Shown one piece after another: positions 1-64,000 of a DNA stretch of 64,000 nucleotides. Location: positions 1,240,001-1,304,000 of the forward strand of contig NW_025767401.1 of NCBI RefSeq assembly GCF_003918875.1. The letters are read 5' to 3'. Each line of letters starts with the position of its first letter. Position 1 is the stretch's first letter. The position numbers were made by a program, and so were the translations under genes. The stretch comes from Haliotis rubra (taxonomy: Eukaryota). Below the pieces are notes generated by a model. That model was not told where the DNA came from. It was given only the letters and a program-made list of their open reading frames with translations, and ran no database searches.

Positions 1-676
1 CCCTACACAGAAGACTTTGAAGGTAGATCTTATTTCTGTTATGTAACCATGGTAACTAACGACTTCATCTTGAACTATTAGTTGAATTTGGTTTCATTAA
101 CTGCAACTGGTTCATAACAAATTCGTGTCACAATTTCATGAATATTTCTGTTTCATATTTACATTTTGTATGGTAGCACAATGATACTTGTCACTCTCAG
201 TGAACCCTTTTATAAAGCATTGTAACAGTACAAAGACAGAATGTTCTAGCGAAGACTATTATAGTAAATGAAGAGTCGGATCTATAACTCAGGAAGCATT
301 ACCTTACACTGTCTAGTACTTGAAGTAATTTTATCACTTCTGTGTCTTTCGCGCTCACATGATCTTATTTTACATGGCATATTATCATTTTATAGATTCT
401 AGTGTTAAACTTCAGCTGAATCACAGCGGTTAAAACCTTTTTCTTCACTGTACCTTATGTTTGATAATGACTGGGGAATGGTTTCTTTGAACATCTGAGG
501 TGTGCTGCTGTTTGTTTACAGTGTTGTGTCCCTTTCATATGCCAGGATGAAATGATGATAGGTTGAATGCTAAGTTCAGCCTGTTTATGGCTGTTAGTTG
601 CTAACCACCATACCTGTGCCTGTAGGTTTCAGCAATGCTGTAAACACCTAGGACTGGCTTCACTCCTGGCTTTCCT

Positions 677-826
677 GGGCGGTGGGGTGGTCCAGTGGTT
701 AAAGTGTTCGCTGGTCACAATGAAAACACGGGTTCAATTCCCCACATGGGTACAGTGTGTGAAGCCCAGTTCTGGTGTCCCCGGCCATGATATTGCTGCT
801 CAAAGTGGCATGAAACAATACTCGCT
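677..826 (+). mobile_element. tRNA-derived SINE family 1
   Basis: A/B-box-like head GGTGGGGT.GCC.AGTGGTT...GGTTCRATTCCC; shared body CACATGGGTACA.TGTGTGAAGCCC. Confidence 0.85.
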
Positions 827-1104
827 ATTTCTACTTTCCTCCTGCCTAGCTGACTGAGATACTGTTCCAAGCGGCGTAAATCCCACCTCGCTTACTGGTG
901 AATACTCCTGTCCAGTGTTGAAGGTGCTGTCCCTGTCCTGATCCTGAATTTTAACCTGCATGCTATGTGTGCTTTGATATGCATGCTTAAATTGTCTTCC
1001 TTACAGCTTCCAAAATAATTCCCCATTGCCATTGTGTCTCATTGAGTGTGCCATACACCGGTTTACATGTGAACCCCTCTTCTACTCTTCCTACTATTGT
1101 TTAG

Positions 1105-1279
1105 GCTATGAGATCTTTATGGAGCCTTACGACCTTGCTCAGCAAATGGGGGTGTTTGAGGTTGCACAGGATGATGCCTCCAACAAGGTGATGAGGCAGA
1201 AAGTGTTAGCTCAGCCTGTGGTGTGGTGTCAAGCTGAGAGCCTGAAGATATCACTAAATGTCATTGGCTCTCACAACTG
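1105..1279 (+). CDS. GALC: GALC copy A exon 14a (alternative), 175 nt
   Basis: ttag|GC...TG|gtaag; YEIFMEPYDLAQQMGVFEV...MRQKVLAQPVVWC...VIGSHNW; phase 1 to phase 2. Confidence 0.88.
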
Positions 1280-1314
1280 GTAAGAAGGATACAGTGCCAG
1301 GCTCTCTTCAGCAA

Positions 1315-2432
1315 CCAGGGTGTTCATGACAATCTGTAGCCAGGGTGTTCATGACAATCTGTAGCCAGGGTGTCCATGACAATCTGTAGCCAGTGTGTTC
1401 ATGACAATCTGTAGCCAGGGTGTTCACAGCAATCTGTAGACAGGGTGTTCACGACAATCTGTAGCCAGGGTGTTCATGAGAATATGTAGCCAGGGTTTTC
1501 ACAACAATCTGTAGCCAGGGTGTTCATGACAATCTGTAGCCAGGGTGTTCATGAAAATATGTAGCCAGGGTGTTCACAACAATCTGTAGCCAGGGTGTTA
1601 ATGACAATCTGTAGACAGGGTGTTCACAACTGTCTGTAGACAGTCTTCACAACAATCTGTAGACAGGGTGTTTACAACAATCTGTAGCCAGGGTGTTCAT
1701 GAGAATATGTAGCCAGGGTGTTCACAACTGCCTGTAGCCAGGGTGTTCATGAGAATATGTAGACAAGGTGTTCACAACAATTTGTAGACAGGGTGTTCAC
1801 ATCAATCTGTAGCCAGGGTGTTCATGACAATCTGTAGAGAGTGTGTTCACGACAGTTGGTAGACAGGGTGTTCACGACGGTTGGTAGACAGGGTCTTCAC
1901 AACAATCTGTAGACAGGGTGTTCACAACAATCTGTAGACAGGGTGTTCACAACAATCTGTAGACAGGGTGTTCACAACAATCTGTAGACAGGGTGTTTCC
2001 AACAATCTGTAGACAGGTTGTTCACGACAGTTGGTAGACAAGGTGTTCACATCAATCTGTAGACAGGGTGTTCACAGCAATATGTAGACAGCGTGTTCAC
2101 ATCAATCTGTAGCCAGGGTCTTCACAACAATCTGTAGACAGGGTGTTCACAACAATCTGTAGACAGGGTGTTTCCAACAATTTGTAGACAGGGTGATCAC
2201 GACAGTTGGTAGACAAGGTGTTCACATCAATCTGTAGCCAGGGTGTTCACAACAATTTGTAGACAGGGTGTTTCCAAACAATTTGTAGACAGGGTGTTTC
2301 AAACAATTTGTAGACAGGGTGATCACGACAGTTGGTAGACAAGGTGTTCACATCAATCTGTAGCCAGGGTGTTCACAACAATTTGTAGACAGGGTCTTCA
2401 CAACAATCTGTAGACAGGCTGTTCACAACAAT
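1315..2432. repeat. Minisatellite, 25-bp unit, ~45 copies, in the intron between exons 14a and 14b
   Basis: Unit TGTTCA(T/C)(G/A)ACAATCTGTAG(C/A)CAGGG. Confidence 0.95.
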
Positions 2433-3873
2433 CAACAACCATGACAATAAACTGGTGTTTACAAGAATTTGTGCATAATATGTAGTGTGTTTAATGCTTA
2501 CTGAATTGTGATTATTTTGATACTAGTGAAATTTGCATGGAAAATAAACAGAACTTGACCTTCTGTTTTGTGGAATTCGTATTATGTTTTGAGAATTTGA
2601 TCAACTTGTTACTGATGTGTTGTTACTGATGCACCTGTTGAGTCTGTTGTATGAGGGGAGATGTACAAGGACCAGAGCATGCATGACAAGCTCTGTTGTT
2701 CTGAAGTTCAGAAACAGATAAAGGACCCATAGCTCAACAATCCTATTGCAATGCATGCTGACAAATGTCATTTGAATGCTGTATTTATTTACTGAGCCAG
2801 TTATCTAAGTAAGTCAGCTTCTGTTAGTATACATTTACCTCCTATTATGAGGATTTTCAGAATAAAATATGAACTGAATTTATTTGTTTCAATAAATGAC
2901 ATACAGTAAAGGCAACTAAACAGCATATTTTGTGCTTAAATATGATCCAGGGAAATTCAGGCAGGAACATTTTATGTGTGCTTCATTTAATTTGCATGTA
3001 AGGCAATGTCTGTATCAAACGTCGTCCAGAGAGTTCATTTCTGAATATGCCATGCTTTTCAACAGTAATAGGCACTTGTCTCTTCCACAATTGTCACATG
3101 TCTCTGTTGATTTGCATGATTTCATTTCGCTGACTAATGTTAACAGTTTGATTCATGTTAGTTTCACAGTATGACCTTAACCTCCATGTCACCTTTGCTT
3201 TCACACTCCGGCACAGCGATGACTAACATAACATCACTGCCACAGGCTAATTTGCATATCACGTGACCGGACTTTTCTCTTGTTTGTAAACAAACGCGCA
3301 TATTCATAAGAAGAAGAGACTGGACACATGAAAGCTTTTCGGCGCTCTCTTCATAATGTTTTACATTGTTACATATATATTCTTCCACAACTGCGACAGT
3401 TAGGTCTATGACAGTACATATTTAGATATCAAACTGGCTGCATCGTTTGCTCTCCATCAGCTTTGATGACAGCACGTGGAGCCGTATAACCTATGTAAAC
3501 AAAGGATCGCTTCGCAAATCGAAATAGTGTTACACGTTTTTTTATATTTTCTCAGTGAAACTAAACTATTCTATTAAAGATGTTTAATTAGATGTGTAGA
3601 CTCGTCAAAAATAAAAGAGTAAAAGAAATCTGTACATTATATTGAATGGACATTGCAAGATGTGACAAATCGTCACATTTTTCTGGCCTGTGGCAGAGGT
3701 ACTATGCTGGCTTGCCACACAGAACTCTGGGTAAGAGAGTGCTTTGCTTTGTACCCTGTTCTACTACTGATGCTTGACAAGCAACCATTGTGCTCTCACA
3801 GAAGTTGATGTACACACACTGTTCTTCAATACAACTTCACCTGTCAGACCTCACACCCTTCGTACAAAGATTA

Positions 3874-4062
3874 GGGGAGGTGGGGTAGCCTTGTGGTTTA
3901 AGCTTTGCTCGTCAAGTGGAAGACTCAGGTTGGATTCCCCACACAGGTACAATCTGTGAAGCCCATTTCTGGTGTTCGCTGCAATGATATTGCTGAATTA
4001 TTGCTAAAAGCGGAGTAAAACCTCACTCACTCACTCACTCACTCACTCACTCACTCACACTC
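3874..4062 (+). mobile_element. tRNA-derived SINE family 1 with (ACTC)n tail
   Basis: Same consensus. Confidence 0.88.
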
Positions 4063-4208
4063 ATGACCATTATGTTTCGGCATGCTGACACAAAACAATC
4101 TTAGCGTAAGGTGACCCTAAGTACTATCCTTCACTGTAGGGTTATGATGATTGTGGCAGTAAGATTGTCCTACCTGATGGTAAGTGCGATGTCTGTTTGT
4201 CTCCCCAG

Positions 4209-4386
4209 CATACCGCGAGCAGGAAGAACCCTTCAACCTGGTACCACAAGTCGGGTGCTTTGAAGTCCACAATACCTCTGACCCTACCCACCGTCAAGTG
4301 ATGAGACAAGTCGTACTCTCCGCACCCATTGAATGGTGCCCCATAAACCTAGACTTTCCCATTACCATAGGGGGGAACTCCAACTG
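4209..4386 (+). CDS. GALC: GALC copy A exon 14b (alternative), 178 nt
   Basis: ccccag|CA...TG|gtgcgt; YREQEEPFNLVPQVGCFEVHNTSDPTHRQVMRQVVLSAPIEWC...GGNSNW; phase 1 to phase 2. Confidence 0.88.
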
Positions 4387-4612
4387 GTGCGTGCATGTTT
4401 TTACAGTATGTGTGAAAGTGAAGGGATATTCTTGAGCAAGATGTATTTTCTTACTATGGCAGTTACTCTACGGCAGTTCTAACTGAAGGAAGTATCTGTA
4501 GTAGGACTAATTCTGTGACTGTGACTGCACACTGGGAGAGTTGAAAATGACTAGATGAACTGACATAGGAGTTGGCCTGAGTGTGAAGGTTGAACACTTG
4601 TGAGGTTGAACC

Positions 4613-5148
4613 CGTTCTCTTCCCACAGAGGTTACTTGTCATACCTTCCTACGAACCTCTGTTCTAATACAGCCCTTTTGTGGTGCGAGTGTTCAGGATT
4701 CATGATTGGTTGCAATCAGATTTAGTTGTGCAATCAGCGACATTTCAAAAGTGATCATTCGCAAGGGCTCGGTTTTTTCCTTATGGTTCAGGAAAACTTG
4801 AACCTCGTCCCCTGCGAGATGCGTGAACATTTCTTCTAGACGGAACTCAGTCACGTAATAGCGGATCAATGGCGTCTCTATCGCCCTCGTTGACAACGGT
4901 CAAGCTAGCCATTAAATGTCTTGTGTGTCAAATCAACACAAGTCCCCGACAGGGGAGGGATATTTGGATCTTAGTCAAGTTGGATCTAAGTCAATGTATT
5001 ACGTGTTCAGATTGGATAGAAAGAAGGGAGATACTTCATGTTGTGATTTTTTGCCGCTAGGGGATTTTACGAGTACCGGAAAATATGGCCATATTAGAAC
5101 AGAGGTTCGTAGGGAGATATGACAAGTAACCTCTGTGGGAAGAGCATG
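4613..5148. mobile_element. MITE with ~60-bp TIRs and 9-bp TSD (MULE-like by TSD length), copy 1
   Basis: TIR C(A/G)TTCTCTTCCCACAGAGGTTACTTGTCA...; TSD GGTTGAACC at 4604-4612 and 5149-5157. Confidence 0.9.
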
Positions 5149-5758
5149 GGTTGAACCATACAGTTTAACATCAATCAAGTGGTATCATGCCTATCATAAC
5201 ATACCTTACTAACTGTAGCTATGTACCCCACCATGATAGCACTGCAGTACCGATAAAGACAGCATGAAACCATATCTACTCACTCACTACAGCTCTGGAT
5301 CATGCCATGGTTGTTGGAGAATACCATCTTTCTGTTGAATGGACATGCTCACAGGAATAGCCTGTCTGTACGTAACACGTCTGCACGTAACCTGTTTCAT
5401 TCACATAGTTCTAAGTGCAAGAAAAAGTATATGAAATATGTACTGAACCTTTTTGTCACTAAGCTCCCCTCACCATCTTTCCTCCCCAACCACCCAGCCA
5501 CCCAACACTCAGGTAAATGTTTTAAGGTTCCACCCAGCCACCCAACACTCAGGTAAATGTTTTAAGGTTGTGCTGGAATTTACCTACCAGCACACTATGT
5601 ACTTGAAATCATTAAGTGGCTGGGAGATAGCAGCCGATGGAAATATATGTGACACAATAATTGTAATGTCAAGGGTCAACGTCATCTCCAAGATCATGGA
5701 TTGAAAAACCTACAATTACTCAAAAGAATTGCTGTACATGACTTGTCAGATCATTGGT

Positions 5759-6248
5759 CATGAGTGAGATAAGCTACGTATCTGGGTAAAACACTTATAT
5801 AAAATTTCCAATTACGCATTGAAAAATAATTGTTGCGTACCAATTACGCATTAAAAATGTTAGATACGCAAATAGTTTAAAACAAATGCGTACGGAATAT
5901 ATTTATAAAAATTGCTTGCGTAATGAAAAAGACATCGATTGCTATCAAGTTGAACTGTTAGTATAGGACAAGTGTTGTACTGTCAGTATAGGATGAGTGA
6001 TTTTTTATGAAATCATTTCCATTATATTTAAGTTGGTTTTCATTAGGTATGAGATAAGGCAGAACATACCTGCTTAGTAAACTTACTCAGTCACATAATA
6101 CTTAGGTGAGTAAAATGACTGAAATACGCACATATTTGAAGCAGTGGGTAACGGAAAATGAAATACCCACTCAACATTCATAAAACCCACTCCAAAAAAA
6201 TACAGTGGGTACAGTACCCACATGAGGTAAATCTTATCTGGAGCTCTG
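5759..6248. mobile_element. Possible decayed hAT-like element
   Basis: Ends CTTATCTGGAGCTCTG, weak match at the left end, many TACGCA/TACCCA subterminal motifs; no clear TSD. Confidence 0.35.
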
Positions 6249-6539
6249 TATCATCAAGGTGGAGAACTGAGATTGTAAGGTTTCTGAAGAGGGTCATTGT
6301 GGTTTGAAAAATCTTGCCAGGTTGCTTGTCGAACTGAAAACATTTTGTGTCAGATCAACCTTTTTCATTATATCAAACTATAGACGAAACGCTTACAATG
6401 CCAGTTACAGCTGTCGCCCTGCAGTGTTTTGTGATTGACATTTACTGCGTAAATTCCTTTTTTGTACTGACTTAATGTCATTTGGTTTGGTGCATAGTTT
6501 TATTTTGTTTGAGTGGCATTCTAGAAGTTGGTGGTATAG

Positions 6540-6707
6540 AGATGACAAAACTTTATAGATTATCAACTTCTTTATTTTGACAATGGCGATGTTTCGGTAT
6601 AGATTCTTATACCGTTATACATATGCTTGAACACAGCATATGAATCTATACCAAAACGTCGCCATTGTCAAAATAAAGAAGTTGATCATCCATAAAGTTT
6701 GTCATCT
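6540..6707. mobile_element. Long inverted repeat resembling a Penelope-like element terminus
   Basis: ~70-bp arms containing stem-GAAAC(G/A)TCG...AATAAA; direct repeat TGCATAGTTTTATTT at 6491 and 6707. Confidence 0.5.
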
Positions 6708-7745
6708 GCATAGTTTTATTTGATGTTTGTCATTGAGATGCTTGGAAACGTCTCTTTTAAGAAGTCTGAATACAATATACAATATAGTGAATGCCTTGTC
6801 TGTCCTTTCATAATCATTTCATCGGAGCATACGTAAAAAGGCAATCAATATTTTTCAACAGAAATTGGTTGATACATCAGGGAAAACCTAAAGTGGTTTT
6901 ACGATTGTCATTTATTTTGGTATTTTATTTTTTTCGATTTCCATGGGAACAATTTGGACTTGGTCTCAAAAAGGGGTGCATTTTGTTTCCAGAGATCAAC
7001 TGGAAAACCATCAAAGATTTTTCATCCAAACCTTGCACATGTATTAACCAAGGGTGGAAGTGGTGCCTTTTTTCCTTTGACATTGATATTTGTGTGTACC
7101 TGACATAAGAAATACAAAGTTACGAATCCCATTTCATAGTTATTGTTTTGACAGCTCAATATCTTCTCTTGTATACAGGCGGACAGATTAGAAAGAAATT
7201 TTATCATCAACTTAGACTTTAAGTAACTGTCAGACGATTTATTCTTTCAAATCTTTTGGGGCCGAAGGGATTTGTCATCTATTGATCACTCTTGTAGTTT
7301 AACAGTTGTGGAGGTAGCACTATGTTTTATCTATTCTTAGGCCGAACATTTATTGTTGCATGTCACTGGTTGCTGAAGTGAATCTGCAGTATGTGTACAT
7401 GTTTTGTCATTTATCTAGATGTGCCAGTATTTAATTAAGTTTCAACTGAAATGAGTATGTAGATGTCTAATATTTCACATGAAACCAGTGATTTAGATAG
7501 TAAGATTTAGTTTGTGCATTGTGAACCTAAAGAAAGGGAAGAAAAGCTTTGCCTTAAATTACATTATTGTGATATCATTCAAAAATATAAATCTTTTAAC
7601 GTCACACTGATGAAAAAGCATGTTCTATTCAGATGGTTATCAATAAGGGAGCAGACCTGTTATCTTCTGTATTTTCCTGAACATTTACATGTGAAGGTCA
7701 TTTGACAATTAAAACTCTCCAAAAGTGCTTTGAGTTTTATAGTTA

Positions 7746-8014
7746 GGGATCGCTCATAATTTATGGCTAGGGGGTGATGATGATTTGGGGGGCAGGGGGT
7801 TCCACCCATTTTTGTTCGAGCTAGGGGTCAGTAATTTTGTACATAAAAATATGTTTAAAATTATGCTTAAAAATTATGGGAAGGGGGGGTCATTGATTTT
7901 GTACATGACATGCAGGGGGTACTTATTTTATACATAAATTGTAGGGGGTCATTCAAATTGTACATGCTCTTCTTTTTTTTTCCCCCACCCCAGGCATGAA
8001 TTATGAACGGTCCC
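7746..8014. mobile_element. PIF/Harbinger-type MITE
   Basis: Imperfect ~30-bp TIR beginning GGGA, TTA TSDs. Confidence 0.75.
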
Positions 8015-8195
8015 TTAGTAAGAATTTTTTCATTTGAATGTGAATATTGCTATTTTGCTAATAGTTCCCTTCCATTATTTCATTTGATTATGCTATGTGG
8101 ATATATATAGTTCAGGTATGTTTATGAAGTTACTTGATGTAAGTAAACTGATGCTTCACACCATGTCATGTGGGTATTGATGATGGTCTCTGCAG

Positions 8196-8365
8196 GACTG
8201 ACATCTATGCTGAGGTTGACGTCAAACTGGGCGAGGTCAATGGAACCAACGGCGTGTTCGTAGCTGCCCGAGTGGACCAGGGAGGCTGTAATGCCTTCTC
8301 CTCCACAGGAATATTCCTGTATATCTTCCCCAAAAAAAACAACTACATTTTGGCCAATAACCTAG
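8196..8365 (+). CDS. GALC: GALC copy A exon 15, 170 nt
   Basis: tgcag|G...G|gtgag; TDIYAEVDVKLGEVNGTNGVFVAARVDQGGC...ILANNL; same length as exon 15 of B and C. Confidence 0.93.
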
Positions 8366-8559
8366 GTGAGTTCATGGCCAAGATTCCCCGTCTCTTTACT
8401 CTGTCTGGATCATGAGCTTTGTATGTAACGAGTAACTCAAGTTTGTTAATAAGATGGGGTTAATTGTAATCCAGTGTAGCAATCTGTATACTGGCTGGTT
8501 GTGTAACATCGGTCCCATTGAGCAGGGATTGTTTTTCATGGTATCAACCATTGGTTGGA

Positions 8560-8788
8560 CTCCTTCAGACTCAGCCATATTCCAGCTATATGATGGCAGT
8601 CTGTAAACAATCGAGACTGGACTAGGCAATCCGGTGATCAACAGCATGAGCATCGATCTACGCAATTGGGAACCATAGACATATGTCAACCAAGTCAGCA
8701 AGCCTGACAACCCTATCCTGTTAGTCGCCTCTTACGACAAGCATGGCTTAGCGAAAGCCAATATTCTAACCCGGATCTTTACTGGTCC
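8560..8788 (-). mobile_element. SINE family 2 (Meta-domain-like core)
   Basis: CATGCTTGTCGTAAGAGGCGACTAA core; GCTGGAATAT tail. Confidence 0.8.
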
Positions 8789-9046
8789 ATTAGGAACATT
8801 GTCGCATATTACACACTGCTGATGCTGATGAAAGAAATGTCAAAATATTCTTCGTAAATATATCATCAATGCTCATTAGAAATACTACATACAAACATAT
8901 TTATCAACTACAAAGGAATTAGTGCAATAACGTACTGACATTATGATTTTATAACATGTTTTCCTTTGCTTGTTATGTGAATAGATGTTTAAAAAGAATT
9001 TTTAACACTATCATTTTCACTCATTTCTATTACTTCCCGACTGCAG

Positions 9047-9144
9047 GTCGAACATCGGTCATCACCAGCGGTCAGCTGGGCGAGGTGGAGTCCAGCTGGA
9101 ACAAGGTGTCACTCATGGTCAAGGATGCGTCACTCATGGTCAAG
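9047..9144 (+). CDS. GALC: GALC copy A exon 16, 98 nt
   Basis: ctgcag|GT...AAG|gtatgt; RTSVITSGQLGEVESSWNKVSLMVKDASLMVK. Confidence 0.85.
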
Positions 9145-9228
9145 GTATGTCACTCTGATGTTCACTGTACTGTGTGGCAGCTGTGTGTCCTGTCACACAT
9201 ACCCTGGTTTATATGTACTGTATTCCCA

Positions 9229-9397
9229 GGGCGATGGGGTAGCCTAGTGGTTAAAGCATTCACTCGTCATGCTGAAGGCCTGGGTTTGATTCCCCACATG
9301 GGTACAAGTGTGAAGCTCCTTTATGGGGTCCCCCACTGTGATTTTGCTGGAATATTGCTAAATGCGGCGTAAAACTAAACTCACTCACTCACTCACT
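9229..9397 (+). mobile_element. tRNA-derived SINE family 1
   Basis: Same consensus, (ACTC)n tail. Confidence 0.88.
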
Positions 9398-9794
9398 GTA
9401 TCCCCACACGATCTCAGTAAACTGTAGATTCATGATGCTGAAATGTTTTATATGTATGCCTTGCGTGACCCACAGTCTAAATATTTAGATCATCTAAAGA
9501 TGAAAAGTCCTCATTTTTCACTCCTTCCACTGTATAGTGGTGTCGCTAAACAACTACAAGAAGTAGAGAGTAAAACAAGTGGGCATTCCTCACAGGAGTG
9601 TCAATTAAACAGTCAGCATGTGTAGAAATCTGTTGATTAATTTGAAAATTGTCATTAACAAGGGGTGATATAGATTCAGGATTGGGGCACATCATGTGAT
9701 TTGACTGAACAGACAAATTAGGAGAGTTTCGATTGTATGGAGTACAAATAGCGAGGATTGCTAATGGTCCTGAGTCATGCCTTCCTTTACTGCT

Positions 9795-10521
9795 GGGGGC
9801 GGTGGGGTAGCCTTGTGGTTAAAGCATTGGCTCGTCACACCGAAAACCCGGGTTCGAATCCCCACATGGGTACAATCATTCTCTTCCCACAGAGGTTACT
9901 TGTCAAATCTTCCTACGAACCTCTGTTCTAATACGGCCATATTTCCCGGTTCTCGTAAAATCCCCTAGCGGCAAAAAATCGCAATATGAATTATCTCCTT
10001 CTTTCTATCCAATCAGAACATGTGTTACATCGACTTAGATCCGACTTGACTAATGCAAGTAAAAATGGGGCCACAAATATCCCTCCTCTGCCGGGGACTT
10101 GTGTTAATGTGACACACAAGACATTTAATGGCCAGCTTGTCCGTTGTCAACGAGGGCGATGGAGACGCCATGTGATCCAGCATTACATTACTGAGTTCTG
10201 TCTAGAAGAAACATTTGCGCATCTCGCAGGCGAAGAGATTCTAGTTTTCCAGAAGCTTACGGAAATTACCAAGGACTTGGGAATGATCACTTTTGTCGCT
10301 GATTGCACAACTAAATCTGATTGCAACCAATCACGAATCCTGAACACTCGCACCATGAAAGGGCCGTATTAGAACAGAGGTTCGTAGGAAGATTTGACAA
10401 GTAACCTCTGTGGGAAGAGAATGGGGTACAATGTGTGAAGCCCATTTCTGGTGTCCCCCACCGTGATGTTGCTGGAATATTGCTAAAAGCGGCGTAAAAC
10501 CAAACTCAGACAGTCAGTCAG
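9795..10521 (+). mobile_element. tRNA-derived SINE family 1 split by a MITE (9795-9876 and 10424-10521)
   Basis: The two halves rejoin to the consensus after removing the MITE and one TSD. Confidence 0.9.
9877..10423. mobile_element. Same MITE family, copy 2, opposite orientation, inserted in a SINE
   Basis: Perfect long TIRs; TSD GGGTACAAT at 9868-9876 and 10424-10432. Confidence 0.93.
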
Positions 10522-10613
10522 TCCTTTACTGCTTGTTGCCTAGTAACCTTCACAATGCTGCGGAACTTAGATAATCCACATGGACTCATTAAAATGTCAT
10601 TTTTTGTTTCCAG

Positions 10614-10829
10614 GGCACAGTTGCTGTTGGAATGTTGAATGGGAAAACCCTGTTTAACCACACTGTACCCAGCAAACCTGCAAGTGGATTTGTCGGACTC
10701 GGAACCGATTCTTGGGGCATCGCCGACTTTGACAATCTCAAAATAACATCTGCAGAGGATCAACTGCATCATTTACACCATGTGAAAAAAGAGGATGCAA
10801 AGTTATATTTTGTCCCTGGGGCTCACTGA
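10614..10829 (+). CDS. GALC: GALC copy A exon 17 (last coding exon)
   Basis: tttccag|GGC; GTVAVGMLNGK...SGFVGLGTDSWGIADFDNLKITS...GAH-stop. Confidence 0.93.
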   Translation, partial: GTVAVGMLNGKTLFNHTVPSKPASGFVGLGTDSWGIADFDNLKITSAEDQLHHLHHVKKEDAKLYFVPGAH

Positions 10830-10941
10830 TGGCACTTACATATAGCTGTACATAAGAGTTGATTCACGGAATGAAATGATTATCAAAATGAGGGCAACAA
10901 CTTTTTCTAAGTATGTATTTTTTTATGGGTGTGAGCCTTAA

Positions 10942-11251
10942 GGCCAAATAATGAAAATGTTGTTCTGATTACACATCTTTAAAATTTAGGGTAGGTAGGA
11001 TTTGGGGTTTTTTAACATTTTTTTTTTAAAGTAAAGTACAAACTAATAACACATTTATCAATGTGTAATTGTTATTCAATCAAGCTTTCAGCCTTCATGT
11101 TGATTTTCTCGGTCAGAATGACTGATGTTCGTCGGTATCGGGATAAAACAATGGTATCAGAATGCTTATTCATACCACTTTAAAAAATAGGGTCGGCACC
11201 AGAATTAACGGTTGGTCAGGTAATCGGAACCACAACATTTATATTAAGGCC
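10942..11251. mobile_element. PIF/Harbinger-type MITE just 3' of the copy A stop codon
   Basis: GGCC...AAATGTTG...GATTAC imperfect TIRs, TAA TSDs. Confidence 0.7.
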
Positions 11252-13172
11252 TAACTAGTATAACTGATGGGGATGTATTGAGAACATCAGAAGCTGACTT
11301 TGGTTTTCATTGTCATAACTTTCAATAGCATTTTCTGATCATTGCATAAATATATGGGCTGGTTGACAAAATCAAATATCGGTAGTATTGTAAATGGGAA
11401 GAATTATTAAAGATTATCAATATCTTGCATCAGTTCTCATTATGAAAGTTGTGCCATGGGTAATATCTTATGTGAACCATTGTGATTAAATCAAGTTTCA
11501 ATTTACTAGAACGGATTTGTGCCAAAACCGGAATGCAATCCGTTAAATACATTTTACAGACAAAATACACAACTTGTTTGTACATGTACTTAGTAACCTT
11601 GCAGAAACCATCAACAAACTTTTTGGAGATGGGTTTTACATTTTTGTTCAGTGTTATTTCACCTAGATTTATAGATAATTGATGTCTTGGATCCATATTG
11701 ATAGCCAGCCCTAATAAATGTGCATTTTCATTATGACAAGAAGCATGATGCCTGTTGAGCAATATCTCATCACATGTCTTTTCTTGATGAAATACTCCTT
11801 GCACTGATCTTACCTATATTCATGAATTACTTAAGGATGTCTGGGATTGTGAGTTTGTATGTAGTACTATGTACCCCACAGACTTGACTTGTGTATCCAG
11901 ACATGTCACATGTCATAGTTTATGCCAGTATATGGTGACTGACATTAATAGTTCATGCATTTTTGTCACAGACATGTATCAGGTTGATGTCTATGATGCC
12001 AAGGCTGTCAGTATTCTTTGGGGCCAAAACTAAGTATAAACACCAACACAGGCTCGGGTGTTGCTAGTATTTTGGGTGAAGCAAAAATATGACATTATTT
12101 ACTGTTCTTCAGAAATGTCACAAGTATGCCAAATCGATTTTGATAATTTAAGACACCTGTTGCTAGAAACTTGGCCTGTTTCATTTGTTTCATTTACCAT
12201 GCCTCTCAGCTTAGCCACGCTATGGCTAAGTGAACTACCGGTACATCGCTGTAATACGTATACCTATATACTTGTGTGTAACCAGGGGTCGCTGGCCCAC
12301 AACTGTACTGAAATAAAGAAATGAGCCAAATCTGTTGTTGATTGGTCAAATACACCTGATGGGCATGGTTACAGCATAAAAAGCATCTGAAATCACAAAT
12401 GCTGATATTACAATGGTTTTCTCACACACAAACTGGGGAATAATCGTAACAACCATGGTACAGGTAGTCAGTTGGTGTGTCATTCAGGAGAAAAAAGTAA
12501 AGGAGCTACTTGATTTGCTGTTAAATTATCAGTACTTTCAAAATTCTTATGTGACACATATTCAAGGTGTATTTGTTTTCTAGCATACAAAAACATTCCA
12601 TCTGTTTCATATCACATTTGAACATTCTAGTGGGTGTATATGAAGCATGTTTATCTGTTTATAGCTTGTCTGTATGAGACTGTTTATAGTTTGGAGTTTG
12701 TGAATGTAATACATGTATAACCATTGTACAGAATTCAAATCTGCGATATTATATCATGTGAATTTGTGCCTGCTAAGACCTGAGTTGTCACAACATGGTT
12801 GACACACACAAAAGCATTCAATTAACATGGATCAGTGGAAATAAATCTGAAATTATTTTTGTACATATATGCATTTTGTTAAAGAAGGATAAACCACATG
12901 TGATGGTTATACTAACAGCATATTGTATGCATTTGTTATTATTTTTTTGTTACACACATGTCCTTAAATTGATTTTCTTCTTACCCAAATAAAGAATAAT
13001 TTACTCTAAGAAGTGAGATTATGTTTTTTATCATGCGATGCTGAGCCAGAACAAACTGAATTTTTTTTTCTGGTTGGAGAAGAAAGTGGTAGTGATGTGA
13101 GTGGGATGTATCGGATGTTCCGGTGACAGCAGTAACAGAACCTAGCACCTGGTCGCTGTCCCAATACATCAT

Positions 13173-13334
13173 AGATTGATTGATTGAGTTTAGTTTTACC
13201 CTGCTGTTAGCAATATCACGGGGGTGGGGGACACCAGAAATGGGCTTCACATATTGTACCCAAGTGGGGATTCGAACTCGGGTCTTCGGCATAACGAGTG
13301 CACACTTTAACCACTTGGCTGTCCCACCACCCCC
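13173..13334 (-). mobile_element. tRNA-derived SINE family 1
   Basis: Reverse complement of the consensus, (TCAA)n tail. Confidence 0.87.
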
Positions 13335-13391
13335 ATACATGATAGGAAGACAGACGGGCCACCATCAATTGCACCCCTTGGTCCTTTCATC

Positions 13392-13495
13392 CTGTTGATC
13401 ACTGGATTGTCTGTTCCAGGTTTGATTATTGACAGACCGCTGCCATATAGCTGGAATATTGCCAAATTAAACAATAAGCCAAATACCCAAACATT
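13392..13495 (+). mobile_element. SINE family 2, 3' fragment
   Basis: CTGTTGATCACTGGATTGTCTG...ATAGCTGGAATATTGC. Confidence 0.7.
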
Positions 13496-13936
13496 CATAA
13501 ATAAAACTTCACATTTTAGAAACTCCAAATGAGGTGAAATAAAATGTTTAACTTACATACCCAACACAGACACAGTCCCGATTTTATCCCCTTAAGGTCA
13601 AGCATTAGGCAAGGTAACAACAGGTAACTTCCTATGATTTCTTTGATGCAGCAGAGGACCGAACAGTCGTCTGCCCTCCGGAATGATGCTCTTTTCCACA
13701 AAACAGTAGAGGCAGTTGGTTTCCATGTACATAATGGCTACAGTCCATCTTTCCTTGAGGGGATTGTTGATTTCAGTTATGTAAGGAGGACTTGACAGAC
13801 AGACGGCTGTAAGTGGTAAGTAATGTTTTACCACCTGAACATTTGACACCTTTGTGACAACGCTTTGGGGAATCTGATTGCCAATTGGTATTTTGATGTG
13901 ATGATTCACCTGCCTTTGCTGCCAGGATCCGCAAAA

Positions 13937-14035
13937 CTGGACCAGATAGTCACGTGACTGACATCATGAGCATTGATCTGCGTAATTGGTATACGAGACG
14001 ATGACATACATCGGCCAAGTCAGCTAGTCTGACCA
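13937..14035 (-). mobile_element. SINE family 2, decayed fragment
   Basis: CATGAGCATTGATCTGCG...CCAAGTCAGC. Confidence 0.6.
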
Positions 14036-14076
14036 TGTTCTCCCAACAACATGTTCTCTCGGAATAACACAACGTT

Positions 14077-14082
14077 TTTATT
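14077..14082 (-). terminator. Likely polyadenylation signal of copy B
   Basis: AATAAA about 50 nt after the stop, followed by GT-rich sequence; conserved at the same position in copy C. Confidence 0.6.
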
Positions 14083-14130
14083 CATAATATATGTATCAAT
14101 TACAATAGACAACAGTAGCGAGGTTAAGAC

Positions 14131-14283
14131 TTAAGGTAGCGGTGCGAACTTTATAAGGAGGTTGTCGAAGTCAGCCAGTCCCCAAGTGTCTGTACCTAGG
14201 GCGACGAACCCACTGGTTGCTACAGACGGGGCACGTGCCTCCATCACCATCTCCTCGTTCACAAAACCGATCATTCCCTCACC
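14131..14283 (-). CDS. GALC: GALC copy B exon 17 (last)
   Basis: cag|GEGMIGFVNEE...SGFVALGTDTWGLADFDNLLIKFAPLP-TAA. Confidence 0.93.
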   Translation of the reverse strand, partial: GEGMIGFVNEEMVMEARAPSVATSGFVALGTDTWGLADFDNLLIKFAPLP

Positions 14284-14962
14284 CTGGAAAACAGTGAATG
14301 ATAAAACGTGCTTTAGTACACAGCATTTAGGGGAAGGAAGACTGACCAACAAGTTTAAAGGAACTTCCAGCCCCACAACACCATCAATGGTGTCTCAATG
14401 TGAAGCCTCGATATACAACATGCTATTAAATTGGTTATATGAACCAAGCCAAGGAGACTAACGCTTAGTCTCGGAATACATATATATAAGTTTGATAGCA
14501 ACAAATAAACACATTCAAATTGAAAAGGAACCCCAGTCAGATGTGAAATTCAGAACTGAGGGAATATAAACTTGGTTCATTTGGGGCTTTAGCATAGCAG
14601 GGATGGCTAGGCTGTAGGGAAATAATGTGGTTCAGGGACTGTGAGACAGATTATAAGCTGAGCAGCATTTAACAACAATAACTAAAACACCTTCTTGCTT
14701 TCTAAGAACATTCTTTCGCTTGGGCGTTTATAGTACATATCACCAAGGTCCTAGGATATAGAGTGCTCGGGCTATATGTTTCCCTGTTTGTTGTTGTTTT
14801 TGTCAAACCGTTATATAATCACTTTATTGGGAAGATAATTACACGTGATACAATGAAACACAACCTTAAGTTATAATAATATTTACAATAGAGTGACGTC
14901 ACAGGTTTATTTAAGTTCTATACGTGATGCTTTTTCACTACATACTTTAAGTATATTCTAGC

Positions 14963-15118
14963 AGACCCGTGAAGATCCGGGTTTCAATTAGTTTTCAGCA
15001 ACCAGTGGTTATCGCAAGAGGCGACTACCTTGATCAGATGGTCAGACCAGCTGACATGGTTGATGCATTCCCAATTACGTAGATCAATGCTCAGTCACTG
15101 GAAAGTGTGGCCCAAACT
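14963..15118 (+). mobile_element. SINE family 2, partial
   Basis: GACCCGTGAAGATCCGGG...AAGAGGCGACTA. Confidence 0.72.
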
Positions 15119-15536
15119 ATATACTAGATAATATTTACTGAGTTTGTACGGATTTACAAACTTACAAATGATTCACTTCAAGAGTTTTTTATGTGTCGCC
15201 CAAGCCCAGGTCGACTATTACGCTGTCATTGTTTACGATTGTTTACTTCACCCGAATGGCGACACATTTATTCCGACAAACTTATTAATGATTTGCCCGA
15301 CTGTCAAACTGGAAATAATATCACTAATTCCACATGTGAATAAATCACAATCGATGGATCATCACTACAACAGAGTGACGTCACAGGTGTGGCCAAGCAC
15401 AGGCAAACCTGAAGCGCAAATAAGGTTGCGGAACAGAGAGAGAAAAATTACATCGCAACCCTATTTACGCTACAGTTTGCCTGTGGTCTAAGTAATATAC
15501 ATCATGCCTTACACTACATACTTTATGTACAGATAA

Positions 15537-15724
15537 GTGAAGATCCGGCTTAGACTTGATCTTCAGTAACCCATGCTTGTTGTAAGAGGCAACTAATGGG
15601 ATCGGATGGTCAGGCTCGCTGACTTGATTGACACATGTCATCGTATCCCGATTGCGTAGATCGATGCTCATGCTGTTGATCACTGGATTGTCTGGTCCAG
15701 ACTGGATTAATTGCAGACCGCCAG
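15537..15724 (+). mobile_element. SINE family 2
   Basis: Same consensus. Confidence 0.8.
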
Positions 15725-15852
15725 ATGGTACAAATATGAGCATATATCTGATCGTGGTTGTAGATGATATCAGATAAATGCAAGAATCCCACCTACATCC
15801 CATCTACATTGACTAAAAAGGCTCAACATCATGTAGGCCTAATGTAACGTAC

Positions 15853-15926
15853 CGAAACTAGCAGCTCGAATGTGTTCCAGCCAACATGAGATTTGACTGG
15901 TCCTGTTGACACCACCTGGGTCCTCA
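15853..15926 (-). CDS. GALC: GALC copy B exon 16
   Basis: cag|RTQVVSTGPVKSHVGWNTFELLVS|gtacgt, 74 nt. Confidence 0.9.
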
Positions 15927-16079
15927 CTGTAACACAGGGAAAGCGATAAACAAATAATCGATCTTCTTTCTGGCGCTCCATTGTGTTGAGATCACAGAGA
16001 GCATGTACGATATCGTAGATACATTTACGACCAATGACATTATTTATATTCATGCAAAACGTCCAGATATCTTGAAAGG

Positions 16080-16295
16080 TCATGTGAGTTCATTTAACTT
16101 GAAGTACAGTTTATTGAGGTCGTGTGAGATCATGTAGCTGGGTTGCAGATGTGAGATCATGAAGCTTAAAATACCCTTTATCAGGTCACGTGAGTTCATG
16201 TACCTTAAAGTAGGCCCTACCCTTTACTGATTTCGTGTGAGATCATGTAGCTTGAAGTACAGTTTACTGGTTTCGTGCGAGATCATGTAGCTTGA
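16080..16295. repeat. Degenerate few-copy version of the 40-bp repeat, copy B intron 15
   Basis: GTGAGATCATGTAGCTT units, about 5-6 decayed copies. Confidence 0.75.
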
Positions 16296-16307
16296 TGTAA
16301 GACTTAC

Positions 16308-16477
16308 ATATGTCCTGTGAGAGGATGTAGAACTTGTCATCGGGGAAGATGTAGAAGAAGATGCCGGTAGTGTCATATGAATCGCAGCCTCCCTGGTTCA
16401 CCCGTGCTGCCAGAAACACGCCCTTGGTGCCGTTAACTGGACTGAGGCGGACGCTGGCCTTGACGGATACATTCGTC
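16308..16477 (-). CDS. GALC: GALC copy B exon 15
   Basis: cag|TNVSVKASVRLSPVNGTKGVFLAARVNQGGCDSYDTTGIFFYIFPDDKFYILSQDI|gtaagt, 170 nt. Confidence 0.93.
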
Positions 16478-16599
16478 CTGAAACGTCGAGATCCCTATTA
16501 TTAAATCAGTAACAACATTAACATCCACACTAACATCACAGGCATGTCAGGGGACAACAAGCAGCCATTGAAACAGTCTGACGAAACATAGATAAGTGT

Positions 16600-17600
16600 C
16601 AACGTATGTTGTCCAAGTGCTGTCATCATCGTATGCTGCCTAGGTCCTCACATCATCGTATGCTGTCTTGGTGCTGTCATCATGGTATGTTGCTAGGTGC
16701 TACCACCATTGTGTGCTGTCGAGGTGCTCCCATCATCGCATGCTGTCAAGGTGTTGCCATCATCGTATGCTGTCTTGGTGCTCCCATCATCGCATGCTGT
16801 CAAGGTGTTGCCATCATCGTATGCTGTCACGGTGTTGCCATCATCGTATGCTGTCTAGGTGATCCCATCATCGTATGCTGTGCATGTGCTCCCATTATCG
16901 TATGCTGTCTCGGCGCTGTCATCATAATATGTGTTGCTAGGTGCTACCACCATTGTGTGCTGTCAAGGTGTTGCCACCATCGTATGCTGTCAAGGTGTTG
17001 TCATCATCGTATGCTGTCAAGGTGTTGCCACCATCGTATGCTGTCAAGGTGTTGTCATCATCGTATGCTGTCAAGGTGTTGCCATCATCGTATGCTGTCG
17101 AGGTGTTGCCATCATCGTATGCTGTCAAGGTGTTACCACTATCGTATGTTGTCAAGGTGTTGCCACCATCGCATGCTGTCAAGGTGTTGCCACCATCGCA
17201 TGCTGTCAAGATGTTGCCACCATCGTATGCTGTCAAGCTGATCCCATCATCGTATGCTGTGCAGGTGCTCCCATCATCGTATGCTGCCGAGGTGTTGCCA
17301 TCATCGGTTGCTGTCAAGGTGTTGCCACCATCGTATGCTGTCAAGATGTTGCCACCATCGCATGCTGTCAAGGTGTTGCCACCATCGCATGCTGTCAAGG
17401 TGTTGCCACCATCGTATGCTGTCAAGGTAGTGCCATCATCGTATGCTGTCGAGGTGATGCCACATCGGATGCTCTCAAGGTGTTGCCACCATCGCATGCT
17501 GTCAAGGTGTTGCCACCATCGTATGCTGTCTGGGTGATCACATCATTCAATACTGTCTAGGTGCTCTCGTCATCGTATATTGTCTTAGTGCTTTCGTCAC
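16600..17600. repeat. Minisatellite, 27-bp unit, ~36 copies, copy B intron 14
   Basis: Unit CATCGTATGCTGTCAAGGTGTTGCCAC. Confidence 0.95.
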
Positions 17601-17666
17601 AGTATGTCTGAGGGATTACATATGTTGAACGCCAGGGATCTACAATCACTGTGTTCAGTCCCTTAC

Positions 17667-17847
17667 CAACTATAATCACCAATAACAGCGAAGCTCCTGT
17701 TCAGCATCTTGTCAGCAAGGTTGTGGCACCAAAACAAGGGCTGCTGTAGAACCATCTGACGCACAAACTTGTTGTTGTCCTCCGCCAGAATCTCAAAGGA
17801 GCCGGTTTGCTGGGCGAGATTAAAAGGCTCCGTGGAAACTTCGTATC
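17667..17847 (-). CDS. GALC: GALC copy B exon 14
   Basis: aag|GYEVSTEPFNLAQQTGSFEI...RQMVLQQPLFWC...VIGDYSW|gtaag, 181 nt. Confidence 0.92.
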
Positions 17848-18057
17848 CTTTTACAACAAAAATAAATAACAGGCAAGAATAATTTAGCATAAAAAATACA
17901 GATACGTTTCAACCAATGGACTTTAATATCAAAGCAAGAGTATTTCTTTGTTGTACGTCATGTTAATATTCCAGATTAAACCTAGTGGTACTAGAAACTG
18001 GAATAATGCCCATGGTTCAATGTGGTTAATGCAATACTCCACGCCAGGACAGACCTG

Positions 18058-21000
18058 TACATCACCGCTTCTAGACATCCCGGGTCTAATCACTAGACTA
18101 CATCTCTGCTCCTAGACATCCCGGGTCTAATCACTACGCTACATCACTGCTCCTCAACATCCCAGGTCTAATCACTATGCTACATTACCGATCCTAGACA
18201 TCCAGGGTCTAATCACTACACTGCATCACTCTTCCTCGACATCCCAGGTCTAATCAGTACGTTACATCATAGCTCCTGGACATCCCAGGTATAATCACTA
18301 CGCTTCATCACTGTTCCTCAACATCACAGGTTTAATCACTATGCTACATCACTGTTCCTAGACATCCCAGGTTTAATCAGTACGCTACATCACTCTTCCT
18401 CGACATCCCGGGCTATATCACTGCTCCTAGACATCCAGGCTCCAATCACTATGCTACATCACTGCTCCTAGACATCCCAGGTCTAATCACTATGCTACAT
18501 TACTGCTCCTAGACATCCCAGTTCTAATCACTACACTACATCATTGCTCCGAGACATCCTGGGTCTAATCACTATGCTACATTACCGCTCCTAGACATCC
18601 CAGTTCTAATCACTACACTACATCATCGCTCCGAGACATCCAGGGTCTACTCACTAAGCTACATCACCGTTCCTAGACATCCCAGGTATAATCACTACGC
18701 TATATCACCGCTCCTAGACATCCCAGGTCTAATCTCTACGCTACATCACCGCTCCTAGACATCCCGGGTCTAATCACTACGCTACATCACTGCTCCTAGA
18801 CATCCCGGGTCTAATCACAGCATTACATCACCGTTCCTAGACATCCCGGGTCTAACCACTAGATAACATCACTGCTCCTAGACATCCCAGGTCTAATCAC
18901 TACGCTACATCACTGCTCCTAGACATCCCAGGCCTAATCACTAAACTCCTACACTGCTCCTACTACGTTACACATCCCAGACATCCCAGGTCTAATCACT
19001 AGACTACATCACTGCTCCTAGACATCCCAGGTCTAATCACTATCCTACATCACCGCTCCTAGACATCCAGGGTCAGGTCTACATCCCAGGTCTACTGCTA
19101 CATCACTGCTCCTAGACATCCAGGTCTAATCACTATGCTACATACTGCTCCTAGACATCCCAGGCTAATCTAAAATCACTATGCTACATTACTGCTCCTA
19201 GACATTCTGGGTCTAATCACTATACTACATCATCGCTCCTAGACATCCCAGGTCCAATCACTGAACTACATCACTGCTCCTAGACATCCTGAGTTCCAAT
19301 CACTAGATTACATCATCGCTCCTAGACATCCCGAGTCTAATCACTAGATTACATCACTGCACCTAGACATCCCAGGGTCCAATCACTAGATTGCATCACC
19401 CCTCCTAGACATTCCAGGTCTGATCACTACGCTACATCACTCTTTCCTCGACATCCGGCTCTAATCACTATGCTACATCACTGCTCCTAGATACAATCAC
19501 TACGCTACATCACTGCTCTAGACATCCTGGCTCCACTACTACCCTACACCACTCGCTCCTCAACATCCCAGGTTTAATCACTAGACTACATCACCGCTCC
19601 TAGACATCCTGGTCTAATCACTACTTCCTACACCATCTGCTTCTAGACATCCCAGGTCTAATCACTAGATTACATCATCGCACTTAGACATCCCAGGTCT
19701 GATCACTACGCTACATCACTGTTCCCAGACATCCCAGGTCTAATCACTATGCTACATCACCACTCCTAGACATTCCAGGTCTAATCACTATACTCTATCA
19801 TCTGCTCCTAGACATCCCAGGTCTAATCACTACGCTACATCAACGCTCCTAGACATCCCAGGTCTAATCACTGCACTACATCACTGCTTCTAGACATCCC
19901 GGGTCTAATCACTACGCTACATCACTGCATCTTAGACATCACTACAACATCTGAATCACTACAGGCTACATCACCGCTCTCTCCTAGACATCCCAGGTCC
20001 AATCACTACGCTACATCACTGATCCTAGATATCCCAGTTCTAACTCACTACACTACATCACTGCTCCTAGACATCCGGGTCTAATCACTATGCTACATCA
20101 TCGCTTCTAGACATCCTCGGTCTAATCACTACGCTACATCACTGCTCCTAGACATCCCAGGTCTAACCACTGCACTACATCACTGCTCCTCAGCCATCCC
20201 AGCTCAAATCACTATGCTACATCACTGCTCCTAGACATCCCAGGTCTAATCACTACGCGACGTCATTGCTCCTAGACATCCCAGGTCTAAACACTGTGCT
20301 ACATCACCACTCCTAGATATTCCAGGCCTAATCACTACGCTCTATCACTGCTCCTAGACATCCAGGGTCTAATCACTACGCTTAGCATCACTGCTCCTAG
20401 ACATCCCAGGTCTAGTCACTGCACCACATCACTGTTCCTAGACATACCGGGTCTAATCACTATGTTACATCACTGCTCCTAGACATCCAGGCCTAATCAC
20501 TACCCTACATCACTGCTCCTCAACATCCCAGGCCTAATCACTAGACTACATCACTGCTCCTAAACATCCCAGGTCTAATCACTAGACCACATCACCGCTC
20601 CTAGACATCCCAGGTCTAAACACTGTGCTACATCACCGCTCCTAGACATTCCAGGCCTAATCACTACGCTATATCACTGCTCCTAGACATCCCGGGTCTA
20701 ATCACTACGCTACATCACCGCTCCTAGACATCCCAGGTCTAATCACTGCACTACATCATAACTCCTCAACATCCCAGGTCTAATCACTACGCAACATCAC
20801 TGCTCGTAGAAATCCCAAGTCTAATCATTATGCTACATTACCGATCCTAGATATCCCAGTTCTACTCACTACACTACATCATCGCTCCTAGACATCCCAG
20901 GTCTAATCACTATGCTACATCATCGCTTCTACACATCCTCGGTCTAATCACTACGCTATATCACCGCTCCTAGACATCCCAGGTCTAACCACTGCACTAC

Positions 21001-24000
21001 ATCATTGCTCCCACATATCCCAGCTCAAATCACTATGCTACATTACCGCTCCTAGACATTCCAGGTCTAATCACTGCACTACGTCATTGCTCCTCGACAT
21101 CCCAGGTCTAAACACTGTGCTACATCACCGCTCCTAGACATCCCAGGTCTAATCACTATGCTACATTACCGCTCCTAGACATCCCAGGTCTAATCAGTAC
21201 ACTACATCATCGGTCCTCGACATCCCAGGCTCTAATCACTACGCTACATCACTGCTCCTAGACATCCTGGGTCTACTCACTAAGCTTACATCACCGCTCC
21301 TAGACATCCAGGGGTCTAATCACTACGCTACATCACCGCTCCTAGACATCCAGGGTCTAATCACTGCATTACATCACCGTTGCTAGACATACCGGGTCTA
21401 ATCACTACGCTATATCACCGCTCCTAGACATCCCAGGTCTAATCTCTACGCTACATCACCGCTCCTAGACATCCAGGGTCTAATCACTACGCTATATCAC
21501 CGCTCCTAGACATCCCAGGTCTGATCACTACGCTACATCACTGTTCCTAGACATCCCGGGTCTAATTACTATGTTACATCACTGCTCCTAGACATCCCGT
21601 GTCTAATCACTACCCTACATCACTGCTCCTCAACATCCCAGGCCTAATCACTAAACTACATAACCGCTCCTCGACATCCCAGGTCTAATCACTAGACCAC
21701 ATCACCGCTCCTAGACATCCCAGGTCTAAACACTGTGCTACATCACCGCTCCTAGACATCCAGGGTCTAATCACTACGCTATATCACCGCTCCTAGACAT
21801 CCCAGGTCTGATCACTACGCTACATCACTGTTCCTAGACATCCCAGGTCTAATCACTATGCTACGTTACTGCTCCTAGACATTCCAGGTCTAATCACTAT
21901 ACTACATCATCGCTCCTCGACATCCCAGGTCTAATCACTGAACTACATCACCGCTCCTAGACATCCCGAGTCTAATCACTAGATTACATCATCGCTCCTA
22001 GACATCCCGAGTCTAATCACTAGATTACATCATCGCACCTAGACATCCCAGGTCTAATCACTAGATTGCATCACCCCTCCTAGACATTCCAGGTCTGATC
22101 ACTACGCTACATCACTCTTCCTCGACATCCCGGGTCTAATCACTATGTTACATCACTGCTCCTAGATATCCCGGGTCTAATCACTACGCTACATCACTGC
22201 TCCTAGACATCCCGGGTCTAATCACTACCCTACACCACTGCTCCTCAACATCCCAGGTTTAATCACTAGACTACATCACCGCTCCTAGACATCCCGGGTC
22301 TAATCACTACCCTACACCACTGCTCCTCAACATCCCAGGTTTAATCACTAGACTACATCACTGCTCCTAGACATCCCAGGTCTAATCACTACGCGAGGAC
22401 ATCACTGCTCCCTAGACATCCCAGGTCATTCTAAACACTGTGCTACATCACCACTCCTAGACATTCAAGGCCTAATCACTACGCTCTATCACTGCTCCTA
22501 GACATCCCGGGTCTAATCACTACGCTACATCACCGCTCCTAGACATCCCAGGTCTAATCACTGCACTACATCACTGCTCCTAGACATCCCGGGTCTAATC
22601 ACTACGCTATATCACTCCTCCTAGACATCCCAGGTCTGATCACTACGCTACATCACTGTTCCTAGGCATCCCGGGTCTAATCACTATGTTACATCACTGC
22701 TCCTAGATATCCCGGGTCTAATCACTATGCTACATCACCGCTCCTAGACATCCCGGGTCTAATCACTACCCTACACCACTGCTCCTCAACATCCCAGGTC
22801 TAATCACTAGACTACATCACCGCTCCTCGACATCCCAGGTCTAATCACTAGACTACATCACCGCTCCTAGACATCCCAGGTCTAATCACTACGCGACATC
22901 ACCGCTCCTAGACATCCCAGGTCTAAACACTGTGCTACATCACCACTCCTAGATATTCCAGGCCTAATCACTACCCTCTATCACTGCTCCTAGACATCCC
23001 GGGTCTAATCACTACGCTACATCACTGCTCCTAAACATCCCGGGTCTAATCACTACGCTACATCACTGCTCCTAGACATACCGGGTCTAATCACTATGCT
23101 ACATCACCGCTCCTAGACATCCCAGGTCTAATCACTATGCTAAGTTACTGCTCCTAGACATTCCAGGTCTAATCACTATACTACATCATCGCTCCTCGAC
23201 ATCCCAGGTCTAATCACTGAACTACATCACCGCTCCTAGACATCCCGAGTCTAATCACTAGATTACATCATCGCTCCTAGACATCCCGAGTCTAATCACT
23301 AGATTACATCATCGTACCTAGACATCCCAGGTCTAATCACTAGATTGCATCACCGCTCCTACACATTCCAGGTCTGATCACTACGCTACATCACTCTTCC
23401 TCGACATCCCGGGTCTAATCACTATGTTACATCACTGCTCCTAGATATCCCGGGTCTAATCACTACGCTACATCACTGCTCCTAGACATCCCGGGTCTAA
23501 TCACTACCCTACACCACTGCTCCTCAACATCCCAGGTTTAATCACTAGACTACATCACCGCTCCTAGACATCCCGGGTCTAATCACTACCCTACACCACT
23601 GCTCCTCAACATCCCAGGTTTAATCACTAGACTACATCACCGCTCCTAGACATCCCAGGTCTAATCACTACGCGACATCACCGCTCCTAGACATCCCAGG
23701 TCTAAACACTGTGCTACATCACCACTCCTAGACATTCCAGGCCTAATCACTACGCTCTATCACTGCTCCTAGACATCCCGTGTCTAATCACTACGCTACA
23801 TCACCGCTCCTAGACATCCCTGGTCTAATCACTGCACTACATCACTGCTCCTAGACATCCCGGGTCTAATCACTATGCTACATCACCGCTCCTAGACATC
23901 CCAGATCTAATTACTACACTACATCACCGATCCTAGACATCCCGGGTCTAATCACTACGCTATATCACTGCTCCTAGACATCCCAGGTCTGATCACTACG

Positions 24001-27000
24001 CTACATCACTGTTCCTAGGCATCCCGGGTCTAATCACTATGTTACATCACTGCTCCTAGATATCCCGGGTCTAATCACTACGCTACATCACTGCTCCTAG
24101 ACATCCCGGGTCTAATCACTACCCTACACCACTGCTCCTCAACATCCCAGGTCTAATCACTAGACTACATCACTGCTCCTCGCCATCCCACGTCTAATCA
24201 CTAGACTACATCACCGCTCCTAGACATCCCAGGTCTAATCACTACGCGAGATCACCGCTCCTAGACATCCCAGGTCTAAACACTGTGCTACATCACCACT
24301 CCTAGATATTCCAGGCCTAATCACTACACTCTATCACTGCTCCTAGACATCCCGGGTCTAATCACTACGCTACATCACCGCTCCTAGACATCCCAGGTCT
24401 AGTCACTGCACCACATCACTGCTCCTAGACATACCGGGTCTAATCACTATGTTACATCACTGCTCCTAGACATCCCGTGTCTAATCACTACCCTACATCA
24501 CTGCTCCTCAACATCCCAGGCCTAATCGCTAGACTACATAACCGCTCCTCGACATCCCAGGTCTAATCACTAGACCACATCACCGCTCCTAGACATCCCA
24601 GGTCTAAACACTGTGCTACATCACCGCTCCTAGACATTCCAGGCCTAATCACTACGCTATATCACTGCTCCTAGACATCCCGGGTCTAATCACTACGCTA
24701 CATCACCGCTCCTAGACATCCCAGGTCTAATCACTGCACTACATCATAACTCCTCAACATCCCAGGTCTAATCACTACGCAACATCACTGCTCGTAGAAA
24801 TCCCAAGTCTAATCATTATGCTACATTACCGATCCTAGATATCCCAGTTCTACTCACTACACTACATCATCGCTCCTAGACATCCCAGGTCTAATCACTA
24901 TGCTACATCATCGCTTCTACACATCCTCGGTCTAATCACTACGCTATATCACCGCTCCTAGACATCCCAGGTCTAACCACTGCACTACATCATTGCTCCC
25001 ACATATCCCAGCTCAAATCACTATGCTACATTACCGCTCCTAGACATTCCAGGTCTAATCACTGCACTACGTCATTGCTCCTCGACATCCCAGGTCTAAA
25101 CACTGTGCTACATCACCGCTCCTAGACATCCCAGGTCTAATCACTATGCTACATTACCGCTCCTAGACATCCCAGGTCTAATCAGTACACTACATCATCG
25201 GTCCTCGACATCCCAGGTCTAATCACTACGCTACATCACTGCTCCTAGACATCCTGGGTCTACTCACTAAGCTACATCACCGCTCCTAGACATCCAGGGT
25301 CTAATCACTACGCTACATCACCGCTCCTAGACATCCAGGGTCTAATCACTGCATTACATCACCGTTGCTAGACATACCGGGTCTAATCACTACGCTATAT
25401 CACCGCTCCTAGACATCCCAGGTCTAATCTCTACGCTACATCACCGCTCCTAGACATCCAGGGTCTAATCACTACGCTATATCACCGCTCCTAGACATCC
25501 CAGGTCTGATCACTACGCTACATCACTGTTCCTAGACATCCCGGGTCTAATTACTATGTTACATCACTGCTCCTAGACATCCCGTGTCTAATCACTACCC
25601 TACATCACTGCTCCTCAACATCCCAGGCCTAATCACTAAACTTACATCACCGCTCCTCGACATCCCAGGTCTAATCACTAGACCACATCACCGCTCCTAG
25701 ACATCCCAGGTCTAATCACTACGCTACATCACCGCTCCTAGACATCCAGGGTCTAATCACTACGCTATATCACCGCTCCTAGACATCCCAGGTCTGATCA
25801 CTACGCTACATCACTGTTCCTAGACATCCCAGGTCTAATCACTATGCTACATTACTGCTCCTAGACATCCCAGGTCTAATCACTATACTACATCATCGCT
25901 CCTCGACATCCCAGGTCTAATCACTAAACTACATCAACGCTCCTAGACATCCCGAGTCTAATCACTAGATTACATCATCGCTTCTAGACATCCCGAGTCT
26001 AATCACTAGATTACATCATCGCACTTAGACATCCCAGGTCTGATCACTACGCTACATCACTGTTCCTAGACATCCCGGGTCTTATTACTATGTTACATCA
26101 CTGCTCCTAGACATGCCGTGTCTAATCACTACCCTACATCACTGCTCCTCAACATCCCAGGCCTAATCACTAGACTACATAACCGCTCCTCGACATCCCA
26201 GGTCTAATCACTAGACCACATCACCGCTCCTAGACATCCCAGGTCTAAACACTGTGCTACATCACCGCTCCTAGACATTCCAGGCCTAATCACTACGCTA
26301 TATCACTGCTCCTAGACATCCCGGGTCTAATCACTACGCTACATCACCGCTCCTAGACATCCCAGGTCTAATCACTGCACTACATCATAACTCCTCAACA
26401 TCCCAGGTCTAATCACTACGCAACATCACTGCTCGTAGAAATCCCAAGTCTAATCACTACGCTACATCACCGCTCCTAGACATCCCAGGTCTAATCATTA
26501 TGCTACATTACCGATCCTAGATATCCCAGTTCTACTCACTACACTACATCATCGCTCCTAGACATCCCAGGTCTAATCACTATGCTACATCATCGCTTCT
26601 ACACATCCTCGGTCTAATCACTACGCTATATCACCGCTCCTAGACATCCCAGGTCTAACCACTGCACTACATCATTGCTCCCAGATATCCCAGCTCAAAT
26701 CACTATGCTACATTACCGCTCCTAGACATTCCAGGTCTAATCACTGCACTACGTCATTGCTCCTCGACATCCCAGGTCTAAACACTGTGCTACATCACCG
26801 CTCCTAGACATCCCAGGTCTAATCACTATGCTACATTACCGCTCCTAGACATCCCAGTTCTAATCAGTACACTACATCATCGGTCCTCGACATCCCAGGT
26901 CTAATCACTACGCTACATCACTGCTCCTAGACATCCTCGGTCTACTCACTAAGCTACATCACCGTTCCTAGACATCCCAGGCCTCAATCACTACGCTATA

Positions 27001-29022
27001 TCACCGCTCCTAGACATCCCAGGTCTAATCTCTACGCTACATCACCGCTCCTAGACATCCAGGGTCTAATCACTCGATTACATCACTGCTCCTAGACATC
27101 CCGGGGCTAATCACTGCATTACATCACCGTTCCTAGACATACCGGGTCTAATCACTAGATAACATCACTGCTCCTAGACATCCCAGGCCTAATCACTACG
27201 CTACATCACTGCTCCTAAACATCCCAGGTCTAATCACTACGCTACATCACTGCTCCTAGACATACCGGGTCTAATCACTATGCTACATCACCGCTCCTAG
27301 ACATCCCAGGTCTAATCACTATGCTACGTTACTGCTCCTAGACATTCCAGGTCTAATCACTATACTACATCATCGCTCCTCGACATCCCAGGTCTAATCA
27401 CTGAACTACATCACCGCTCCTAGACATCCCGAGTCTAATCACTAGATTACATCACCGCTCCTAGACATCCCAGATCTAATCACTACGCTGATCACTACAT
27501 CATCTGCTCCTAGACATCCGGGTCTAATCACTACGCTACATCACTGCTCCTAGACATCCCGGGTCTACACTACTCCTCCTCAACATCCCAGGTTTAATCA
27601 CTAGACTACATCACCGCTCCTCGACATCCCAGGTCTAATCACTAGACTACATCACAGCTCCTAGACATCCCAGGTCTAATCACTACGCGACATCACCGCT
27701 CCTAGACATCCCAGGTCTAAACACTGTGCTACATCACCACTCCTAGACATTCAAGGCCTAATCACTACGCTCTATCACTGCTCCTAGACATCCCGGGTCT
27801 AATCACTACGCTACATCACCGCTCCTAGACATCCCAGGTCTAATCACTGCACTACATCACTGCTCCTAGACATCCCGGGTCTAATCACTATGCTACATCA
27901 CCGCTCCTAGACATCCCAGATCTAATCACTACACTACATCACCGATCCTAGACATCCCGGGTCTAATCACTACGCTATATCACTCCTCCTAGACATCCCA
28001 GGTCTGATCACTACGCTACATCACTGTTCCTAGACATCCCGGGTCTAATCACTATGTTACATCACTGCTCCTAGATATCCCGGGTCTAATCACTACGCTA
28101 CATCACTGCTCCTAGACATCCCGGGTCTAATCACTACCCTACACCACTGCTCCTCAACATCCCAGGTCTAATCACTAGACTACATCACTGCTCCTCGACA
28201 TCCCAGGTCTAATCACTAGACTACATCACCGCTCCTAGACATCCCAGGTCTAATCACTACGCGACATCACCGCTCCTAGACATCCCAGGTCTAAACACTG
28301 TGCTACATCACCACTCCTAGACATTCCAGGCCTAATCACTACGCTCTATCACTGCTCCTAGACATCCCGGGTCTAATCACTACGCTACATCACCGCTCCT
28401 AGACATCCCGGGTCTAATCACTGCGCCACATCACTGCTCCTAGACATACCGGGTCTATACACTATGCTACATCACCGCTCCTAGACATCATGGATCTAAT
28501 CACTACACTACATCACCGATCCTAGACATCCCAGGTCTAATCACTATGCTACATCACCGCTCCTAGACATCCCAGGCCTAATCACTACGCTATATCACCG
28601 CTCCGAGACATCCCAGATCTAATCACTATGCTACATTACCGCTCATAGACATCCCGGGTCTAATCCCTACACTACATAACCACTCCTAGACATCCCAGGT
28701 CCAATCACTACGCTACATCACCGCTCTTCGACATTGCGGGTCTAATCACTAGATGAGATCACTGCTCCTAGACATCCTTGGTCTATTCACTACGCTATAT
28801 CACCGCTCCTAGACATCCCAGGTCTAATCACTACGCTTCATCATCGCTCCTAGACATCCCGGGTCTAATCACTACGCTTCATCATCGCTCCTAGACATCC
28901 CGGGTCTAATCACTATGCTACATCACCGCTCCTAGACATCCCGAGTCTAATAAATAGATTACATCACCGCTCCTAGACATCCCGAGTCTAATCACTAGAT
29001 TACATCACCGCTCCTAGACATT
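18058..29022. repeat. Satellite array, 41-bp unit (subfamily I), ~265 copies, copy B intron 13
   Basis: Unit CTACATCACTGCTCCTAGACATCCCAGGTCTAATCACTACG with many variants. Confidence 0.97.
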
Positions 29023-29159
29023 AACATCACAACCCTTAAAGTCCAAGGTCAAGTTGCAACTCTACATGAACGCTGTATATAACACGGGTCTTATCACTAC
29101 TCTACATCACCGTTCCTTAACATCCGAGATCAAATGACTAGGATCCTTCAAATGCATTC

Positions 29160-31890
29160 AAATCATTGAGGTACATCACTGCTTCCAAATAACCCGAGGC
29201 TAATCATTGAGGTACATCACTACTTCTAAATAACCCGGGGCTAATCATTGAGGTACATCACCACTTCTAAATAACCCGGGGCTAATTATTGAGGTACATC
29301 ACTGCTTCTAAATAACCCGGGGCTAATCACTGAGGTACATCACTTCTTCTAAATAACCCGGGGCTAATCATTGAGGTACATCACTACTTGTAAATAACCC
29401 GGGGCTAATCATTGAGGTACATCACTACTTCTAAATAACCCGGGTGTAATCATTGAGGTACATCACTGCTTCTAAATAACCCGGGGCTAATCATTGAGGT
29501 ACACCACTGCTAGTAAATAACCCGGGTGTAATCATTGAGGTACATCACTGCTTATAAATAACCCGGGTGTAATCATTGAGGTACATCACTACTTCTAAAT
29601 AAACCGGAGCTAATCATTGAGGTACATCACTGCTTCTAAATAACCCGGGGCTAATCATTGAGGTACATCACTGCTTCTAAATAACCCGGGTGTAATCATT
29701 GAGGTACATCACTACTTCTAAATAACCCGCGGCTAATCATTGAGGTACATCACTGCTTCTAAATAACCCGGGTGTAATCATTGAGGTACATCACTGCTTC
29801 TAAATAACCGGGGCTAATCATTGAGGGTACATCACTGCTTCTAAATAACCCGGGTGTAATCATTGAGGGTACATCACTGCTTCCAAATAACCCGGGGCTA
29901 ATCATTGAGGTACATCACTACTTCTAAATAACCCGGGGCTAATCATTTGAGGGTACATCACTACTTCTAAATAACCCGGGTCTAATCATTGAGGTACATC
30001 ACTACTTCTAAATAACCCGGGTCTAATCATTGAGGTACATCACTACTTCCAAATAACCCGGGGCTAATCATTGAGGTACATCACTACTTCTAAAAAACCC
30101 GGAGCTAATCATTGAGGTACATCACTACTTCTAAATAACCCGGGGCTAATCATTGAGGTACATCACTACTTCTAAATAACCCGGGGCTAATCATTGAGGT
30201 ACATCACTGCTTCTAAATAACCCGGGGCTAATCATTGAGGTACATCACTGCTTCTAAATAACCCGGGTGTAATCATTGAGGTACATCACTGCTTCTAAAT
30301 AACCCGGGGCTAATCATTGAGGTACATCACTGCTTCTAAATAACCCGGGTGTAATCATTGAGGTACATCACTGCTTCCAAATAACCCGGGGCTAATCATT
30401 GAGGTACATCACTACTTCTAAATAACCCGGGGCTAATCATTGAGGTACATCACTACTTCTAAATAACCCGGGTCTAATCATTGAGGTACATCACTACTTC
30501 TAAATAACCCGGGTCTAATCATTGAGGTACATCACTACTTCCAAATAACCCGGGGCTAATCATTGAGGTACATCACTACTTCTAAAAAACCCGGAGCTAA
30601 TCATTGAGGTACATCACTACTTCTAAATAACCCGGGGCTAATCATTGAGGTACATCACTACTTCTAAATAACCCGGGGCTAATCATTGAGGTACATCACT
30701 ACTTCTAAATAACCCGGGGCTAATCATTGAAGTACATCACTGCTTATAAATTACCCGGGGCTAGTCATTGAGGTACATCACTACTTCTAAATAACCCTGG
30801 TGTAATCATTGAGGTACATCACTGCTTCTAAATAACCCGGGTGTAATCATTGAGGTACATCACTGCTTCTAAATAACCCGGGGCTAATCATTGAGGTACA
30901 TCACTGCTTCTAAATAACCCGGGGCTAATCATTGAGGTACATCACTACTTCTAAATAACCCGGGGCTAATCATTGAGGTACATCACTACTTCTAAATAAC
31001 CCGGGGCTAATCATTGAGGTACATCTTTGCTTCTAAATAACCCGGGGCTAATCATTGAGGTACATCACTACTTCTAAATAACCCGGGTGTAATCATTGAG
31101 GTACATCACTGCTTCTAAATAACCCGGGGCTAATCATTGAGGTACATCACTGCTTCTAAATAACCCGGTGTAATCATTGAGGTACATCACTGCTTCTAAA
31201 TAACCCGGGCTAATCATTGAGGTACATCACTGCTTCTAAATAACCCGGGGCTAATCATTGAGGTACATCACTGCTTCTAAATAACCCGGGGCTAATCATT
31301 GAGGTACATCACTGCTTCTAAATAACCCGGGGCTAATCATTGAGGTACATCACTGCTTCTAAATAACCCGGGTGTAATCATTGAGGTACATCACTGCTTC
31401 TAAATAACCCGGGGCTAATCATTGAGGTACATCACTGCTTCTAAATAACCCGGGTGTAATCAATGAGGTACATCTCTACTTCTAAATAACCCTGGTGTAA
31501 TCATTGAGGTACATCACTGCTTCTAAATAACCCGGGTGTAATCATTGAGGTACATCACTGCTTCTAAATAACCCGGGGCTAATCATTGAGGTACATCACT
31601 GCTTCTAAATAACCGGGGCTAATCATTGAGGTACATCACTGCTTCTAAATAACCGGGGCTAATCATTGAGGTACATCACTGCTTCTAAATAACCCGGGGC
31701 TAATCATTGAGGTACATCACTGCTTCTAAATAACCCGGGTGTAATCATTGAGGTACATCACTGCTTCTAAATAACCCGGGGCTAATCATTGAGGTACATC
31801 ACTACTTCTAAATAACCTGGGTGTAATCATTGAGGTACATCACTACTTCTAAATAACCCGGGACTAATCACTAGGTTGCATCACCGCTCA
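29160..31890. repeat. Satellite array, 41-bp unit (subfamily II), ~66 copies, copy B intron 13
   Basis: Unit AATCATTGAGGTACATCACTGCTTCTAAATAACCCGGGGCT, highly homogeneous. Confidence 0.97.
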
Positions 31891-31935
31891 TAGACCGCTA
31901 AGTAATATGGTTGCCCTGTGTCATCCGTGACGCAC

Positions 31936-32077
31936 CATCGAACTCATCCAGATACGGGAGAGGGAACCCCTTGGGCTGTGGTGGAGGAGGGTAGCTGCCC
32001 TTGTTTCCAGTCGTCACGGTCGTCAACGTCCAAACTTCATCCACACCGACAGAAAACGTCACTTCTCCATTGGTCAC
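31936..32077 (-). CDS. GALC: GALC copy B exon 13
   Basis: cag|VTNGEVTFSVGVDEVWTLTTVTTGNKGSYPPPPQPKGFPLPYLDEFD|gt, 142 nt. Confidence 0.93.
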
Positions 32078-32250
32078 CTGCGAGAAAAATACTCAGCGCA
32101 GCAACGGTTAATGTAACCATAAAAGTGAAATAAAAAAATATTTCCGCAAGAAACTTCTGTCGAGACGCTGTCTATATCATGAACATGTGAAACCAAAAGG
32201 TGAGCGTATCCTACTCAAGGGAAATGTGATTATATTGGAGAAAAATGTGT

Positions 32251-32420
32251 CTGGACCAGACAATCCAGTGATCAACAACACGAGCATCGATCTGCGCAAA
32301 TGGGAACCGATGACATGTGTCAACCAAGTCAGCGATCCTGACCACCCGATCCCGTTTGTCGCCTCTTACGACAAGCATGGGTTACTGAAGGCCAATATTC
32401 TAACCCGGACCTTCACGGGT
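32251..32420 (-). mobile_element. SINE family 2
   Basis: Same consensus; absent from copy C intron 12. Confidence 0.8.
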
Positions 32421-32450
32421 TTGCAAAGGTAGTAAGGTATTCTGGACCAA

Positions 32451-32570
32451 TACAGATATAAACGTAACAACGGTTTCTAGGGGGACAACGATACAGATGT
32501 AAACGTAACAACGGTTTCTAGGGGGACAACGATACAGATAAAAACGTCACAACGGTTTCTAGGGGGACAA
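32451..32570. repeat. Short tandem repeat, 41-bp unit x3
   Basis: TACAGATATAAACGTAACAACGGTTTCTAGGGGGACAACGA. Confidence 0.85.
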
Positions 32571-32612
32571 GGAACCCAGGTCTTGACGTACAAATGCTTT
32601 AACCCCTTTGGT

Positions 32613-32655
32613 CACACACACACACACACACACACACGCACGCACGCACGCACGC
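32613..32655. repeat. (CA)n/(CACG)n microsatellite
   Basis: Seen directly. Confidence 0.9.
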
Positions 32656-32682
32656 CAGAAAACGGTATCGACAATAGAGCAC

Positions 32683-32775
32683 CTTCAGGGGTTGACGTTT
32701 CTGAAAGATGACATCATCGACTCCGGGTTCAAACCCAAGCTTGGTGTACCACACCTGCAACTCTGTAATGCTCGC
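32683..32775 (-). CDS. GALC: GALC copy B exon 12
   Basis: cag|ASITELQVWYTKLGFEPGVDDVIFQKRQPLK|gt, 93 nt. Confidence 0.93.
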
Positions 32776-33384
32776 CTGGAAAGAGAGAAATGAGAATCGT
32801 CTTAACAAATATTAGGAGAGTTTATCAAGTTCATATTTTACCATATGCTCACCAACCAGTGACAATTACAAAGGATAATTCACTTGCCCCGTGAATGTTT
32901 TCGGGGTGGTTATATATATACTAGCTGTACGATTCCCTTACCATTTGAAAACCAAGGCGTGGAATAGATCATCTAGATTACTGTTTTCGGCAGGAAGTAA
33001 TTCAATAGGTATACTATTCCAGCCTAAGATTTTACCAGGAGAAAGAATCCTCTGTTACACATACACCATTGATGGAGCATGCAATAAATGTATGCGATGA
33101 CTGACCGAAATGCATTTCGCAAGAAATCGTCAATAAAAATTGTAACAAAAGTAAATGTTTACATTCGTTATGTGTAGAATATACAACTGAGGAGGGAATC
33201 GCGTCTGGCAACTGTGCAGCACAAAAATGTGTGCACCCAATGCTCATGGTTTCAGTGAAAGAAACTAATGTTTTGCGTCTTTGTTTAAGTTTATTCCGAA
33301 TTCGATTCTGTGTATGTTGGAGAACGTCTTACAGACATCTAAACTGCGTGAGAACGGAGCTCCTATATTCATCGCCATACTTAC

Positions 33385-33474
33385 GAAGCTTCCTTCAAGC
33401 TTGAAGGTGATTTCAGACGGAGTTACGTTGTATGGTTTCAGTGGAGGCCGAACACATACAGAGTGGTCGTGACT
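33385..33474 (-). CDS. GALC: GALC copy B exon 11
   Basis: tag|SHDHSVCVRPPLKPYNVTPSEITFKLEGSF|gtaagt, 90 nt. Confidence 0.93.
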
Positions 33475-34133
33475 CTAGAAGTGAAATTACAACATAATCA
33501 AAGTATATAAATTCATCTAAGAACAGACAATGATATCACAACATGCAAAGCTCTCTACTCAATTCTTATATTTGTGAAACTGCATCTTTATTAATATGAT
33601 GTTAACATTGATATTTGTCTTGCAAGATCTTAATTCATCTTAACAGAAACAATCAATCAAATCCGAAACTGGCACTTGACTAACACTAAGGTTCAATTAA
33701 AATATGTTTGTCATCATTGCATGTATTTTATGGACAACAAATGACGACTACAATTCCTATAATATCTGTCTCCTGCTGTCAGATATATTGCGACTGCCTG
33801 TAGTAACTGGCGGTACTACGGAAATGACATGCAATCTGAACTTGTCCACAAAGTCGACGTTGGTTATTACTTATGACCAGATGCTGGATACCCATTCTGA
33901 TTCAGTACCCAAATGGGTAAAGTAAAAGTCCATCTCAAAGCCCATACTCAGGCCCTACACTAGTTCTATAACCAAATGTCAGCTGTATGTGGGATGAAAG
34001 CCCAAAATTACAACAGTTTCAGGACCGCGACAACAGTTATGGTGCTCACAAACGTAGCAAAAATATCAGAGCGATTCCAGATCGAAAGCACGATCCTGGA
34101 AAGCCTATTATTTGTTGTACTTTGTTTGTTTAC

Positions 34134-34273
34134 CATAGTCTCAATGACGATAGCGTGGTGCTTCTTGTCCAGACTGATGAAACCGACGTAGCTTCCGCCA
34201 GATTGCAAATGGCCGACACCGTGGTCATGGCTAAGGTAGTACCAGCCTATCTCCGTGAACTGTGTGGNNNNNN
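34134..34273 (-). CDS. GALC: GALC copy B exon 10 (acceptor and first ~6 nt fall in the N gap; start inferred from copy C)
   Basis: [44 protein letters not shown]|gt; copy C exon is 140 nt. Confidence 0.85.
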
Positions 34274-34427
34274 NNNNNNNNNNNNNNNNNNNNNNNNNNN
34301 NNNNNNNNNNNNNNNNNNNNNNNNNNNNNNNNNNNNNNNNNNNNNNNNNNNNNNNNNNNNNNNNNNNNNNNNNNNNNNNNNNNNNNNNNNNNNNNNNNNN
34401 NNNNNNNNNNNNNNNNNNNNNNNNNNN
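34268..34427. other. Assembly gap, 160 N
   Basis: Run of N. Confidence 1.
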
Positions 34428-34926
34428 ACAGATATATCGTGCATAGAGATTATTACACATGTGTGTAGTAGAAGAATTTTATTTGACGACCATAAATCTT
34501 CTTTGTAGTTTTTATGGACATTAAACCTGAACAGTGCCATACTAACTAACACCCTAGGGCGTAAGCTCATTGGAACGTTTTTAACTGTTTATAAAATATT
34601 GTCTTTAAAAATGCAAATCTCGGATGCCATCTCAGTTTTTTTACTGGGAGAATCTCCTTGGGCTCACATTATGAGTTTCATGTCAATATCAATAATATTG
34701 GTTTATTTGTCGTGCATTAAGTACGTTTGATTAACAGTACTCTACAGAAGCAAGTTACCTGATGTACTATGTCGTGCATAGAGATTATTACAAAAGCGTG
34801 TAGAAGTACTTTGTTGGACGACCATCAGTCTTCTTTGTATTTTTATGTACATTAAATCTGAACAATCAACATACACACACAATTGCAATTACAATTGATT
34901 TACAGTTCTCTACAGAAGGCAGTTAC

Positions 34927-35051
34927 CAGTTATCCAGATAGTGCTCTCCACGACGTAGTTGCCGCTCCATGGTTCCGCCGCAGTCATCAGCCCAGCGCGG
35001 TACCACGGCAAGCCTTCGTAGTAGCTGGCGATAAGGTTCCAGGAGATTGTG
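34927..35051 (-). CDS. GALC: GALC copy B exon 9
   Basis: aag|[41 protein letters not shown]|gt, 125 nt. Confidence 0.94.
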
Positions 35052-35407
35052 CTTAAAATATGAAGATCATGGAAGATGTATGACAAAAATGGAGTTTGAG
35101 CTAATCGAAGAAAACGGCTACAGTGCGCTAAGGATAGTGTAAGGTTGTCATTGGAACTACAATAGAGAGTACCAAGTATACGTTTCACCTCTCAGCATTA
35201 CGGTTTGGACCACGGTTTATGATGACAATTTGCTCTAAACACAGTCGCGAGTACGCTAAGGATAATGTAAGGTTTTCAGTGGAACTGCAGTAGAGGGTAC
35301 TAAGTGTTTGTTTACCTATACGCCATGGCCCCCAGTTTATGATCACAATTTGCTCTCAACAGCCGCTACCTGTCATTACCAATATATAATGGGGCATAAT
35401 GTTTTAC

Positions 35408-35445
35408 CTTGTCATCAATCCATTGACGTAGTTCTGGTTGAGAAT
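35408..35445 (-). CDS. GALC: GALC copy B exon 8
   Basis: cag|ILNQNYVNGLMTS|gt, 38 nt. Confidence 0.9.
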
Positions 35446-35515
35446 CTGAAACAAGGAATACAGTTCTACAAAGTTACCACATCATCTTTATTTCGCATTT
35501 CATGAAATTTACGCT

Positions 35516-35832
35516 TAACCCCAGGTTCTCGCGATCTCCTTGATTTTCATTAGCCAATGTGATTTTGCTACGCTATACTGTCCAGCGAACCAATCAGAAT
35601 GCCAGTTTCAAACCAGGATCAAGGTGATAACAACAAGATGGCGGTCAGTCGCTTTGTTTGACGCGCCAAAGAATACCGTCAGATTGTTTCCGATATAAAC
35701 GATATTTCAAGTCCAATCCTTAACCATTGCAGTTTTCGTTATCTCAGTTTCCTTGGTGGGTAAAGTGTTCATGAATATTGAGGGGGGTGGAAGTCAGATC
35801 GCGAGAAACACGGGAATTGATCTGAGGGTTAG
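35516..35832. mobile_element. Old MITE-like insertion shared with copy C (59189-59508)
   Basis: TAACC...TCTCGCGATCT / AGATCGCGAGA...GGTTA inverted ends in both paralogs. Confidence 0.45.
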
Positions 35833-36244
35833 TCGAGATTTATCGAAATGCGAGCCGTGGCAATATAGAATTCGCAACAGACAAATTCCTGCATGGAAGT
35901 GCGCTGGTTTTGTTATAACATTCTTTGCATAATAGTCCTGCTGAAGTCATTGTAATGTAGCTCTGCTCTTGGTGATGGGCATCTTGGCGGAAGAGATCTA
36001 CCACTGATAGGGCCATGCGCAATATGATGTGACATGTAAGGACTCCGACCTGAACAACATATTGAACATTATAGAACCAATACAGTTCTATGGCAAGGTA
36101 TCCGAAGTGATCATTGGTGGCTTACAAAATCCAGTAGTCCCCAAAACTATCCAGTTGACCAGACCCTCTTCCCATCTGCCTGCTGTCGAGCAGTTTTATC
36201 ACCTCATCTCATTCCACTGTTACAACCGCCAACTTTAAACGTAC

Positions 36245-36362
36245 CCTGGCCCAGCAGCCAGCGCCGGTGTCGTTGTTGAAGGTGCTGTAGTCTTCAGATG
36301 ACCACAGCTGTTTGTTGGTCCTAAGGGCATCCAAGGTAGACAGAGTACCAGGGTAGTGTGAC
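36245..36362 (-). CDS. GALC: GALC copy B exon 7 (contains nucleophile WSSED)
   Basis: cag|[39 protein letters not shown]|gt, 118 nt. Confidence 0.94.
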
Positions 36363-36530
36363 CTGGTAAGACAAAACTCAAGTCAAAGCTTGGCACCTGA
36401 AAGCCCGAGCGGGTGCAGGTTTCAGACGGTTACTATTTTTAATCCACGATGATGGGAATAGTGCAGAGAAACCTTGAAACATCATCCGGACGACCCAGGT
36501 TTCGAGCCCACAATAACAGGTTTCTGTCGA

Positions 36531-39388
36531 CAAAGTGAAGGCAAAAATCAAAGATACTACAAAACAGTATCAAAATATTATGATGTAGAAACGACTTTCA
36601 TGATTACTGACCAATTGCTATTTGAAACAATACTCTTAATTATAAGAGGTTACACAATAAAATACTCATCAGAAATGAAAAAGAAAAGAAATAAGAGGGA
36701 AAAAGAACTTGTTGACAATATCAATGATTTAGAAATAAAATTTGACCGTTCAGAAAAGGATGACATTAAAGAAAATTTACTGTCACGAATTCAGCAGGTA
36801 AAAGCAGAATTAGAAGAAATTCATAAATACCAAACGGAAGGTATTATAATGAGATCAAAAGTTGACTGGTATGAGCATGGAGAAACACCAAGCAAATACG
36901 TCCTATCCCTTGAAAAACAAAACTTCCTAAATAAAGCAATTACAAAACTTGAAAATGAAAATAAAGAAATCGTAACAGGCAAAAACAATTTAATAAAAGA
37001 AACAAAAACATTTTACAAAAAGTTATACACAAAAAAAGATACCAAACAGGTTAACTTACATGAGCTTTTTAAGGATGCTGCAATTCCAAAACTTAATGAT
37101 AACCAAAAGCAAAGCCTAGAAGGGGAATTAACGTATGACGAAGTCCTAAGCTCGCTTAAAAAATGAAAAATGGGAAAAGTCCTGGCCCATCAGGATTCAC
37201 AACTGAGTTTTACAAATTCTTCTGGAATAATATATATCCGTTTTTACTTAGATCTTTAAATTACGCATACCAAAGCCGTGAACTATCGACTAGCCAAAAA
37301 CAAGGTCTTATTACTTGTATACCTAACAAAGACAACTGGAGACCGATATCGTTACTAAAGTGTCATACAAGATCGGTTCGGCAACAGTAGCAAATAGAAT
37401 TAAAAGGGTATTGACGTCAATTATTAATGAAAATCAAAAATTATTCCTTGCTAATAGGTATATTGGAGAATGCACAAGACTGATATATGACATAATAAAT
37501 TATACAGAAACTACGGAAATTCCTGGAATGTTACTACTGATCGATTTTGAAAAAGCATTTGACTCCATAGACTGGAACTTCATTGAAGAGGTTTTTGCGT
37601 TTTTAAGTTTTGGGGAATCTATAAGAAAATGGATCAAGACATTATATTGTAATATAAGTTCATCAGTATTAGTAAATGGCTTTGGTTCTGACTTCTTTAA
37701 CATAACTAGAGGCTGTAGACAAGGAGATCCCCTTTCGCCTTATATCTTCATTTTATGCGCTGAAATTTTATCTGCAATGATTCGAAACAATACACAGGTA
37801 AAAGGTATAACAATTGGAAACACAGAATATCTAGTCTCCCAGTTTGCAGATGATACATCCCTTGTCTTAGATGGTACTGAAAAGTGTCTACAAAATGCCT
37901 TACAAATATTAGACGACTGTGCTTCCTTTTCCGGTCTGAGAATGAATGTAAACAAAACAAGAATCATTTGGATAGGATCTCTCCGAGGATCAACCAATAT
38001 TTTGTGCAAAAAATGGAAACTTAACTGGTCTCGAGCTGATTTTGCTATTCTCGGTATTGTATTCTCTCTAAACATAGCTGAGATGGTTGAAAAGAACTAT
38101 AAAGACAAACTTAAAAACATAAAAAGACAAATGCAAATATGGACAGCTCGAAACCTTACACCCCGCGGTAGGATTACAATCCTGAAATCATTAATTCTGC
38201 CAACAATAAACCACTTATTTTCCGCCCTACCCAATCCATCAAACGACATTATTAATGACCTAGAAAACTATGTTTCTCCTTTGTATGGTATAACAAACCT
38301 GATAAGATTAAACGTGATATCATAAAACAAAAATATCAGGATGGCGGTTTAAGAATGCCCGACATAAAACAGACTATCAATGCTAAAAAAATTGCATGGC
38401 TTAAAAGAATATGTTTAAAAGACACTACATTGACTGCCATCTTTTCCTATAATGTTTCACAAAACATACCAGATATCTTGCTGAAGAGGGAAACATTTAT
38501 AAAACAAAGACCTATAAATAAAAAAACAAACTGTTTTTGTAAAGAAGCACTTTTAACATTGGGTTTCTATACGTCATTGAAAAATACAAAAGTTGTTCAG
38601 GGCAATGCTGTAGGACATATTATGATATACTTATTCCAATTTCAGACACTGCTATGTATAGCTATAAAAAGAAATGGGAAGATGAACTTGAAACCGATAT
38701 AAGTGAAAAAGAATGGACATCCTATCAAAAGATTATATTTCGAGCTCACACAAACTCAGAGTTTAGATGGTTCCAATATTCTTTAGTGCATAGAATCTTA
38801 TCAATAAACCTACTTTTGTTTAAGATGGGGTGTGTAGAGAGTAGGTTATGCTCATTTTGTAAAAATGCACCAGAATGTGGAATTCATCTCTTTTACGACT
38901 GTCCAAAATCTAAAGACATATGGAATCAATTTTCCAATTGGATAGGAACAAAAACAGATATCACATTGAATATCGATAAGAAGAAAATCATATTTGGATT
39001 CTCTGATAAAAGGAACGATGTCCTTCATCTCTTGATAACAGTTGTCAAATTTACTGTTTTTAAAATACGAATATATACTTGTACACCAAGTTTCGATACG
39101 ATCAGAAATGAAATAAGTAAAGTTTATAATAACGAGAGAACTCATGCCATCTCTTCTTGTAGTTTTACCAAATTTGTTGGATTTTGGTCTGATTGTCACC
39201 AATTGTTCGAATAATACTAACGTACAACCGACCCATTTCCCTACAATGTCAATTGTTATAATATGCTTGCCAAACTCTGTATACAAACGGATGGTTATAT
39301 TTGAATGTTAATTGATTTCAGGGTTTTGTACCTAAAACAAAGATGAATAAAAAAAAATAAAAATAAAAAAGGTAAAAAATGAATAAAA
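36531..39388 (+). mobile_element. 5'-truncated L1/Tx1-clade LINE (decayed ORF2: RT plus C-terminal Cys/His domain), copy B intron 6
   Basis: KSPGPSGF, WRPISLL, DFEKAFD, RGCRQGDPLSP and QFADD motifs across frameshifted ORFs; A-rich tail; TSD AGGTTTCTGTCGA at 36518-36530 and 39389-39401. Confidence 0.93.
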
Positions 39389-39757
39389 AGGTTTCTGTCG
39401 AGCCCAGTGGATACCTCTCTACTCAGCGATTTGCGGCGCTTGAAACGTCAGGGCGATCAACACGCAAATGCACATGCACGCGCACGCAATGTGGCTTGCA
39501 CATACACCACGTGCATTCACATTGGCAAGTGGATTCCTTTCTTATTATCAGCTCTAATTCTACTCCAGTCGTCTAAGGCACCTCAATTGGTGTTGCAGGG
39601 TTGAGATCTTCAGGCGTTCCAGGATCCTAGCATCGTGGGTTTAAATCCAATATTCACCCTGATTAAAGTCAATAGTTTGACAAGACTATGAACATGCTCC
39701 GGGGAGGGCATAGAAAATAGATGGACACAGACAATAGATGCATGAGGACAAACCAAC

Positions 39758-39894
39758 CCTATGTAATCTATCGAAGCAGACAGATCCTTGTCCTTTAAGA
39801 TGTCATCGGCGATGGCCCAAGGGTCTGTGTAGTCGTCGGCTGCTACTATTCTGACGTTGCTCAGGTTGTTGCTGTCCAATGTCTTCCTCAGCGT
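39758..39894 (-). CDS. GALC: GALC copy B exon 6
   Basis: aag|TLRKTLDSNNLSNVRIVAADDYTDPWAIADDILKDKDLSASIDYIG|gt, 137 nt. Confidence 0.92.
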
Positions 39895-40135
39895 CTTCAA
39901 GACAGGACACATACTTACAAGCAAGAGGGACCAATGTATGGGAATACAGTAGGTTCTCTGTTTCCCAAATAATAAGCATAGAGTTATAAGAATCTTTGTG
40001 GTGTGAAACTCCAGACAATTATAGCTCTGCAGATTTGTTTAGTCTCTGAAATGGAAAAGGGTATCTCTATTTTTTAAATATTTTATTAATATGATACAGA
40101 AATATTTGTTTTCTGTAAAATATGTTCATTTCAGA

Positions 40136-41030
40136 TGTTCGTCCCAAAAGTAGTCGGCCTCGCCTAGAAAATTATACAAATGCAGCTGTTTTTATGCTTT
40201 ATCTTTCTACATATTATCAGTCAACCTCAAGCAAATTGCTTTTGCCATATTTCAGCCTCACGATTCCCGTTTTGTTTGACTTTTTATCTTGGTACCCCAC
40301 CCACCCCACCCACCCCAAAACCCGCACAATTTGCAATAAAAGCATCACAAACTTCAGGAAACAAAATATGCAAGAAACATTTTGTGTGTTTGAGATAGAC
40401 AGAAGTCCTCAAGAATCAAACGTAGATAATAAAGTGCATAAAAATGCAATTTGAAACTACAATCGCTTGTTAAAGTGAATCCCCCCATGATGTTTACTGA
40501 AAGAGCTTGTTTTTGAGACACTGCCCAACCCATTTCAGATGACGTAATCATAAGGACTTATTCATGCATGGTGCCAAGGGTTCAAACTAAATACTGCATG
40601 GTCACACACACACTCAAAATATTGTAAACAGTGCCAGCTTGAATATCTGGACACAATGTATTTGAAAGATTAAAAGGGGGGTGTACTTTAAAAACAGTCC
40701 CGTCTAAATATAAAACAAGAAATCCAAATCTTTGAATGTTGATTATGACGGGAAGTCATCCAATACTATACTGAAGATATTTTACATGATATTATATGAG
40801 GTCATACCATTATCCAAGAGGTACAAAATGATCGTTTTTCACTTTATGCAATTTGTAAAGAAATATTATACCCCAATGTGTTGTTATTACTAATATCTGG
40901 TTAACCACACTACCCACATATTTGAAATTTTGGATATGGCTTTGCTAATGATTCCTTCAAAATAAAATGGAAGCTTTTCTAACATTGGACATCGAGAATA
41001 TAGTTAGGCTGACTACTTTTGGAACGCCCC
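40136..41030. mobile_element. Putative non-autonomous DNA transposon
   Basis: Inverted CGT(C/T)CCAAAAGTAGTC(G/A)GCCT at both ends; not seen in copy C. Confidence 0.5.
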
Positions 41031-41104
41031 TTACAGGTAGCAGGTTTCCGCGTTAACAGCTGTGTTTCCATGTCCTCAAGCTGCTCCAGATGATATTCTT
41101 ACAA

Positions 41105-43670
41105 GTAACAGAATAGGCGCTTACAGTGACATGTGAGGACACTCTTATACCCAGCAGAATTGTCATATAGTGACATATAAACTCTCATGTTACCAGCAGA
41201 ATGGGCATACAGTGACAGGTGAGAACACTCTTGCTACTAGCAGAATGGGCATACAGTAACATGTGAGAACACTCTTGTTACCAGCAGAATGGGCATACAG
41301 TGACAGGTGAGAACACGCTTGCTACCAGTAGAATGGGCATACAGTGACAGGTGAGAACACTCTTGTAACCAGGAGAATGGGCATACAGTGACATGTGAAA
41401 ACACTCTTGTTACCTGTAGAATGGGCATATAGTGACATATAAACACTCATGTTACCAGTAGAATGGGCATACAGTGACAGGTGAGAACACTCTTGCTACT
41501 AGCAGAATGGGCATACAGTAACATGTGAGAACACTCTTGTTACCAGCAGAATGGGCATACAGTGACAGGTGAGAACACTCTTGTTACCAGGAGAATGGGC
41601 ATATAGTGACATGTGAGAACACTCATGTTACCAGCAGAATGGGCATACAGTGACAGGTGAGAACACTCTTGCTACTAGCAGAATGGGCATATTGTAACAT
41701 GTGAGAACACTCTTGTTACCAGGAGAATGGGCATACAGTGACATGTGAGAACACTCAGGTTACCAGCAGAATGGGCATACAGTGACAGGTGAGAACACTC
41801 TTGCTACTAGCAGAATGGGCATATAGTGACATGTGAGAACACTCTTGTTACCAGTAGAATGGGCATATAGTGACATGTGAGAACACTCTTGCTACCAGCA
41901 GAATGGGCATATAGTGACTGTTACCAGCAGAATGGGCATACAGTGACATGTGAGAACACTCTTGTTACCAGCAGAATGGGCATACAGTGACATGTGAGAA
42001 CACTCTTGTTACCAGCAGAATGGGCATACAGTGACAGGTGAGAACACTCTTGTTACCAGCAGAATGGGCATACAGTGACATGTGAGAACACTCTTGCTAC
42101 CAGCAGAATGGGCATACAGTGACAGGTGAGAACACTCTTGTAACCAGTAGAATGGGCATACAGTGACATGTGAGAACACTCTTGTGGGCATACCAGAACA
42201 TACAGTGACATGTGAGAACACTCTTGTTACCAGTGGGCATACAGTGACATGTGAGAACACTCTTGTTACCAGAAGAATGGGCATACAGTGACATGTGAGA
42301 ACACTCTTGTTACCAGTAGAATGGGCATACAGTGACATGTGAGAACACTCTTGTTACCAGTAGAATGGGCATACAGTGACATGTGAGAACACTCTTGTTA
42401 CCAGCAGAATGGGCATACAGTGACAGGTGAGAACACTCTTGCTACCAGTAGAATGGGCATACAGTGACAGGTGAGAACACTCTTGTAACCAGAAGAATGG
42501 GCATACAGTGACATGTGAGAACACTCTTGTTACCAGCAGAATGGGCATATAGTGACATGTGAGAACACTCTTGTTACCAGTAGAATGGGCATATAGTGAC
42601 ATGTGAGAACACTCTTGTTACCAGTAAATTGGGCATACAGTGACATGTGAAAACACTCTTGTTACCACTAGAATGGGCATATAGTGACATGTGAGAACAC
42701 TCTTGTTACCAGTAGAATGGGCATACAGTGACATGTGAAAACGCTCTTGTTACCAGCAGTAGAATGGGTGAGAACACTCTTGTTACAAAGAATGGGCATA
42801 CAGTGACATGTGAGAACACTCTTGTTACCAGTAGAATGGGCATATAGTGACATGTGAGTGCACTTTTGTTACCAGTAGAATGGGCATACAGTGACATGTG
42901 AAAACACTCTTGTTACCAGTAGAATGGGCATACAGTGACATGTGAAAACACTCTTGTTACCAGTAGAATGGGCATACAGTGACATGTGAAAACACTCTTG
43001 TTACCACTAGAATGGGCATATAGGGACATGTGAGAACACTCTTGTTACCAGTAGAATGGGCATACAGTGACATGTGAAAACGCTCTTGTTACCTGTAGAA
43101 TGGGCATACAGTAACATGTGAGAACACTCTTGTTACCAGTAGAATGGGCATATAGTGACATGTGAGTACACTTTTGTTACCAGTAGAATGGGCATATAGT
43201 GACATGTGAAAACACTCTTGTTACCAGTAGAATGGGCATATAGTGACATGTGAGAACACTCTTGTTACCAGTAGAATGGGCATACAGTGACATGTGAAAA
43301 CACTCTTGTTACCAGTAGAATGGGCATATAGGGACATGTGAGAACACTCTTGTTACCAGTAGAATGGGCATACAGTGACATGTGAAAACGCTCTTGTTAC
43401 CTGTAGAATGGGCATACAGTAACATGTGAGAACACTCTTGTTACCAGTAGAATGGGCATATAGTGACATGTGAGAACACTCTTGTTACCAGTAGAATGGG
43501 CATATAGTGACATGTGAAAACGCTCTTGTTACCTGTAGAATGGGCATACAGTGACATGTGAGAACACTCTTGTTACCAGTAGAATGGGCATATAGTGACA
43601 TGTGAGAACACTCTTGTTACCAGTAGAATGGGCATACAGCGACATGTGAGAACACTCTTGTTACCAGTAC
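41105..43670. repeat. Minisatellite, 44-bp unit, ~57 copies, copy B intron 5
   Basis: Unit AGAATGGGCATACAGTGACATGTGAGAACACTCTTGTTACCAGT. Confidence 0.96.
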
Positions 43671-43691
43671 AATGTTTGGGCTGCTTTCCTG

Positions 43692-43798
43692 GGCCCCGTT
43701 TCTGAAAGCGTTCGTAGCGCTACGATAGTCGTAACTCTATGTTAAAGTATGGGAGTTATGATCATCTTAACGCTTCGATCGTTTTGTGGAACGAGGAC
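43692..43798. mobile_element. Small palindromic MITE, CWG flanks
   Basis: Imperfect hairpin of ~107 bp; shares an ATGGGAGTTA core with 44192-44307; absent from copy C. Confidence 0.6.
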
Positions 43799-43836
43799 CA
43801 GTCCCACACAGCCATCACTCCTGTGATTCCACTTAC

Positions 43837-44040
43837 TTTGATGTATAAGTCATTGTACGGATTTTCGTTCCAGATGCCAATAAAGTCTATGGTAAGGTTG
43901 TGGTACGTCTTGGCACCTTGGACCCACTTCAGGATGTACGTTGCCGTCTGTTGGGGTATTACATACGGGTCCTGCGGGGTGGTTGCTATCCAGCCGGGGA
44001 ATCCCCACGGCAGACCATACAGCTTGATGTCCGGGTTCCG
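43837..44040 (-). CDS. GALC: GALC copy B exon 5 (contains catalytic acid/base WNE)
   Basis: cag|RNPDIKLYGLPWGFPGW...TIDFIGIWNENPYNDLYIK|gtaagt, 204 nt. Confidence 0.94.
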
Positions 44041-44191
44041 CTGAAATACAAGAAGGTCTACACTGCAACCATGTCGAGGATGTTCAGACAGGCATCAGAA
44101 TCAAACAAGTATTAAACTTCCTTTTTTATAAATTATGATGAATTGTTACATGATCAGCACAATCCCTGAAATGCGCCATGATGTGGTCCTG

Positions 44192-44307
44192 GGCTTCCTT
44201 TCACAAAGCACTAAGGTGATCGGAAGTCACTAAGATAACCTTAGTGCAATGTTGAAGAATGGGAGTTAAGGTTAACCTTAGTAAAGGTTGCTTCGTGAAA
44301 GGAGCCC
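44192..44307. mobile_element. Small palindromic MITE, CTG TSD
   Basis: TIR GG..TCCTTTCAC.AAGCA; empty site at ~63280 in copy C. Confidence 0.75.
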
Positions 44308-44374
44308 CTGTACTACAACTTTCTGCGTGACTTCATATGCTCCAGTAGGTTCTCTACTGAGTAATTAGTGGTAC

Positions 44375-44463
44375 CTTCTTTGCTTCTCTCATAAGCCACC
44401 ACTCATATCCTCTGTGGTAGTTCTCCTCCCAGCTGTTGTGCATGTGGGACGCCTCGGATCCAT
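44375..44463 (-). CDS. GALC: GALC copy B exon 4
   Basis: cag|[30 protein letters not shown]|gt, 89 nt. Confidence 0.94.
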
Positions 44464-44598
44464 CTGGATTTACAACATTGTCATCATTGTCACCATCTAC
44501 GTCCCTCATGTCAAATAATTCTTGTAGTGTAAAGTAGGCAGGATAGACATCGGTTCTAATAAGATTATCATGTACAAATTATGGAGTGATGTTAGTTT

Positions 44599-44716
44599 TG
44601 TGGTTAAAGCGTTCGTCTGTCACGCCGAAGACCCGGGTTCGATTCGGGAACAATGTGTGAAGCCCATTTCTGATATTGCTGGAATATTGCTAAAACGGCG
44701 CAAAACTCACTCACTC
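44599..44716 (+). mobile_element. tRNA-derived SINE family 1, partial
   Basis: Consensus with internal deletions; absent from copy C. Confidence 0.82.
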
Positions 44717-44927
44717 CCTCTGGTAGTGGAATGTAGGCAAGGATAGATATCGGTTCACAAGAAGTATCTATACTGATGTCACAGTATCTATGCACTAACA
44801 TTATCAATTAGAACGTAAGTATCATCAACATTTGGAAACAATTTCTGTCATTTCTATATCGATCAGATAGAGAATTCGTAGTCCCTTTAATCTACCCTGG
44901 CTGTAAATATGTAAGTGTGAGTTATAC

Positions 44928-44991
44928 CAGTGCTCTGTGCATCTCCGCCAATCTCGACCTTCAGAATTTGCAGACTGGCTCCGAAGTTGGG
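44928..44991 (-). CDS. GALC: GALC copy B exon 3
   Basis: cag|[21 protein letters not shown]|gt, 64 nt. Confidence 0.94.
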
Positions 44992-46028
44992 CTGTAACAA
45001 GTAAGTTATTTCCTTTTAAACCATTTGACTGATAGCGCTAGAAATATTAAATACGCCTCAGGCAACAAATTATTGTACCATACGGTTAGTTAGATTAAGT
45101 CTTGCAAGGAAGAGTCTTCAGATGTTTCTTGAAAAAGGCTACGACGAAAATAAGAATTTTATATGACATTTTCAGGTTGCTGTCCAGCCACAAGCCAAAA
45201 AGCTGTTTTACTTTCGATACCACTCGTATTTCACTACCTGCCACAGTGATTAAAGTAGTTTTCGGTTGTTTTCATAACAATTTGCAGACTTTTCCAGTGT
45301 ACAAGATTTCTTTCCAGTACCACTGAGAATAAACTCGGTCATGATGGTAGGGCATCCACACAACGTCATACACGCAGCTTCTTGTCATCGCTCTATTGGC
45401 CCTGAGTTGTGTCATGGTGATTTCCTGTCGTATGAGTAGGAACAAGGCAGCAGCAAGTTCCTTGTGGAAAGCCACGCCTTGGAATGTGTGATTTTGGCAA
45501 TCAACATCAATGCAAAGTTGGGAGAGCTCCCTCCAACTCATCTCGTTCAGTAAGTGTTCATGATACAGGTAATTCGCAGCGAGAAATGTCCTGCACTAAC
45601 TGCACGGGAATTGTCTGCGAGTGACGAAACCGTCACCAAGAACGAGGCGAGTTTGCAATCAGTCGGTATGTTCGTTAGTAAGGGCAAGAGGTGAGATAGA
45701 CATCCGTGGTTAGTGTTTCCGTGAAATTAGTTTATTCTTTACACATTCAGTGCCAGATTTATTGATACATATTCAGGTACTTGCTCGTCATAGATCGTTT
45801 TCTAGGAAAAGTTTAGTTCCTCGGTTTAGTTTTAGAATAAATTGTTTTATCATGTTTAGTTGATCATTTTAGTCCAATAATCTGTTTGGAACACAGAGTA
45901 TATTGTGATCTAAAGTAATCTTTGACATGACGAGAGACAGTATGCCGGTAACCCTTATATACTGGTAATTATTTCAATATCAACACTCAAGTTTGGGTAT
46001 TGAAACAATTTCTTGACTTGTGACTCAC

Positions 46029-46097
46029 CTTAAAGAGGAAGTCGAGAATCTGGTTCCGCTGTTCATCCGGGTAGTTGGCCAGCAGCTTCGACGTAGC
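46029..46097 (-). CDS. GALC: GALC copy B exon 2
   Basis: cag|ATSKLLANYPDEQRNQILDFLFK|gtgagt, 69 nt. Confidence 0.93.
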
Positions 46098-46469
46098 CTG
46101 AAGGTTGAACGAACGAAATGTAAGTCGGAGGAATATACTGACTCGTGTCATGGAGGACATTTAAACAACTGACGCATCAGTGACAAAAACTAAATTCGTT
46201 GCAATTCATTATGTTGTCATGTACCATACGTTCCCACTGAACGTTTGAACAATTGACTAGCCATGGCACTTATGATGGGTGCCATAGGTTGAGCAGGATA
46301 CGCTCACCTGGTGCCATCACTATTTCATAGTGATTCACATAACGGAATTGTACAATCCACTCTGCTTCAAGCAGATGCTTCTTATGAACGACTGTGATGA
46401 GGCACAGGGGTACGCACAGAAAGATGCTTTGTTCACTGAAGTTTCCTATGTGGTACTTACCCTGATTAC

Positions 46470-46710
46470 ACGTGAAGATCCGGGTTACAATTGGTCTTCA
46501 GTAACCCATGCCTGTAGGAAAAGGCCAATACCGGGATCGGATGGTCAGGCTCGCTGACTTGGTTGACACATGTCATCGAATCCCTACTGGCTAGATCGAT
46601 GCTCATGCTGTTGATCAATGGATTGTCTGGTCCAGACTCGATTATTTACAGACCTCCGCCACATAGCTGGAATATTGCTGAGTGCGGCGTTAAACAACAA
46701 ACAAGCAAAG
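46470..46710 (+). mobile_element. SINE family 2 with (CAAA)n tail next to the exon 1 donor of copy B
   Basis: Most complete copy, ending GCTGGAATATTGCTGAGTGCGGCGTTAAACAACAAAC. Confidence 0.85.
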
Positions 46711-46722
46711 ACAGAAACTTAC

Positions 46723-46857
46723 CCCTCCACCGCTCAGCCCGCCGATTCCATCAAACCTCCGACCGAGACCTAATGAATCAGAAATTTCGTACACTTTCGC
46801 TTCACTACAATACACAGCAACCACACAGCATACCAAAACTGCTGACAACCACCTCAT
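46723..46857 (-). CDS. GALC: GALC copy B exon 1 (signal peptide + N-terminus)
   Basis: aacATG; MRWLSAVLVCCVVAVYCSEAKVYEISDSLGLGRRFDGIGGLSGGG|gtaagt. Confidence 0.92.
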
Positions 46858-46939
46858 GTTGGAGAGCTTGGTGTGTCTTACTGCCTCACTCACAAATATC
46901 ACTCAGGTATGTGCAAGTCATAGGACACTGACATCATAG

Positions 46940-46955
46940 TGACCTGATTGGATAT
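46940..46955 (-). promoter_or_regulatory. Candidate CCAAT box upstream of the copy B start codon
   Basis: ATCCAATCAG about 90 nt upstream of the ATG; motif match only. Confidence 0.3.
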
Positions 46956-47269
46956 CTATGGAAGACATTCATTGTTATTAGTGTAACAAGGTATCTGTAT
47001 ATCTGTTATCGATATTAACCTTGCTTCTATCTTATCTCGGTGTAGCGTCCTTGTGTGGAGCAACACAAATCTCAGGCCAACTCATTTGTTTTTGTTTTGG
47101 GGGATTGTTATAGGGCATATACACTTGACTGACCAGTGATCTGATGCTGGTCCTTTCGCAGAAAATATCAAGAGAATTGTCACAAGATAGTGGCAGGCGT
47201 GCTCAGGCACTCGGCGATTTTCACTGACGAGAAGGACACTGGACTGGCCCATTCCAACTCAATATCTAC

Positions 47270-48875
47270 ATACATCAGTCAGGATGAATGGTGTGACCAC
47301 TTTGCACATCTGCTCTTCATGCAAAATGTTACTCTGAATTGTTCGACATTGCATTCTGTTGATAATACAGGAGTGGACTCTGACAGTTGTATCAATAGAC
47401 CCTTTCAGAGGAGGAAGTCTTCCTGGGGTTAAGCAAATCTTAAACTCAACAAGTCACTTGGACCTGATAGCTTGCAAAGTGAATTACTTAAAGCAACTAA
47501 ATAATATTTAACACCTCTCCTAACAAGAGTATTCAACTCTCTGCTGGACAATGGAACATTTCTCAAACAATGGGACACTAGCAATATCCATGTTACTGAT
47601 TATTATAGAGGAATATCTCTTATTGATTCATTCTGTAAAGTGATATGTGCTATTCTTAAGAAAAGGCTTCAAACTTGGTGTGGCATAAACTCTGTCCTAT
47701 CCGAAACTCTGGTTTTCGGCCAGACTATTCAAATTTGTTTACAAGCGATGATACAGAAATATTTGTCTAAAAAAGGTGGTAGAGTGTATGGTATATTTGT
47801 AGACTTTAAACACAACTTTGATATTGTTGATAGAACTATTATTTCAAAGCCTAATTAATATGGGTATTAAAGGGACATTTCTCAATGTAATTGTTTCCAT
47901 GTATTCAAATTTATCTGCTTTTGTTAGGACAGATTAGGGCCTATCCAGGTGTTTTAAATGTAATATCGGTACCCGTCAGGGTTGTATCTTAAGTCCGCTG
48001 CTTTTTTGTATTCTTCATAAATCAGTTATGTGCTTGAGCAATTCTGCTATGATACAGGCATGAGTATAAATTTGAGTAAAACAAAACTTATGGTTTTTCG
48101 TAAAGGTGGTGCTCTTTGCCAAAATGAAGAGTGTTTTTAAGGGTGAGAACATAGGGGTAGTAAATGTATATAGATACTTAGGTTGTGTGTTTACAACATC
48201 TCTATCATGGACTAAGGCACAAAAAGCTTGCATGTCATTGTATAATTATCAAAATAAAATTTGGAGCAATTTCGTTTCTAGATATATTTAAACTTTCTGA
48301 TGCAGCTATTTTTTCCTATCCTTTTTTATGGGGTAGAGATCTGGGTCGTACAGTAGACAGGTCGAAAGTTTGCAAATATACTTCTGTAAAAGGTTTTTGA
48401 AAGTTAGTAAATGTACAAGCAATGTTATGGCTCTAGGTGAATGTGGCAGAGTTCCATTGTAGTATCAGTAATGTGTATGGTAAATTTAAGTCATTGTTAA
48501 ATGTAGAAATACACTTAAGTGCAGATATTCCATATTATTATAAGCATGTTATGTATCAATTTAGGTGTAATAATTTCCGTTTAGCGGTTGAGTTGGGTAG
48601 ACATAAAAACATCAGTTATACTGATAGGATTTGTTCTTATTGTCATAGTAATGGTTTACATTTGGTCGAGGATGAATTTCATGTCGTGTTAATATGTGAG
48701 AGATATGAAGATATCAGACAGGAATGCCTTCCTTCATATACACTTGATAACCATTGTATTGATAACTTTATTAGGCTAATTTCTCATTGTATTTATACTT
48801 AAGCATGTACAATATGATGGTACCAAAGTGCCTGCATTTCGTATTATGGGCCTATGACTAAGAATATGTCTGTCT
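47270..48875 (+). mobile_element. Decayed non-LTR retrotransposon (RT remnant; possibly RTE-X-like) between copies C and B
   Basis: FVDFK, GTRQGCILSP, ELGRH...RIC...EDEFHVVLIC remnants with stops and deletions; boundaries approximate. Confidence 0.8.
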
Positions 48876-49861
48876 GTTGGTTTTTCACTCATTTCTTTGT
48901 TTGGTCAAGACTAACTATTTTCAGGTGGCCCACATATAGGGGGGAGCATTGATGAGTGTCTTAAACTATAAACCTTCACGTGAGTTAGGTTAGACTTTTA
49001 CAAGCGGAGGAGTTGATTGACATAGAAAAGCCAGAGGGAAACAGTGACAGTCTGAAGACACGCGGGTGTGATATATCTGACCTGGAAATACTTCAGTTTG
49101 AGGTCCGACGGTCAGAGAGTTTGACTACTGGATCAGGAGGTTGTGGTTCCATTCCGATCTATTGGTATTCAATTCTTGTCTCCTATTTTAGAACATGGGG
49201 CATTTGAATCCACACTTCATCTGCTAATCAAGCCAACAGGTGTCAGTAAAACTAATACCCTCGATCAGGTCTTACTACAAAGATCGATCAGGTCTTACTA
49301 CTAAAGATATATAGAGCCTCCTTAGAGGTTATCATAAAGAAGTGACGTCAAAATAGAGGTCACTATCCGTGAAAGGGTTTTATTCTTAGATATGTGTCAA
49401 CACACTGCATCATTTGGAGGCCTTTGTTCCGAATTAGACACATCAGCCTGACAGGCAATGAAAAATACTGTCCTGACCTGCATTTGACACTAAGACAATC
49501 TCTTAGTCAACATCCAATTGGTCATGCTTTGGAGGCAGGCTATGTTCTATTGGCCGTCTGGCAGGTTTATGGTGCAATAAAACCAGTTGAATGTCCAGTC
49601 AAACTGTTTGAACAGGCTGTTTTCTTTCTTTTGCTCGTGTAATTAACCTACAAGTTTGAAAGTTACCAAATATACACCCAAATGCCAGAATATCCGCGTG
49701 ACACGTGGCATAAGCAGGTCATGCTAGTCGCAGCCTTCAGGTCCGTTGAAGGTCAACGTTGTAGTGTTATATATGGTGATAACTCGTGGCTTCCTATGGT
49801 TCGCAGTAAAATGTGTTCAAAAAGACAAACTGTTTTCGTTTCGACGGAACAACACAATGCG

Positions 49862-49867
49862 TTTATT
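49862..49867 (-). terminator. Likely polyadenylation signal of copy C
   Basis: AATAAA about 47 nt after the stop, homologous to that of copy B. Confidence 0.6.
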
Positions 49868-49913
49868 CATAATATACGTTTTCAATTACAACATACAAAA
49901 ATAGCGTTACGAC

Positions 49914-50066
49914 TTAAGGCAGCGGTGCGAACTTTATAAGGAGGTTGTCGAAGTCTGCCAGTCCCCAAGTGTCTGTACCTAGGGCGACGAACCCACTGGT
50001 TGCTAGAGACGGTGCAAGTGTCTCCATCACCATCTCCTCGTTCACAAAACCGACCATTACCTTACC
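49914..50066 (-). CDS. GALC: GALC copy C exon 17 (last)
   Basis: GKVMVGFVNEE...GLADFDNLLIKFAPLP-TAA, 153 nt. Confidence 0.93.
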   Translation of the reverse strand, partial: GKVMVGFVNEEMVMETLAPSLATSGFVALGTDTWGLADFDNLLIKFAPLP

Positions 50067-50346
50067 CTGAAAAACAATAAATGGTACAACGTGCTTTAGT
50101 ACACAGCATTTAGTGGAAGGAAGACTGATGTTTAAAGGAACTTCCAGCCCCACAACACCATCAATGGTGTCTCAATGCAGCGGCTCTTGGTGAAGCCTGG
50201 ATATCATAGTGGATTGTCTAGTCCAGCCTTGATTGATTACAGACCGCCATAACTGTGATTATATATCTGATCATGGTTGTATAAATGTAAGAATCCCACC
50301 TATCTACATTGACTCAAACTACCCAACATCAGGTAATGTAACGTAC

Positions 50347-50420
50347 CGAGACTAGCAGCTCGAATGTGTTCCAGCCAGCGTGAGATTTAATTGGCCCTGT
50401 TGACACGACCTGGGTCCTCA
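50347..50420 (-). CDS. GALC: GALC copy C exon 16
   Basis: RTQVVSTGPIKSHAGWNTFELLVS, 74 nt. Confidence 0.9.
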
Positions 50421-50448
50421 CTGAAACATAGGGAAAGCGAATTCAAAC

Positions 50449-53105
50449 ATGATATCCAATCGTCAAGACTTGAGCGACTTAATAACTCCCTGAACAGCCC
50501 GAAACTATTTTGGAAAAATATACGTTCTCTACAAAGTCGCTTTCCCCCCCATAAGAAATATATCGCAAACAGAATGGTAATGTCATTTCAAGAATCTCTT
50601 TTCCAAGGAGGATATTGCTTACGATCTTGACAATTGGCCATTAGATTGTGACAATGATGTGCTCAGTGAAGAGTTTAATGATGTTGATAGGCTTCTGCTG
50701 GAATCACCTATTACGGAATGTGATATATTGGGTGCTGTGTCGCGTCATAAAGTTGGTAAATCTGCTGGAGCTAATGGTGTTATTTCAAAAATGCTGAAAT
50801 GCTCATTACCTGACATCATGCCCTTCCTGGTTAAAATGTTCAATCGAGTATTTATACAGGTCGTTTTCCTTCCGTATGGGCGCAATCTATTATTATCCCG
50901 TTATATAAAAACGGAAAAGCACAAAATCTTGACAATTATAGGGTTATTTCGTTGACTGACTAGTACTCTTGGTAAAACTTTTACATCTATTATCAACAGT
51001 GGGTTAACACAATGGTCGAATATAAGAGATTTAATACCGGAATCTCAAGCAGGATTTAGAAAGGACTACTCAACATGTGATCATATATTTACCTTGTATT
51101 CTATAATTGAGAGATATTTATCCTTTAGCAAGCGAAAGTTGTATGTAGCTTTTGTAGATTTCAAAAAGGCGTTTGATTGTGTAGATAGAGGTAGAATATG
51201 GAAATGTTTAAGAAATAGGGGTTTGAGGGGTAAAATGTATGGTTTCATAAGATCGATGTATTCCAATGTAAAATCAAGTGTCTGCTGTGGCAGTGGTGTT
51301 TGTGATTGCCTTGTTGGTCTACGTCAAGGATGTGTTTTTTTGTCCTCTATTTTACTCCTTTTTCTATTAACGAATTATCTTTAGATACCATGAAAACATG
51401 GCATCCAACTTTCTCCCGATCTAATCGAACTTTTCATGTAATTATTTGCTGGTGATGTGATTCTTATGTCCAGTTCTGTAACTGGTCTTCAAAATCAACT
51501 AGATGTACTTTCAGCGTATACAGATAAATGGCAGTTCAGTGTGAATCTAGATAAAACAAACATTGTTATATTCCGTAGAGGTGGCCCTTTGTCGGCTAGA
51601 GAGAAATGTGGGTTTTTTTAAAAGATAAACGTATGAATGCTGTGATGATTATAAATACCTTGTCATATTGTTTACCCATACTGAATCCGAATAAGTCTGT
51701 ACTTAACCTAGTGGTGGTCCGATTAATTGAAATAATCGAAGATTGGTCGCAATGACTAAACGACCAAGCAATCGATCACGTTTTCTCATAATCGAACACA
51801 AACAATTTTGGAACACTTGTTTGCATTAGGACTATTTTTCACAAGGTTGGTTTTGTCTGTTACATTTCATAAGCACTACTAGCTCGTTCCAAGTCATGAT
51901 TGAAATTATCTTAAAGAGTCCAGGTAGTTTATGTTCCTAAGGTATCAGTCATCCTGTAAAGATGTGAAATTTGCAAATGCATTTTGTGCAATTTGCCAAA
52001 AACAAACTGAAAGAACTACATGTTTTTTCTTTATGTTTTGTGCATTAAGAAACATAACCAGGAAAATTTGATAAATGCCGCTAACCAATTATTTTCGATG
52101 ATTGATCGGTTGTAATCATCAATTTTGAGATTTTATCCAATTCCCAACACTAACTTAGCCTGGCGAGGAGAGCAAAGAAAGCTCTTTTACAACTTCACTC
52201 TGTTGTTCCTATGCTCGGTGTTATTCCACCGACTATTTACTTCAAATTATTTGATTCTCAAATACAACCGATTTTACTGTATGTATTTGAAATATGGGAT
52301 TTTGATACCAGTATTATACCATAGAAAACATTTATTTGCATGCCTGTGAAAAGTTTCTAAATGTTGGTTTGTCAACACCAAACGCTATGGTTTATGGTGA
52401 ATGTGGGAGGTTTCAATTGTACATATCATCTTATTGTCGTTGTTTAAAATATTGGTGTAAAATAATTAATATGCTTGAACATCGTTTACCTAAAAAAGCC
52501 TTCAATATGCTTTTACATCTTGATTATCTTGGAAAGAATAATTGGACATCTCATATTCGCACCTTACTATTTAGATATGGTTTTGGTTGTATTTGGTTAC
52601 TAGTATCACAGACAGTTGGCAATGTAAATATGGTTATCAGACAGTTCCGTATGCGGGCTATTGACATATTTAAGCAGGAATGGCATTCAACTGTTAATGA
52701 AAGTTCTAGATATGATTCATATTGTCAATTTAAGTCGTTGTTTGAGCCAGAGTCTTATCTTGCTCACCTTCGCGATGCTTTTCTACGCTTTAGATGAGGC
52801 CTTAATGATTTATTAATTAACCGTGGTTAAGATATTTTTCCATTGAAAAAACCCAAAGATTATGTCCATTCTCTTACATTATTGAAGATGAATTCCATTT
52901 TATGTTTATTTGTCTTGTATATGAAAATCTAAGAAATAAGTATCTACCGCAATTGGCTTCCTTACTTTCTTGCAAAACACAAAGTAGCCCTATTTATTTA
53001 CAATGCATTTTGTTAAGAAAAGAATTGATTAGTTAGAAAGTTGATTATTTATGCCATTGTTAAGATGAATCTCTTTTGTATAAGGGCCTATGGCCTTTCA
53101 TTTTT
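50449..53105 (+). mobile_element. Decayed non-LTR retrotransposon (same general clade) in copy C intron 15, interrupted by a hAT MITE
   Basis: FVDFKKAFDCVDR, GLRQGC, YGECGR, EDEFHF remnants; absent from the homologous site in copy B. Confidence 0.87.
51709..52152. mobile_element. hAT-type non-autonomous element nested in a LINE
   Basis: Termini TAGTG(G/T)TGG...CCAACACTA; 8-bp TSD ACTTA(A/G)CC. Confidence 0.8.
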
Positions 53106-53394
53106 CACAATAGTCAGAATTATTTAGAACAATATCCTCCATCAATCATATACAGAATTGAACTGTCGCTTGATGTAATTGAAAATCTCATATGAACTGC
53201 AGTGCTCTGGCGACAGAGTTATTAACTGGCTGGCGAGAGTGAAACTTTTGGCAACTTTTAGAAGTAATCGATCCATTGCCTTGTATATGAAAATCTGAAA
53301 TAAGTATCTGCGCAATTGGCTGATCCTTGATTAACCATTGTGTTGAGATCTGAGAGAGCCTGTAAGATATCCAAGATCAATTAATGGCCTAAGA

Positions 53395-54199
53395 CATTAT
53401 GTAGCTTAAAGTACCCTTTACTGATTTCGTGTGACATCATGTAGCTTAAAGCACCCTTTACTGATTTCGTGTGAGATCATGTAGCTTAAAGTACCCTTTA
53501 CCGATTTCGTGTGACATCATGTAGCTTAAAGTCAGTTTACTGATTTCGTGTGAAATGTAGCCACCCTTTACTGATTTCGTGTGAGATCATGTAGCTTAAA
53601 GTACCCTTTACTGATTTCGTGCAACATCATGTAGCTTAAAGTACATTTTACTGATTTCGTGTGAGATCATGTAGCTTAAAGCACCCTTTACTGATTTCGT
53701 GTGAGATCATGTAGCTTAAAGTACAGTTTACTGATTTCGTGTGAGATCATGTAGCTTAAAGAACCCTTTACTGATTTCGTGTGAGATCATGTAGCTTAAA
53801 GTACAGTTTACTGATTTCGTGTGAGATCATGTAGCTTAAAGTACCCTTTACCGATTTCGTGTGACATCATGTAGCTTAAAGTACAGTTTACTGATTTCGT
53901 GTGACATCATGTAGCTTAAAGTACAGTTTACCGATTTCGTGTGAGATCATGTAGCTTAAAGTACCCTTTACTGATTTCGTGTGAGATCATGTAGCTTAAA
54001 GTACCCTTTACTGATTTCGTGTGAGATCATGTAGCTTAAAGTACCCTTTACTGATTTCGTGTGAGATCATGTAGCTTAAAGTACAGTTTACTGATTTCGT
54101 GTGAGATCATGTAGCTTAAAGTACCCTTTACTGATTTCGTGTGAGATCATGTAGCTTGAAGTACAGTTTACTGATTTCGTGTGAGATCATGTAGCTTGA
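53395..54199. repeat. Minisatellite, 40-bp unit, ~20 copies, copy C intron 15
   Basis: Unit GTAGCTTAAAGTACCCTTTACTGATTTCGTGTGAGATCAT. Confidence 0.95.
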
Positions 54200-54211
54200 T
54201 GTAAGACTTAC

Positions 54212-54381
54212 ATATGTCCTGTGAGAGGATGTAGAACTTGTCATCGGGGAAGATGTAGAAGAAGATGCCGGTAGTGTCATATGAATCGCAGCCTCCCTGG
54301 TTCACCCGTGCTCCCAGAAACACGCCCTTGGTGCCGTTAACTGGACTGAGGCGGACGCTGGCCTTGACGGATACATTCGTC
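54212..54381 (-). CDS. GALC: GALC copy C exon 15
   Basis: TNVSVKASVRLSPVNGTKGVFLGARVNQGGC...SQDI, 170 nt. Confidence 0.93.
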
Positions 54382-54494
54382 CTGAAACGTCCAGTTCACT
54401 TTTATTAAATCAGTTACAACATTAACATCCACACTAACATCACAGACATGTAGGGGCAACAAGCAGCCATTGAAACAGTCTGACAAAGCAAAGA

Positions 54495-54766
54495 CAAGTG
54501 TCATCGTATGCTATCTAGGTGCTCCCATCATCGTATGCTGTCTTGGTGCTATTCATCGCCATAGGTGCTCCCATCATCAGTCTGACAAAATGCTGTCTTG
54601 GTGCTCTCATAGACAAGGTGTCATCATCGTATGTCTATCTAGGTGTTGCTATCATCGTATGATGTCTGAGTGCTCCCATCATCGTATGATGTCTGCTGCC
54701 ATCACCGTATGCCGTCCAGGTGCTGCCATCATCGTATGTTGCCTAGGTGCTGCCATCATCGTATAC
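54495..54766. repeat. Degenerate 27-bp repeat, copy C intron 14 (continues at 55590-55670 after the Tc1 insertion)
   Basis: CATCATCGTATGCTGTC units homologous to 16600-17600. Confidence 0.75.
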
Positions 54767-54768
54767 TA

Positions 54769-55587
54769 TACTGACCCGCAATGAAAACGCATAACTGATT
54801 TTGATGTGGAATAAAGTGACAAAAAACAAAGGTTTAGATGAAAAATCATGGGTAATAAGCAATGATTATGGTTTTGAAAAAGTTGGATATCAGCAAATGC
54901 GAGTGGTACAGATAAGGCCAAACAAGGTCACCCCTATAAACACTGTCAGTATCTTGTGTGTCCTCCATTCGCCCTGACGCAGGCATTGAGACGATGGGGC
55001 AATGAGTTACAGAGGCGAGCAATGAAGGCCATGGGAATGTTCCTCTACTCTTGCTGCAAGTCCAGTGTGAGATCTGCGACGTTGGCTGGCCGTAGCTGAC
55101 GTCGATAAACACGTCTCCCCAGTTCATTCCCAAAATGCTCAATAGGGTTGAGATCTGGTGAATACGCAGGCCAGTCCATCACATTATTTCCAGCTTGCTC
55201 AATGAATGCTTGTGTCACCCTGGCGGCATGAGGACGGGCGTTGTCATGTTGGAATGTTAGTGGACGTCGAGGGCGTTGGTGACGGCGCAGCAAAGGCACC
55301 ACTACAGGCCTCAGGACTTCATCCACAAACGCTGTGCAGTCAGATTACCACACACCACAACCATTACACTGGCTATTGACCAAATCGATTTCACTGTCTG
55401 ACACATGGGCCTGCATAACTGCTAAAAATGCGTTTTTCACGACTGTTTCCGTCATGGATTGATTTGAACTCGAACAACTGTTCCCAATCAAGTCATTCAT
55501 TTCAAATATAGTTAGTGCATCATTAGTACTTCTCACTTATGTTTCAAAAAATGATTAACCGTTATGCGTTTTCATTGCGGGTCAGTA
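54769..55587 (-). mobile_element. Internally deleted Tc1 (DD34E) DNA transposon
   Basis: Perfect 27-bp TIR TACTGACCCGCAATGAAAACGCATAAC, TA TSDs; transposase fragment FQHDNARPH...WPAYSPDLNPIEH with 34 residues between D and E. Confidence 0.93.
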
Positions 55588-55727
55588 TATTAAGGTGCTG
55601 CCATCATTCTATACTGTCTCGGTGCTCTCGTTATCGGATATTGTCTTAGTGCTTCCGCCACAGTATGTCTGAGAGACCATGTTTATTGCACGCCAGGGAT
55701 CTACAATTACTGTGTTCAGTCCCTTAC

Positions 55728-55908
55728 CAACTATAATCACCAATAACAGCGAAACTCCTGTTCAGCATCTTGTCAGCAAGGTTGTGGCACCAAATCAAGG
55801 GCTGCTGTAGAACCATCTGACGGACGAACTTGTTGTTGTCCTCCGCCATGATCTCAAAGGAGCCGGTTTGCTGGGCGAGATTAAAAGGCTCCGTGGAAAC
55901 TTCGTATC
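55728..55908 (-). CDS. GALC: GALC copy C exon 14
   Basis: GYEVSTEPFNLAQQTGSFEIM...QQPLIWC...VIGDYSW, 181 nt. Confidence 0.92.
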
Positions 55909-56309
55909 CTTTTACAACAAAAGTATGTAACAGGCAGGAATAATTTAATGTAAAAAATGAGCAAATGGACTTTCGTATCAAACAAGAGTATTTCTTTGTT
56001 GTATGCCACATATATTCCATTCTAGTTGTACTAGAAGCAGAGGTAGTGATCATGGTTTTATGTAGTTTGTGATAATCACTACAGTACATTTTAAACTTGA
56101 TCTCCAAGGTCTAATCGCAACTCTATATAAGACAACACGGGTCTCATCGCTACGCTAGATCAAATGACTAGGATGCATGATTAGCCCTTTAAATCCCGGG
56201 TCTAATAATTGAGGTACATCATGCTTCTAAATAACCCGGAGCTAATCACTAGTCTACATCATCGCCCCAGACAAGGTACTATGGTTGCCCTGTGTCATCC
56301 GTGACGCAC

Positions 56310-56451
56310 CATCGAACTCATCCAGATACGGGAGAGGGAACCCCTTGGACTGTGGTGGAGGAGGGTAGCTGCCCTTGTTTCCAGTCGTCACGGTCGTCAA
56401 CGTCCAAACTTCATCCACACCGACAGAAAATGTCACTTTACCATTGGTCAC
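56310..56451 (-). CDS. GALC: GALC copy C exon 13
   Basis: VTNGKVTFSVGVDEVWTLTTVTTGNKGSYPPPPQSKGFPLPYLDEFD, 142 nt. Confidence 0.93.
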
Positions 56452-56856
56452 CTGTGATAAATACTCAGTGTCACGACTCTGTCTATATCCTGAAAATGTG
56501 TTCATGAAACACTCAAACAGTGAAGGTTTCTATTGGAGAAAATGTGTTCAGGTATCAAACGAATGCTGGACCAGTGTAGATCCGAATAGAATTGTGTTCT
56601 ACGGAGCAATGGTTTCCCGTGTGGGGGGGAGAGAGAGACCAGAAACGGGTTTCACTCTTTGTCTTTGTACCCATTTAGGGAAACGAACCCAGGTCTTGAC
56701 GCACAAATGCTTTAACCCCTTAATCCCACCGTCCCACAGCGTATAAGTAGTGGTACTATTATACTAGAAATCGTCGTAGAAGGAGACTGTTGCAGGAAAC
56801 TATGTTGGAGGATAGAAACATAAATTTAGAAGCAAACGGTATCGGCAATAAAGCAC

Positions 56857-56949
56857 CTTCAGGGGTTGACGTTTCTGGAAGATGACATCATCGACTCCGG
56901 GTTTAAACCCAAGCTTGGAGTACCACACCTGCAACTCTGTAATGCTCGC
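56857..56949 (-). CDS. GALC: GALC copy C exon 12
   Basis: ASITELQVWYSKLGFKPGVDDVIFQKRQPLK, 93 nt. Confidence 0.93.
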
Positions 56950-57166
56950 CTGGAAAGAGAGAAATGAGAATCTTCTTCATCAATATTTAGTGACTTGATC
57001 AAGTTCCTATTTTATCATATGCTCACCAACCAATGGAAATTTTAACTTTATCAAGTCACTCAATGAGATAAACAACACAATATGTAACTACGTGTATGTT
57101 GGAGGACGTCTCACAGCCATCTAAACTGCGTGAGAACGGAGCTCCTATATTTATCGTCATACTTAC

Positions 57167-57256
57167 GAAGCTTCCTTCAAGTTTGAGGGTGATTTCAGAT
57201 GGAGTTACGTTGTATGGTTTCAGTGGAGGCCGAACACATACAGAGTGATCGTGACT
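57167..57256 (-). CDS. GALC: GALC copy C exon 11
   Basis: SHDHSVCVRPPLKPYNVTPSEITLKLEGSF, 90 nt. Confidence 0.93.
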
Positions 57257-57854
57257 CTAGAAGTGAAATTACAACATAATCAAAGTATGAAATTCATCTA
57301 AGAACAGAGAATGATATCACAACAGCTCTCTGTTCCATTCTTAAATGTGTGAAACTGCATCTGTATGAATATGATAGGAACGTTGATTTTTGTTATGTAA
57401 GCTCTTTCTTCATCCAATAAAACAACAAAGACGCCGACCAAATCTGAAACAGACACTTTAGCAATAATGAGGTTCATTCAAAATATGTTTGTCATCATTG
57501 CATGTAATTCATGGTCAACAAAAATGGTCACGCTAAACTTCCTGTAGTATCTATTTCCGACATTTGATTTCCGCTGTCAGATATACAATGTGTATTGCGA
57601 CTGTTTGTAGTAACTGGCGGTATCATGGTAATGACAGGACAATCTGAACTTGTCCACACGGTCCAAGTTATTCATTAATTACGACTAGAAGCTGGATACC
57701 CATTCAGTACCCAAATGGGTACTCGCAGTACTCACGGAAATAGAAATATAATGTTCTTTTGGCGTTTATTTCTATATTACTTCATTATCATGGTTAACAA
57801 ATCACGGCTAAAATTCCTGTAATATCTATTTCCGACATTTCATTATTTATTTAC

Positions 57855-57994
57855 CATAGTCTCAATGACGATAGTGTGGTGCTTCTTGTCCAGACTGATG
57901 AAACCGACGTAGCTTCCGCCAGATTGCAAACGGCCGACACCGTGGTCATGGCTAAGGTAGTACCAGCCTATCTCCGTGAACTGTGTGGTGTGAG
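57855..57994 (-). CDS. GALC: GALC copy C exon 10
   Basis: [47 protein letters not shown], 140 nt. Confidence 0.93.
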
Positions 57995-58618
57995 CTGAAG
58001 TCGATAGAGATAGGGAAGGGGCGGTTACAGCTTTTTTGAGAAAATGGGTGGGTGGGGTGGGGTGGTTTTGCACAGTTCATTTTCATCCGTTTTTACGAGA
58101 GTTTCAATGGTCATTTAATAAACTTTCAGGACAAAGGGGGGTGGGGGTACACACCCCTCCACTGAATTCTCCTATGGAGAGGAAGAAGAGACTATATACA
58201 GCTATATCATGCAACGACACACGTGCGCAGAAGAATTATATTTAACGACCATCAGTCTTCTTTGTATTTTTATTAACAATCAACATAAGCACACAATTGC
58301 AATAATCACGTAATACTTCATATTTCATAATAAAAAATCAACTCAAAGTTGACTTTAAAATAGGGTCATAACTGACTTTGGAGATGCCACGAGCGTTATA
58401 CCATGCTCCCATACTAACTAGCACCCAAGGGAGTTAACTCATTGGTACGTCCGTAACTGTTTATAAAATTATGTCTTCCAAATCCAAATCCCAGATGCCA
58501 GCACGGTTATATTACAATGACAATCTCCTTCAGCTCCATTTGTGAGTTTCATGCCAATGTCAATAAATGTCGGGCATTAAGCATGTTAGATCTACAGTAC
58601 TCTACAGAAGCCAGTTAC

Positions 58619-58743
58619 CAGTTATCCAGATTGGGCTCTCCACGACGTAGTTGCCGCTCCATGGCTCCGTTGCAGTCATCAGCCCAGCACGGTACCACGG
58701 CAAGCCTTCGTAGTAGCTGGCGATCAGGTTCCAGGAGATTGTG
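58619..58743 (-). CDS. GALC: GALC copy C exon 9
   Basis: [41 protein letters not shown], 125 nt. Confidence 0.93.
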
Positions 58744-59082
58744 CTTGAAATATCAAGTGAAATTTGATCTAATCTTCCCAGAAAGACAGGTCCCAGCATG
58801 TCTTCGAGGTTTAATAAAATCAGTTATGTCAGATACTTGTAATGAAGTATGAATTCATGAAGGATGTGGGACAAAGTATGGTAATCCGCAGTTCCAGACT
58901 GTCATGCAGTATACGGCTACAGGAATCTAGGGATAGTGTAAGCTTGTTGTTATTGGAACTACAATAGAGAGTACCAAGCATACGTTTTACTTACACGCCA
59001 TGACCCTCAGTTTATTATCACAATTTGCTCTCAACAGCCACTACTTGTCATTACCACTATATAATGGGACCTAATGTCTTAC

Positions 59083-59120
59083 CTAGTCATCAACCCATTG
59101 ACGTAGTTCTGGTTGAGAAT
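59083..59120 (-). CDS. GALC: GALC copy C exon 8
   Basis: ILNQNYVNGLMTS, 38 nt. Confidence 0.9.
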
Positions 59121-59841
59121 CTGAAACAATGAATACAGTTACACAAGCTTCTCACATCATCTTTATTTCGACTGTTCGAAACTTACGCTTAACCACTGAA
59201 CCAATTGCTCTTGTTCTCGCGATCTCAAATTACCCGCGCTTGATTTCCATTAGCCAGTTTGATTTGCTACGCTATACTGTCTGATTTACCAATCAGAATG
59301 TCAGTCACAAACCAGCCTCAAGGCGACAACAACAACATGGCGGTCAGACACTTTGGTTGACGCGCAAATGAATGCCCTCCTGATTCATCCCCAAGGATAG
59401 GATATTTCGTTTTTCGTTATGTCAAAGTTTCATTGGTTGGTAATGCCATGAATATTAAGGGCGGATAAATACAGATCCCGAGAAACACGAGAATGCATAT
59501 ACGGGTTAGTCGGGATTTACCAAATGCGAGCCGTGGAGATATAGATCATAAGTTCGCATGAGACAAATTCCTGGATGGGTCTGCGCTAGTTTTTATAACA
59601 CCCTTTGCAAAGCAGCCCTGCTCACGGTGAAGAGATCTTCTTCCGATAGGGCCATGTTCCGAACTTACTGAATATTATAGAACCAATGCAGTTCCGTAGC
59701 AAAGTATCCTACGATCAATCGTGGTTTATAAAATTCAGTAGTTCTCAAACCTATCAAGTTGACAAGACTGTCTTCACATTTGTTTGCTGTCGAGCAGTTT
59801 CACCACCTCATCTCATTCTACTGTTATAACCTTAAACGTAC

Positions 59842-59959
59842 CCTGGCCCAGCAGCCGGCGCCTGTGTCGTTGTTGAAGGTGCTGTAGTCTTCAGATGACC
59901 ACAACTGTTTGTTGGTCCTAAGAGCATCCAATGTAGACAAAGTACCCGGGTAGTGAGTC
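59842..59959 (-). CDS. GALC: GALC copy C exon 7
   Basis: [39 protein letters not shown], 118 nt. Confidence 0.93.
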
Positions 59960-60252
59960 CTGACAAAACAAAAGTCAAAGTTTACAGCAAATACTTCTTC
60001 GCATAGTCCAATGTGTAGTAGTACAGACAAACCTTGAAACATCATCATACACGGATACAGATCTTATTCTTTCTCTAATATCCACTATTCAACCTGATGA
60101 TCTTGGATTTAAATCTAATATTCACCCTGATGATCTTGGGTATAAATCCATCTTCAACCTGATTATAATCATTATTTTGACACGACTACAACCGGGCTTC
60201 GGGGAAGGAAAATAGTTTGATACAGACAATAGATGCAAAAGGACAAACCAAC

Positions 60253-60389
60253 CCTACGTAATCTATCGAATCAGCCAGATCCTGGTCCTTTAAGATGTCC
60301 TCGGCGATGGCCCAACCGTTTGCGTCGTCGTCGGCTGCTACTATCCTGACGTTGTTCAGGTTGTTGCTGTCCAATGTCTTCCTCAGCGT
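60253..60389 (-). CDS. GALC: GALC copy C exon 6
   Basis: TLRKTLDSNNLNNVRIVAADDDANGWAIAEDILKDQDLADSIDYVG, 137 nt. Confidence 0.92.
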
Positions 60390-60679
60390 CTTCAAGACAG
60401 GACACATACTTACAAGAGAGAGGGACCAACATATGGGAATACAGTAGGTTCCCTGTTTCCTTAAGAATGGGCATACATAACAGTAATATTTATAATTAAC
60501 AGTATCACTCATTTGTATTTTACGATGTAAGTCATTATGAAACTCGCACATAGAATAATAACTCTTAAAAACAACAAGCAAGATTTAGTTTGGCATAAAA
60601 AGACGAAAAAAATAAATTGTAGCTGATTCGGTTTTAAATGAAATTCCTAAAAACAAAGTAATTTATGTTCATGCTTTGC

Positions 60680-62540
60680 AGCTGGAGACACCATTCGAGC
60701 TGCAAAACTATACTACTCCGATACCTGCCAGTACTTTTAATAAAATATTGTGTTCAGGAACGTTTCCAGACAAATGGTTACAAACACTCATTAAACCTCT
60801 CCATAAGAAAGGAAACACTCAAGATGTAAATAATTACAGAGGAATTTCCTTGATGGACATATTGGGAAAGTTATTTACGCATATACTGAATAAACGTTTA
60901 CAAGCTTTTGTGAAATATATGAGAAGATTCCAGAATCACAGGCTGGATTTCGGTCAGGTTACAGTAAAGTGGATAACATGTTTTATCTCCAGGGTTTAGC
61001 ACAGAAATACCTATTCAAACGTAAAGGACGATTCTATAGTCTCTTTGTAGACATTCGCAAGGCATTTGACTGTGTGAACAGAAAGCTGTTATGGTTTATG
61101 ATACTGAAGAAATTAAAGGTATTCACGGAAAATTATTTCAAATGTTACAGGATATGTATACAAAAGTAAAATCTGCTGTTAAGATGACTAATTCATTTAT
61201 TACTGACTTACTGACTATTTCGACACAGTGAGTGGAGTGAGACACGGCTGCCATCTAAGTCCGATGATGTATGTATTTTTGATGATACAGTAATAGGAAT
61301 GGAACGGAAGATTGGCGTTTTAAAGAAGTTTTCTTTCAAGTGAGGACTATAAGTAAACTTAGAAAAAACATAGATGATAGTTTTCAGAAATGGAGGTATA
61401 GTTAAAGGTACAGAAAAATGGAAATACGGCGAAGTTGATATAAAAATCTCAACTTATTATATTTATCTAGGTCTGATGTTTTCATCGAAATTATCATGGA
61501 GCAAGACTATTGATGTACTAGCATCCAAGGCCAGCAAAGCATTGTTCGGCGTGAAAGCACGCCAGGGACAATTGAAGAACATGTCACCAAATATCCTGTT
61601 TAGGATATTCGACGTTCAGATCAAGCCAATCATTTTGTATGGATCAGAAATCTGGGGGTACGAAATAAGATATATCGTCGAACAATTCCATTCAAGCTTT
61701 TGTAAATTCATTCTTTCATCCGGGATTCACGTCTCTAACGTTGCGGCTCTCGGCGACTGTGGACGCTATGCATTGTACGTCGACTACCACACAAGATGTA
61801 TTAAATACTGGTGCAAGATACTACAGCTACCGTCAAACAGACACCCGAAACAGCGTTATACCATGATGTTTAAACTGGACTCAAGCAACAGAAGAACATG
61901 GGCCAGTCATATAAGAGAACTTTTGCAGTACGGTTTTGGATTCGTTTGGATGTCACAAGATGTCGGCGATATCCCAAACTTCACAACTACATTTAAACAA
62001 AGGATTAAAGATTGCTATCAACAAGAATGGACAGAGGCATTATCAACATCAAGCAAAATGACATATTACAAAGACTTTAAATTCGTTCTAAATACAGATG
62101 TCAACTATCAAGAATAAAGAATTAAGAAGATTATTGTTTCTATTACGCTTATCCGAATTACAGCTAAGAATCAAGACGGGAAGGTGGGAAGGGTTGCTGC
62201 CTGAAGAAAGGATCTGTCAAGTGTGTGAATTACAGGAAAATGAAGATGAATATCATTTCCTCCTTATATGCCCCTTATACAAAGCATAAGATTAAAATAT
62301 CTCCCGCATTATTATTGCACAAGTGTCACTGTTCAGAAATGTATAAATTTGTTGGGTGTCTGTTCATCATTTATACTTCACAATTGTGCTATGTTAATCA
62401 AGGAAGCTCGTCTACAGAGAAAATTACAGCTCGATATGTAAATTCATATAAAGTGTATCAAAATGTCACTACAAAATTTGTTTGAAATGTATTATACGTG
62501 GGCCAATGGCCTTTCTATTGAATAAATGATTTATTGATTG
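60680..62540 (+). mobile_element. Decayed non-LTR retrotransposon (same general clade) in copy C intron 5
   Basis: PLHKKG, NYRGISL, FVDIRKAFD, LGDCGR, ERICQVC...EDEYHFLLICP; AATAAA plus (ATTG)n tail. Confidence 0.87.
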
Positions 62541-62928
62541 AGATTACGATTCTGAAGGCTTCTTCTGGAGAGACAGACCTTTCTACACGATCGGATAAAG
62601 AGGACAATATGGACGCGGATCTGCAAGTTTTGAAGGATCTTTTAATAAATCAAGGACCACCAGTTTCCTGTAATTCTACTTTGATAAGACCTTTCTCCAG
62701 AATAGGTCTCATGGAAAAGGGTTGTCACTGACTGTCTATATTTATGAGTGTTTAAGATAAATGTTAGTGCTCTCACACTCTCACACCAAGTAGAATGGGC
62801 AGTAACAGGTGAGAACACTCTTGTTACTAACAGAATGGGCATTCACCGACTTCTTTCCTTATGGGCTATTTGTTTGTTTTTGCGGAGTACCAGTCTCACA
62901 CAGCCATCACTTCTATGATTCCACTTAC

Positions 62929-63132
62929 TTTGATGTATGTATCATTGTACGGATTTTCGTTCCAGATGCCAATAAAGTCTATGGTAAGGTTGTGGTACGT
63001 CTTGGCACCTTGGAGCCACTTCAGGATGTACGTTGCCGTCTGTTGTGGTATTACATACGGGTCCTGTGGGGTGGTTGCTATCCAGCCGGGGAATCCCCAC
63101 GGCAGACCATACAGCTTGATGTCCGGGTTCCG
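62929..63132 (-). CDS. GALC: GALC copy C exon 5
   Basis: RNPDIKLYGLPW...IGIWNENPYNDTYIK, 204 nt. Confidence 0.93.
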
Positions 63133-63347
63133 CTGAAATACAAGAAGGTCTACACTGCAACCTTGTCGAGGATGTTTAGACAGGCATCAGAATTAAACAA
63201 GTATTAAACTTCCTTTTTTTATAAATATGATGAATTATGACCTGATCAGCACAATCCCTGAAATGCGCCATGATATGGTTCGGTACTACAACTTTCTGCA
63301 TGACTTCATATGCTCCAGTAGGTTCTCTACTGTGTAATCAGTGGTAC

Positions 63348-63436
63348 CTTCTTTGCTTCTTTCATAAGCCACCACTCATATCCTCTGTGGTAGTTCTCCT
63401 CCCAGCTGTTGTGCATGTGGGACGCCTCGGATCCAT
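63348..63436 (-). CDS. GALC: GALC copy C exon 4
   Basis: [30 protein letters not shown], 89 nt. Confidence 0.93.
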
Positions 63437-63676
63437 CTGGATTCACAAAATTATCATCATTGTCACCATCTATGTCCCACATATTAAATAGTTCTTGTAG
63501 TGGAAAGTAAGCAGGAGAGTATCAGTTCACAAGACCGTATTAAGGCATTACATTATCAATTACAAACTTAAGCATCATCAGCATTTTAAAAGAATTTATG
63601 TAATTTCTATTTCGATCAGATAAAGAATTCGTTGTCCCCTTTAATCTACCCTGGCGGATATAAATGTGTGTTATAC

Positions 63677-63740
63677 CAGTGCTCTGTGCATCTCCGCCAA
63701 TCTCGACCTTCAGTATCTGCAGACTGGCTCCGAAGTTGGG
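63677..63740 (-). CDS. GALC: GALC copy C exon 3
   Basis: [25 protein letters not shown], 64 nt. Confidence 0.93.
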
Positions 63741-64000
63741 CTGCAACAAGTGAGTTATTTCCTTTTGACAACATTTGACTGATAGCGCTAGTAATACAAC
63801 GATACGGGCCTCATAATCAGGCAATAAATTACTATACTATAGGAATACTGAAATTAGAACTGGCAAAGGAGAGAGTTAAGTTGTTTTCTTGAAGAATCGA
63901 CCAAAATATGAAGATTTTAATTTAACCAGGTTGTTGTGAATCTAAAAGCTGTTTTACTTTCGATGCCACTGTTATTTCACTACACCCACAGAGATTAACA

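Follow-up and report, generated by a model that had tools for sequence, protein, structure and literature searches.

A galactocerebrosidase-like gene with a conserved tandem pair of homologous, very probably mutually exclusive exons in the abalone Haliotis rubra

Exons IIIb and IIIc of FGFR2 are tandem-duplicated and mutually exclusive, and double inclusion or skipping shifts the reading frame. The pair of exons described here resembles IIIb and IIIc: adjacent homologous exons of 3n+1 length with the same phases, apparently one per mRNA, encode a ligand-facing segment. The two systems differ in that FGFR2 is a receptor and the gene studied here encodes a lysosomal GH59 glycosidase, for which nonsense-mediated decay of misspliced transcripts is presumed.

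A second related system is COQ-2, in which a mutually exclusive switch between exons 6a and 6e is found in helminths, annelids and molluscs, with both forms abundant; exon deletion showed the consequence for ubiquinone versus rhodoquinone [PMC7434440]. As in COQ-2, the pair described here is an exclusive exon pair in molluscs and other lophotrochozoans that would remodel a region around an enzyme active site. The genes are unrelated, and an effect of the GALC pair is a prediction, where that in COQ-2 was demonstrated by exon deletion. Mutually exclusive splicing can also be under the control of RNA structure, with a docking site and selector sequences [PMC6071210].

We found two intact versions of exon 14, 14a and 14b, in a galactocerebrosidase (GALC)-like gene of H. 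rubra, copy A. The DNA analyzed was a stretch of 64,000 nt (the window). GALC-like paralogues are numerous in molluscs, and three (copies A, B and C) lie within the window, which carries only the 3' part of copy A. Coordinates of the features are listed in Table 1.

Table 1. Features of copy A and exon-14-like pieces of its paralogues, in window coordinates.
Feature	Position	Strand	Description
Exon 13 tail, GALC-like copy A	1-22	+	Final 22 nt, ..PYTEDFE plus 1 base; donor GT at 23-24
Exon 14a, a-type	1105-1279	+	175 nt; phase 1 in, 2 out; RefSeq isoform X2, XP_046548414.1
Arm 1, candidate RNA duplex	1298-1318	+	+19 to +39 after the 14a donor; complementary to 7366-7386
Minisatellite	1316-2433	+	25-nt unit, 44.8 copies; begins 37 nt past the 14a donor
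CCTGATGGTAAGTG	4173-4186	+	Second-longest three-species invariant intronic run; 23-36 nt before the 14b acceptor
Exon 14b, b-type	4209-4386	+	178 nt; phases as 14a; RefSeq isoform X1, XP_046548413.1
Arm 2, candidate RNA duplex	7364-7388 (core 7366-7386)	+	Lies 803 nt ahead of exon 15
Exon 15, constitutive	8196-8365	+	Starts G/ACTGAC.., encoding (W)TDIYAE; 100% identical to P0151
Exon 16	9047-9144	+	In-frame 21-nt tandem duplication (DASLMVK) in the window
Final coding exon, copy A	10614-10829	+	Stop TGA at 10827-10829; 100% identical to P0151
Exon-14-like piece of paralogue	17667-17847	-	tblastn
Exon-14-like piece of paralogue	55728-55908	-	tblastn

Both versions of exon 14 have a stop-free translation between AG and GT splice sites (..tttag/GC to CTG/gtaaga for 14a; ..cccag/CA to CTG/gtgcgt for 14b). 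The translation of 14a is 100% identical to the H. rubra X2 protein (P0151), that of 14b matches protein P0254, and the exon 13 tail upstream of both matches ..LPYTEDFE of XP_046548413 and XP_046548414. The proteins encoded by 14a and 14b are 39% identical (22/56 residues), and each aligns to the same stretch of mouse GALC, approximately residues 468-526 of the 3zr5/4ccc chain, with weak scores when the exons are aligned singly (E of 0.13-0.2). Across the 64 kb, a tblastn search matched exon 14 at four places only: 14a, 14b and one site in each minus-strand paralogue. The span from 14a to exon 15 is 7,092 nt, and no match resembling exon 13 or exon 15 was found between 14a and 14b. Since each exon is 3n+1 in length, the frame is shifted if both or neither is used. 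Joined sequences with both or neither ran into early stops, and those with 14a alone or 14b alone were open into exon 15. These results agree with the initial annotation, which had described two homologous intact exons with canonical splice sites and equal phases, approximately 35-40% identical in protein, with no exon 13 or 15 between them and with a frameshift on inclusion of both or neither. It had not recorded the exon 13 tail at 1-22. Neither the RefSeq proteins nor other Haliotis have the DASLMVK duplication of exon 16.

RNA evidence indicated that exon 13 is joined to either version. We mapped assembler contigs from four H. rubra runs (X1-X4), labelled "RNA?" because their type is a guess, to positions 1-6000 of the window. 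GT..AG joints from 22 to 1105 and from 22 to 4209 were present in all four runs. The initial annotation had named these joints as a check of its proposal and the failure of one exon to be spliced in as evidence against it; both exons were joined to exon 13. The joint from exon 13 to 14a also rules out that 14a is part of a separate truncated gene. Exon 14a was covered by a 229-nt contig over 1103-1280 (depth 7.1, 10.3, 14.2 and 12.9 in runs X1 to X4), and 14b by a 232-nt contig over 4207-4387 (depth 15.6, 11.6, 11.9 and 14.5). Depths of the two exons were thus similar in each run, with 14a making up 31% to 54%, and the depth of unique intron sequence was zero in the four runs. No joint from 14a to 14b (1279 to 4209), and none from exon 13 straight to exon 15 (22 to 8196), was present among the contigs of these runs, which, being assembled contigs and not reads, could miss rare forms with both exons or neither.

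The downstream junctions could be approached through the lengths of these contigs. Each consisted of 30 nt upstream, the exon, and 24 nt downstream. The final 6 nt (CAACTG) are common to 14a and 14b, and 6 + 24 equals k-1, or 30. Equal overhangs of 24 nt, as in a de Bruijn bubble, indicate that the same sequence of at least 24 nt follows both exons. The RefSeq isoforms X1 and X2 of H. rubra differ solely at residues 478-535, after which both continue with WTDIYAE, the start of exon 15. The contig-length logic and these computational models together suggest that both 14a and 14b are joined to exon 15. A search for junction-spanning peptides with an exon-14 profile against a set of 5.8 billion proteins gave only one, unrelated, candidate. 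Database matches of approximately 76 amino acids, considered as possible RNA bubble contigs, turned out to be genomic open reading frames ending at TGG/TAA donors.

The same exon swap is annotated in other abalones (H. rufescens, H. cracherodii and H. asinina), in the gastropods Pomacea, Gigantopelta, Littorina, Babylonia and Physella, in the bivalves Crassostrea, Mizuhopecten, Mytilus and Mya, and in the brachiopod Lingula. More than 12 species of two phyla retain the pair, and its order, phases and splice sites are the same from abalones to bivalves and the brachiopod. Some genomic contigs could be linked to Pomacea because their b-type exon encodes a sequence identical to Pomacea X2; on these, a 187-nt a-type exon precedes the 178-nt b-type exon by 1.9 kb, and the two are each 3n+1 in length with AG/GT sites. 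In a tree of 13 pairs, every b-type exon fell on one side of a branch with support of 96/98, indicating that the duplication is older than the splits between gastropods, bivalves and brachiopods. The pair is not a feature of every GALC-like gene: a Candidula gene and copies B and C in the window have only the a-type, and a GALC-like gene of a metagenome eukaryote has only the b-type.

Both exons appear to be constrained. The ratio dN/dS was 0.10-0.17 for 14a (compared with H. rufescens), 0.10-0.22 for 14b and 0.17-0.18 for exon 15; a comparison of 14a between H. rubra and H. asinina gave a high value of 0.64, from 7 differences. Judged from these ratios, 14a and 14b are both under purifying selection. 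The possibility that one exon is not conserved in relatives and evolves with dN/dS near 1 is not what we found, as both are conserved with values of about 0.1-0.2. The RNA joints, the RefSeq isoforms, the conservation and the dN/dS values all favor the earlier proposal that exactly one exon is used. Based on these results, we consider that 14a and 14b are, with high probability, real, expressed and anciently conserved mutually exclusive exons of a GH59 GALC-like gene. Transcripts with both exons or neither would be removed by nonsense-mediated decay, and single-exon mRNAs alone would then accumulate.

By its sequence and predicted structure, copy A is a GH59 galactocerebrosidase-like gene whose product would have a TIM barrel, a beta-sandwich and a lectin domain. 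Precomputed domains for P0151 and its relatives are PF02057, PF17387 and PF21708 (Glyco_hydro_59, 59M and 59_C), and PF21708 is also assigned to exon-14 open reading frames of relatives. All of 83 sequences have E177 (IWNE) and E252 (SSED), which by their motifs correspond to mouse E182 and E258, the catalytic acid/base and nucleophile. AlphaFold models of both isoforms superimpose on 3zr5, 4ccc and 5nxb with a TM score of 0.95 (target-normalized) and an rmsd of 1.9-2.1 A; confidence in both models is lowest at the swapped loop (pLDDT 68-87). The product is 50% identical to mouse GALC and shares its three domains, the catalytic Glu pair and the pocket Trp. It differs from mouse GALC in that neither an a-type nor a b-type signature is clear in the mouse sequence. 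To our knowledge, vertebrate GALC has no alternative to exon 14.

The swapped segment covers residues with assigned roles in the mouse enzyme. Two of them, R520 and T523, form contacts with saposin A (SapA Q24), and a third, W524, lies in the lectin domain and shapes the pocket, as the initial annotation had said of the Trp in RPITW. Exon 14 spans the positions of all three. A Trp equivalent to W524 and the Cys that follows are retained in both types, and at the positions of mouse R520/T523, 14a has Q/V and 14b has A/E. The types differ most consistently in that the a-type has an N-x-S/T sequon 6-7 residues beyond the Trp and the b-type a WCP..FP loop. In H. rubra 14a this sequon is restored by an RNA allele, 1247 G>C. 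The NTS sequon and extra Cys that had been noted in 14b are both present in the sequence; they are specific to Haliotis and are not general b-type features.

The swap would thus exchange ~57 residues at the start of the lectin domain and keep the pocket Trp. It would alter the residues near the Trp that dock saposin A in mouse (R520 and T523). The loop past the Trp would change as well, with a glycosylation sequon in a-type proteins and a rigid WCP..FP element in b-type ones. Because the docking residues and the loop are changed and the Trp is kept, the difference between isoforms is expected at the rim of the pocket. We give roughly even odds to the view that the isoforms differ there in presentation of the lipid substrate or activator, and not in catalytic chemistry. 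The initial annotation had gone further, proposing two enzymes with different substrate pockets. The sequences may be read that way, but the changed residues fall as much on the saposin A docking loop and the glycosylation site as on the pocket, and retention of the pocket Trp and the following Cys in both exons does not indicate a changed sugar specificity.

Several other explanations can be considered. What the choice of exon affects might be mainly glycosylation, folding, trafficking or the way a saposin-like activator docks, rather than how the sugar pocket is shaped. The earlier idea of different substrate pockets would in that case be wrong in detail, with the splicing switch still real. 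The conserved Trp and Cys, the contrast between sequon and WCP..FP loop together with the allele that restores the sequon, and the differing SapA-contact positions all speak for this explanation, which we hold to be a serious possibility, if one with a little less than an even chance. The similar depth of the two exons in all four RNA samples would also be expected if 14a and 14b were functionally equivalent and either could be picked with no isoform-specific function. However, each type has held on to its signature from gastropods to bivalves and the brachiopod, b-type exons cluster with one another across species and not with their own a-type, and both exons are under purifying selection; were one copy redundant, it should have decayed or vanished, as in the single-exon paralogues. 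Equivalence is therefore improbable. Finally, one exon might be absent from productive mRNA: it could be a pseudo-exon, belong to a distinct truncated gene copy, or stem from genomic DNA in the libraries. The incomplete gene in the window and the guessed run type leave some room for this, but GT..AG joints lead from a single exon 13 to both exons at zero unique intron depth, and both are intact, conserved and in annotated isoforms of more than 12 species. We give it almost no credence.

How the choice might be made is suggested by a candidate long-range RNA duplex that would pair the intron just past 14a with a site ahead of exon 15. In three Haliotis species, its two arms are mutual best partners over the whole interval, with predicted energies of -27.9, -36.9 and -36.3 kcal/mol in H. 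rubra, H. rufescens and H. asinina, respectively (computed from 21-30-nt windows, as long-window duplexfold energies were uninformative). The pairing in H. rubra has two mismatches. Arm 1 has the same position in H. rufescens and H. asinina, and its substitutions there give G.U pairs. Arm 2, in a block that is merely 67-77% identical, contains the longest run invariant among the three species in three introns (25 columns). Since arm 2 does not vary, there is no compensatory double change; the changes in arm 1 are one-sided and compatible with G.U pairing. These single-base differences in arm 1 also account for the result of a strict screen, which found no exactly conserved reverse-complementary 9-mers. 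In the partial Pomacea contigs, the best duplex was -27.1 kcal/mol, versus a background of -25.1 kcal/mol. No Rfam family matched positions 1-11000 of the window. The minisatellite that begins near arm 1 is also an array in H. asinina and is a single copy in H. rufescens.

The duplex would loop out 14b and favor mRNA containing 14a; without it, 14b would be used. As in docking-site and selector systems, distant conserved complementary intronic elements are involved, one of which adjoins an alternative exon. In contrast to those systems, the sole selector-like arm follows 14a and no competing arm accompanies 14b: we found no conserved partner for arm 2 near 14b. A single arm of this kind points to a candidate simple loop-out stem and not to selector competition. 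That a conserved 21-bp duplex sets exon choice is a tentative proposal, somewhat short of an even chance. Alternatively, protein regulators might set the choice, either of the Rbfox type at UGCAUG or acting on the element before 14b, with the complementarity a by-product of an inverted duplication. TGCATG occurs 9 times in 8.4 kb, versus approximately 2 expected, including at 957 and 980 (before 14a), 4392 (6 nt past the 14b donor) and 7357 (adjoining arm 2), and the reverse-complement similarity of the arms extends, with gaps, to approximately 45 nt, as it would after a duplication. On the other hand, the TGCATG sites are conserved only in part, among the three Haliotis species, and both the 25-nt invariance of arm 2 and the G.U-preserving changes in arm 1 would fit a role in pairing. 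We regard control by proteins with an incidental duplex as rather unlikely. CCTGATGGTAAGTG, before 14b, may serve as a branch point (CTGAT) or as a decoy resembling a 5' splice site.

The initial annotation had known of no such splicing switch described for GH59 enzymes. In the literature we found no paper describing the two GALC isoforms; the isoforms themselves are already in the automatic RefSeq annotation. New here is the conserved 21-bp duplex, which could loop out 14b. On a broader and more speculative reading, which we think is probably not correct as a whole, lophotrochozoan GALC would have ancient combinatorial swap-exons (exon 14 and, in several species, an exon 6 cluster past the acid/base Glu), exon 14 would toggle between a glycosylated and a proline-braced loop, altering substrate or activator, and the Haliotis stem would set the choice. 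No second copy of exon 6 was found in copies B or C of the window.

Krabbe disease is a deficiency of GALC, whose lectin-domain loop from R520 to W524 is the site of saposin A docking and pocket closure. Since two versions of this segment have been kept for a very long time, their conserved differences would mark positions that tune how GH59 enzymes handle substrate and activator. Our findings add a deeply conserved mutually exclusive pair that would remodel an enzyme in molluscs and brachiopods, with a candidate RNA-structure mechanism. In analyses of molluscan GALC-like genes, with their many paralogues and possibly digestive roles, X1 and X2 would best be treated as distinct enzymes.

Three GALC-like (GH59 galactocerebrosidase-like) genes lie in the window: the 3' end of copy A (plus strand), all of copy B and most of copy C (both minus strand). 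We found that copy A contains two homologous versions of exon 14, 14a and 14b (see table). Their peptides are 39% identical (22/56) and match the same region of mouse galactocerebrosidase (3zr5/4ccc chain residues ~468-526), weakly when the isolated 57-aa segments are used as queries (E-values 0.13-0.2). Exactly four exon-14-like pieces were found in the window by tblastn: 14a, 14b and a single piece in each of copies B and C. Between 14a and 14b there was no match to exon 13 or exon 15. In silico, transcripts built from exon 13, one exon 14 (14a or 14b) and exon 15 stayed open throughout; those with both exons 14, or with neither, met stop codons. The initial annotation had described two intact exon-14 versions, no exon 13 or 15 between them, and a frame shift if both or neither were used. 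Its description of the pair was correct in every checkable detail (splice sites, translations, tblastn, joining), and the other two points were borne out.

Features of copies A, B and C by window position
Feature	Position	Strand	Description
Exon 14a	1105-1279	+	175 nt, intact open segment, AG/GT bounded
Exon 14b	4209-4386	+	178 nt, intact open segment, AG/GT bounded
Copy A exon 15	8196-8365	+
Copy A exon 16	9047-9144	+
Copy A last exon	10614-10829	+
Arm 1	1298-1318	+	21 nt, +19 to +39 past 14a donor, complementary to arm 2
Arm 2	7366-7386	+	803 nt upstream of exon 15
CCTGATGGTAAGTG	4173-4186		23-36 nt upstream of 14b acceptor
Minisatellite	1316-2433		25-nt unit (CAGGGTGTTCACAACAATCTGTAGA), 44.8 copies, begins 37 nt past 14a donor
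Interspersed element	601-800, 3801-4000		in both introns
Exon 16 duplication	9103-9144		21 nt, in-frame, tandem (..VSLMVKDASLMVK)
GC-skewed stretch	17848-31935		intron preceding exon 14 of copy B
Run of N	34268-34427		160 N, inside copy B
Exon 6, copies B and C	39745-39900, 60240-60395		81% identical

Both exons are expressed. We mapped Logan contigs from four runs of the same organism (RNA by a guessed label) on window positions 1-6000. Exon 14a was covered by one 229-nt contig in each run (depth 7.1, 10.3, 14.2 and 12.9) and 14b by one 232-nt contig in each (15.6, 11.6, 11.9 and 14.5); unique intron depth was zero. The share of 14a was 31-54% across the four samples. GT..AG joints 22->1105 and 22->4209 were present in 4/4 runs. 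The first 22 nt of the window are therefore the 3' end of exon 13, which splices to either exon. No 14a-to-14b joint (1279->4209) was listed among the contig joints of these runs. Each contig consisted of 30 nt upstream, the exon and 24 nt downstream. Both exons end in CAACTG; these 6 nt plus 24 make 30, equal to k-1 in a 31-mer graph, as would be seen where two paths merge again into one downstream sequence. From these lengths we infer that 14a and 14b run on into the same sequence.

At window position 1247, C replaced G in all four runs, so that residue 47 of exon 14a becomes Asn in place of Lys and the N-I-S sequon of other abalones is regained. The other differences from the window (1172, 1244 and 4279) were synonymous. 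Summed contig depth was very high (about 9,000-12,600) over 601-800 and 3801-4000, which were also joined to one another in contigs. These segments are an interspersed element, highly expressed or highly repeated, with no Rfam match.

Homologues were retrieved with a profile of four exon-14 peptides, then with a full-length gastropod match as query. A protein annotated as galactocerebrosidase-like isoform X2 [Haliotis rubra] matched 14a, exon 15 and the last exon at 100% identity, which identifies the window as H. rubra DNA. Its 90% cluster includes XP_046548414.1 (X2, 689 aa) and XP_046548413.1 (X1, 690 aa), which differ solely at residues 478-535 (14a in X2, 14b in X1) and both go on into WTDIYAE of exon 15. 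Both isoforms are therefore already in the automatic RefSeq annotation.

The same swap was found in RefSeq isoform pairs from other abalones (Haliotis rufescens, H. cracherodii, H. asinina), other gastropods (Pomacea canaliculata, Gigantopelta aegis, Littorina saxatilis, with three versions of the block, Babylonia areolata, Physella acuta), bivalves (Crassostrea gigas, Mizuhopecten yessoensis, Mytilus galloprovincialis, M. edulis, Mya arenaria) and the brachiopod Lingula anatina. The block also differs between Aplysia californica X1 and X2, which were not counted as a-type (14a lineage) or b-type (14b lineage). On genomic contigs, a b-type exon (178 nt) that matches the Pomacea X2 protein without a difference is preceded, 1.9 kb upstream, by an a-type of 187 nt; both are 3n+1 long with AG/GT sites. 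Some paralogues have a single type: copies B and C and a Candidula gene are a-type, and a gene on a metagenome contig is b-type. A maximum-likelihood tree of exon peptides, coarse at 59 columns, placed the b-types of all 13 pairs on one side of a branch (support 96/98). If this tree holds, the duplication would predate the divergence of gastropods, bivalves and brachiopods.

Among the three Haliotis genomes, dN/dS was 0.10-0.17 for 14a, 0.10-0.22 for 14b and 0.17-0.18 for constitutive exon 15; one 14a comparison gave 0.64, resting on seven differences only. As grounds for abandoning the proposal, the initial annotation had named use of a single exon, a separate truncated gene as the source of 14a, or one exon lacking conservation in relatives with dN/dS near 1. 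The data bear out none of these: the joints to both exons, the isoform pairs and these ratios point the other way.

How exclusivity arises may involve frame and RNA structure. The frame arithmetic would render products with both or neither exon non-productive, and such transcripts would be cleared by NMD. In addition, arms 1 and 2 are candidate strands of a long-range intronic duplex. Pairing at the same two sites is also seen in H. rufescens and H. asinina. All three species share an identical arm 2, which lies in a 25-nt stretch, the longest without any difference among them in the three introns, which are otherwise 67-77% identical; single-base differences in arm 1 give G.U pairs, with two mismatches in H. 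rubra. Duplex energies were -27.9, -36.9 and -36.3 kcal/mol (H. rubra, H. rufescens, H. asinina), compared to about -8.5 for shuffled arms, and across the exon 13-exon 15 interval the best partner of each arm was the other arm in every species. There were no compensatory double changes between the arms in these species, and an old inverted duplication could also account for their similarity. On partial Pomacea contigs the pairing energy was -27.1 kcal/mol, with a background of -25.1. If the arms do pair, the stem would loop out 14b, bringing the 14a donor near exon 15. No second selector was found near 14b. CCTGATGGTAAGTG, invariant in the three species, combines CTGAT, which resembles a branch point, with GGTAAGT, which resembles a consensus 5' splice site; TGCATG motifs in copy A introns are conserved in part. 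The minisatellite is an array in H. asinina and a single copy in H. rufescens.

Other variation was seen in these genes. Several molluscan GALC-like genes have a second isoform-swap block (RefSeq) at residues ~193-234, in exon 6 directly after the acid/base Glu motif IWNE: Gigantopelta (P0266/P0145/P0265, three versions), Mercenaria (P0287/P0288), Ruditapes (P0292/P0200), Littorina (P0299/P0166) and Babylonia (P0153/P0302). No second exon-6-like piece was found in copy B or C. Neither the RefSeq proteins of H. rubra nor the DNA of H. rufescens and H. asinina has the exon 16 duplication, which may reflect a polymorphism, an assembly difference or odd donor site use. In copy B, the run of N adjoins the exon matching residues 333-412 of protein P0062, and the long stretch before exon 14 has strong GC skew (about -0.48). 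The 90% cluster of a Mytilus GALC-like protein (P0178) includes 197-aa 'exosome complex component CSL4-like' proteins and 866-927-aa M. coruscus 'GALC' models, likely from fused models of neighbouring genes.

The lectin-domain residue W524 of mouse GALC contributes to the shape of the pocket (PMC4445328), and R520 and T523 form hydrogen bonds with saposin A Gln24 (PMC5764952). These residues belong to the RPITW motif, whose counterparts in the alignments are QPVVW (14a) and APIEW (14b). The Trp and next Cys are retained in both types (83 sequences). Across phyla, a-types read WC-x-A-[E/D]-x-x-N-x-[S/T], an N-glycosylation sequon 6-7 residues past the Trp, and b-types WCP-x-x-L-x-FP (second Pro in 13/13), with RQVV where a-types have RQM/T/KV. 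The NTS sequon and extra Cys ascribed to 14b are present but Haliotis-specific. AlphaFold models of the two isoforms (mean pLDDT 86.5 and 88.0) superposed on mouse GALC (TM 0.95, rmsd about 2 A). In the loop past the Trp, their lowest-confidence part, the model of the 14a form has a short helix where that of the 14b form has coil. We infer that the switch leaves the catalytic centre as it is and acts on the rim of the pocket, a glycan site and the surface where the activator docks. Two different substrate pockets, as initially proposed, may result; saposin docking or glycosylation is at least as likely a target.

Full-text literature searches found no paper linking GALC to mutually exclusive exons; this kind of system is already known, and this instance, annotated automatically in RefSeq, has no published description that we found. 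The two exon 13 joints, X1 and X2, the cross-phylum pairs and the frame test support the proposed splicing: 14a and 14b are a real pair of alternative exons in a GH59 enzyme, both expressed, of ancient conservation and very probably used in a mutually exclusive way.
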